Part shown: positions 1 through 64,000 of the stretch, in pieces
How positions within the stretch are numbered: the first letter of the stretch is position 1
How the letters are laid out: each line of letters starts with the position of its first letter
Source of the DNA: Azolla caroliniana
Lineage: Eukaryota > Plantae > Polypodiophyta
Direction of reading: 5' to 3'
Length of the DNA stretch: 64,000 nucleotides
Assembly (NCBI GenBank): GCA_043228905.1
Contig: JBHGNT010000049.1
Span: 119,105-183,104 of the forward strand
Translations under genes and position numbers: made by a program
The notes under the pieces: generated by a model
The model's database searches: none
Seen by the model: the letters and a program-made list of their open reading frames with translations, nothing else
Told to the model about the DNA's origin: nothing

Positions 1-2239
1 CGGAAACAGTCGAAGACTTCGCTCTTCCGCTCAATGAGGTAGATCCAAGTATGTCGAGTATAGTCGTCGATGAAGGAGACGAAGTATCGGCTCCCGCCAA
101 GGCTTACACTTTGTGCCGGTCCCCACAGATCCGAATGGATGAGATCGAGCTTGTTATGGCTCCAGTTCCGTTCGGTGGGGAATGGAAGCCGGTGTTGCTT
201 CCCAAGTTGGCAGGCTTCACAAATTTCAGCTCTCCGGCCGCTGAACTTCGGCAAACCGAAAACGACTTGTTTCGTTTGCAGGTCTTGAAGCCTCCGGTAG
301 TTGACATGGCCTATCCGCTTGTGCCATAGGTCGATGTCCGACTCGACCTTCTATCGTTTCGCGAACAGAGCGGTGCCAATGTTAGTGGTGTTGAGGATAA
401 ACATCCTCCCATCTCTACGGCCTTGCGCAATGACTTCGCCCTCATCCTCAATGAAGCACCCGAGGTGCGTAAACCGCACCTGCATCCCCTGGTCGACAAT
501 CTGACCGACGGACACCAGGTTCTTCGTGATCGTGGGAACGTGTAATACGTTCATCAGCTTCCCTTTCTGTCCGACGTGGCTTAGAGGGACTTCTCCGACG
601 TGCACGATTGGGTGAGGAGTGTCGTCTCCGGTTTCGACTACTCCTGGTTGATCCGGTTTCTCCAGAAAGGAGAACCACTCTTTGTGGCTCGTCATGTGGT
701 TCGACGCGCCGGAATCAACATACCACACTTCCTCCGTTTTGGAAGTGGTCTTCTTCATTGAGTTTGCCTTGTGATTCATCACCAAGGCTGGCCCCTTACC
801 GGCCTTTCCGGTTCCGGATCCTCCTGATCCGTTTGCGTAGTGCGAGTTTTGCCAGCCATCCTTACCGGTCTTGCCGGATCCGGATTTGTCCGAATCGGCA
901 CGCTTTCTCCAGCACTCGCTTTCCCTGTGGCCTTTTTTGCCACAGTACCAGCATTCCGTAGCGGATTTGTCTTGCCGGCCTCCGGCACCGCCTTGACTCC
1001 CCCTGCTTGTGGAAGTCCCGGAACTGCTGTCGGCACACTCATAGTGCCTCCGTTCCTGCTCTTGCCGGCCGCCTCCATTGCGTGCCGACCCACCTCTTCC
1101 ACCACGCCCACAGTGCCGATCCGTTCCCGTGTACAACATTCGGTTGTCCGGGGATGCACTAGTAGATGCACCGGCGTGGTTCTCCTCTACAAGGAGCATC
1201 GACTGTAAGTCAAAGAATGAGGGGGTATTCTCCCTTGTACACACCGCAGTCCGGAATGCTCCGAACTTGGACGCCAGGCCTCCGAGACATACCTGCACCA
1301 TCTCGTCTTCCTCTACGGTAACATTGATAGAGGCAAGCGAGTCGCAGATTTCCTTTATCCGGCCCGTGTAGTCTGCCACAGACATGTTCTTCTGTTGAAC
1401 ATTGCTCAACTCCTGTCTGAGTTGCAGCTTCCGGGCAATGGTGCTTGCGGCGAAAACCTTTTTCAGGTTCCCCCAAGCATCCTTTGGTGTCTTGGCGTCA
1501 CGGATGTGGCTGAGCAGCTGATCGCCGACACTGGACGCAAAGCAGTACATCACCCTGCTTGCCGCTTGTTCCCATACCGGGAAGTCCTTGTGTGTCGAGT
1601 CGGGCGCTGCATCATTCGCTCCTTCGACATAACTCCAGTACCCGTGTCCAAGCAGGTACTGGTGCATCTTGTAAGACCGGGATGCGTAGTTGCTCCTGTC
1701 GAGCTTCTCCATCGGGAGCGACGTAGCCATGCCTCTATCCATGTCTTCTACTGTGTCTGTTTTCGACTTGTTAGGGTTTTCTTCACAAGAGTAAATGTCT
1801 GCAGCAGAGGTTCTCAACCCTTGTGCTCTGATACCATGTAAACGTAAGTGTTTGCGGAAGCGTAAAACAGAGAACAACAAAGAGAGACAGAGAGGGAGAG
1901 ACAGAGAGAGCAGAACGTAATTTCAAAATTATATTAAGACTCTGTACACACACTGTGCTAAGTAGCACTGTTTATACAAGTCCTCTTGGGACTGACAGAA
2001 GTACCATGTACTTCAATGCTCACACAAGCATCTGACACTTACTACGAGACTATAGCTACCTAGTAGTCTATCCTATACTAGGCTTCCGATTGGACTTCCG
2101 GTTACGGATTGCACCCGGCCTCCACTGCTTGCCGGTTCGGTTGCTCACCGTTATACCAATCCGTTTCGCCCGATCCGTCTCGATTACCGGCTCCGGCTTA
2201 TTCAGCCGATCCGGCTTCGGTTGAGCTTGCCGCTCAACA
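1..2239 (-). mobile_element. Ty1/copia LTR retrotransposon, 5' part (5' LTR 1837-2239, PBS 1825-1836, gag-PR-IN), continuing beyond window start
   Basis: Minus-strand LTR TGTTGAG...TTTACA followed by PBS TGGTATCAGAGC. ORF has gag, CCHC knuckle (CWYCGKKGHRESEC), protease (WYVDSGASNHMT), then GAG-pre-integrase/integrase (LWHKRIGH, LIHSDLWGP, FIDDYTR). Confidence 0.95.
351..1730 (-). pseudogene. Copia gag-protease ORF, interrupted by one in-frame TAG at 351-353; integrase continues in the same frame to position 1
   Basis: ORF track 351..1880; likely start MATSLPMEKL at 1730. Manual translation past the stop gives KVESDIDLWHKRIGHVNYRRLQ...CEACQLGKQHR. Confidence 0.85.
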
Positions 2240-3959
2240 ATGTATAATCGAGGGAAGCAACGGTCACATTCTATTGGCTATAGTCTCTGTGACTATTTTA
2301 TAGATGTCGTTAAGCAAAGTTATTGGATGCCATTTTGAGATTTCATTACATTGAGCATATGATTTTGGAATCATATATATGATTCCTTTCGTCCATTCAT
2401 CGGGCATATTCCCTGTTGAGAAAATTAAATTAACTGCCCTAGTAAGAATAGGCCCCAACAAGTCCCAGTAATGCAAATAGAATACCACTCCTTTGGCATC
2501 CTTTCCAGGACACACATATTTACCCATGGATTTAGCCGATGTCCAGACTTCAGTGTCTGTAAATGGTTGAAGCAACTGGGAAGCCATTACATGAGTGACC
2601 TTTTGTTGTGTTGTTTCTAGTACAAGTTGTCTCTTATTAAGATCTTCCTCTGAGAAGGATTTAGCAGATAACAACTAATGGTAATATGTCATAGCTATGT
2701 CCTACATCTCAGAATCATCCGTTGTATAAGAACCATCAAGTCGTTTTAGGGTTTTAATAGATAGTGTTTTATACTTCTGTTTAAATTGACTGGAGAACTC
2801 TCTGTTAACCCTATCCTACTTCTGTGACCAAGAAGTTGTATTACATTGGTAGAAATACAAGCCTCTCGCATGTTTCTTTTCTTTTAAATTTCTTTTTATT
2901 TGTTGTAAATCGAGAGCAACATAGGTGAGGTTGTGTATTTTTCCAATAACTTTTGTGTTGCAGCCAATGCTCGATGCAAATTAGCAATCTGTGCATTGCA
3001 TCGATCAACTGAAGAGGCAACTATATTTATAAAGAAGCTCTTAACATCACGGATGGCATAAGTGATATCTCTGAGCAAAAAGGCATCAGAGAAGCTATAT
3101 TTAGACCAGATTTGGGCTATAGAAACTCTATGAGTTTCATCAACAAGCAATGAGGTTGGGATATGGAATTGCTTAAGGTAGGATCTTCTGGCGAATATAA
3201 TGTTTAACTTCAATGGATAACGATAAGAAGTTACCGTCCCGGCAATAATCCCCATAGATCTAGAAGCTTCCCAAAAAAAGCTACTAGCATAGAACCTATC
3301 CAATCGTGCCAAATTAGCTGCAACCACACTACCATTTGACCAGGAGAAATGAAGAGAGCCTTGCATTCAAGAAATGGAGTGAATATTCCATAGGTCCAAT
3401 AAACCAAAAGAGAAATAAAAGGAATCCCAAGCTCTAGCTTCTCGGCCTGTAATTGTACTAATTGAGCCTCCCCTTCTATCAGATGCTTCTTCAATCATGT
3501 TAAAGTCACCACCCACAAGCCAAGAATCTGCTAATCCTACGTATTCAGAAAGAGAAAACCAAAAGGAAGCTCTTTCTGAGGCTGAGTTAGAAACATATAG
3601 ATTTATAATACCAATCTTTTGAGGTCATATTTGAAGAATAAGAAACTATGCCCTTTTATTCAAAATAGTACTTGCCGAGACTATGATGGATGCCCATTGT
3701 TCTTTAATAGCCCTACATAAACCAGCTTGTCTACTATTTGGACCTATTGCTGGACCCAGAAATGTATCCATCTCCCTGGCATGATGGAACCATAACTTCG
3801 TAGCCTATGAGCGGACAAGTGATGCTCTTGCAAAAAAAGAATATCAATAGTACCAACATTAGGTGTATCTAGATTTGCTCATATAAGTCCTTTAAATCTA
3901 GGAAAGGCCTGACCCCCAAGGCCTTGCACGTTCCAGGAAAGGATATTTAACTTGTCCAT
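2240..3959 (-). mobile_element. Decayed L1-like LINE ORF2 (APE endonuclease and start of RT), interrupted by the Copia at 2239
   Basis: Starts MDKLNILSWNVQG at 3959; WLVGGDFNM, ARLDRFY, CPGKD, WHPITLLNDIYKIV; multiple stops and frameshifts. Confidence 0.85.
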
Positions 3960-4070
3960 ACTACATATGATTTGAAGATGTCACTTTCTAAGTAGAACAT
4001 CCTGACAACTCTTCTTATCGCCCTCTTGAGCGTGGATTTGTCGCTTTCTTAGCAAGTCCTTCCCTGCATA

Positions 4071-6401
4071 TGTTAGAGTGATGATCTAATGTAAGCATAT
4101 GATAAGAATATAAGATATATGAAATAAGAAAGGAGAGAGAGAAAGAAGGATGCCGATCCACCCGACCACCCTCGAGCGAAGGGATCGAGACAGACTCGAG
4201 CCTCGATCGGTGTCCCATACCACCGTCGTGGCATCAAGTCGTACTTGGTGCTGGCGCGTTCGCTACAAGAGTTGACCCACCACAACGTCAGAGTCTCGAC
4301 GTAGTCAAAAGATGATGAAATGAGGGTAGCTAGGCCTCATATTTATAGCGAGACCCAAGGCCCCCAGGCAAGTTCACACTTGGCCTAATGGGTTGTCTCA
4401 ATCCCGAGGATTAGAAGTAATCCTCCCCTTCTTTACACTCTCGTTTAACCCTCACACTTAACCACATGTATAGAATACTACGGTAAATTCTCACCACGAG
4501 ATATTATATGGTCATGCCCGTAACATACTCCCCCTCTTTAAAACATTGCACTCTTGCAATGGAAAGTTAGGGAAGTTAGTTCTAAGAGTATTTTCGCGTT
4601 CCCATGTGGCATCTTTGATAGATTTATCCATCCATTTAATTTTAAATTCTTGAATTATTTTTGTACTCAGATTTTTTGTTTTAATATCGAGAATTCTTTT
4701 TGGTACATGTGGTTTAGAAGATAATTATTCAGAAGTAACCAGAGTTTCAGTTGTAATTGTATTGTCACCAGAACCTAGAAGTTATTTTAGACGACTTACA
4801 TGAAAAACTGAATGATTTTCAACGCCGTTGGGAAGAGCGAGACGATAGGCTGATGAACCAATGCGTTTGAGGACTTGAAAATGTCCACAAAACTGTGGGA
4901 CTAACTTAGCGCACTTACACGTAGACAATGTCTTAGAATTGTGGCCACCAAGACCCTTTCCCCAAAAAGGAAACATTCGACTATAGAAATCACGTAATAA
5001 CTAATATACACATATGTATACTTATCACAAATGATCTCATTGTGGCATCGTATCCATGTAATAAGGGATGGATGTTGGATATGTGTGTCATAGGAGCGTC
5101 CTCACATGAAGTGGGTCAAGCTCTACGTTCTCAACATCATTGTGGCTATGATCGTTTCATTACGTAATGAAATCGAAGTGACCAACGGGGATGTCAACAA
5201 AAAAATTGTTATAAAAAGGATGGTGAGTATGTCATTCTCACAAAAATGTGAGGACGGCCACCAAGATCCTTTCCCCGAAAAGGAAACATTCGACTATAGA
5301 AATCACGTAATAACTAATATACACATATGTTACATACTTATCACATATATACGATCAAATACGTATACATGTGACCACATATGCATATATTAAAAAATCG
5401 TAACATCAAATAGCCAATAGTGATGTAATCGAGATACGTAATCAAGGCATATAGCCTCTACGCACACGAAACATCCAAAAATAAGGGTTAATCGTAATAC
5501 ACAATTGAGGTATTGGCCTCTTATGCATATGACACCAAACACATATCATTTACTTAGAAATCGAGGTATTAACCTTATACACATACATAACATATGTATG
5601 TGAACGTAATATGCAATTGAGGTATTAACCTCGTACGCATACGATACGAATCACATATTAAATATATGTAAAATGAGGTATTGATCTCATACACATATGA
5701 ATACATTTTATATAACGAATCCATTACCACTACAACATCATTGAATCAATAAAGAAAAAACATATTGACTATACATTATTAGATTGGGAGAAGAAAGAAT
5801 AGAAAAAAACAAGAAAGAGTTACCGAAGTTCCTTTGTTGATTGCTATCTGGATCAAGGTCGACCGCACGTCGATCGATCACCATCAATCAAGAATACAAC
5901 AAAAACCAATAAAAGAAACATTAGAAACATAAGCTCTGATACCAACTGCTACAGTGATGAACTAATGTAAGCATATGATAAGGATATAAGATATATGAAA
6001 TAAGAAAGGAGAGAGAGAAAGAAGGGTACCGATCCACCCGACCACCCTCGCGCGAAGGGATCGAGACGAACTCGATCCTCGATCAGCGTCCCATACCACC
6101 GTCGTGGGGTCGAGTCGTACCTAGTGTTGGCGCACTCGCTACATGAGTTGACCCACCACAACAACAGAGTCTCGACGTAGTCAAAAGATGATGAAACGAG
6201 GGTAGCTAGGCCTCATATTTATAGCGAGAACCAAGGCCCCCAGGCAAGTTCACATTTGGCCTAATGGGTTGTCTCAATCCTTAGGATTAAAAGTAATCCT
6301 CCCCTTCTTTACACTCTCGTTTAACCCTCACACTTATCCACGTGTATAGAATATTACGGTAAATTCTCACCACTGGATATTATATGGTCATGCCCTTAAC
6401 A
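4071..6401 (-). mobile_element. Internally deleted Ty3/gypsy (chromovirus-type) element with two LTRs (4071-4525, 5947-6401)
   Basis: Two similar ~455-bp LTRs (TG...AACA); Met PBS at 5933-5944; PPT AGAGGGGGAGTA at 4526-4537. Only coding remnant is the integrase tail plus chromodomain (FQVLKRIGSSAYRLALP...VFHVSRLK; PKRILD...FKIKWMDKSIKDATWE). Confidence 0.9.
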
Positions 6402-6800
6402 ACAGACTTATGAACCCTATGCTCTTTGACAACCTTATCCAACACTTGGCCTACTGCCATATCCTTCGAGGATCCAAAATTGAAACCATTGGCCTCTTTC
6501 TTTGTCAATAACAATTCTACTTCCATTGTTTCCTTTTTCTCATGAAGAGTTTTTCCTTTGTTGTTATCAGTTGTAGGTATAGGTGCAACTTCCTCCAATC
6601 GTTGGATAGTGACAACCACCATCTTCTGCTGCCCTTGTAGCTCTAGCTTTCCTTGCTGAGCTATTTCAATCTCCATGTCATCTTCCTTTTGTTTCAATTT
6701 ATCGAGTGAGATTGTTTTAATAGGAAAACTTCCATACCCCACTTCTTGCTCTTCCCTTCTTCATTAAACTTTGTCTAAGGAGGGTGGAGGACCCCCTTAC
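6402..6800 (-). mobile_element. Probable upstream (ORF1-region) remnant of the LINE interrupted by the gypsy element
   Basis: Charged low-complexity ORF fragment collinear with 3960-4070; positional inference only. Confidence 0.35.
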
Positions 6801-9581
6801 CAATACTAATAATTTTTGGCCTTCTAATAGCCTCACCTTTCACTTTTTTGTTAAAAAAAATAGCCATCACCCATAAAGGATTTTCTTCATAAAGTTCTCT
6901 TACTATTGTAACACCGTATAATGATGATATGTTGCAGTAGTGATCACTTTCCTTTCCTTCAATAAAAAATAACGAGTCTCATTGTACTTTTGAATATTAA
7001 TATCGTCATAGCAATATAATAGAACTTTTACATGTCCAAACATAGATTTATCCTCTCTACCAAATCAATCTCCCTCTTTGGTATCTACATTGATGTGTAA
7101 ATAAATGGTTTAGGCACCACGCAAATCACACCTTCTTTAGGTAAATTCACTTTTGGCTTACTATGACACCAACCATGCGACTTTGATCCCATTTTCTTGG
7201 GTTATTTAAAGTAGTTTCGTAACCTCTTAAAGTGAGTTCTTGAAATTTGGGTATAATGCTCGACATCGTCTGAATGATCCCCTATTGGGAGACATGGGTC
7301 GTCAATGGATCCACTCTCAAACCCTCTATTGCCCACCATCATAATGTAGCAATGAAATCTAATGACACAAACTTGTTTCTTTCTTAATGACAAAGAAGCT
7401 AAATAACCATCCATTCCAACATGTGGAAACAATGGTAGTGCATGTTTCTACAATTGATTTATTTTCGTATGTTTTAGAATGTGTGCTTGTACACATGTTA
7501 CAAAAGAGAGCATATAAAGGCAATGTTAATATTGAATGAACAAATTGCACTATGTTTTCTAGATTTCGCAAAGCTACATCTTTTTTTGTCTAACAAATGG
7601 TAATGATCACTTGCATAATGACATTCTTATGGTTTACATAATGATAGAATAACTTGGATTCACCTTATTTTTGCTCAAGCTTGACTGCCAAACTATTTAA
7701 AAACAATTGAACGGCTCGGTTCTTGCTCAAGTTGAGTCGTTGCTAAGTCCTAATTCATGGCCATAGTGTGCAATGCATCCACTCTTTCAGCCACTGAGCC
7801 GCAACTTAGGAATTTAACGTTGGGTGGTAGGTTTAACACTAACATCGTTTATTCCAATTTCTATGATTGGGAGAAAACAATCCTCACAATATGTAAGAGT
7901 ATTGCTTTCTCTCTTTTATGTGGAATACATGCCTCATGTACACCTTCCTTAGGGGTTTCATTGCATCATCTCACTAGCATACTTATGAGCTTAACAAAAC
8001 ATTTTCAATATATGATTCTATTATTCTAATCACTTCTATAAGTTTTTTAGATTAGGGTTTGGGTTAGTGTCAAATGACACATTTACTATCTTATAAATTG
8101 GACTCTCATTTAGGACACCTTTGATTGGTCTTCTTTAATGTCTCACCTCCTTGTTAATACCATTTCATTATCTATGATTATATTTATTGTTCTATTTGCT
8201 CTTCTTTAATTGGGGTTTAGTTAAGGTTAGAGTTGGCATTGTAGCTATTCAATGATAGTTGTCATTTTATACCACACATTGTTTAGTTGCATATATTGCC
8301 AAATAAAACTAATTTTGAATGATATGAAAGAATGTGATATTGAGTGGACCCGACACAACTTTTATCTAGGTAAATAAAGACTTTTGTACAAGACTATATA
8401 TCATCATTCATTTGTGGGGTTGTGCTTGTTCCTTGTGATATAGTTATTTAAAGGGAAAGGATCAAAGCATGAACAACATTGGCTAGTATTGTGTTTTAAG
8501 ATAATTGTATTGAACCTCATGACTTGTGATGGGCATATGGTCAAGCACCTGAAAATTTTGTGAAATAATCCAAATAATAAATCAACGTGGCCAAATGTGA
8601 AACTTTTGCGGTACAACAAATGGCCTTTTGCCCATCGCAAGGTTAGTAGTTACCATTTGACATTTTCAAGAACAATTTTGATCATCACCATGCAAAACAC
8701 TACTTGAAATTTGATATGGCACAAGATCATGTCTTGTGCCGCACAAAATTGGTTGAGTACCAACCAAACCATGCTTTTTCCATACTGTATGGAGCGCAAT
8801 TTGGTATTCCTTACCACCTTAGCCAAATCCGAATGTGCGGGACACCACATTGTTCAAGAACACGGTCACGTATGTTGCAACACAACATGTGTCCTATCCA
8901 AGGAGCACACCGACACACATGCGTTGTCGCAAAAGCAAGTTTGGGAACTCATATCCCGAACGTGTAGTTTGGCATGCGTATGCAAGTGTAGGTATCCGGG
9001 GAAGTGTCGAGCAAGAACATCCCTAGGAACAAATTAAACATTATAATGATTTGGGAGAGGCTCCTCTCTTTTAATTGAATGAACGAGTTTAAAAATTTTG
9101 GCTTTCATTTGGAAGGAGAATGAGGGGAAGGTGAAAAGGACAAAAAGAAAGGGGGCGATGGATCATGGTGTGAATGGGCCCAAAAGAGGCGGTTATGGGA
9201 TTTTGGGGAGCGAGACGCTGGCCGTTGGATGGACCCTCAGATCGACGGCGGGAGGAGCTTGTTTAAAGGGGGAGCGACGACGCCCGCCGTTGGATCAGGC
9301 CCAGGATCTACGGCTCAGATGGAGGCTATTTATGCCCCCCCAGGCTCCTCCTCAATAATAATGCCTTTCAATCCTGCACCCATCGTTTCCGATTTTCTTC
9401 GCGTTTTGTTTTTTGTTGTTGCTTCTTTCTGCTTTCTTCTTCTTCTTCTTCTTCTTCTTCTTCTTTTTCTTCTTCTTCATTCGCTTCTTCTGTGTATATT
9501 CTTCAGATCTCGACAACGCAGATTTCCATCGCTAGGCTCACCATTCCTTCTTGTCTTCTTTTGTCTGTTCTCTTCGAAGAT

Positions 9582-11051
9582 ATGGGACAACCTTCGCATC
9601 ACAAGCCCCCCCCGCCTCGTAACCCCGTCCTTCAGGTTTCCTCAAACTGGAGAGGAAAATCTCGCCTCAGAAACCCTAACCCTAATCCTGACCTTATCCC
9701 TAACCCTAACCTTAACCCCTCCCGCCGGCTGCCGAATAATCCTTTGCGTTCTGGTTCATGGCCTTGTGAACAAGTAATCCCTGGTTCTTCCTCATCTTCG
9801 TCTTCCTTATACCAGCCACCTCGCCTCAAAGATCTGCAATTCCAGAACAAATTGAAAGCGACGCGATTCTTCACCAACAATTCGAAGCGTTTTAATAGCA
9901 GAAGGAACGTCGCAGATGGTTCTTCTTCTGCACCAAGCTTCCATGGCGCCGTAGGCTTTCCTAACTCAGAAGTAATCTCTGCTTCTGTGCATAATAACAC
10001 GTATTCTGACTTGGTTCGTATTAGACCAGATGCCTACCCTAATTCAAAAGGAGTTTCAAAGAATTACTCTTCAAAAGGTGTTTCTAATTATGCTTCCAAA
10101 GCCATAGGCGTAGGTAGCGAGCTTCTCTCTCCTTCTGAGTTAATGGCGAGAGGAAATATCAACAATAGTAAGGGGAACGTTTCTCATTTCACAGGGAACG
10201 GCTCCTCAGCTTTCATGGTTTCTGGATCGAATTTTATCTCGCCTGCAGGAATGGTTATTGCACCTTCTACTAACTTTGCTACTAATGCCAATACTGATAT
10301 TGTTTCTGTAAGACCTCTCAATGATGCTTCAACATCTAGCAAAGGTAAAGCTAAAGCCAAGGGAAATGGTAAAGGAAACCGCAAAGGGAATGGAAAAACT
10401 CAGTATAATAAGAGAAGAAGACCTTTCAGACGATTTGCACCTATACGTGTTTCCCAAGCTCCTGCAGCTCCTCGTAACACTACCTCGTTCTTGATGAGAG
10501 CAAGGAAATCGGGAGGAATCACATCTTTTGTTTCTCCTAGCCCTGGTATGACCCCTGCCATATATGTGCAGACACCTGTTATGTCTCCTTTCCCACAGTT
10601 CACAGGTTTAGTTGATGAAGCTAATCAAGAATGGGGGGTGAATGGATATGGATCCATGAATGGATTGATTCGGCTTCGTTCCTCAGAGATGAATGGACGG
10701 GAAGATTGTGCTGATAATGACGATACCGAAAGTGAAGTAGAACAAGATGCTCAGTCTGTGCAGAAACTTGAAGAAAGACTAGATCATGATGTGAGTAGGT
10801 TTGTATTGACGTATCCAAATGATACTGATATACAGAACCTTGGACAGAACTTGTTAGAGACGAGGATGGATGATCAAGATAGCCATATCGCACACCTTGA
10901 AGAAGAGAATTTGGATCTTAAGGAGAGGTTACATGTGATGCAACAAGAAGTGGAAGATTTGAGGAGGAGAATGCAAGTTCTGGAAGGTGTAGGTGAGGAA
11001 GAAGAAGCTGATTCTACAGGGAGAATGACTGCTGACCTTTCTTGCTTATGA
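9582..11051 (+). CDS. PRL1-interacting factor A-like protein (intronless CDS, 489 aa)
   Basis: First in-frame ATG at 9582. Recognised family motifs: APRNTTSFLMRARKSGGITSFVSP, EWGVNGYGSMNGLIRLR, LDHDVSRF, DDQDSHIAHLEEENLDLKERL (coiled coil). CTT-rich 5' UTR upstream. Confidence 0.85.
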   Translation: MGQPSHHKPPPPRNPVLQVSSNWRGKSRLRNPNPNPDLIPNPNLNPSRRLPNNPLRSGSWPCEQVIPGSSSSSSSLYQPPRLKDLQFQNKLKATRFFTNNSKRFNSRRNVADGSSSAPSFHGAVGFPNSEVISASVHNNTYSDLVRIRPDAYPNSKGVSKNYSSKGVSNYASKAIGVGSELLSPSELMARGNINNSKGNVSHFTGNGSSAFMVSGSNFISPAGMVIAPSTNFATNANTDIVSVRPLNDASTSSKGKAKAKGNGKGNRKGNGKTQYNKRRRPFRRFAPIRVSQAPAAPRNTTSFLMRARKSGGITSFVSPSPGMTPAIYVQTPVMSPFPQFTGLVDEANQEWGVNGYGSMNGLIRLRSSEMNGREDCADNDDTESEVEQDAQSVQKLEERLDHDVSRFVLTYPNDTDIQNLGQNLLETRMDDQDSHIAHLEEENLDLKERLHVMQQEVEDLRRRMQVLEGVGEEEEADSTGRMTADLSCL

Positions 11052-14000
11052 TTTAATACACACATATTAATACAAACTGACTGAGGTATGGTAAAGGTAC
11101 CATTTTGTGTATATCTGCGGGAAGTGTGACCCTCTAGATCTCAGTATTGGTATCGGTAACGGTCCTTCACAGTAATGGTATTGGTTGCGATATCTGTAAT
11201 GATTCTTCGGAGTAATGCTCTCACTAATGGCCCTTCACAGTGATGCTCACAGAAATGATACTGCTAATGGTATCAGCTAACTATCCTTGGTGACCAATTT
11301 TCTAGACTCATGGTTCTTTCACAGTAATGTCAAGCATTACTGGGAAGCTTTGGAGAGGAGATACTCTTTGCTGGTTTTTGTTTGTGCGAGGGTGTGTGTT
11401 TCCATGGCTTATTCTACCCCGCCTCTATATCTCCATTGTCTTCTTTACATCTTCGTATGCAGTTTTAGGCTATAGCTAACCTTATAGATTCTTCAGATTT
11501 CTTAAATGAATTTTTACAGGTTTAGTTTAGTGTTTTTTAGTTTCCTTTGTTCTGTAAACTTCCTTCTGCTTTCGTTAGCCATTGTGTGTACGAGAGAGCC
11601 TTTTGGAATGCGCTTGTACATATATATTATATATATGCTGAAGCTGATTTAGGAATATGTACACCCTCATATAACTTCTCATACATAACGATCCTTTCTT
11701 TTCTTTTCTTCTTCTTTTCATTTAGCCATTTAGATGTTTTAGGATGTGATAGGCATGGCCTCTCCAGCATGGTTGGTGCCTTGTTTTCCCGCACCATTTG
11801 TTGTATGCTGTACAGGTAGAAGAAGAAGAATCTTGAATCTATTGTATAACATTGTCTCTTTCCTTTGGTTGGTTTAAACTCTGACTTGAATGCATCCTTT
11901 TGTAATGTCAGCGCCAAGTTTGATTTTCATTAATTCTCTTTTGTTGGCTCAGAAACGTAAGCATTAGATAAGGTGTACATAGACATAGCATTTTCCTGCT
12001 ATTGTATTGATCTATCATTTCTCATTCTGAATGTGCCTCCCATATATTTTTTCATATCAAGTAACTTTGTCACCATTCGAAGGTCATATCTTTTAGAGAA
12101 GTAACTATACATATATGCAAATAAGCGACTTCTTTTGAACTTCTCAAAACAATCACCTAAACATCCAGAAGTGTTTAGTTAATTATTTTGTGTAAAATCT
12201 TTAGAGGTAATATGCATGAACCTTAGCTCATTTGTATCCTTGCCATTCATGACCGTGGTCAAATATTTGTGCAAATAATTATGATGATTTGATTTCCTCA
12301 CCATTTTTCATGGTCATTTTCTTAAAGATCAGTTTATCGCTTCATGGCCATATTCTTTTATAGTCATGATGAGATTGTTCAAGGATTCCTTATTGGAATT
12401 TAAATCATCCTCTGGTTACCTGTCATTTATTCATCATTGGATGGTTTTTTTGTTCTAATAGGAAGTTACATTCTTGTCACAGTAGGTTTCATCCTTGCTA
12501 CATTGGTGATGCCTATTAAACTAGTCATATTGCATTGAAGCTGAAAATCTCAACAAGGTTTTGATTTATTAAGCTGGATTTCCTTTTGTGGTTAAACCAA
12601 TAATGCTAAATAATATTCTAGTTTCAGACTTTCTCATTGCATTATCGAAATATTGAACTATAAATTTCCATGGAAAATTGTAGTCAGCTGTGTGAGGAGG
12701 TTGCAATGAGCTTGTTCCTTAATGCTGTTGTTTTCACAAATAATTTCGAGAATCAGCATATGCAACGCTTCCTTGCCATTTCTTTCCATCAAATACTTTG
12801 TTGATCTCCCCCATCTTAATGTGATCCTTATTTTAAACCAGGGTGGTTGTGTTTCAAATCTATATGACAAACATATTCTTGTAGGGAGGGTGGCCCTAGA
12901 TACGGCATTTGACTCTAGGGTAGATTATAATTTATAACAATGTTTGTCAATTCGATTGGAGAGAATACATTGAGATGAGAGTACAACGAAAGTTCTTGTG
13001 ATTCATTGTTTGGTTCACATGTGAGAATATTAGATTTGCAAGCTTAAAAAAGAGTGTTTTGGAGCATCACATTTGAAGGAAACATATGCTTCTAGGAATA
13101 TGCTCCTTGATATATCTAGGAAGAATTAGAGATAGTTTCCTCAATTATGATGAATAAATGTACTATCTTCTGTGTTGTATGTGTTTGCATCACCACAATT
13201 TTCTATTTTCTATAAATAGACCCTTGAACAACTAGGTATGGCAATGGAATGGGGATGTTCATGACAGTCAACCCTTACTACATAAATAATGTACCCATAT
13301 ACAACATTTTAGAAGGTTTACCTTGCCATAAGATTTTGATTTGAGGACAAGAAGAGTTTTTTTGAAGTTTCATGATTTAATATTACCAATATTTTTATGG
13401 AAAGAGAATGTAGATCAACATTGAAGAGCAAACCAAGTGTGGGTGGAGCCAAGAAATGCCTAAAAATCATGTATATAATAGTGTGTTGATGTAGTTGATT
13501 ACATATATGTTAGTTTTGGCCATGTGTTGGCATATAGTGTGAGACTAATGTAAATATAAGATGATCTAGGGAAAGACCATTTGGGCTGGCCTAGTGTGAA
13601 CCCTTCAAGATTAATTGTATCTATGAGAGTCATAGTGATTGGAGGGTTGTTGGTCTTCTTTGAGTTGAAGTATCATAAAATTAAGAAATGAGTGTGAAAG
13701 AGAATTCTTGTACGAGATCTTGTACCTACTATTACAGCTAGTACATCTACCATTTTTGGCATTGTGGATTGGATTGGTGTATGTAATGTCTTGTTGTCTC
13801 TTTGAGTGCGGTTCTCTTATTCCCACTGAAGAGTCTCGATAACCTTTAAATAATTAAGGAATAATTGTGAGTTTTGTGATAGGTTAAATTGATTTCCTAA
13901 TTCCTTTTCCTTTTATACAAGTGCACAAAGAGTTTTATTAAAAACTATCTTGATTACTTGAAGCTCGTAAGATCTTGACAAGCTCCTTCACCCATCTCAC

Positions 14001-15388
14001 ATACAATAGAGTATAGATGGTTAGACCCCAAAGAATGACCTCAGTTGGAAAATAACTACATGCCAAGTAAAGAAAAATGCTTGGAGGAACTATTTAGCTC
14101 TTCTGGTTGGAATTGGTGTCATCCCAAGACATTCTCATATTGATGGTGTTGCTTATGTTTCTCCCAACTTCAATTTCATCAACTTTTCTTGGGCATCATG
14201 TAGGTTCGCTTTGCGACTTCCACAACTCTCTCATTTGAAGGCCGCAACACCTTTGGAAGAAGTTGGAGGTGTGAAACCTTAATGCTTCTTTTACGCAGAA
14301 GGCCGCTTCATTGGTGGTGTCCAAGTCCTTCAAGTACTCCTTTTCCCGACATTCCATGATGTTGCACACCTATTTCACAAGTGTGGGCATAAGTGAGATA
14401 GAAAGATATGTATAGGGATATTAGTAAACATAAAGCATGAACCCTAAGCAACCTCATGTGGTCACCGATATTTAGAAATCAACAATGGTTCGATTTCATC
14501 CGATCAACGAAACTGTTGAGAATCAAGCTCAACTTGGTCTAGTGTGTGAACTCACCTTCAGAGTGAATAGACACTCTAACGGTCAAGAGTCACCATTAAG
14601 TCACCACTTTGTATTCTAGCATTTAGTATGAGTCATAGAATCATATTCTATGACACATAGCTTATGAGCTTTCACATTCCCCATGCTCCATGAGTCTTGT
14701 AGTTAATGAAGAGAAAGGGTGACTATATAAAGCACCCTCCTCCCACCTTGTATAATGTTGAGTCTTTCTCCTTTCTTAATATACTTTACTTTGCGTATTC
14801 TTTGTGTCTTACTCCTCGTCTCTCTCACTCACTCACTCACTCACTCTCATACACACACACACACACACACACACAGTTCACACCTATTCTGCTACACAAG
14901 AATCATACCCGATTCTTTACATGGTATCAGAGCGATTTGGTAGCTCCATCTAGCCCATCTGCATGTGTTGAGCTCTACGCCGACGTTCAAGAAGAACCGG
15001 CTCATCGCAGGCTATAAAGCCGATCGACGATCAACCTCCAGATTTGTCTTCTCGCTAGGTAGCGGAGCAATATCTTGGAGAAGTAAGAAGCAGCCTATTG
15101 TCGCACTTTCAAGTACGGAGGCCGAATACAAGGGCGCAACTGTAGCTGCATGTGAAGCCATATGGCTCAAGAGGATTTTGAAGGATCTGGGTGTCCCCAT
15201 CAAGGATCCGACTCCCATTTACTGCGACAACATGAGCAGTATATATATCTGTCTCGGAACCCGGTGTTCCACGCACGCACAAAACATATTGAAGTGCATT
15301 ATCACTTCATTCAAGAGTGCGTATAGGCCGGAGATGTTAACCTTCAACACATCAACACAAATCTCCAAACGGCCAACATCTTCACTAA

Positions 15389-15890
15389 TGTTAGGAAATA
15401 GGTCCCTCCGGATGGGAAGTTGAGAAGAACCGTGTTGATGAGCAACTCGGCCGAGGCCAAAACCAGAAATCGTGGAGATAGCTAACCCGGAAGGCTAAAC
15501 TTGTAAATAGTCGAAAGGTTATATTAGTATATAAGCACTTACGGCAATCATGTTAAATGTGCGCGTTATTGTAAAGTTACTCTGTATGAGGTTGTTGTCT
15601 CTGTGACTATGAGAGTGAACGAGCGTAGTGGAAGCGTGTGAGCTCCATAGCCGCCTGTTCGCGAAGCCGGATCTCGAGGTCGTTGCCTCTAAGATCTCTG
15701 ATTGTATTCCTTTTTCTCATAGTGTTCTGTTTCGGAGTTTGTGGACTCCACGTGGTTTTTCCCAGTTCGGGTTTCCACGTCAAAATCTATGTCATTCTCA
15801 GCTTTTGTATTCTGTTTTTCTTTTCCATTAGATTGACTATTATTCCGCACAAGAGAAATCGGTTGTAGCTGGCAACGATTTTAACGTTCA
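15389..15890. mobile_element. Solo LTR (~502 bp) inserted in the RNase H remnant
   Basis: TG...CA ends; TSD ACTAA (15384-15388) / ACTCA (15891-15895); removing it restores FTKALG. Confidence 0.75.
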
Positions 15891-16229
15891 ACTCAAGCCT
15901 TAGGAGTCGACAAGCTATGGCAATTCATGACTGATCTCGGATTGACAATCCCTGACTTGCCAAGCTTGAGGGGGAGTACTGAAGACACTACGCAATAACG
16001 TGTGGATTCCACAACCTAGCAACGAAGCCACGAAGAGCCAATCTACCTCGTAAAGCCGCGAAGAAAGACGGAAGCCGAAGCACAGACTTTGCAACTACAC
16101 CCAATGCAAGCTCGAGCACGGATTTCCGCAACTTTGCATAGATGTGAGTCGACACGGACTCTAGAACGCGAGTCGAAGCAGATTTCGGATACCATTTGAA
16201 ACCGACCTGACTAGAGCTTGAGGGGGCGT

Positions 16230-18546
16230 TGTCATGATGTGGCGTGCTCAACAGTGGGAAAAACCGGCGAAAGAGGGGGGGGGGGGGTCAAAATGTGCAT
16301 GTGCAATGTGTGTGCACACAAAGGCGATTAATTGTGCACATGAAAAAGAAAAGGGAAAGGAAAGGCCGGAAAGGATGCATGGAAGCTCGTGTAAAAAGTA
16401 AGAGAGAGGAGAGATAAAAGGTAGAGGGGAGACATGCTATAAATTTATAGAAATAGAATTATATATTATATAAGAGAGAGTTAATGGGCTAGTGGATAGT
16501 CACATTGACTTTTAGCTAGAAGTGCACGGTTCAAATCTAGTCTTATAGTGCAATGTGATTTAAGGAATCTTATTCCTTTTTCATTGAAGACAAAATTGGC
16601 GACCGCCCTTCCTTTTTTTCCTATAAAAGGAGGTCGAGGGTGGCTCATTTGAGGAAGACGTTTTGGGAGGAGGAGACTATCACCAATTTTCCTTCGGAGC
16701 TCTTCATCTTCTTATTCACCACTTCTCTTCATCTCATACCCCTTCATCCCCCCTTTGCCACGTGCTCGTCTTCTTCGCATCGGCACTCGAAGTGCTCGTG
16801 AGCTAAAGCTTCGTTGGTTTGACGTTGCGAGCCCTGTTCGTCGTTGTAAGCCCGTGTGCTCGTCGTTCAGGTGGTCATGGCTCGTTGGGATTGACATTTA
16901 GGTGGTGCTTGCGTGTTCATCTTCGCCGTGTTCGGATTTGCTCTTGTCTCTAAGGGCATTTAGTATTTATGTTTTGATTGAGCTTGTGGTTAACTATAAG
17001 TTGCCATTGTAATCAAACCCTATTTTATAAAGGGTCCTCTTGCATTGGAATCAAACACGTGTTTATTTCTTTGGCCGATATCATTCGTGTTTCTTTATTT
17101 CATTCTTTCTTTGTTCGTGTCTTCCTTGTACGTTCAGCCGTCTTGTGACGAGGAACCGTTTCGGGTTTGCCCATGCACCTCTCCTCCTCATAAAGGCGTA
17201 CGAGCATTTTGTGTGTGTTTGTGTCTTCCTTGTACGTTCGATCGTCTTGTGACGAGGGACCGTTTCGGGCTTGCCCATGCACCTCTCCTCCTCATAAAGG
17301 CATACGAGCATTTGTGTGTGTGTTTGTGTCTTCCTTGTATGTTCGGCCGTCTTATGACGAGGGAGCGTTTCGGGCGTGCCCATGCACCTCTCCTCCTCAT
17401 AAAGACGTACGAGCATTTGTGTGTGTGTTTGTGTCTTCCTTGTATGTTAAGTCGTCTTGTGACGAGGGACCGTTTCGGGTTTGCCCATGCACCTCTTCTC
17501 CTCATAAAGGCGTACGAGCATTTTGTGCGTGTGTTTGTGTCTTCCTTGTACGTTCAATCGTCTTGTGACAAGGGACCGTTTCGGGCTTGCCCATGCACCT
17601 CTCCTCCTCATAAAGGCGTACGAGCATTTGTGCGTGGGTTTGTGTCTTCCTTGTACGTTCGGTCGTCTTGTGACGAGGGAGCGTTTCGGGTGTGCCCATG
17701 CACCTCTCCTCCTCATAAAGACGTACGAGCATTTGTGCGTGTGTTTGTGTCTTCCTTGTACGTTCGGCCGTCTCGTGACGAGGGACCGTTTCGGGCTTGC
17801 CCATGCACCTCTCCTCCTCATAAAGGTGTACGAGCATTTCGTGCGTGTGTTTGTGTCTTCCTCGTACGTTCGGCCGTCTCGTGACGAGGGAATGTTTCGG
17901 GCGTGCCCATGCACCTCTCCTCCTCATAAAGGTGTACGAGCATTTCGTGCGTGTGTTTGTGTCTTCCTTGTACGTTCGGCCGTCTCGTGACGAGGGACCG
18001 TTTCGGGCTTGCCCATGCACCTCTCCTCCTCATAAAGGTGTACGAGCATTTCGTGCGTGTGTTTGTGTCTTCCTTGTACGTTCGGCCGTCTCGTGACGAG
18101 GGAATGTTTCGGGCGTGCCCATGCACCTCTCCTCCTCATAAAGGCATATGAGCATTTGTGCGTGTGTTTTGTGTCTTCCTCGTACGTTCGATGTCTTGTG
18201 ACGAGGGAGCGTTCGAACGTACCCATGCACCTCTCCTCCTCATAAAGACGTACGGGCATTCGTGTTTGTGTTATCGTCCCCTTGTACGTTCATCTTGCGT
18301 GCTCATCCTGCTTGTACTCGTTTGATCACTTGGCTCGTGCGGTGATCTCGAAAGGTTGACGAGTCGTGATCAACGAGAGCCACCGGCCTCACAAAACAAA
18401 GGGCAACGAGACCTTGCTCGGGAAGGGGTCGGGAAGTAGTATTGTCGTAAAGCAAACCTCGGGTCTTCTCTATCCCTTGAGTACTCCCTAGTCCAAGACC
18501 CCCGTGGTCCCGCCCAAGTAACACACGCATGCGAAACTTCGCGACA
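16230..18546 (+). mobile_element. Large solo-LTR-like insertion (2317 bp) carrying a tandem array
   Basis: Termini TGTCATGA...TCGCGACA (imperfect inverted repeat); 4-bp TSD GCGT at 16226-16229 and 18547-18550; TATA-like CTATAAAAGG at ~16622; no credible protein. Confidence 0.75.
17110..18295. repeat. 104-106-bp tandem repeat, 11 copies plus a partial
   Basis: GTGTCTTCCT recurs at 17117, 17221, 17326, 17431, 17537, 17642, 17747, 17853, 17959, 18065 and 18171. Confidence 0.97.
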
Positions 18547-20051
18547 GCGTGTTGAGAATCAAGCTCAACTTGGTTTAGTGTGTGAACTCACCTTCAGAGT
18601 GAATAGACACTCCAACGGTCAAGAGTCACCATTAAGTCACCACTTTGTATTCTAGCATTTAGTATGAGTCATAGAATCATATTTTATGACACATAACTTA
18701 GCTTTCACATTCCCCATGCTCCATGAGTCTTGTAGTTAATGAAGAGAGAGGGTGACTATATAAAGCACCCTCCTCCCACCTTGTATAATGTTGAGTCTTT
18801 CTCCTTTCTTAATATACTTTACTTTGCGTATTCTCTGTGTCTTACTCCTCGTCTCTCTTGCTCTCTCTGTCTCTGTCTCTGTCTCTGTCTCTCTGTCTCT
18901 CTCTCATACACACACACAATTCACACCTATTCTGCTACACAAGAATCATACCCGATTCTTTACATGTGTAAATCCTTTACTCGATACATCGGCACCACTT
19001 GATTGACGGGCTAACTACATACATCATCGCCACAAGATAACTCACCATCACCACCATAACATGATTGACTAAATATAGACTTACATTGAATAAATTACCT
19101 CCACCCAACTAAGTTACTTCATACATATAACCGCCACTGGAGATAAACCACCAATGGACTACATATATACATCACTGCCACCACTTGACTAATTGATTTG
19201 ATCGACTACATTAATACATACATATAACCTTCACCAGAAACGTCATTACGACACGAATGACTCCATGATTACATATATAACCTTCATAAGAATCATCATC
19301 GTCACCACAGATAACCTTCAGTGGAAACACCATGACTTGACTAAGTGAATATATACATACATACATAACCATCACCACCACCTAGCTAGGTGGTTAGTAA
19401 TTACATGAATATAACCATCACCCCACGACTCGTGGTTATTAATTAACGAGGCACAAAACCTTCATAAGATAAATCACCACCACCTGACCAGCTAAATACA
19501 TAACCTTCACCACCCACATTACTTACCATCGTGCGACTGGCGGACCAATTGATTATGTACAAGTAAGCTCTCATCTGAGACATCAACGCTACTTGATTGA
19601 GGTGATTCTATACATACATACATAACATAGCCATCACCATATGCATCAGCACGGGCGCCACGACGAGAACCACCATTCGGATTGATGGATCAACTGATTG
19701 CATATATGTACATATATAACCTTCATGAGTAGTACTACCACCATAGTAAGTATCGTGATGATCATCAGGAGAAGACAATATGGTGTGTTTAAGTTAAAAG
19801 TAAAAAAGATATGAGTGAGGATTAGAGAAGAAAAAGCTATGAAAGGAATAAAAGCTAAAAGAAAGCATTGCATAATATCCAATCCATCCGATGAATAATA
19901 TAATTAAGTAAATAAATAAATAATTAAATAATTAAGTAAATAATTTGGAGTGCTTTTTTTCTAGGTCTTCTTCTTCTTCTTCTTCTTCTTCTTCGCAGAA
20001 ATCAGAACACAGACACGCCATCGCCATCGCCAGACCTTCTCTCTCCCAGCC

Positions 20052-23680
<3,629 letters not shown>

Positions 23681-24224
23681 AATTCAGTGAGAACTGTTTC
23701 TCATTGCGTTCATTTTCTTTTCACTGTTATTAGCATCACATATTTGGCAATTATCTCACCATATATTTAACATCACATATGGTGACTATTAATTTAGCAT
23801 TACATATTGTGACAACTATTTTTAGCATCACCCAAATGGGTATCCACACTAATTTTGGCATCACATATTGCGAATTAGTAGTGGAATCATGTATATAATT
23901 TGGATTGATTGTTGTATTTTCTGCTGGTTTGTACAGTAGGTGACAATATTTCTGACATTTTGTATGTCCATCAATGTTATTTGATCTTTTATGTAATATT
24001 ATGCATATGTACTTCAGTAAAAACCACCATTACAACCATTTAATCCTCTCTATTAAGGTAGAGGAACATTCTCTAAAACCATCAAAAAATTTAAGTATAC
24101 AGTTGAGAAAACATGCCAAAAAGTGCCACATAAAAATACCTTTCAACTTCCTAATATATGCTTTGACTCCATGTCTACCATCAAATATGAAAGGATTACA
24201 TAATTTCCAATTCAATTATGTTCT

Positions 24225-24229
24225 CTCTG

Positions 24230-24278
<49 letters not shown>
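24225..24278. repeat. (CT)n microsatellite
   Basis: Run of CT dinucleotides with a few CTGT interruptions. Confidence 0.9.
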
Positions 24279-24280
<2 letters not shown>

Positions 24281-24749
24281 TCAAGAATACATTGTGGCAT
24301 TGTCATCACTCTTAAGCATTGTTTCTTCAAATCTATTGTATTCTTGTTCCCTCTTTTTGTGTTTTTTGTAATTTTTACCAACAAAGGAACAAATCACTAA
24401 GGTATGTTAGTGTGCCTATATTTTATATTCTAAAACTAGAATTTGAGATGGTCATTTTGAGTACTTGCATGTGCTTAAATCAAACATATAAGGTAACATA
24501 TATGAGCAAGAAAACCTAAAGTAGAATTGGGATATTGAACTAAACATTGCTTATAGAAATTTGATATAGCATCCAACATGGCTTGAAGGGCATCAAAGGT
24601 TTTTGATGAGGTGTTGGAACATCTTCGTGGAAGGTCACATTCCTTGTCCATTGAAACAATTGCACGTTTGCAACCATTTGTGTGTTTTTACAAGAAACAA
24701 TGATGAAATTGCAAAATAGAGTTCATCCTTGTAATGAGAGGGAATGATG

Positions 24750-26681
24750 CTTCAACATGCAATGGATTTGCAATAAATGGAGGTAAAATATTTGAAAGAG
24801 TTACATGCTATGAACAAAATAGCATTGCAAATCCAAGATACTCTTGAGACAAAGGCCAAAATGACAATCTTAGAAGCCCAAAAAGAATCACTGATCAAAG
24901 TAACTGTTGAGATGAAATCTAACCTTGAGGCGAATGCGTACCCCAATCTATTTCTAAGAATGTGTTAGATGCCAAAGAGCTATATGAAAGAGAGAAACAA
25001 ACGCAAAATATTGTTATTAGAGAGATACAAGAACAACAATCAAACAATGCACTCTCCCTTGCTGGGAACATCACAAAACTCTTTGAAGATTGTTTTGCTA
25101 TGTGTGATATTATGATATATAGAGCAAATAGAATTGGTCAGAAGCAATAAGAAAGAGGATCATCTTGAGCTATTGTTTGCATAATCTTAAACGATAGGAA
25201 AAGAGGTTTCATCTTAGATAGTAACAAGGTGTATCTAAAAGGTACAAACTTATTTGTATCAAATTAAACCCTAATGGAGCAAGAATGATGAAGGCAAGCC
25301 TATGCAACTAGAAAGGGAACTAATCATGCATGGCAAGTGATGACCTATACAACTTCCTCAAGTTTGAAATTCATGTTTTGGAATTGTAGAGAATAAATGT
25401 GGAATAAAGGCTTGGGAATAAGTGATGTAGCTCGTGATGTAGATATGATATTTCCCAGTGATACTTGAGAACATGAAGCTAACTGTATACCTAATGTTGA
25501 TGGCTACATTATTAAATGTATATGGCCCCGCACTAAAGTATGATGAATACAAAAGATATATGTGGGTTGAAGTAACATTATGTGAAGACTAACTCTATAT
25601 GGCATGTTGTTACATTCCTTATAGAGAACACAACTACTATAATTTGTGGTTGAGTTAGATCATGATGATCCATTTATTTATGTATGTGATGACATTCTTA
25701 TATATTAGATGAATGGAAAAGTGTTGTTTGTGGGAGATTAAATGTTAGAGTTGGAGCTGATCAAAATGCGAAAGTTGATAATACTGCAACAGTGTCATAT
25801 TTGATGCATCCCTCAAAAGACTGTATTATGTCAAGTTATGGTGGGCTTCTTATACACAGGCTTAAATGCACAAATATATATTTTTTATCAATGGTACCCA
25901 TGTGCTTCTAATGACAAAAGTTTTGACATGTCTTTGAGCTTCCGGAGGTGTAGTTGATTATGTTTTCGTTAAAGAATGTGATGCATCAATTGTGGATTGA
26001 CCAATGCATTAGAGTACATTATGTGATCTCACAATGCAAAAACTAATCTATATGCAAATACGGTTTAGGGTTATGTCATGAACCCCTCCCTTAGTAAATA
26101 CGTTAAAATAAACTGGGAGCAATTGAAGGATGTCATTCTCAAAGTAGGGTATTAATATTTTAGTGCATGTGTAGGTGGGTATTGGGTGCTTAGTTCCCCA
26201 TGTAATGTTTGGCATGATGAAGAATGCAAGGCTCATCTCAAAATGTTCAAGCTTGCAAAAGATAAAAATTAGAAATCCCTAATATTGTATTAATATTGAA
26301 GAATGGTGAGGAGGCAGAAGAGGCATATCATTAAATGCAAGAGAAGAAGAAAAAGAAATTGTTTAAACTCCAACCAAGGTTATCATGGAGACAAGTCAAG
26401 CGGAAAAAGGAAGTTATAATTGGTGAATTCACCAATATTTATGTAAGCTTTATGTGCTTGATGCCTATTACAACGAGTATTGAAACACTATATGAGGCAT
26501 GTGTATCTATTGAATATGTTAATAGAGAGGCGAAAAGGATGTCTAATGGCAAAGCAACAAATGCAACTTTAATTGCAAGTGAGCTCTTTAAATGGACAAG
26601 ACCACAAACTTATCATTCGAAACCATAACATGTCAAGCCATCAAGGAAGGTTTCCCAGAAGATAGGTGTTAGAATTGGATT
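24750..26681 (+). mobile_element. Decayed LINE, 5' part (ORF1-like coiled coil, endonuclease remnants), split by the Copia at 26682
   Basis: ELYEREKQTQNIVIRE, CCYIP, FVGDL fragments; GFPED..NW joins IKPIHKGGD after removing the Copia. Confidence 0.6.
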
Positions 26682-29600
26682 TGTTGAGAATCAAACTCAA
26701 CTTCCCGTGTGTGGGAACACACTCTAGGATACTCAAGTGTGTGACCACCCCACCTCCTTGTATAGTAACTAGTGTGTCATAGAAGTTAATATCCTATGAC
26801 ACATTCTTTAAGTAGTTAAGACCCGACCTCTTTCCCAAGAGGTGACTCTTGTGAGAGAACCTAGAGAGAAGGTGACTACATAAGCACCTTCTCCTTCTCT
26901 TTGTAGTAGTTGGCTCAATCTTGCTCCTTGTTAATACAATTTTTCTGTTTTTCTGTAACTCTTGAGTTCTCTCTCACTCACTCACTCTCTCTCCACACAT
27001 ACACACACACCCCTTCCAATGCACAAAATCATCATCGATTCTTTACATGGTATTAGAGCGCTTAGTAGCTTGATCCAAGCCCATCGCCTTTACGTGTGTT
27101 GTGCCCAAGCCCACGCTCGGAAAGAATTGATTGATCGTTTTAGCAACAATCTACACAGTTCATATCAAAGAGAAGAAGAAGCTCGACATGAACACTCAGA
27201 TGGGAAGCACTCTTCCTACCAATAGAAACAACTTTGCATCTTGGGAGTACAAGATCCACCAATACCTTGTCGGCCAAGGCTATTGGAGTTATGTCGAAGG
27301 AGCAAACGAAAATCAACCCAACCCAACACATGCCAACTACCCAGCTTGGGAGCAAGCAGTGAGTCGTGTGTTGTACTGCCTTGCATCATGTGTCCATGAT
27401 CACATGCTTGGCTACATCTGAGAGGCCAAAACGCCGAAGTTGGCATGGGGGAACCTCAAGAAGATCTTCACAGCCAACACGATCGCAAGAAAGCTTCAAC
27501 TCCGTCAAGAGTTGAACGATATACAATAGAGGGACATGTCAATCGACAACTACACCTTGATGATCAAGGAACTATGCGATGACCTCGGGTCGATCAATGT
27601 TAGCATTGACGATGATGAAGTGGTGCAGATTTGCCTCGGAGGCTTAACACCTCGGTTCGGAGCCATTTTGTTGGTAGTCCTCGTGAGGGAGAATCCTCCC
27701 TCCGTCAATCCCCAATCGATGCTATTGGTCGAGGAGAATCATGTTCGAACAAAAAGCAATGCGCAAGAAGGACACTTGCGCTATTCGAACTTCAATGGAG
27801 GAAGAGGACAAGGTCGTGGAAGAAAGGTTGATTCAACCAAGGCCGACACAACCAAGAGCAACCCTGAGAACATAACTTCTACTACCGACAAGATGTTTCG
27901 AACGCGCGAGGTGGAGCGTCCGGAAGAAGGGGGAGCAATCATGCCGAACCGAGCTGACAAAACAATTCCACCCAGTGTAGATATTGTGGTAAATTCGGTC
28001 ACTATGAGGCAGAGTGTCGGAAAAAAAAGAGTGAGTTCGCCTCCACAAGCCGACAACTCACCAACTACACCTCAAACTCCAACTACGACAATCGTGGTGG
28101 AATGTTGATGATGTGACACAGAGCGAATTCGATGACGACATCATGTCTGACAGCCACCTCCAACTCGGAAAATGTATGGTTTGTCAATTCGGGTGTATCC
28201 AATCACATGACATCTCATGAAGATTGGTTTCGAGAGCTACGAAAGCCTGAACGGGAATCATACCTACATTCGGCATGTGGAAACTAGGGATGACACAATT
28301 CACCCCATTTGGCATGTCGGAAATGTCCCGTTCGGCAAAGAAGGGAATCTGACCTACATCAAGAACGTCTTGCATGTTCCAACTATAACAAAGAACCTGG
28401 TCTCGGTCGGTTAGATCGTGGAACAAGGCATGCAAGTTCAATTCAACGATAGTGGCTGCTTCATCAAAAAGGAAGGCCGAATTATTGCTCGCAATCGAAG
28501 AGAAGACCAAATGTTCATTCTCAATTCTCACGAGATGAAATTGACAATGTATGCCAAGGGCCGAAAGGCCGACACTGACGTAGAGTTGTGGCACAAACGA
28601 ATTGGCCCCATTAACCTCCAAAAGCTCAAAGGAATGCAATCGAAAGGAGTCTTCATCAGACTTCCGGCTTTTACCGAAAAGGAGAGTACAAGCGCATGTG
28701 AAGGCTACCAGTTCAACAAACAACATCGTCAACCATTCCCGAAAGAGAGGAACGTGAGCAAAGGGATCCTGGATGTAATACATTCAAATGTGTGGGGACC
28801 AGCCCAAACAACAACATTTAGTGGTTGCCAATATTATGTGATGTTCATCGACAATTTCTCGAGGCGTATACCTGGATCTACCCCATGTCCCAGAAGAGTG
28901 AAGTGTTCTCGCACTTCCAGAAATTCAAGAACAAAGTCGAAAAGGAAACCAATCGTCATGTACGATGCCTTCAATTGGACGGGGGCAAAGAGTACTTCTC
29001 CGACGCCTTTACAACATACCTTCGACAAGAGGAAATCCAGCAAGACTTTACATGCCAACACACAACTCAGCATAACGGAGTAGTTGAACACAAGAACCAG
29101 CACATACTCGAGGTGGCAAGGGCAATGATAGACGAGAAACATATTGGGTTGAAGCGGCAAATACGGCCTTTATCTGATGAATCGTTGCACAACATCAGGA
29201 GTACACGATCTTACCCCCCATGAGAGGTTCTATGAAAAGAAACTGGATCTATCCCACGTCAGGATATTCGGTTCAATAGCACATGTATATATTCCCGACG
29301 AGAAGCGGCAGAAGCTTAATCCCAAGACGGAGAAATGTATACTCGTAGGGTACTCACTTGAGCAAAAAGGGTATAAGTGCTTCAACCCTTCCACCAAGAA
29401 GGTACGAGTGAGTAGGGATGTCGTATTCGACGAGTCGGCATCCTGGTATATAGTCGAATCAGCCCCATCCGACACAGTCGAAACCGAGTTTGACACATGC
29501 GGATGAGGATGATCGATCGAGTTTCACATCAGAGGAAAGTCCAATCTCAACCAGGTTGAGTAGACCACAAGAGCCTCCGAGCAACCAAAGCACGTCGCGG

Positions 29601-32181
29601 CCGAGTCGGAAAGGCCAAAATGCTTGAGTACGAAGACTCAAATACAAAACAAATCGGACCACTCACCCAATAGTGAGCATGGTGGACTAGATGTGCCATC
29701 ATGAGGACACCAAGAGAACCACGTCGCTCCACCTGAGAGAAGAAGGTAGTCAGCCGATTCGGCTACAATGACTACATGGCATATCATTATGCATTCATGA
29801 TGAAGGTGGCGACAATCCAAGAGCCGGAAACCTTTTCCGAAGCTGTTAAATACCCACGATGGGTTGAAGTGAGGAATGAGGAGATGCAAGCCCTCTCTTG
29901 AAACGCAACATGGGATCTCGTCCCCTCTTCACACCGGTTACCCGTAGGAGTTGTACGGGGCGGTATAAGGGTAAAACACGTTAAAGGGGTTGTTTGGCAT
30001 GTGTAATGTATATGAGTGTGAGGATGAGTATGTGTGAGCACATGCACAATTATGTGCATGTGACAAGAATGTAACGGTCTCTTTTTGTAACAGACATATT
30101 ATTTACCGTTACATTATGTATTATATAAACACCTTATGGGGCATGTAATGAAGATAGTTTTGTCCCCTTTCATTTGGTGTCATTTCCTATTTGTCTTTCT
30201 CTTTTGCTCTCTCTCTAACTTAACCCCCTTGGGAGGGGGTGAAGCCATTCTAGGTTTCACCCCCCACCCATCAACAACACCATCAATAGGCAATCGGATG
30301 TCAATGGATATACAAGATGAAGCACAATGCCGATGGCACCATCAATAGGTATAAGGCTCGGCTTGTTGCCAAAGGGTATGCACAGACCCATGGGGTTGAT
30401 TACGAAGATGGCAAAGATTACTACAATTCGAACTGTGATCACGCTTGCAGCAGCAAGAGGGTGGCACCTCCACCAAATGGACGTGAAGAACACCTTCCTC
30501 GAACGCGAGTTAGAAGAGGTGTACATGATATAACCGCTGGATTCGGGTCAACCATGCATCCGACTGTTGTCTGCCAACTCAAAAAGCCTCTCTACGGTCT
30601 CAAGCAGGCACCGAGAGCATGATTTTTGAAGATAACACAATATCTTCACTAAATCAGCTTTCGAATGTCCAAGTTCGACAATTCTCTGTTCATCCCGAAC
30701 GACTCCAGAGGACAACTATTTATCATAATTTATGTGGACGACCTGGTGATTGGAGGAGAACACTTCGGGGACATCGAACATACCAAAAGGCCACTCTCCA
30801 TCATATTTAAAATGACTAATATGAAGGAGCTCCATTGCCTTCTAGGAATAGAAGTAATTCGGACCCCCGATGGCATCATCATCTCCCAATGACATTATAT
30901 CCTTGATCTTCTCTTCAAGTTTGGGATGACAAAGTGTAAGCTCGTCACTACCCCTCTCGATCGCAACCTAAAGCTAGATGCCGACTCCGGCACATGAGAG
31001 TGTGAGTTGACACTCTATCGACAGCTAGTCGGAAGCCTCACCTACCTCACAATTACCTGACCCAGCCTAAGTTACCCGATCAACCTCCTTATCCGGTTCA
31101 TGCAAACTTGCGAGACATCCATACTGACTGTGTCAAGCGAGTGCTCAAGTATGTGAGTGGAACCATGGATTTCGGCATCCTCTACAAATCGGCCACACTA
31201 ATACAACTCGAAGGGTACATAACTGCTAACTGGGCCTTCTGCAAAGCTAACAGATGATCAACCTCAGGGTTAGCCTTCTCCCTCAATAGTGGAGCCATCT
31301 CCTGGAGCAGCAAAAAGCAGCCGACAGTCGCACTGTTGAGCACAAAGGCTGAATACAGGGGCACGGTAGTTGTCGCCTTTGAAGTTGTTTGGTTGAAATG
31401 AATATTGAAGGATCTGGGCATTCCCATATCATATATGATTATCCTCTACTGCGACAATATGAGCAATGTTCACCTAGATTGGAACCCAGTTTTCCACGCT
31501 CGGACCAAGCACATCGAAATGCACTATCACTTCATCCGAGAACGTGTTCTGGCCGAGGATGTCGACCTGCAACAGGCCTGCAACACATCAACACGAACCT
31601 GTAGATGGCTGAAATCATCACCAGGGCCTTGGGAGTAGACAAGTTGCAGTAGTTCACGACGAACCTAGGTCTTTCGACTATAAACCAGTCGCGCTTGAGG
31701 GGGAGTAAGGAGCACCAGGAGTGAACCGGCCATTCGATGCCGAAGCCGTAGTCGACTCAAAGCCGACCCAAAGACCAGTCTGAACCAACCACCCACCGAT
31801 CGGAAGTTGTGTTTGAAGGGGTGTGTTGAGAATCAAACTCAACTTCCCATGTGTGGGAACACACGCTAGGATACTCAAGTGTGTGACCACCCCACCTCCT
31901 TGTATAGTAACTAGTGTGGCATAGAAGTTAATATCCTATGACACATATTCTTTAAGTAGTTAAGACTCGAACTCTTTCCCAAGAGGCGACTCTAGTGAGA
32001 GAACCTAGAGAGAAGGTGACTACATAAGCACCTTCTCCTTCTCTTTGTAGTAGATGGCTCATTCTTGCTCCTTGTTAATACAGTTTTACTATTTTTCTGT
32101 AACTCTTGAGTTCTCTCTCTCTCTCTCCACACACACACACACAATTCTTCCGTTGCACAGAATCATCACCAATTCTTTACA
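26682..32181 (+). mobile_element. Full-length but decayed Ty1/copia retrotransposon (LTRs 26682-27047, 31824-32181)
   Basis: Paired LTRs TGTTGAG...TTTACA; TSD GGATT/AGATT; PBS TGGTATTAGAGCG; gag-PR-IN-RT (RYKARLVAKG, YVDDL)-RNase H order with many stops and frameshifts; related to the element at 1-2239. Confidence 0.95.
29936..30276. mobile_element. Solo-LTR-like insertion (341 bp) in the Copia RT
   Basis: TSD ACACC at 29931-29935 and 30277-30281; ends GGTT...AACA; removal restores WDLVPSSHHQ*AIGC. Confidence 0.7.
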
Positions 32182-32750
32182 AGATTAAACCAATCCATAA
32201 AGGAGGAGATAACAATTTGGTACACAACTATCGAACTAGCATGGTTAGTTCAATTATGTCCAAGTTATATATCATTATTATGGAGCAAATGATTAGCTCA
32301 TGGGTTGCACATCATCACAAACAAGATCTTGGTCAAGCAGGCTTTAGACCAAAATATTCAATTATAGATCATTTGGTTACACTAAGAGTTATCATTGAAG
32401 AAAGTGGTTTTCAAGGGGAAACGTTATATTGTTGTTTTGTGGGCTTCAAGAAAGCCTTTGACACCATATCAACAAGTGAGCTTTGCTCAAGAATGATAGA
32501 CATCACAATACCATTAGAGTATAGAGCAACTATAGCACGATCATATGAGCAAGTTAGTGCCAACTTGAAATGAATTGTGGTTTCTCAAAGTACTTCTTGA
32601 GCACATGGGGATCAACCAAGGGTGCCCTCTCTCGTCCACATTTTGCAATACTTAGCTGATGTATCGGACATATTTTGTCCAATAAGTGGGCAAACAATTA
32701 ATGTGGACAAAACAAAAATAATAGCAATAAAGACAATACAACCAAGACAC
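32182..32750 (+). mobile_element. Decayed LINE reverse-transcriptase fragment (continuation of 24750-26681)
   Basis: IKPIHKGGDNNLVHNYRT, QAGFRPKYSIIDHL, CCFVGFKKAFDT, QGCPLS. Confidence 0.85.
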
Positions 32751-33249
32751 TACGCAAGATTTCAAAATTATGGCCCTAATATTGCAGAGAATATCAAAAG
32801 CACCCTCATAGATTGAGAATTATCACTACACACCCTTAATGAAAAGTAAACATGTTAAATTACGTTAATTTATGAAATGTAGCATATATAATAATATTTC
32901 CCAAAATACTAAATAATATAATTCAACTTAACACGTACATAATATTAGAACATGTGCTCAAAAAACATCTAAATTCACTTCAAAAAGACAAACGATTTTG
33001 TATAAAGAACAATGTCAAATGTTATTTGGTTGCACTTTTTTTTTCCAAAAAAAACACTACTTCGCATTAGTTAGCAAACAAAGTACATTAAATTTCAGCA
33101 AAACTCAAGTTGGTCTTCTCACCAAAGTGATCATAGTTCGCACCCCCTCATTTACAACAAAAGTATCCCATCAACTCTTTTAACATGGTAACTACCTTGT
33201 AACACAACCATACATATTTACAACTCCTGGTCACTAATGGGAAGCCATT

Positions 33250-34150
33250 GGTGGAAATAGCCATATGGGTGCTTGGTAGTTCCATTTAGGCCATGATGAT
33301 GATCTGACCACCATAGGAGAACTGCCCCATTTCAGTAGAAACTTTGACCGAGCTCTTTCTGCTTCATCTGATTCCCCCTAAATCGTATTGTATCGTCCTT
33401 GCAGCCAAGATACCAAGTCGAACCATATGTTTAACAACACCTCACTACTTGGGAGCTTGTGTTGTTGAAAACAAACTTACAACGACGGGTCCAAATGTGC
33501 CAGACCATTAAGCAAGCCACCATCATCCATATCTCCTCAAAAAATTCAAAGTTTGTGCCAAGTCAAACTCCAACACATTGAAACACATTGCCACCCTGCA
33601 CTATAAATCCATGATCATGGGGGTTTAACTGTTCCGCCCAACCTTCCCCTGTTAACTTCAGTCCCTGGAAGGACCCCCATACAACTCTCCCATTCACTCC
33701 GCATGTTGCCACGAACGTGAGACTTCTACCCCAAATGCTAATCGCCTCTGCGCAATTCAAAAAATAGTGAGGAATTGATTCCAAAGAGAGTCCACATATC
33801 TTGCAACTAGCCTCCTCACCATGACACCTCAACCACTCCCCCACAAGTACCACCTTAGCCATAAGGTGGATTCTTTGGTTGTGGCAATTCAAAAAACAGT
33901 GAGGAATTGATTCCAAAGAGTGTCCCCATATCTTGCAACTAGCCTCCTCACCACGACACCTCAACCACTCCCCCACAGGTACCACCTTATGGCTAAGAAG
34001 CCACAACCAAAGCTTTATTTTTTCTGGCATATCAAACGCCCATAGTCTCCTCCAAAACGACTTCAACAAGTCACCAGATATGCCCTTATCCCTCCAACTA
34101 TTGCGAGTTTGCGCAACGCCCATTGATTTGGTTATTTGCTTACACTTAGT
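33250..34150 (-). mobile_element. LINE 3' remnant with zf-RVT domain, partly duplicated
   Basis: FWRRLWAFDMPEKIKLWLW...CKI.G.SLESIPH.FLNC present twice. Confidence 0.75.
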
Positions 34151-37100
34151 TGGTGTATTCCATTGTTTTTGTCTTTATCTTTCATTGGACCAATTGAGAT
34201 TTTCTTTACTATATGATAAAACTTGTAAACATATATTGTTGTGGGTCCAATTTCAATGGAAATACATGTGGAGAGCAAAAACTATAAGATTTATGAATAA
34301 GGGTATTGTTTTTGTTAACTAATTTTTTCTGACACGTAAGTTCACTATCACACACAAAAAACATGCAAATATAATAATATCTTAATAGATGTCATTATCT
34401 AGGCCTTAATATATGTATGAAATTATGTATTATGTTTATCTTGAGTGCACATCATTGCCACCAAAAGCATCTAATTCAATATATGTGCTACTTCTTGTTC
34501 CACTTTTTTTTTTCCAAAATTTCTTGTTCCACATTGTATTTGCCTCATTAACACAAGATGAAAGAAGTTACATGTCATTTGAGAAAATGGAAATTGATAT
34601 ATAACATTGTGTATAGTAACCAGAGAGAATATCTTTCGTGTAACATTAGTTTTTCATCAATGTAGACCCCAAGTAGCAAATATATGAGTCATTGCAGCAC
34701 TCGATGCCACAACAACAACTAATCATACACATGACCATTGTACCAAAACATGTTTGGGAAGGCCAACTTCCCATTTGCAACTTACAAATAGAACAATTGT
34801 CATAACTCTCAAACATAAAATATTAACATTTTATATTCCATTTGAAAGTTTTTCCTTCTAGAAAATGAGCTACTTTCCCATTAGTTAGGAGAGATTTTTA
34901 CAAAAAGACTATACAAGATAGCTTATATATAAAGACTATTCCATTTTAAAGTATTGTTTGTGAAGATGTACATGTTGAACTTTCCAAATATCTTAACCCT
35001 AACTAGAAGCAAAGCATCACGAATTGAATTTCTTAGAGCTAGCAAGGAAGCACAAAGCAAAGAGCTTGTGGCCATGAAATTTATGAGTAAAACAGTAAAC
35101 TAGAAGTTTAAATATTGTTTTCTTAATATCATACTTGGTGGCCATTAGAAACTTCATTTAGGAACAATTGCATAACCCAATCTTGAGCAAAGCATGTGAA
35201 GCTAATCATGTGTCACGTTACTCTCAATTGAGAATTAATAAAGAAAAAAGGACTTTGTGAAGTTGATGTTGTGTAACATTGCTTTCAATTGAGAAATAAT
35301 AAAAATTAAGGGGACAATGTAGTTGCCTAATCCAAAGAAATGGGAATATTAATTCATATAACCTTTACTAATGGACGATTATTAATCTTTCTTCTACAAA
35401 AGGGAAGGATAGTTTTATAACATCTTGTGAATAGAGCTTACCTTACACTCAAACAAGTACTCTCATTGGGGAATCCTTTGCTTGGCCAATCCAACTAGTA
35501 AACATTTGTATATTTTTGAATCCATTTATAGTCTTCATCAGCATCCAACATATAAAAACAGTAGATATCTTAGCTATCAATTAGTACTCCCTCCTTGGTT
35601 GCCAATGGTGCAATTTCATGGGGCATCCTTTCATGGTTCAATATTAAGATAATAGTACCCATAAATACATAGCAATTTCTTGTAAGAAATCACAAAACAT
35701 GAATCAAAGATCAAATGTAGTTTCTAATATAAACATAATGACTAGCCATCTTATTCAAAATCTGCATACTAGAACCTCATGACATGTCTCAACATAAGCA
35801 TGGAAAACATGGTTTCCATGTTGAGTTTTACAAAAGAACTCGTAGTGTTCAAGGCAATAAAAATCTCAAAACTTTCTATTACTCTTTATGGAAAAGAATG
35901 ATCTTCCCAAAACCATTCCCCATTTATTCTACGCAATTTAAAGAATTGAGTACAACTCAAGTTTCTCAATTGTTTACCATCTATTTTGTACATCTCGGGA
36001 AAAAGTCGTATTCTTGCAATAGATTTCCTAAAAGACTACAATTATTTTTAGTGATGTTCTAAAAACTTGCATTCCCATTAGTATAACAATGATACTCGAG
36101 GTCAAGACTAGGAGGAGATATATCTAAACTATTAATGGATTTTGTTCAGTTTTTCTAAAAGTACATGTGAAATATATTACAAGACTTTACTTATAATAGC
36201 ACACTAAGGGTCCCTCTTTTGCAAACAAAGTCCACAACATCAAATGCAACAACTGATGAGGCACATGTCCTACGAAACCACAATCTTTATTTGCAATTAT
36301 AGAATTGCTGAAATGTGCATGTAAAAAGATAGGTAAGGTGAGGATTCATAAAGGGGCAAGTTGATTGGACATACTTAAAGCATGTGAGGGTTCTTTTATT
36401 TAAGCACGGATTGGAGATGAGGATGGATGTGGCCATGATGTACAAACACTAAGCCATGTAATGTGTGCCACTTATGATAAGAGAGAAAGTAGCGATATGT
36501 TGTAATGGAAACGAACATGCCACATAATGAGGGTTTTGTTTTTGAACAACCTATATGCAATTACATTGGGCCATGTCATGTACCCCTCATTATCAATGCA
36601 TTCATGTTGAATATCCAAGTCTATATTAAATTCAAATATATCCTCTTTACATATATAAGGAGCCATAAATACATCTAACATCAACATTGTTTCTTCTTAC
36701 ATTTCATCTTTTTTACTTCTAGTTTGTGTCCAAATTTTGGGTTCCGTGTTCTCTTGACCGTGACATTGGAGGGTCCAATTGATAACCTAATTAGAGATAT
36801 CCAATTAGTAGTAGAAGAACCCTCACATGCTTTAAGAGTTTTTAACTATATACCCCTAATTAGAGATATCCAATTAGAGATAACCTATACATATACCCCT
36901 AATTTTTAATCACTTATATATTGATGTCAATAGTTATTCTTATGATTCATGAATGCGGTTGGTTTTATTCTTTTAGAAAGGCGCCTAATGGCTATAGTGA
37001 GATTATCTTTATTATCAGATTACCTTCTCTTTATTATAGGTCAAATATGCCTCATGCCACTTATCCAGAATACAAAGTGGGAATGTTGTACATACGGATT

Positions 37101-38231
37101 GCCCACTCAATAGAGTTTTTTATTAAAAATATGAAAGGTTGTGTAGATTGTGACTCATAGAATTGCAATTTGAAGTGCTCGCAAGGATGTACAACTGCCC
37201 AATATGTATTGCTAAAGTCTAAGGCTCCTAAATCATGGAAACATTCTTTAAGTTTTGATGCTTTGGGCTTTTGTTGACAAAAATTAACGAAAAGGAAGGT
37301 TCAATTTCGTGTTATCTCAATCCTACTCTCATAGACGTGGCCTTATAAGCCTACTTATATTAAGTAATCTAATGTAGCATGTAACAATTTCATGATGTCA
37401 AAAGCCAAATACATAAGCTCTGGATATTTAAATTTTGTGTGGGTAATATTGCTTCTATGCCTTTGTGATAATTTTAAAAATAATTTAAATCATAAGAATG
37501 TGGCAATTTAAAATATTTTGTTGAATACAAATGTGTGCTACTTATCTTCTCATTGAAGAAATATTCATTCCACCTTTACGTATCATTCAATCATCATCAA
37601 ATGAACGTTTCTCTTACGTGACTAGATATAGATCCATATAACAATATTGTCGGTTTCTACGAAGCTTCACATCTTTTCTTTGGTTTGCAGTTGTGAATTT
37701 CAGAAACTTCGTCAGTTGAAAGCATAACCAACTGCCTCAAATAGAATATTGTTAGCAGCACGTAAGGAAGGTGGAAAGGATTAATGATTGAGCACTTTCT
37801 TTCAATGTTACACAATGACTTATGTAGCATTATTATCTAAAGTCTCCGTGTAGAAGGTTCTAAGAAGTTTCCAAGGGTCCTAGCAAAGGGTGTTTCTTTG
37901 TGGAAGAATATGAATAAATTTATATTTAATTGTGCTCCTTTTTAGTTCTTTCTTTAAAATAGACATCTGTTTCTATAGGAAGTTTACACCATGATAAGGA
38001 CATTAAATATAATACCCCAACCAACCTTGTGAAGCTACAAAGAAGTTTCTAAAACTGAATCGAAAAAACTATATATATATATGTGTGTGTATATAAGGGT
38101 ATGGAGAACTTCTTAACACAAGCAATTTGACAAACTTTTCATTCATAAGGGATACATTCAATCCAATTAGAGGAGAGGTGAACTTTATTTAAATACATAT
38201 ATTGAGAGAGTACAAGATTCATATAAAGGAT

Positions 38232-38939
38232 ATGGAGAGCTCTCATAGTGAGATCACACCCGCATCTATGAGAAACATCAAAAAACATGAACCTAACAAT
38301 GTTCTAGAAGAATGGAATCAAAATTTCCGGGAATTAGATGCCAACGGCGACGGGAAGATCTCAGTTGAAGAAGTCCGAAGAGTTGTGATGGTCCTAATGA
38401 AAAATACCGGTGGCAATATTGTAAGTGATGGTTGGCATGAAGCCGCAGAGATGGTCTCAGAAGCCGATCAAGACGGTGATGGATACATTGATTTGGAAGA
38501 ATTCATTGAGTTGAATCGACGCATGTCCATAGACAATGGTCGCTCGCGAATTTTAACTACAAATAGTGTTGATCATGTTGATGAAAAGTTTGATGCAAAT
38601 CATGCACAAGGCAAATATATTGTTGACCGAAGTGACATGACCTCCGAGGATGATAAGGTCCTTGCTGATGCATTCGAGGTGTTCGATACAAATCGTGATG
38701 GGCGTATCACTGCGGAGGAGCTCCATGCGGTACTAGTTGAGCTAGGTGGTATTGGTGAAGGACCAAAGACTTTTGGTGCCATGGGTACTACTTCAACATC
38801 AACATCCACATCATCTGGTTCTACTAACACAACATCGATGCAAGAATGTCGTCGTATGATCCGTGCAGTGGATCGGAAGGGGGATGGCTATGTTGACTTC
38901 CACGACTTCAAACGCATGATGTCCATGATCATGCCATGA
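38232..38939 (+). CDS. Calmodulin-like (CML) EF-hand protein, intronless, 235 aa
   Basis: Four EF-hand loops: DANGDGKISVEE, DQDGDGYIDLEE, DTNRDGRITAEE, DRKGDGYVDFHD. First ATG at 38232; TATA-like sequence at ~38070-38097. Confidence 0.9.
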   Translation: MESSHSEITPASMRNIKKHEPNNVLEEWNQNFRELDANGDGKISVEEVRRVVMVLMKNTGGNIVSDGWHEAAEMVSEADQDGDGYIDLEEFIELNRRMSIDNGRSRILTTNSVDHVDEKFDANHAQGKYIVDRSDMTSEDDKVLADAFEVFDTNRDGRITAEELHAVLVELGGIGEGPKTFGAMGTTSTSTSTSSGSTNTTSMQECRRMIRAVDRKGDGYVDFHDFKRMMSMIMP

Positions 38940-41900
38940 TCACCATTTTCTCTCAATTAATTTAGAGAAAAATATCTAATAGAACACCCCCTAACTTGTT
39001 GGTCACTTACCAACATGTTAGAAAGTTTTCCAAAGTTACCTACACTGACTATTGTAGAGGGTTACTCGCGCAATTTTTGGAAACTCTATAGATATTAAAA
39101 AATAAAATATAGGGGTATTTTGACGTTTTGGTATTTTGCCTAAATTTATGTGGTGTCACTAGTCACTAGACACGCATAAGCTACTACGCTATGAAAGGGT
39201 AGAGTCATGCCTGACACCCAATGCATCACATGAAGTGAATATCAATATCATTCACTACAAACTTATATTAGTTACTCCGTGGTTGTAATTTCTCAGGCTT
39301 CATTGTACAAACCCTTTTACATGTACAATAACATTATGAACTTCCAGTTTTTTTTAACATCCATTTTGTTGAAAAGAACCTACATATATTTCCATAATAT
39401 ATAAACTAATTCAAAGGTCTTGTGGCAAATTAAAATATTGAGGTGTTGAACAATAAATGTGTCAAATTAATGTAGGGTTCAATGTAAATTATATTAACAC
39501 AAAGGAAATTGTTTACATTTATGCCATTTCTCTTGCTCTCCACATTCTAAGGTCTACATTGCATCACCTCGGAATTAGACAAAACTCAATAACATGAGTA
39601 GTAACTACATCATGACATTCTAGTTGCAAAATGCCATCCATTAAGACATTCAATAGACTAGGTGATAATGGGCCATATTGAAACATTAAAAACCAAAGTT
39701 ACTATTAAAGTATCATTGTGTATTGATTCTACAAGTTTGAGCCAATCCCTCCCTTGATTTGTGCAATTAAATAGACTTGTCACTTAACGCATGACCATTG
39801 ACAACATAAACAATAGGATTGAGAGTAGATCATGGACACACACATGTATACATATTTATCTCCTTTTTTTGTGCCGTCAAAGTTCAATGGCATAAATATC
39901 ATCACCCATCTCATCAATATGACAAGTGACACGATACACCCTCCAATTTTATGAAGTCACCTTAAGATAAAGTGAAGTTATTTACACACATGTCAAAAGA
40001 TTTCCTTTACGGGCGGTCCTTACTCACCATTTATGAGCACTACAGTTTATGCAAAGTTACTCAAACTTTTGTGCTCATTTGCATTGTACCATTCAAAGAA
40101 GGTTTTGAGATAAACTCAATTGTGACACTCATTGGAGTTTGCATCTATTTGGTTTCAATGCCATTCAAATTCCATTTTTCCAATTATTTAGGAATTTGGT
40201 AAATTTAACATATTAGTTTTGTAGTTCTATTAGATGGTCATGTCTTCTTCTTCTTTTTCCTTCAAAGGTTTTCTTCAATAGTATTAATGAAAAACACCCG
40301 AAGGCTACAACTTGAGCTTGTCTGCCCAAAAGCTTACAATTTATTTATTTATTTTATTTCCAAAACAAAATATACTTCTTATACCAAGTATCATATGCAT
40401 GTGAATCATCACCATCACTCCCAACATGTAAGGATATATGTCTTATTTATTACATAGTATGAATCATACGTACCATACACGCATTCGCATTCGCGAATGT
40501 TTCAATCATTCAAGTATGGTAAACACCCTCAAAGAATGGTAGGAATGTTTGAATAACATTCGCATTCGTTTTCCAACGTAGGAAAACAAATGTTATGCTA
40601 GACGAACACGAATTTTACGTACTATGATTTATTATATGACATGTTCATGTCTTGAATGAATACACATTATGTAATTGGAAGATAGTTGTGTATTGTCCGG
40701 TTATTGAAGATTGGATCTTGTAATATCCAAGCAGATAATATCAAGACCAAACGTTTATTATGACAGGACGCATCCACTATAAGAAAGTTGTAATTATTAC
40801 TAATCCTAATTACTTTTGTCACTCTCCAATGTTCTATAGAGGACCACATGGTTTGCATATTGGTTGCATCACGCATATAAGGGGGGATATTAGTGTCCCA
40901 CGAGGTCTTGCTTTAAGGGTTTCCCATCGTATTTTATCTTCCATAGGTTTGTTGTACCATATGCATGTATATGGGCATGTGAGCTTTTGTATGATCATGT
41001 GTACATGTGTGTAAAAAAAAAACAAGGGAAAGAATGGGGAGGATCCCTAACTTGAAACTCGAACATATATGGGAAGTTTTGATTTATTCTATGGGTTTAA
41101 TATTACAACTACAAGTCAAGGTTCAATATCCTTCTTTTTATTCACAGTTCACCATTTATGAAGAGCTTAGATTAAAATTATAAAGGACATCTACTTGAAC
41201 AAGAGAAAAGGAACATTACTCCATAGAGTAATGGGAAGTATTGATTTTTTCTATGGGTTTAATATTATGAATCAAGGTTCAATATCCTTCTTCTCTCTCG
41301 GTACACAGCTGATTACGAAGAGCTTAGATCACCTAGTGATGTCAATGTTCGAGCCTTAGCTTCTTGTTGTATGAGTTGATTCCACCCTCCAATATACATG
41401 TTTGCTTCAGCCAAACTATAATAATATCCATTCCTCTTGTACATGCTCACACCAATTCAATAAATAAGTGGTGGTCATTGTAAATTCAATAAGTAGTTGT
41501 TCTCGGCAAATATATATTTCATGCTCATTCTTGTGCCCACCAAAGTTAACTTAGGAATTTATTTCCCCGACATTGTGTCTATTTGTGTCAGTCTATGTTG
41601 AAGTGTTGCCCCAAGTGAAAGTTGGCATGTAGCATTTGTTGAACATCTATGTCATACATCTATGCTATTCTATGACAGACATTGAGAAAATTGTATTATC
41701 ACTTTTCGAAATGATGTGAAGAACTCGATATGATATGAAGAAATCGCTTCAACTACGATCTAAGGAGGCCACATTTGAATCTAAATTTGTGAGGAATCAT
41801 ACGCATACATGAAGTATTCTTGGCACGTTGTAAAAGTCATGGCATAAGTAGTTAAATCGGTCATTCATAGGATGTCTCATTCTAGAGCTTTAACCACAAA

Positions 41901-43575
41901 AGTCTTGTGAAACAATCCATACAACATATGTTTTTAACATTTTGTAGAATTTATTACACAAGTAAGAACATCAAATGGATGTACTTGTATTGGAGAATGG
42001 ATTGAGACTTTGTCGTGTGCTCCAAGTTGGCCCAACCCAATTGTTAGGCCAATCATACTTGTGAGTTTACCCTGATTTACTTGGACCATTATAGATTAGT
42101 TAGGTTGGGATCTTTATTACACCTCCTTTCTTCCCTTAAGAGTCAAAGAGGGAGGTGGTTGCTAGTCCAACAATGGCGAATAAGTTTTGGATATTCTAAA
42201 TTTCTCTGTGATTTTGTTTTTATACGATGTTTAGGCCTTCATACAACTATTGTGATATAATGATATGTAAATCCCATTATCCCTACCTACCGACGATTTG
42301 CATACAACATATTGCATAGTATGTACCCAAAAGTAAATTGTATCTAATAATGGATCTTCAGAAAAGGGTCACTTCCACATCCCTTCTTTTGCTAAAGGCC
42401 ATATTTGCCAACCCACACATTTCCTCCCACCAAAAATGCTTTTAAATTGTGCAATCGAGTCAAGCATCTTACATGGTCACATCATCGTCTTTGTGATTTG
42501 ATAACTATAGACAAAAAACTTTATGCTAATGTGTATGCCTTGTATATTGGTAGATATTTGTTGCTCGAGTATACATCCATTTCATAAGTGTATAAGCTCA
42601 ACTTTTGTACAATCCCCTCCCTCCCATGGGGGAAATAGATGGTTTCAATTATCACAAAATTTGCCCATATTAACTTGTCATGAAAGAGGTCCAAGAAATT
42701 AGATTAGTTACCTTGGATAAGGTTGTGACCTTACTATCACAAGGTTTTGTATTGAGCCCAATATCTGTGAAGGTACACTTAATGTGTTAGTGTATGTATG
42801 CATATGCACATGCATTGTCATTGGCCCAACCCAGTATGAAAGGCTCAACTATGGTGTCAACACCTATCATGTACTTCTGTATGACTTTATTACATTCGCA
42901 ATCAATAATTCCTAAGATATGATGATAGAGGAGGATCAAAGTTAATGGCAATCATAATAGCATGTTATTCGTTGAGCTCTATCATGAAAAACGAGAAGAA
43001 AACAAAAGTGAATCCATCCATAATTTGGATGTGCAATAAATAAACAATAAGGAGTAACTAATAGATTCCATGAGAGACGGAATATGGCTTGCACAATGAG
43101 GTCAAAGTGATGCTTAGAGTTGTCGGAATAAGGACAAATGTATGTCATTAAGACAGTAATACAGAGCAAATACAACCCAAAACAATGTTCAAGTTCTCCC
43201 AAGCACAGACAAAGACAATGTATATTGGTTTCCATTAGTTTATTCAGACCTAAAGCGCATGTTCAAGTTAGGCTAGAAGGGTATCTATTCCTTGATGAAA
43301 GTTGTGTGCGTATGTTTGTGTGTGTACTCATAAAGTGTTTAGGAAATGCTTTATACTTTTGTTAAAACCATTTGATTTGATTTGTATTCTACAAAGACAC
43401 TCTATTGTTATACGGTATACCATTTGGTATGTATTCTACAAAGACACTCTTTTTGTTATAACTTATACTATTTGGTACTACGAAGGGACACATATTTCTT
43501 CTACTTCTTCTTCCTTCTTCTTCTTTTCGTGAACATTGAATGTATGTGTGTATGTTCATCGCAATCAGTCTTCTC

Positions 43576-44834
43576 ATGGCGACAAGTAACTCCGAGCTAG
43601 AGCTAGAGTACATCGCTAGATACCACAAGCATGAAATCCATGAGAATCAGACCACTTCTATCCTCTCTAAGAGAATCGCAGCTCCTGTGGAGGTGGTGTG
43701 TGTCTCTCTCTCTCTCTATGTATGTATGTATGTATGTGTATGAATGTATAAGAATAGATTAGCTACTGTATTCATTCACAAGGGTCATTCCTGCCATGTC
43801 TCTTATCATCTGCTCTCTAGACTTGATGATCCACATGGCCAACCCCCCCCCATTTGTGCACTCTTAGCTCAATTTCAAGGCTTCCATTCGTAGTATGTAA
43901 TGTCGATCCACCAATCTAAAGATTCGTTTACTAGTTGTTCTCACTGAATTAAGCATGGTGTGTGTGGGTATACAGGTTTGGTCTATTGTTCGACGGTTCG
44001 ATGAACCGCAAAAATACAAGCCGTTTGTGCAAAGGTGTGTGATGCATGGAGATGGAGATGTCCGACCCGGAAATGTGAGAGAGGTTTATGTTATCTCAGG
44101 ATTGCCCGCCTCCACCAGTACAGAGATCCTCGAAATCCTAGATGATGAACAACACATCCTCAGCTATAAAGTCCTTGGAGGAGATCATCGGTTGTCGGTA
44201 AGATATCCATAAATTGGGCGAATGCTAACCTCTCACACTCTGATCGGCTTTTCTTTGGGCCTAAAATGCCCATGTTTTGCTATGTGAATTTGAGGAAATC
44301 TCTCAGAAATCAGGGTAAGCATAGCAGCCCCAAAAAGTTAGAAAATCCTTCAAAAATGGTGATTTGATAACAAAACAAAAAAATAATAGCACATCTTTTT
44401 CCAATGGTTAAAATACCTATACTATGAGAAGAAGAAAAACTCAGGGACCAACGTAATTCTGATTCTCAAATCTTTTCCCATGCATCCATAATGGAGTAAG
44501 TAGCCCTGAACCCTCAAATGCATGACATAATTAATATATGCTTTACATAGCATTATCAACATTCCATAACTCTGAGTCTATAATCTATTGTTGTTGTTTT
44601 TCAATTGTCTTATTTGTTATATTCTTGCTTCATTTTATGTAGAACTATAAATCAATCACCACATTACATGAAGAAACTATTGACGGTAACCCAGGAACAC
44701 TTGTTCTAGAATCATACTCGGTCGACATTCCAAATGGCAACACAGGACAAGATACCAGGTTCTTCGTGGAAGCTCTCATCAAGTGCAACCTCAAATCCCT
44801 ATCTGACATCTCTAGACAAGCCAATACCACATAA
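43576..44834 (+). CDS. PYL: Abscisic acid receptor PYR/PYL/RCAR, PYL8/9-like; exons 43576-43695, 43976-44197, 44643-44834 (177 aa)
   Basis: APVEV|[18 protein letters not shown], gate SGLPA, latch [28 protein letters not shown]; two phase-0 GT-AG introns. Confidence 0.93.
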
Positions 44835-46591
44835 CACTGATTCATTCCTCGAAGGAAATCTGTTAAACCTTTGCAGCTGCTAATGGCTATTATTAGCTTT
44901 TGATTTGAATCTTTCATGTACTTCCAATGACAAAGATTATGCACACATTGTGTATATGTGGATTAAATTTGTAGATGACACACACACATGCTAAGGATGT
45001 AGCATATATTATGTTACCATATTAACCTTTTTAAGTTGCAGCAAGTTTGGATTGAATATTCAATAGAAATGTTGATATTGTTGCTCCAATATTAGGGATT
45101 AAACTTAGACATACGACATTATACATAACCCACATTCGACAAAATACTTGAAAAAGGCATCCACCCATGCTGATTACCTTTGTGATTGGTGCTAATTGCA
45201 TTAATGAATATCATAATTGAAGTGATAGGTAGCATTGTGGGATTTTTAATTTGTTTTATTATCACCAGTAAGTTTAGTACAACTCACAATTACTCTAGTT
45301 ATAACACTGATCACTAACCTAATCACATTCTTACAACTTTACAGTTCTTTATAGATTGATCACAACTCTGATTAATTGCATTAGAAAAAATCATACTGTA
45401 GTTAGTCTGGACACAAACATACTTCTGAGCTAAAATAGATTTAAAGAAATTTAATACATCTAAACTAAAACAGATTTATAGATTTAAAGATATTTCTAAC
45501 CTGCCCAATTGGTGGCAATCATGGTGCACTACTATTATAATATATTTTGAAAGCAAACCAAACGACCAAAATCATCAATACATACACATCATACATCTTT
45601 CTATACATTAGAAAATACCTCTAGCATCTTAATAAACCCCCAGGTTTCTAGAAACTGAAAATAACATTAACATTATATTATTGACAATGAATCTAGTGTT
45701 CCAACCTCCAATGAAATCATCAAAAGAATACTACTTGAACAATAACATAATAACCCAATTATTAAGATACTGTTATATTACTGTCGGAAACACTTTCTTT
45801 AAGCAGCTCACAGTTCATTCCTCAATGATCAAGATGTTAGGTACGTGATTTCTTTTAATAAAGAAACATTAAAATAAAGAGAATAAGGAATGCTAGTTGA
45901 GACTTTCAGCAAAATATTTGTCATCTATCTCAGCTTATCAGAGAAAGGCTAAAGAAAAATCATTACATAACATGCTCCAACAGTAATCAGAGAAGATCTC
46001 GCTCATAGATAGGTAATGCCACACATTTATAGTTAGATTATGACACCATTAAATACTCATAACTAGACTAAAGCAAAATTACATCGATAATTAACTAATA
46101 AGTATCTTTCAAATAGCCATCATTATGTACTTGCGTTTTGGCAATTTCCCTACTGTATCTTTTATTAAGAAAATTTTATATGAAGCTTTTACTTCAAACG
46201 GTCATTGTATTGCTCCAAAAATTTGTTTGGCTTCGCACCAAATTTAAGGCCCCGATCCACCAAATTTACACAGAATATATAGACTACCAATTTATTACTA
46301 CTAATAATAACCTCAAAAACAGTTTTTACTCTGACTCAGGTTAATTCTTAAACGAGTCTATTACACTACAAACAGTGTGGTGATGATACCCAATTATAGA
46401 AGTAACGATGGCAATTAATTAAATCCAACATTAAGAAAGTACACAGTGAACAACTCAAGAAAGCAAGGATGGGAAAATAGGCAGAGTATTTGAGAGTCCA
46501 AAACTCCAGATTTTTACTTCATTTCTATGGAAAGCTTCAATTAAACAAAAATGTGACCTCTGTGAGACTGAAGAAAAGAACTAGCTATAGC

Positions 46592-48531
46592 TCAAACTGA
46601 CTTCTTTGTTGATTTTGAAGCCTTCTTCCTTCCTCCAGATTTTGCAACACGGAGACTCTTGTGCACAGTACTTAGTTTTGCTAGTGCAGCTTTCTTTAAA
46701 TCGGGACGGTAGCCATTAGCAACCACCTGTGAAAACAATTTTAAAAAAAAGTTTAGAACAAGAACCACAGACTGGAATAACTTGTGATCATAAATTCCTT
46801 AACAAGTGTATTGAAGCAATGACCAAATAATCAAAACTACAAATAAAAACACATTCACACTTATATGAGGTTCATTTGAAACAACAAGGAGTTTCTGCAA
46901 ACACTACCAATATGAACAAATTACTTTCAAATCTCAAATTGACACAGAACAGAGGAAAATCCAAATACCCCAACACATTCGCGGAAGTCAAGAAAACATG
47001 CAGAATCCTAACAATGTAGGGTCATCATCTGCATTGCCACTACATTTGGAAACATGGCGTTGACTTTCATAAATCAATACTACCAGGATGAACTACAAAT
47101 TGCAACTTTAAATTGCAATATAATAAACAAAAGTTCATAAACATCATCTCATTTATTTCAAAAGAATATGAGTAAAATTAAACACACCAAAAAATCACAA
47201 CTATTTGAACCAGTTTACCATACCACATAAAGAACAAATAATTTGCAATTTCCTAGATTTAGAAATGATCATAGCCAGTAACTTATCTATGGAATTCTCA
47301 ATATAGAGGAATATACATTAAGACAACTACATAGGGTCTTGTACGAAAATTTATGTGCTGCACCATAGCACTGAAACATAGAGCAGATCCTAATTTGGAT
47401 CTATAAACTTCAAAACCAAGAATATAAAAGAAAATTTTCTTTTAAATCCGTTAAATTAGGTGGCATACTCTTACCTGATTCTCTACAACTATCGCCATTC
47501 GTCTGACGTCCCTCTTCAAAAGGCATCTATTGATTGAATTCTTCGGTTTATTCGATTTCTTTGTCTTTGTTGTAGCAAGGTAAACAGTGAGATCACTGCC
47601 AGGAGTAATAGATACAGTCTTCTTGTTTGCCAATCCTGTGACCAGATTGAAATTTCACACAACAATTAAGATCATACATCAATTTCTAGCCTTACAAAGG
47701 TTTTTAGATCACATTGGAGAACATAGGAATCTCAGATAAAAATGTAGAAAGTACTCTATAATTCAGATGTAAAAGATATATACCAAACATTATGTAATCA
47801 TTGTATAAAAATATTTGATGCTCTTCTCTTAAAATATACTAATTACAAAATCGTATAACAGTTTAACATTACAATCCTGATTGCACACTAATTTTATACT
47901 TTGTAAAAAAAGTAACTTTACACCTAGTTTTAGATTTGGAGAATATATCAAATTTTCACATCAGTTAATATTGCATAAACTGCACAAATGTCAAACTTTA
48001 TGTAAAAAAAATTGAAGCTTGCCATAACAAACAAAAAATTCATATAGCATAAGCCAATGTCACATATAAATAGAAAGTGATAACAAAGAATACTGTCAAA
48101 TGCGATCTAAATTCAAACCATGTGAAACGTTTCACATAAAGTTACAAAGCATACAGTTACTGAAATCTTGTTAACAAAGACATAGAATAATGTCAAGATA
48201 TTCTTAAAACCCTGTCAGACGTTGTACATAAGGTTCCAAAACATAAAGTTACTGAAACCTTGGAATCAAAAACATAGAGGAATGTCATTATATTCAAATA
48301 AACACACCGATTTTCGTCTATACGAGAAGTTCAGCGAAAAATACAAAAACGCTTTCGCAAAATGATATTAAATAGGAGAATACCAGAGTACTTGAAGGAG
48401 TTGAGGTTATATAGGTTATTAGGCTCACTGCTGAACTGCATCGAAGAACTGCCATTACCATTCCTCTTAACAAGGAATTTGTTGTTCTTCTTCACCAGCT
48501 GCCATAGCAGATCAGGAGAAACTCCAGCCAT
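46592..48531 (-). CDS. RPL28: 60S ribosomal protein L28 (eL28); exons 48531-48384, 47635-47475, 46726-46592 (147 aa)
   Basis: [22 protein letters not shown]...[18 protein letters not shown]|LANKKTV...NQ|[19 protein letters not shown]; GT-AG introns in phase. Confidence 0.95.
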
Positions 48532-49140
48532 TTCTATACCTATATCCCGCAACAGCAGACAAATAGAAATTTAATCATCTGAATTACCTTCAGATGAACG
48601 TGTGGTAGACAGAAAAATATATAGATAACTACGAACGACAAATCAGCACGACATATAGACAGAAAAATGTACGAAACGTAGACGACGTTGAAGAAAACAT
48701 GCGCACGAACCAAGAAAGATAACCGGCTATATTTCGCAACAGAATACGAACACGATTTTAATCGTCTGAAGCAACTCAACAGAAAGTGAAGACAAAAGAA
48801 TATAAAGGAAATACAGCACAAAATTCAGACAGAAAATATACGAGATAAAGAAGATAAAGAGAGAGAAAAAACTGGACAAAATAAGGTAGAAAATCCAGAA
48901 ACAGGCAATCAATTACGTGAAAATTACGTGAGGAGAGAGGGAGAGAGAGAATGAATACCTGAATACAAAACAGAAAGGAACGCATGAGAGAAACAGGAAC
49001 GGTAGAGAAATGGAGAAGGCGATGAAGAGAGAAAACAAACCTGCGGGGATGGGAGTCGACGGAGAGACACAGTCGAAGGCAAGAGCCGAAGAAGAAGAAG
49101 AAGAAAAAGAAGAAGGAAGGAAGGAGCTTGACGATGAAGA

Positions 49141-49196
49141 TTTAGGGTTCTGCAGGAAAATGGTCGGTTTCACACATGGAGCTATGTCCGGGCCAT
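49141..49196 (-). promoter_or_regulatory. RPL28 proximal promoter: telo-box-like AACCCTAAA and a GGCCC site-II-like motif
   Basis: Plus strand TTTAGGGTT at 49141-49149 and GGGCC near 49190, just upstream of the CTT-rich 5' UTR; typical of plant ribosomal-protein promoters. Confidence 0.55.
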
Positions 49197-50066
49197 AGAA
49201 TTGTCCCTAACATTTGTTTCCATTCTTTCCCCTCAACAATCATCATTACACTCTAACCGCAGAGATCAAGCACGTTTAGATTGTAATATGTTATGCTAGT
49301 GGTCGGTCTAACTTACAAAACCTATAGTGGGTTTATATCTCGTCAATTTGTTATAATCCCGAGGATCAAGAGAGTGGCGACATACCATATTAGCTCGCTA
49401 GGAAACCGTCTTCCTCACCTTGGCGCGTCGAGGCCTTGTGTCACCCGTTGGACTCGGGTCGCCGCTTGTATGGTTGCACCAAACTGGGAAGATGATCGAC
49501 GGTAGTTTCACACCAGTTTCCGTTCCCTTCCGGGAACCCTCAAACGCTACACGGTACGTGCCACAAACCTCGGGAAGCGACCCCCCCTCGAAACTAGGTC
49601 ATACGGCCTCCAGCCCGATGACGTGCGGACGTGGAAGGTTTGTCGACTAGCAAACAACCCGAGCCTTGCAGCATTCCGAGAACGTTGTCATTCGTTACAG
49701 CGAGGACCTTCTTGTTTCTTCTCCGTTGACGTTGCATTGGAAAGGAAAGGAGAACAAGAGAACGCATTTCAACCGTTTTGTTTTGATCAGGGGTTGTTGG
49801 TGCGCGTCATTTGGCTCACGCTAAATCTCAAAGGCTGCAGCTAGAGTTTTGACGATGTTAAAAGGTGGTTACGTATCCCACCGATCTATGGCTTTGTTCG
49901 GTAAAACCTGCAAGGCGAGACGATGTTGCCAGGATGTTTGGCCGGGAAGACGAGTCCGCAACCTTGGATGGATTGGTAGATGGAGGGTAAATTGCACCCA
50001 CATTGTCAATGGTAAGTTCTAACGTGTTGCATTGAACGTCGTGCCGTAATGACTCCCGTTGAAAGC

Positions 50067-50531
50067 AAAAGAAAGACGTGAAAGAGAGCATCAAGCCTGA
50101 TGCGCGGTTGCGGGGAATGTTGCAGCGTGGTTGGAATTCTCAATTGCGGTTTCCGTCCAAGGTGCTCATACGTACAACCGTAATGCGTGGTCTTCCTCTG
50201 CGTTATTCCAGGTGACACGAGTCTCGAGTAAGCGTCGGCCATTCCCAAGAACTTGAACCGCAGATTTGACCAGTAAGCGAGCAGATACCTATTACATCCG
50301 ACTTTGACGTGATCGCCAAATGTATTCGGAAGCCCCAAGTAAGGCACCGTCATGGCAGTTACTTCGCAGGCTCATTCCTCTTAACCTTCCACACGTGCGC
50401 GGTTAGCAATCCCTAAAGAACTCCTCGAACGAAGCTCGGGCGGTAACGTCTTGAATAAGGACCCACGCAAGGAGGCGAGGGGGACAAGATCGTAGCGGTG
50501 GTTTTGACGTACAACTAATTCAACCGCGCGG
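50067..50531 (-). ncRNA. Candidate ~460-nt Pol III trailer RNA co-transcribed with tRNA-iMet (repeated in every unit); identity unknown
   Basis: No T4 until 50067-50070; complementary ends (50521-50529 with 50102-50110); terminal hairpin 50088-50103 before a pyrimidine/T tract. Hypothesis only. Confidence 0.3.
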
Positions 50532-50603
50532 TATCAGAGCGAGGTTTCGATCCTCGGACCTGTGGGTTATGGGCCCACCACGCTTCCGCTGCGCCACTCT
50601 GAT
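50532..50603 (-). tRNA. tRNA-iMet: Initiator tRNA-Met (CAT), copy 1
   Basis: ATCAGAGTGGCGCAGCGGAAGCGTGGTGGGCCCATAACCCACAGGTCCGAGGATCGAAACCTCGCTCTGATA: A1:U72, three G:C pairs in the anticodon stem, A54/A60 T-loop, 72 nt. Confidence 0.97.
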
Positions 50604-52071
50604 GCGGATGACTTGAAAGCCAAAGAGAGATAAAGAATTCAAAGAGAACGACGCGAGAGCTCTTCCTTATTTCTCCATGTTAATCTACTCGAGAAGCCAT
50701 GGAAACGTTGTAAACAAGGTCGAGGTTAGCAAATGGAGCGTGAACAACCCGAGCATGAGCACGGCGGGTGGCCCAGTTAAGTAGTACGGATGTTCCTACC
50801 TACTCGGCGCACGTCAATGTGTCTGCCTCGTTCGTTCTTGCTACGGACTTGGAGCGGGAGAACACCCTCTTGTGGGCAACGCGAGAGAGAGGGCGACCTG
50901 ATTATTCTTGAGCATGGCGACATACCATATTAGCTCGCTAGGAAACCGTCTTCCTCACCTTGGCGCGTCGAGGCCTTGTGTCACCCGTTGGACTCGGGTC
51001 GCCGCTTGTATGGTTGCACCAAACTGGGAAGATGATCGACGGTAGTTTCACACCAGTTTCCGTTCCCTTCCGGGAACCCTCAAACGCTACACGGTACGTG
51101 CCACAAACCTCGGGAAGCGACCCCCCCTCGAAACTAGGTCATACGGCCTCCAGCCCGATGACGTGCGGACGTGGAAGGTTTGTCGACTAGCAAACAACCC
51201 GAGCCTTGCAGCATTCCGAGAACGTTGTCATTCGTTACAGCGAGGACCTTCTTGTTTCTTCTCCGTTGACGTTGCATTGGAAAGGAAAGGAGAACAAGAG
51301 AACGCATTTCAACCGTTTTGTTTTGATCAGGGGTTGTTGGTGCGCGTCATTTGGCTCACGCTAAATCTCAAAGGTTGCAGCTAGAGTTTTGACGATGTTA
51401 AAAGGTGGTTACGTATCCCACCGATCTATGGCTTTGTTCGGTAAAACCTGCAAGGCGAGACGATGTTGCCAGGATGTTTGGCCGGGAAGACGAGTCCGCA
51501 ACCTTGGATGGATTGGTAGATGGAGGGTAAATTGCACCCACATTGTCAATGGTAAGTTCTAACGTGTTGCATTGAACGTCGTGCCGTAATGACTCCCGTT
51601 GAAAGCAAAAGAAAGACGTGAAAGAGAGCATCAAGCCTGATGCGCGGTTGCGGGGAATGTTGCAGCGTGGTTGGAATTCTCAATTGCGGTTTCCGTCCAA
51701 GGTGCTCATACGTACAACCGTAATGCGTGGTCTTCCTCTGCGTTATTCCAGGTGACACGAGTCTCGAGTAAGCGTCGGCCATTCCCAAGAACTTGAACCG
51801 CAGATTTGACCAGTAAGCGAGCAGATACCTATTACATCCGACTTTGACGTGATCGCCAAATGTATTCGGAAGCCCCAAGTAAGGCACCGTCATGGCAGTT
51901 ACTTCGCAGGCTCATTCCTCTTAACCTTCCAGACGTGCGCGGTTAGCAATCCCTAAAGAACTCCTCGAACGAAGCTCGGGCGGTAACGTCTTGAATAAGG
52001 ACCCACGCAAGGAGGCGAGGGGGACAAGATCGTAGCGGTGGTTTTGACGTACAACTAATTCAACCGCGCGG

Positions 52072-52143
52072 TATCAGAGCGAGGTTTCGATCCTCGGACC
52101 TGTGGGTTATGGGCCCACCACGCTTCCGCTGCGCCACTCTGAT
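52072..52143 (-). tRNA. tRNA-iMet: Initiator tRNA-Met (CAT), copy 2
   Basis: Identical to copy 1. Confidence 0.97.
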
Positions 52144-53612
52144 GCGGATGACTTGAAAGCCAAAGAGAGATAAAGAATTCAAAGAGAACGACGCGAGAGC
52201 TCTTCCTTATTTCTCCATGTTAATCTACTCGAGAAGCCATGGAAACGTTGTAAACAAGGTCGAGGTTAGCAAATGGAGCGTGAACAACCCGAGCATGAGC
52301 ACGGCGGGTGGCCCAGTTAAGTAGTATGGATGTTCCTACCTACTCGGCGCACGTCAATGTGTCTGCCTCGTTCGTTCTTGCTACGGACTTGGAGCGGGAG
52401 AACACCCTCTTGTGGGCAACGCGAGAGAGAGGGCGACCTGATTATTCTTGAGCATGGCGACATACCATATTAGCTCGCTAGGAAACCGTCTTCCTCACCT
52501 TGGCGCGTCGAGGCCTTTGTGTCACCCGTTGGACTCGGGTCGCCGCTTGTATGGTTGCACCAAACTGGGAAGATGATCGACGGTAGTTTCACACCAGTTT
52601 CCGTTCCCTTCCGGGAACCCTCAAACGCTACACGGTACGTGCCACAAACCTCGGGAAGCGACCCCCCCTCGAAACTAGGTCATACGGCCTCCAGCCCGAT
52701 GACGTGCGGACGTGGAAGGTTTGTCGACTAGCAAACAACCCGAGCCTTGCAGCATTCCGAGAACGTTGTCATTCGTTACAGCGAGGACCTTCTTGTTTCT
52801 TCTCCGTTGACGTTGCATTGGAAAGGAAAGGAGAACAAGAGAACGCATTTCAACCGTTTTGTTTTGATCAGGGGTTGTTGGTGCGCGTCATTTGGCTCAC
52901 GCTAAATCTCAAAGGTTGCAGCTAGAGTTTTGACGATGTTAAAAGGTGGTTACGTATCCCACCGATCTATGGCTTTGTTCGGTAAAACCTGCAAGGCGAG
53001 ACGATGTTGCCAGGATGTTTGGCCGGGAAGACGAGTCCGCAACCTTGGATGGATTGGTAGATGGAGGGTAAATTGCACCCACATTGTCAATGGTAAGTTC
53101 TAACGTGTTGCATTGAACGTCGTGCCGTAATGACTCCCGTTGAAAGCAAAAGAAAGACGTGAAAGAGAGCATCAAGCCTGATGCGCGGTTGCGGGGAATG
53201 TTGCAGCGTGGTTGGAATTCTCAATTGCGGTTTCCGTCCAAGGTGCTCATACGTACAACCGTAATGCGTGGTCTTCCTCTGCGTTATTCCAGGTGACACG
53301 AGTCTCGAGTAAGCGTCGGCCATTCCCAAGAACTTGAACCGCAGATTTGACCAGTAAGCGAGCAGATACCTATTACATCCGACTTTGACGTGATCGCCAA
53401 ATGTATTCGGAAGCCCCAAGTAAGGCACCGTCATGGCAGTTACTTCGCAGGCTCATTCCTCTTAACCTTCCACACGTGCGCGGTTAGCAATCCCTAAAGA
53501 ACTCCTCGAACGAAGCTCGGGCGGTAACGTCTTGAATAAGGACCCACGCAAGGAGGCGAGGGGGACAAGATCGTAGCGGTGGTTTTGACGTACAACTAAT
53601 TCAACCGCGCGG

Positions 53613-53684
53613 TATCAGAGCGAGGTTTCGATCCTCGGACCTGTGGGTTATGGGCCCACCACGCTTCCGCTGCGCCACTCTGAT
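53613..53684 (-). tRNA. tRNA-iMet: Initiator tRNA-Met (CAT), copy 3
   Basis: Identical to copy 1. Confidence 0.97.
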
Positions 53685-55153
53685 GCGGATGACTTGAAAG
53701 CCAAAGAGAGATAAAGAATTCAAAGAGAACGACGCGAGAGCTCTTCCTTATTTCTCCATGTTAATCTACTCGAGAAGCCATGGAAACGTTGTAAACAAGG
53801 TCGAGGTTAGCAAATGGAGCGTGAACAACCCGAGCATGAGCACGGCGGGTGGCCCAGTTAAGTAGTATGGATGTTCCTACCTACTCGGCGCACGTCAATG
53901 TGTCTGCCTCGTTCGTTCTTGCTACGGACTTGGAGCGGGAGAACACCCTCTTGTGGGCAACGCGAGAGAGAGGGCGACCTGATTATTCTTGAGCATGGCG
54001 ACATACCATATTAGCTCGCTAGGAAACCGTCTTCCTCACCTTGGCGCGTCGAGGCCTTGGTGTCACCCGTTGGACTCGGGTCGCCGCTTGTATGGTTGCA
54101 CCAAACTGGGAAGATGATCGACGGTAGTTTCACACCAGTTTCCGTTCCCTTCCGGGAACCCTCAAACGCTACACGGTACGTGCCACAAACCTCGGGAAGC
54201 GACCCCCCCTCGAAACTAGGTCATACGGCCTCCAGCCCGATGACGTGCGGACGTGGAAGGTTTGTCGACTAGCAAACAACCCGAGCCTTGCAGCATTCCG
54301 AGAACGTTGTCATTCGTTACAGCGAGGACCTTCTTGTTTCTTCTCCGTTGACGTTGCATTGGAAAGGAAAGGAGAACAAGAGAACGCATTTCAACCGTTT
54401 TGTTTTGATCAGGGGTTGTTGGTGCGCGTCATTTGGCTCACGCTAAATCTCAAAGGCTGCAGCTAGAGTTTTGACGATGTTAAAAGGTGGTTACGTATCC
54501 CACCGATCTATGGCTTTGTTCGGTAAAACCTGCAAGGCGAGACGATGTTGCCAGGATGTTTGGCCGGGAAGACGAGTCCGCAACCTTGGATGGATTGGTA
54601 GATGGAGGGTAAATTGCACCCACATTGTCAATGGTAAGTTCTAACGTGTTGCATTGAACGTCGTGCCGTAATGACTCCCGTTGAAAGCAAAAGAAAGACG
54701 TGAAAGAGAGCATCAAGCCTGATGCGCGGTTGCGGGGAATGTTGCAGCGTGGTTGGAATTCTCAATTGCGGTTTCCGTCCAAGGTGCTCATACGTACAAC
54801 CGTAATGCGTGGTCTTCCTCTGCGTTATTCCAGGTGACACGAGTCTCGAGTAAGCGTCGGCCATTCCCAAGAACTTGAACCGCAGATTTGACCAGTAAGC
54901 GAGCAGATACCTATTACATCCGACTTTGACGTGATCGCCAAATGTATTCGGAAGCCCCAAGTAAGGCACCGTCATGGCAGTTACTTCGCAGGCTCATTCC
55001 TCTTAACCTTCCACACGTGCGCGGTTAGCAATCCCTAAAGAACTCCTCGAACGAAGCTCGGGCGGTAACGTCTTGAATAAGGACCCACGCAAGGAGGCGA
55101 GGGGGACAAGATCGTAGCGGTGGTTTTGACGTACAACTAATTCAACCGCGCGG

Positions 55154-55225
55154 TATCAGAGCGAGGTTTCGATCCTCGGACCTGTGGGTTATGGGCCCAC
55201 CACGCTTCCGCTGCGCCACTCTGAT
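55154..55225 (-). tRNA. tRNA-iMet: Initiator tRNA-Met (CAT), copy 4
   Basis: Identical to copy 1. Confidence 0.97.
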
Positions 55226-56694
55226 GCGGATGACTTGAAAGCCAAAGAGAGATAAAGAATTCAAAGAGAACGACGCGAGAGCTCTTCCTTATTTCTCCAT
55301 GTTAATCTACTCGAGAAGCCATGGAAACGTTGTAAACAAGGTCGAGGTTAGCAAATGGAGCGTGAACAACCCGAGCATGAGCACGGCGGGTGGCCCAGTT
55401 AAGTAGTATGGATGTTCCTACCTACTCGGCGCACGTCAATGTGTCTGCCTCGTTCGTTCTTGCTACGGACTTGGAGCGGGAGAACACCCTCTTGTGGGCA
55501 ACGCGAGAGAGAGGGCGACCTGATTATTCTTGAGCATGGCGACATACCATATTAGCTCGCTAGGAAACCGTCTTCCTCACCTTGGCGCGTCGAGGCCTTT
55601 GTGTCACCCGTTGGACTCGGGTCGCCGCTTGTATGGTTGCACCAAACTGGGAAGATGATCGACGGTAGTTTCACACCAGTTTCCGTTCCCTTCCGGGAAC
55701 CCTCAAACGCTACACGGTACGTGCCACAAACCTCGGGAAGCGACCCCCCCTCGAAACTAGGTCATACGGCCTCCAGCCCGATGACGTGCGGACGTGGAAG
55801 GTTTGTCGACTAGCAAACAACCCGAGCCTTGCAGCATTCCGAGAACGTTGTCATTCGTTACAGCGAGGACCTTCTTGTTTCTTCTCCGTTGACGTTGCAT
55901 TGGAAAGGAAAGGAGAACAAGAGAACGCATTTCAACCGTTTTGTTTTGATCAGGGGTTGTTGGTGCGCGTCATTTGGCTCACGCTAAATCTCAAAGGCTG
56001 CAGCTAGAGTTTTGACGATGTTAAAAGGTGGTTACGTATCCCACCGATCTATGGCTTTGTTCGGTAAAACCTGCAAGGCGAGACGATGTTGCCAGGATGT
56101 TTGGCCGGGAAGACGAGTCCGCAACCTTGGATGGATTGGTAGATGGAGGGTAAATTGCACCCACATTGTCAATGGTAAGTTCTAACGTGTTGCATTGAAC
56201 GTCGTGCCGTAATGACTCCCGTTGAAAGCAAAAGAAAGACGTGAAAGAGAGCATCAAGCCTGATGCGCGGTTGCGGGGAATGTTGCAGCGTGGTTGGAAT
56301 TCTCAATTGCGGTTTCCGTCCAAGGTGCTCATACGTACAACCGTAATGCGTGGTCTTCCTCTGCGTTATTCCAGGTGACACGAGTCTCGAGTAAGCGTCG
56401 GCCATTCCCAAGAACTTGAACCGCAGATTTGACCAGTAAGCGAGCAGATACCTATTACATCCGACTTTGACGTGATCGCCAAATGTATTCGGAAGCCCCA
56501 AGTAAGGCACCGTCATGGCAGTTACTTCGCAGGCTCATTCCTCTTAACCTTCCACACGTGCGCGGTTAGCAATCCCTAAAGAACTCCTCGAACGAAGCTC
56601 GGGCGGTAACGTCTTGAATAAGGACCCACGCAAGGAGGCGAGGGGGACAAGATCGTAGCGGTGGTTTTGACGTACAACTAATTCAACCGCGCGG

Positions 56695-56766
56695 TATCAG
56701 AGCGAGGTTTCGATCCTCGGACCTGTGGGTTATGGGCCCACCACGCTTCCGCTGCGCCACTCTGAT
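56695..56766 (-). tRNA. tRNA-iMet: Initiator tRNA-Met (CAT), copy 5
   Basis: Identical to copy 1. Confidence 0.97.
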
Positions 56767-58235
56767 GCGGATGACTTGAAAGCCAAAGAGAGATAAAGAA
56801 TTCAAAGAGAACGACGCGAGAGCTCTTCCTTATTTCTCCATGTTAATCTACTCGAGAAGCCATGGAAACGTTGTAAACAAGGTCGAGGTTAGCAAATGGA
56901 GCGTGAACAACCCGAGCATGAGCACGGCGGGTGGCCCAGTTAAGTAGTATGGATGTTCCTACCTACTCGGCGCACGTCAATGTGTCTGCCTCGTTCGTTC
57001 TTGCTACGGACTTGGAGCGGGAGAACACCCTCTTGTGGGCAACGCGAGAGAGAGGGCGACCTGATTATTCTTGAGCATGGCGACATACCATATTAGCTCG
57101 CTAGGAAACCGTCTTCCTCACCTTGGCGCGTCGAGGCCTTTGTGTCACCCGTTGGACTCGGGTCGCCGCTTGTATGGTTGCACCAAACTGGGAAGATGAT
57201 CGACGGTAGTTTCACACCAGTTTCCGTTCCCTTCCGGGAACCCTCAAACGCTACACGGTACGTGCCACAAACCTCGGGAAGCGACCCCCCCTCGAAACTA
57301 GGTCATACGGCCTCCAGCCCGATGACGTGCGGACGTGGAAGGTTTGTCGACTAGCAAACAACCCGAGCCTTGCAGCATTCCGAGAACGTTGTCATTCGTT
57401 ACAGCGAGGACCTTCTTGTTTCTTCTCCGTTGACGTTGCATTGGAAAGGAAAGGAGAACAAGAGAACGCATTTCAACCGTTTTGTTTTGATCAGGGGTTG
57501 TTGGTGCGCGTCATTTGGCTCACGCTAAATCTCAAAGGCTGCAGCTAGAGTTTTGACGATGTTAAAAGGTGGTTACGTATCCCACCGATCTATGGCTTTG
57601 TTCGGTAAAACCTGCAAGGCGAGACGATGTTGCCAGGATGTTTGGCCGGGAAGACGAGTCCGCAACCTTGGATGGATTGGTAGATGGAGGGTAAATTGCA
57701 CCCACATTGTCAATGGTAAGTTCTAACGTGTTGCATTGAACGTCGTGCCGTAATGACTCCCGTTGAAAGCAAAAGAAAGACGTGAAAGAGAGCATCAAGC
57801 CTGATGCGCGGTTGCGGGGAATGTTGCAGCGTGGTTGGAATTCTCAATTGCGGTTTCCGTCCAAGGTGCTCATACGTACAACCGTAATGCGTGGTCTTCC
57901 TCTGCGTTATTCCAGGTGACACGAGTCTCGAGTAAGCGTCGGCCATTCCCAAGAACTTGAACCGCAGATTTGACCAGAATCCCAACAGATACCTATTATA
58001 TCCGACTTTGACGTGATCGCCAAATGTATTCGGAAGCCCCAAGTAAGGCACCGTCATGGCAGTTACTTCGCAGGCTCATTCCTCTTAACCTTCCACACGT
58101 GCGCGGTTAGCAATCCCTAAAGAACTCCTCGAACGAAGCTCGGGCGGTAACGTCTTGAATAAGGACCCACGCAAGGAGGCGAGGGGGACAAGATCGTAGC
58201 GGTGGTTTTGACGTACAACTAATTCAACCGCGCGG

Positions 58236-58307
58236 TATCAGAGCGAGGTTTCGATCCTCGGACCTGTGGGTTATGGGCCCACCACGCTTCCGCTGCGCCA
58301 CTCTGAT
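58236..58307 (-). tRNA. tRNA-iMet: Initiator tRNA-Met (CAT), copy 6
   Basis: Identical to copy 1. Confidence 0.97.
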
Positions 58308-59776
58308 GCGGATGACTTGAAAGCCAAAGAGAGATAAAGAATTCAAAGAGAACGACGCGAGAGCTCTTCCTTATTTCTCCATGTTAATCTACTCGAGAAG
58401 CCATGGAAACGTTGTAAACAAGGTCGAGGTTAGCAAATGGAGCGTGAACAACCCGAGCATGAGCACGGCGGGTGGCCCAGTTAAGTAGTATGGATGTTCC
58501 TACCTACTCGGCGCACGTCAATGTGTCTGCCTCGTTCGTTCTTGCTACGGACTTGGAGCGGGAGAACACCCTCTTGTGGGCAACGCGAGAGAGAGGGCGA
58601 CCTGATTATTCTTGAGCATGGCGACATACCATATTAGCTCGCTAGGAAACCGTCTTCCTCACCTTGGCGCGTCGAGGCCTTTGTGTCACCCGTTGGACTC
58701 GGGTCGCCGCTTGTATGGTTGCACCAAACTGGGAAGATGATCGACGGTAGTTTCACACCAGTTTCCGTTCCCTTCCGGGAACCCTCAAACGCTACACGGT
58801 ACGTGCCACAAACCTCGGGAAGCGACCCCCCCTCGAAACTAGGTCATACGGCCTCCAGCCCGATGACGTGCGGACGTGGAAGGTTTGTCGACTAGCAAAC
58901 AACCCGAGCCTTGCAGCATTCCGAGAACGTTGTCATTCGTTACAGCGAGGACCTTCTTGTTTCTTCTCCGTTGACGTTGCATTGGAAAGGAAAGGAGAAC
59001 AAGAGAACGCATTTCAACCGTTTTGTTTTGATCAGGGGTTGTTGGTGCGCGTCATTTGGCTCACGCTAAATCTCAAAGGCTGCAGCTAGAGTTTTGACGA
59101 TGTTAAAAGGTGGTTACGTATCCCACCGATCTATGGCTTTGTTCGGTAAAACCTGCAAGGCGAGACGATGTTGCCAGGATGTTTGGCCGGGAAGACGAGT
59201 CCGCAACCTTGGATGGATTGGTAGATGGAGGGTAAATTGCACCCACATTGTCAATGGTAAGTTCTAACGTGTTGCATTGAACGTCGTGCCGTAATGACTC
59301 CCGTTGAAAGCAAAAGAAAGACGTGAAAGAGAGCATCAAGCCTGATGCGCGGTTGCGGGGAATGTTGCAGCGTGGTTGGAATTCTCAATTGCGGTTTCCG
59401 TCCAAGGTGCTCATACGTACAACCGTAATGCGTGGTCTTCCTCTGCGTTATTCCAGGTGACACGAGTCTCGAGTAAGCGTCGGCCATTCCCAAGAACTTG
59501 AACCGCAGATTTGACCAGTAAGCGAGCAGATACCTATTACATCCGACTTTGACGTGATCGCCAAATGTATTCGGAAGCCCCAAGTAAGGCACCGTCATGG
59601 CAGTTACTTCGCAGGCTCATTCCTCTTAACCTTCCACACGTGCGCGGTTAGCAATCCCTAAAGAACTCCTCGAACGAAGCTCGGGCGGTAACGTCTTGAA
59701 TAAGGACCCACGCAAGGAGGCGAGGGGGACAAGATCGTAGCGGTGGTTTTGACGTACAACTAATTCAACCGCGCGG

Positions 59777-59848
59777 TATCAGAGCGAGGTTTCGATCCTC
59801 GGACCTGTGGGTTATGGGCCCACCACGCTTCCGCTGCGCCACTCTGAT
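59777..59848 (-). tRNA. tRNA-iMet: Initiator tRNA-Met (CAT), copy 7
   Basis: Identical to copy 1. Confidence 0.97.
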
Positions 59849-61316
59849 GCGGATGACTTGAAAGCCAAAGAGAGATAAAGAATTCAAAGAGAACGACGCG
59901 AGAGCTCTTCCTTATTTCTCCATGTTAATCTACTCGAGAAGCCATGGAAACGTTGTAAACAAGGTCGAGGTTAGCAAATGGAGCGTGAACAACCCGAGCA
60001 TGAGCACGGCGGGTGGCCCAGTTAAGTAGTATGGATGTTCCTACCTACTCGGCGCACGTCAATGTGTCTGCCTCGTTCGTTCTTGCTACGGACTTGGAGC
60101 GGGAGAACACCCTCTTGTGTGCAACGCGAGAGAGAGGGCGACCTGATTATTCTTGAGCATGGCGACATACCATATTAGCTCGCTAGGAAACCGTCTTCCT
60201 CACCTTGGCGCGTCGAGGCCTTGTGTCACCCGTTGGACTCGGGTCGCCGCTTGTATGGTTGCACCAAACTGGGAAGATGATCGACGGTAGTTTCACACCA
60301 GTTTCCGTTCCCTTCCGGGAACCCTCAAACGCTACACGGTACGTGCCACAAACCTCGGGAAGCGACCCCCCCTCGAAACTAGGTCATACGGCCTCCAGCC
60401 CGATGACGTGCGGACGTGGAAGGTTTGTCGACTAGCAAACAACCCGAGCCTTGCAGCATTCCGAGAACGTTGTCATTCGTTACAGCGAGGACCTTCTTGT
60501 TTCTTCTCCGTTGACGTTGCATTGGAAAGGAAAGGAGAACAAGAGAACGCATTTCAACCGTTTTGTTTTGATCAGGGGTTGTTGGTGCGCGTCATTTGGC
60601 TCACGCTAAATCTCAAAGGCTGCAGCTAGAGTTTTGACGATGTTAAAAGGTGGTTACGTATCCCACCGATCTATGGCTTTGTTCGGTAAAACCTGCAAGG
60701 CGAGACGATGTTGCCAGGATGTTTGGCCGGGAAGACGAGTCCGCAACCTTGGATGGATTGGTAGATGGAGGGTAAATTGCACCCACATTGTCAATGGTAA
60801 GTTCTAACGTGTTGCATTGAACGTCGTGCCGTAATGACTCCCGTTGAAAGCAAAAGAAAGACGTGAAAGAGAGCATCAAGCCTGATGCGCGGTTGCGGGG
60901 AATGTTGCAGCGTGGTTGGAATTCTCAATTGCGGTTTCCGTCCAAGGTGCTCATACGTACAACCGTAATGCGTGGTCTTCCTCTGCGTTATTCCAGGTGA
61001 CACGAGTCTCGAGTAAGCGTCGGCCATTCCCAAGAACTTGAACCGCAGATTTGACCAGTAAGCGAGCAGATACCTATTACATCCGACTTTGACGTGATCG
61101 CCAAATGTATTCGGAAGCCCCAAGTAAGGCACCGTCATGGCAGTTACTTCGCAGGCTCATTCCTCTTAACCTTCCACACGTGCGCGGTTAGCAATCCCTA
61201 AAGAACTCCTCGAACGAAGCTCGGGCGGTAACGTCTTGAATAAGGACCCACGCAAGGAGGCGAGGGGGACAAGATCGTAGCGGTGGTTTTGACGTACAAC
61301 TAATTCAACCGCGCGG

Positions 61317-61388
61317 TATCAGAGCGAGGTTTCGATCCTCGGACCTGTGGGTTATGGGCCCACCACGCTTCCGCTGCGCCACTCTGAT
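61317..61388 (-). tRNA. tRNA-iMet: Initiator tRNA-Met (CAT), copy 8
   Basis: Identical to copy 1. Confidence 0.97.
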
Positions 61389-62857
61389 GCGGATGACTTG
61401 AAAGCCAAAGAGAGATAAAGAATTCAAAGAGAACGACGCGAGAGCTCTTCCTTATTTCTCCATGTTAATCTACTCGAGAAGCCATGGAAACGTTGTAAAC
61501 AAGGTCGAGGTTAGCAAATGGAGCGTGAACAACCCGAGCATGAGCACGGCGGGTGGCCCAGTTAAGTAGTATGGATGTTCCTACCTACTCGGCGCACGTC
61601 AATGTGTCTGCCTCGTTCGTTCTTGCTACGGACTTGGAGCGGGAGAACACCCTCTTGTGGGCAACGCGAGAGAGAGGGCGACCTGATTATTCTTGAGCAT
61701 GGCGACATACCATATTAGCTCGCTAGGAAACCGTCTTCCTCACCTTGGCGCGTCGAGGCCTTTGTGTCACCCGTTGGACTCGGGTCGCCGCTTGTATGGT
61801 TGCACCAAACTGGGAAGATGATCGACGGTAGTTTCACACCAGTTTCCGTTCCCTTCCGGGAACCCTCAAACGCTACACGGTACGTGCCACAAACCTCGGG
61901 AAGCGACCCCCCCTCGAAACTAGGTCATACGGCCTCCAGCCCGATGACGTGCGGACGTGGAAGGTTTGTCGACTAGCAAACAACCCGAGCCTTGCAGCAT
62001 TCCGAGAACGTTGTCATTCGTTACAGCGAGGACCTTCTTGTTTCTTCTCCGTTGACGTTGCATTGGAAAGGAAAGGAGAACAAGAGAACGCATTTCAACC
62101 GTTTTGTTTTGATCAGGGGTTGTTGGTGCGCGTCATTTGGCTCACGCTAAATCTCAAAGGCTGCAGCTAGAGTTTTGACGATGTTAAAAGGTGGTTACGT
62201 ATCCCACCGATCTATGGCTTTGTTCGGTAAAACCTGCAAGGCGAGACGATGTTGCCAGGATGTTTGGCCGGGAAGACGAGTCCGCAACCTTGGATGGATT
62301 GGTAGATGGAGGGTAAATTGCACCAACATTGTCAATGGTAAGTTCTAACGTGTTGCATTGAACGTCGTGCCGTAATGACTCCCGTTGAAAGCAAAAGAAA
62401 GACGTGAAAGAGAGCATCAAGCCTGATGCGCGGTTGCGGGGAATGTTGCAGCGTGGTTGGAATTCTCAATTGCGGTTTCCGTCCAAGGTGCTCATACGTA
62501 CAACCGTAATGCGTGGTCTTCCTCTGCGTTATTCCAGGTGACACGAGTCTCGAGTAAGCGTCGGCCATTCCCAAGAACTTGAACCGCAGATTTGACCAGT
62601 AAGCGAGCAGATACCTATTACATCCGACTTTGACGTGATCGCCAAATGTATTCGGAAGCCCCAAGTAAGGCACCGTCATGGCAGTTACTTCGCAGGCTCA
62701 TTCCTCTTAACCTTCCACACGTGCGCGGTTAGCAATCCCTAAAGAACTCCTCGAACGAAGCTCGGGCGGTAACGTCTTGAATAAGGACCCACGCAAGGAG
62801 GCGAGGGGGACAAGATCGTAGCGGTGGTTTTGACGTACAACTAATTCAACCGCGCGG

Positions 62858-62929
62858 TATCAGAGCGAGGTTTCGATCCTCGGACCTGTGGGTTATGGGC
62901 CCACCACGCTTCCGCTGCGCCACTCTGAT
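62858..62929 (-). tRNA. tRNA-iMet: Initiator tRNA-Met (CAT), copy 9
   Basis: Identical to copy 1. Confidence 0.97.
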
Positions 62930-64000
62930 GCGGATGACTTGAAAGCCAAAGAGAGATAAAGAATTCAAAGAGAACGACGCGAGAGCTCTTCCTTATTTCT
63001 CCATGTTAATCTACTCGAGAAGCCATGGAAACGTTGTAAACAAGGTCGAGGTTAGCAAATGGAGCGTGAACAACCCGAGCATGAGCACGGCGGGTGGCCC
63101 AGTTAAGTAGTATGGATGTTCCTACCTACTCGGCGCACGTCAATGTGTCTGCCTCGTTCGTTCTTGCTACGGACTTGGAGCGGGAGAACACCCTCTTGTG
63201 GGCAACGCGAGAGAGAGGGCGACCTGATTATTCTTGAGCATGGCGACATACCATATTAGCTCGCTAGGAAACCGTCTTCCTCACCTTGGCGCGTCGAGGC
63301 CTTTGTGTCACCCGTTGGACTCGGGTCGCCGCTTGTATGGTTGCACCAAACTGGGAAGATGATCGACGGTAGTTTCACACCAGTTTCCGTTCCCTTCCGG
63401 GAACCCTCAAACGCTACACGGTACGTGCCACAAACCTCGGGAAGCGACCCCCCCTCGAAACTAGGTCATACGGCCTCCAGCCCGATGACGTGCGGACGTG
63501 GAAGGTTTGTCGACTAGCAAACAACCCGAGCCTTGCAGCATTCCGAGAACGTTGTCATTCGTTACAGCGAGGACCTTCTTGTTTCTTCTCCGTTGACGTT
63601 GCATTGGAAAGGAAAGGAGAACAAGAGAACGCATTTCAACCGTTTTGTTTTGATCAGGGGTTGTTGGTGCGCGTCATTTGGCTCACGCTAAATCTCAAAG
63701 GCTGCAGCTAGAGTTTTGACGATGTTAAAAGGTGGTTACGTATCCCACCGATCTATGGCTTTGTTCGGTAAAACCTGCAAGGCGAGACGATGTTGCCAGG
63801 ATGTTTGGCCGGGAAGACGAGTCCGCAACCTTGGATGGATTGGTAGATGGAGGGTAAATTGCACCCACATTGTCAATGGTAAGTTCTAACGTGTTGCATT
63901 GAACGTCGTGCCGTAATGACTCCCGTTGAAAGCAAAAGAAAGACGTGAAAGAGAGCATCAAGCCTGATGCGCGGTTGCGGGGAATGTTGCAGCGTGGTTG

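What the first reader, a model, noticed from the sequence alone, without database searches (positions are those of the whole stretch)
49375..64000. rDNA-like homogenised tandem array of initiator tRNA-Met genes (1.54-kb unit, at least 9 copies)
Seen: 9 full units and a partial one, differing at only a few sites. Each full unit has exactly one intact tRNA-iMet(CAT) with plausible plant upstream signals (CAA at about -11, TTTAT at about -30). The spacer is GC- and CpG-rich, unlike the AT-rich flanks. Known: plant tRNA genes are mostly dispersed; tandem clusters exist (e.g. Arabidopsis Tyr/Ser and Pro), but I do not know of a large initiator-tRNA array. Inference: a recent amplification or concertedly evolving locus that could raise initiator-tRNA dosage, supply retrotransposon primer, or act as a Pol III/TFIIIC chromatin domain or tRNA-based satellite.
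Basis: partly seen in the sequence, partly recalled or inferred. Interest (0 to 1): 0.85.

Follow-up and report, generated by a model that had tools for sequence, protein, structure and literature searches.

The report
Tandem initiator tRNA gene array, fern
A fern chromosome carries at least nine near-identical head-to-tail copies of a 1.54-kb unit, each holding one intact initiator methionine tRNA gene. Related ferns have the same array with a diverged spacer but an unchanged tRNA, so it is an old, homogenised tRNA gene cluster, of a tRNA type I found in no paper on plant clusters.

Summary
Window 49376-64000 holds 9 full units of 1540/1541 bp and one unit cut by the window end. The units differ at 13 alignment columns. 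Each full unit has one intact cytosolic initiator tRNA-Met gene on the minus strand.

New here: homologous arrays occur in ENA metagenome assemblies that carry fern DNA (L011, L126).
- Spacers are about 81% identical to this one.
- Every tRNA base recovered is identical.
- L011 repeats with a period of about 1503 bp.
So the array is old, evolves in concert, and the tRNA is under purifying selection.

The spacer has no conserved ORF, no second Rfam RNA and no notable fold. Its CpG observed/expected ratio is 1.14-1.24 in all lineages against 0.53 in the flank, and CpG sites change no faster than other G/C sites. This argues against long-term CpG methylation.

One oddity: the first TTTT lies about 460 nt downstream. 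In 95 other plant iMet genes it lies 0-55 nt downstream.

This scan had already found other tRNA arrays in this genome (Asp, Trp, Arg, Val, Tyr, Gln), most of those followed up decaying. None was an iMet array. Verdict: a new member of the known plant tRNA gene clusters, of moderate interest.

The parts
49376..64000 (-). Tandem array of 9 full units (1540/1541 bp) and one 759-bp unit cut by the window end. The tRNA sense is the minus strand.
   Evidence: spacing of 1540/1541 bp and 13 variable columns; no other copy of the unit in window 1-49375.
50532..50603 (-). Initiator tRNA-Met gene, unit 1
   Evidence: Rfam tRNA, 54.1 bits; gathering score 29
52072..52143 (-). Initiator tRNA-Met gene, unit 2
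53613..53684 (-). Initiator tRNA-Met gene, unit 3 (the reference unit for all coordinates given relative to tRNA +1)
55154..55225 (-). Initiator tRNA-Met gene, unit 4
56695..56766 (-). Initiator tRNA-Met gene, unit 5
58236..58307 (-). Initiator tRNA-Met gene, unit 6
59777..59848 (-). Initiator tRNA-Met gene, unit 7
61317..61388 (-). Initiator tRNA-Met gene, unit 8
62858..62929 (-). Initiator tRNA-Met gene, unit 9
53685..53720 (-). Upstream region of the unit-3 tRNA, with TTTAT at -31..-27 and CAA at -12..-10. These are candidate Pol III upstream elements and recur in every unit.
   Evidence: A TTTAT element also lies upstream in L011, but this is the least conserved part of the unit (58% identity).
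53151..53612 (-). Trailer of about 460 nt without any TTTT. It ends at the first T4 run, 534 nt from tRNA +1.
   Evidence: T runs. (fold z-score +0.35); conserved less well than the rest of the spacer, and half of it is deleted in variant L011B.
57978..57999 (+). Cluster of six substitutions private to unit 6
   Evidence: The variant bases do not match the L011 states.
49360..49390 (.). Left junction between unique AT-rich DNA and the first unit

Best explanation
This is a genuine nuclear tandem array of initiator tRNA-Met genes in a fern, with one gene per 1.54-kb unit. It starts about 850 bp upstream of a ribosomal protein L28e gene and points the same way.

Shown:
- The array family predates the split from at least two related lineages, and at least one of them also has it in tandem.
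- Within this array, unequal crossing-over or gene conversion keeps units at least 99.4% identical, while spacers between lineages have drifted to about 81% identity. This is concerted evolution.
- The 72-nt tRNA is the only part that is fully conserved.

Inferred:
- Selection acts on the tRNA, so the array has served as a working source of initiator tRNA for most of its history.
- Because there is no TTTT for about 460 nt, termination must be non-canonical or must occur at the conserved T run at +534. That would give a long 3' trailer, which RNase Z would remove.
- The CpG-rich spacer shows no sign of methyl-CpG decay. This fits a locus that is unmethylated in the germline, hence potentially active, rather than silenced.
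For: Structure.

Initiator identity: A1:U72, three G:C pairs at 29-31:39-41, and A54 and A60. The sequence is identical to plant iMet genes found 126 times in metagenome contigs. The G50:C64 form seen here occurs in 17 non-redundant genes elsewhere; all 17 have a T run within 37 nt.

Homologous arrays:
- L011 has a period of about 1503 bp and a spacer 80.7-81.4% identical, with the tRNA 72/72 identical.
- L126 is 82% identical, with 54/54 tRNA bases identical.
- L011B is a deletion variant.
- At spacer identity 0.814, the chance of 72 unchanged bases is about 4e-7 (my arithmetic).

Spacer:
- It diverges at least as fast as single-copy intergenic DNA between this species and a relative (about 10% mismatches there), so it is not constrained.
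- CpG observed/expected is 1.14-1.24 in all four variants, against 0.53 in the flank.
- CpG sites diverge by 0.30 and other G/C sites by 0.33.

Setting: the array is gene-adjacent. The neighbour matches Pfam Ribosomal_L28e on two exons.

Copy number: the related array contigs have SPAdes coverage 17.7 and 3.7, while single-copy host contigs in sister assemblies have 1.2-1.5. This hints at many copies.
Against: The first TTTT lies about 460 nt downstream, whereas 95 other plant iMet genes have one 0-55 nt downstream, median 24. Four T residues are taken as the minimum for Pol III termination (PMC13437025).

Clustered tRNA genes in Arabidopsis are silent and methylated (PMC7544208). Most of the other tRNA arrays followed up in this genome are decaying (earlier notes).

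The CAA at -12..-10 lies just outside the -10 to -3 zone typical of angiosperms.

tRNA conservation could also come from gene conversion by dispersed functional copies. Plant rDNA keeps many CpGs although it is methylated (my knowledge), so the CpG argument is indirect.

I do not know how many iMet genes lie outside the array.
Confidence: 0.6

Rival explanations
1. It is a surplus, epigenetically silenced tRNA gene cluster, like the Arabidopsis Ser-Tyr-Tyr and Pro clusters. The array is real and homogenised but contributes little or no initiator tRNA in normal tissues. At most it is reactivated in special cell types.
For: Arabidopsis clusters are silent, methylated and carry repressive chromatin (PMC7544208). 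The Ser-Tyr-Tyr cluster is reactivated only in specific cell types (cited in PMC13437025). The missing proximal T4 would impair termination and re-initiation. This genome holds many tRNA arrays that behave like satellites.
Against: All 9 tRNAs are intact. The tRNA is unchanged across lineages whose spacers differ by about 19%. There is no CpG depletion or CpG hypermutability in any lineage. The array sits next to a housekeeping gene.
Confidence: 0.27
2. It is a dicistronic tRNA-ncRNA cassette. The terminator-less tRNA drives Pol III transcription of a functional RNA of about 460 nt, which RNase Z releases, as in plant tRNA-snoRNA genes.
For: There is no TTTT until +534. A T run at that place is present in the fern, L011A and L126. 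Note s1-501110 raised this reading.
Against: Rfam finds nothing but the tRNA, even at E up to 1. The trailer folds no better than shuffled sequence (z +0.35). By eye from the 50-column identity table, the trailer is less conserved than the rest of the spacer. L011A and L126 carry TTTT 14 nt after the tRNA, which would stop transcription before the trailer. L011B lacks about 570 bp, including half of the trailer. I saw no TGATGA C-box in the unit (read).
Confidence: 0.06
3. It is an assembly artefact: one or a few units wrongly expanded into an array.
For: Near-identical repeats are error-prone in assemblies. No read evidence could be obtained.
Against: Units carry private and shared variants in a non-random pattern. 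An independent SPAdes contig from another sample (L011) also spans a unit junction with a period of about 1503 bp, at raised coverage.
Confidence: 0.04

Closest known systems
Arabidopsis thaliana Ser-Tyr-Tyr tRNA gene cluster on chromosome 1 (PMC7544208; PMC13437025)
   Same: It is a head-to-tail tandem repeat of a whole unit, all genes in one orientation and regularly spaced (27 units over about 40 kb, so about 1.5 kb each). Flanks are strongly conserved among units, which fits segmental duplication of complete units.
   Different: The Arabidopsis unit has three genes (Ser, Tyr, Tyr) against one iMet gene here. Its genes have short poly(T) terminators; these have none for about 460 nt. It lies near pericentromeric DNA and is methylated and silent. 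Here the array is next to a ribosomal protein gene and shows no CpG decay; its methylation was not measured.
Single-isotype plant tRNA clusters: Pro in dicots, Gln in barley and rice, Ile and Ala in maize, Ile/Cys in Ceratodon (PMC13437025; PMC12652284)
   Same: These are lineage-specific tandem amplifications of one tRNA isotype with uniform flanks.
   Different: They are compact, and were defined as at least 5 genes in 5 kb or as pairs closer than 1 kb. This array has one gene per 1.54 kb and would escape both definitions. Initiator tRNA appears in those papers only among identical tandem pairs, with 1-34 copies per genome and no described array.
Xenopus laevis 3.18-kb tandem tDNA repeat, which includes initiator tRNA-Met genes (from my own knowledge; not checked with a tool)
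   Same: Initiator tRNA genes sit inside a highly repeated, homogenised tandem unit.
   Different: It is a vertebrate unit with eight genes of mixed isotypes, and I recall it as having normal terminators.
5S rDNA arrays
   Same: A small Pol III gene plus a non-transcribed spacer is repeated in tandem. The gene is conserved while the spacer diverges between species under concerted evolution.
   Different: The gene, the promoter type and the unit size differ. 5S genes end in a T run.
Other tRNA arrays of this same genome: Asp, Trp, Gln, Val, Tyr, Arg (earlier notes s1-497264, s1-510617 and others)
   Same: Same genome, and the same tendency to amplify tRNA-bearing units.
   Different: The Asp and Trp arrays that were followed up have short units (about 190-380 bp) and mostly broken tRNA copies. 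Here the unit is 1.54 kb, all nine copies are intact, and the tRNA is conserved across lineages.

Membership tests
Eukaryotic cytosolic initiator tRNA-Met gene | Cloverleaf tRNA with a CAT anticodon | tested here: met
   ARAGORN. Rfam tRNA at 54.1 bits, above the gathering score of 29.
Eukaryotic cytosolic initiator tRNA-Met gene | Initiator marks: an A1:U72 pair, three G:C pairs at 29-31:39-41, and A54 and A60 in the T loop | tested here: met
   Read directly from the Rfam alignment. These marks are the established initiator identity set (my knowledge).
Eukaryotic cytosolic initiator tRNA-Met gene | Same sequence as accepted plant initiator genes | tested here: met
   The sequence is identical to plant iMet genes except for the compensated 50:64 pair. 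The G50:C64 form occurs in 17 non-redundant genes elsewhere, all with a T run within 37 nt. The C50:G64 form is listed as iMet in the PMC12652284 supplement.
Eukaryotic cytosolic initiator tRNA-Met gene | Transcribed, processed and aminoacylated | not testable with these tools
Canonical plant Pol III tRNA transcription unit | A run of at least four T shortly downstream | tested here: not met
   The first TTTT lies about 460 nt after the tRNA. In 95 reference iMet genes it lies 0-55 nt downstream.
Canonical plant Pol III tRNA transcription unit | An upstream A/T-rich element and a CAA motif | tested here: inconclusive
   TTTAT lies at -31..-27 and CAA at -12..-10. The CAA is just outside the -10 to -3 zone of angiosperms, and these motifs are weaker in non-angiosperms (PMC13437025).
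Plant tandem tRNA gene cluster | Repeated units in one orientation, each with a tRNA gene | tested here: met
Plant tandem tRNA gene cluster | Published density criterion: at least 5 genes within 5 kb (PMC13437025), or neighbours closer than 1 kb (PMC12652284) | tested here: not met
   There is one gene per 1.54 kb, so 3 to 4 genes per 5 kb.
Plant tandem tRNA gene cluster | Silent and DNA-methylated, as in Arabidopsis | not testable with these tools
   Only indirect evidence: there is no CpG depletion or CpG hypermutability.
Concertedly evolving multigene array (rDNA or 5S type) | Units much more alike within an array than between lineages | tested here: met
   Identity is at least 99.4% within the array and about 81% to L011A, L126 and L011B.
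Concertedly evolving multigene array (rDNA or 5S type) | Tandem arrangement in the other lineage too | tested here: met
   L011 has a period of about 1503 bp. L126 is too short to show a junction.
Dicistronic tRNA-snoRNA/ncRNA gene | A conserved, structured second RNA between the tRNA and the terminator | tested here: not met
Decaying tRNA-derived satellite | Most tRNA copies mutated | tested here: not met
   All nine copies are identical and intact.

The most novel reading that the evidence does not exclude
In this fern lineage the initiator tRNA is supplied mainly by one rDNA-like locus. The locus would be a long-lived, concertedly evolving, unmethylated CpG-rich Pol III array. Its genes lack a proximal terminator and would be made as precursors with 3' trailers hundreds of nucleotides long. 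That would be a way of organising and expressing initiator tRNA genes not described for land plants.
Probability: 0.2. Interest if true: 0.6.

Novelty: new member of a known kind. Interest (0 to 1): 0.45.

Why it matters
Initiator tRNA level limits translation initiation. In the plants surveyed so far its genes number 1-34 and are treated as dispersed.

A conserved, homogenised array of intact iMet genes would be a distinct way to set initiator dosage. It offers a natural case for asking whether clustered plant tRNA genes are always silenced. It also lets one test how Pol III copes with genes that have no T4 terminator.

The array also shows that the current cluster definitions (5 genes in 5 kb, or neighbours within 1 kb) miss arrays with kilobase spacers. 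Surveys of fern tRNA repertoires may therefore misclassify such loci as dispersed genes.

If the array proves to be silent, it is simply one more tRNA-bearing repeat in a genome that has many.

Tried and rejected
No depth, long-read, RNA or methylation evidence was obtained.
- Second RNA in the unit: Rfam at gathering score and at E up to 1 gave only the tRNA. The trailer fold was no better than shuffles.
- Protein coding in the spacer: the ORFs (up to 115 aa) are broken by frameshifting indels in L011. The 115-aa ORF has no homologue.
- Exact look-ups: unit ORFs and the neighbouring calmodulin-like gene were not on record.
- Other copies: there is no other copy of the unit in window 1-49375. 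A conserved 30-mer of the spacer has no match in bacterial/archaeal genomes or viral contigs.
- Unit-6 variant cluster: I tested whether it is a conversion tract from an L011-like array. The bases do not match.
- Retrotransposon primer-binding sites: I used them as a read-out of which iMet form is used. Four sites match the tRNA 3' end, but only the first 12 nt are constrained. Base 13 is G, G, A and T, which is uninformative.
- LTR-retrotransposon read-through origin: rejected, because no LTR-like features flank the tRNA.
- Synteny in Ceratopteris or Adiantum: not possible. The neighbouring calmodulin-like gene has only 35-37% identical relatives there.


Full report
**1. Observation**

ARAGORN and Rfam each report nine tRNA-Met(CAT) genes on the minus strand of the window, 1540 or 1541 bp apart, and nothing else at Rfam gathering scores in the 64 kb. 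Direct-repeat search and anchoring on the unit start give nine full units from 49376 to 63241 and a tenth, 759-bp unit that the window end cuts off. The array is therefore at least 14.6 kb, and its right end is unknown.

A MAFFT alignment of the units shows 13 variable columns:
- a one-base T indel shared by units 1, 2 and 8;
- one substitution shared by units 2 and 3;
- a few singletons;
- a cluster of six substitutions within 22 bp that is private to unit 6.

The unit has 52% G+C and CpG observed/expected 1.14. The flank has 35% and 0.53. The one point it did not state is that the genes lie on the minus strand.

**2. The tRNA**

The 72-nt gene has the marks of a eukaryotic cytosolic initiator: A1:U72, G29-G31 paired with C39-C41, and A54 and A60 (read; the identity set is established knowledge).

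It is identical to the plant iMet sequence listed in the supplement of PMC12652284, except for a compensated swap of the 50:64 pair, which is G:C here and C:G in seed plants.

A scan of metagenome contigs with both forms allowed gave 120 loci with 126 genes: 106 C:G and 20 G:C. The G:C form is thus a normal isoform in other plant-like contigs. All 17 non-redundant G:C genes have a T run within 37 nt.

From my own knowledge, purine 64 of plant and fungal initiators carries a ribosyl-phosphate modification, and a C at 64 could not. I did not test this.

**3. Surroundings**

- The left flank is genic. A ribosomal protein L28e gene lies on the minus strand, with its start codon at 48531 and two exons matching Pfam Ribosomal_L28e. 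The array ends about 850 bp upstream of it and points the same way.
- Further left are an EF-hand calmodulin-like gene (38232-38936), a cathepsin-propeptide fragment and Copia-type retrotransposon remains.
- The organism is a fern according to earlier follow-ups of this genome. The best named hits to the calmodulin-like protein are also from ferns, though only at 35-37% identity.
- An ENA metagenome contig (L125, assembly ERZ1034437) is 99.6% identical to the window over 1.1 kb. That sample series therefore contains this species, or one very close to it.
- Another contig (L121, ERZ1034397) is a relative. Its coding DNA is 92.7% identical, with about 10% mismatches in the intergenic flanks.

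**4. Relatives of the array**

One metagenome locus, L011 (ERZ1034411, 2097 bp, SPAdes coverage 17.7), aligns with the whole unit and not only with the tRNA.
- It is itself tandem, with a period of about 1503 bp.
- A global alignment of one unit from each gives 1134 identical of 1405 ungapped spacer positions (80.7%).
- The tRNA is 72/72 identical.
- At that spacer identity, the chance of 72 unchanged bases is about 4e-7.

L011 also holds part of a second unit subtype, L011B, which is 87% identical to the first and has a deletion of about 570 bp.

A protein search with a spurious ORF of L011 found a third contig, L126 (ERZ1034405, coverage 3.7). It is 93% identical to L011A and 82% to the fern, and the 54 tRNA bases it contains are unchanged.

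The pattern is high identity within an array, about 19% divergence between lineages, and an invariant gene. That is the signature of concerted evolution with purifying selection on the tRNA.

The spacer diverges at least as fast as ordinary intergenic DNA between this species and its relative. The spacer itself therefore does not look constrained. I cannot say whether L011 and L126 come from that same relative, from more distant species, or from paralogous arrays.

**5. The spacer**

- It holds no second Rfam family, even at E up to 1.
- It has no conserved ORF. Indels that are not multiples of three break the ORFs between lineages, and the longest ORF has no homologue.
- No copy of it lies elsewhere in the window.

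What is conserved is its composition. CpG observed/expected is 1.14, 1.24, 1.16 and 1.15 in the four variants, although their G+C ranges from 45% to 52%. CpG positions have diverged no faster than other G/C positions (0.30 against 0.33). The flank shows that this genome does lose CpGs elsewhere. I read this as indirect evidence that the array has not been CpG-methylated in the germline over that time. Biased gene conversion in an array could give a similar picture.

**6. Transcription signals**

Upstream there is TTTAT at -31..-27 and CAA at -12..-10. L011 has a TTTAT a few bases further away, and the upstream 50 nt are otherwise the least conserved part of the unit.

Downstream there is no TTTT until position 534 from tRNA +1, about 460 nt after the gene. 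In 95 non-redundant plant iMet genes from the metagenome loci, the first TTTT lies 0-55 nt downstream, with a median of 24. This array is an extreme outlier.

L011A and L126 do have TTTT 14 nt after the tRNA, created by a three-base GTT insertion. L011B lacks it, like the fern. The T4-less state is thus shared by two diverged variants and may be the older one. It has coexisted with a perfectly conserved tRNA.

PMC13437025 reports that non-angiosperm land plants have the lowest share of tRNA genes with T4 within 25 nt. Weak or non-canonical termination may therefore be more tolerated in ferns.

A T run at about +534 is present in the fern, L011A and L126.

**7. Mechanism**

The best-supported account is a working, or until recently working, Pol III gene array, homogenised by unequal exchange. 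Selection acts only on the tRNA. Termination is either non-canonical near the gene or occurs at the +534 T run, followed by RNase Z cleavage.

Shown:
- the structure of the array;
- its homogeneity;
- cross-lineage homology;
- invariance of the tRNA;
- the CpG pattern;
- the absence of a proximal T4.

Inferred:
- transcription of the genes;
- the termination site;
- the methylation state;
- the contribution to the cellular initiator pool.

The main rival is a silenced surplus cluster of the Arabidopsis kind (PMC7544208). I rate it lower because of the conserved tRNA and the lack of CpG decay, but nothing here excludes present-day silence.

The dicistronic tRNA-ncRNA idea of note s1-501110 is not supported:
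- the trailer folds no better than shuffles;
- by eye from the 50-column identity table, it is less conserved than the rest of the spacer;
- two variants place a terminator before it;
- it is half deleted in a third variant.

An assembly artefact is unlikely. The units carry distinct variants, and an independent assembly shows the same tandem junction at raised coverage. That coverage comparison is only suggestive, because the single-copy contigs come from sister samples.

**8. Comparison with what is known**

Tandem tRNA gene clusters are known in plants: Ser-Tyr-Tyr, Pro and Cys in Arabidopsis; Gln in barley and rice; Ile and Ala in maize; Ile/Cys in Ceratodon (PMC7544208, PMC13437025, PMC12652284, PMC13578239).

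In those papers iMet has 1-34 copies per genome and appears only among identical tandem pairs. I found no described iMet array, and a search for such a report returned nothing relevant.

The published cluster criteria (at least 5 genes in 5 kb, or neighbours under 1 kb) would not flag this array. The fern Azolla is noted for more than 7500 tRNA genes (PMC13437025, PMC13578239), and this scan has already met Asp, Trp, Arg, Val, Tyr and Gln arrays in this genome, most of those followed up decaying.

The present array differs from them in three ways: its long spacer, its fully intact genes, and its demonstrated conservation across lineages. From memory, the Xenopus 3.18-kb tDNA repeat is the classic tandem unit that contains initiator tRNA genes.

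**9. Verdict**

The finding is real and cleanly described. It is a new member of a known kind (plant tandem tRNA gene clusters), with a new isotype and three unusual traits:
- a spacer that has kept its CpGs in all four diverged variants;
- no proximal terminator;
- evidence of selection on the tRNA.

Interest is moderate. It would rise if the array proves to be the main active iMet locus.

**Limits**
- The species names behind the ENA assemblies were not resolved.

Noticed in passing
L001-L120 (metagenome loci with plant iMet genes): In at least 54 of 95 non-redundant plant iMet genes, the 3' trailer holds a conserved motif (AGAG, a few bases, then GCTTCC or GCTTTC) between the tRNA and the T run. 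GGCTTCCG is complementary to the tRNA's own D-loop, CGGAAGC. The fern array, L011 and L126 lack the motif. It may be a conserved pre-tRNA-iMet trailer element.
   Followed up: partly
window 50530-50531 and the same place in every unit; also L011: The two bases after the discriminator A are CC in the fern, L011A and L011B, so two thirds of a CCA end is encoded. Among the genes listed, only L011 shares this. It could hint at a retro-copied founder, or it could be chance.
   Followed up: no
window 46594-48531 (minus strand): A ribosomal protein L28e gene with introns starts about 850 bp from the array's left end and is co-oriented with the tRNA genes. Its promoter region abuts the array.
   Followed up: partly
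window 17112-18291: A 106-bp minisatellite with 11 copies about 91% alike, and a higher-order period of 316 bp. The open reading frame across it looks spurious.
   Followed up: no
window 1825-1836(-), 5933-5944(-), 14922-14933(+), 27048-27059(+): Four retrotransposon primer-binding sites are complementary to the 3' end of initiator tRNA-Met. Three of them directly follow a TTTACA LTR end.
   Followed up: partly
L125 (ERZ1034437), L121/L122 (ERZ1034397, ERZ1034381), L011 (ERZ1034411), L126 (ERZ1034405): A series of ENA metagenome assemblies carries low-coverage DNA of this fern (99.6% identity) and of related ferns. They could serve as a source of comparative sequence for other findings in this genome.
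   Followed up: partly
window 48115-48295: Two copies of a 92-bp repeat (79% matches) lie in an intron of the L28e gene (exon 2 ends near 47645, exon 1 starts near 48400).
   Followed up: no
window 57978-57999: Unit 6 carries six substitutions within 22 bp, while the rest of the unit is identical to its neighbours. This is a multi-nucleotide mutation or a local assembly error.
   Followed up: partly
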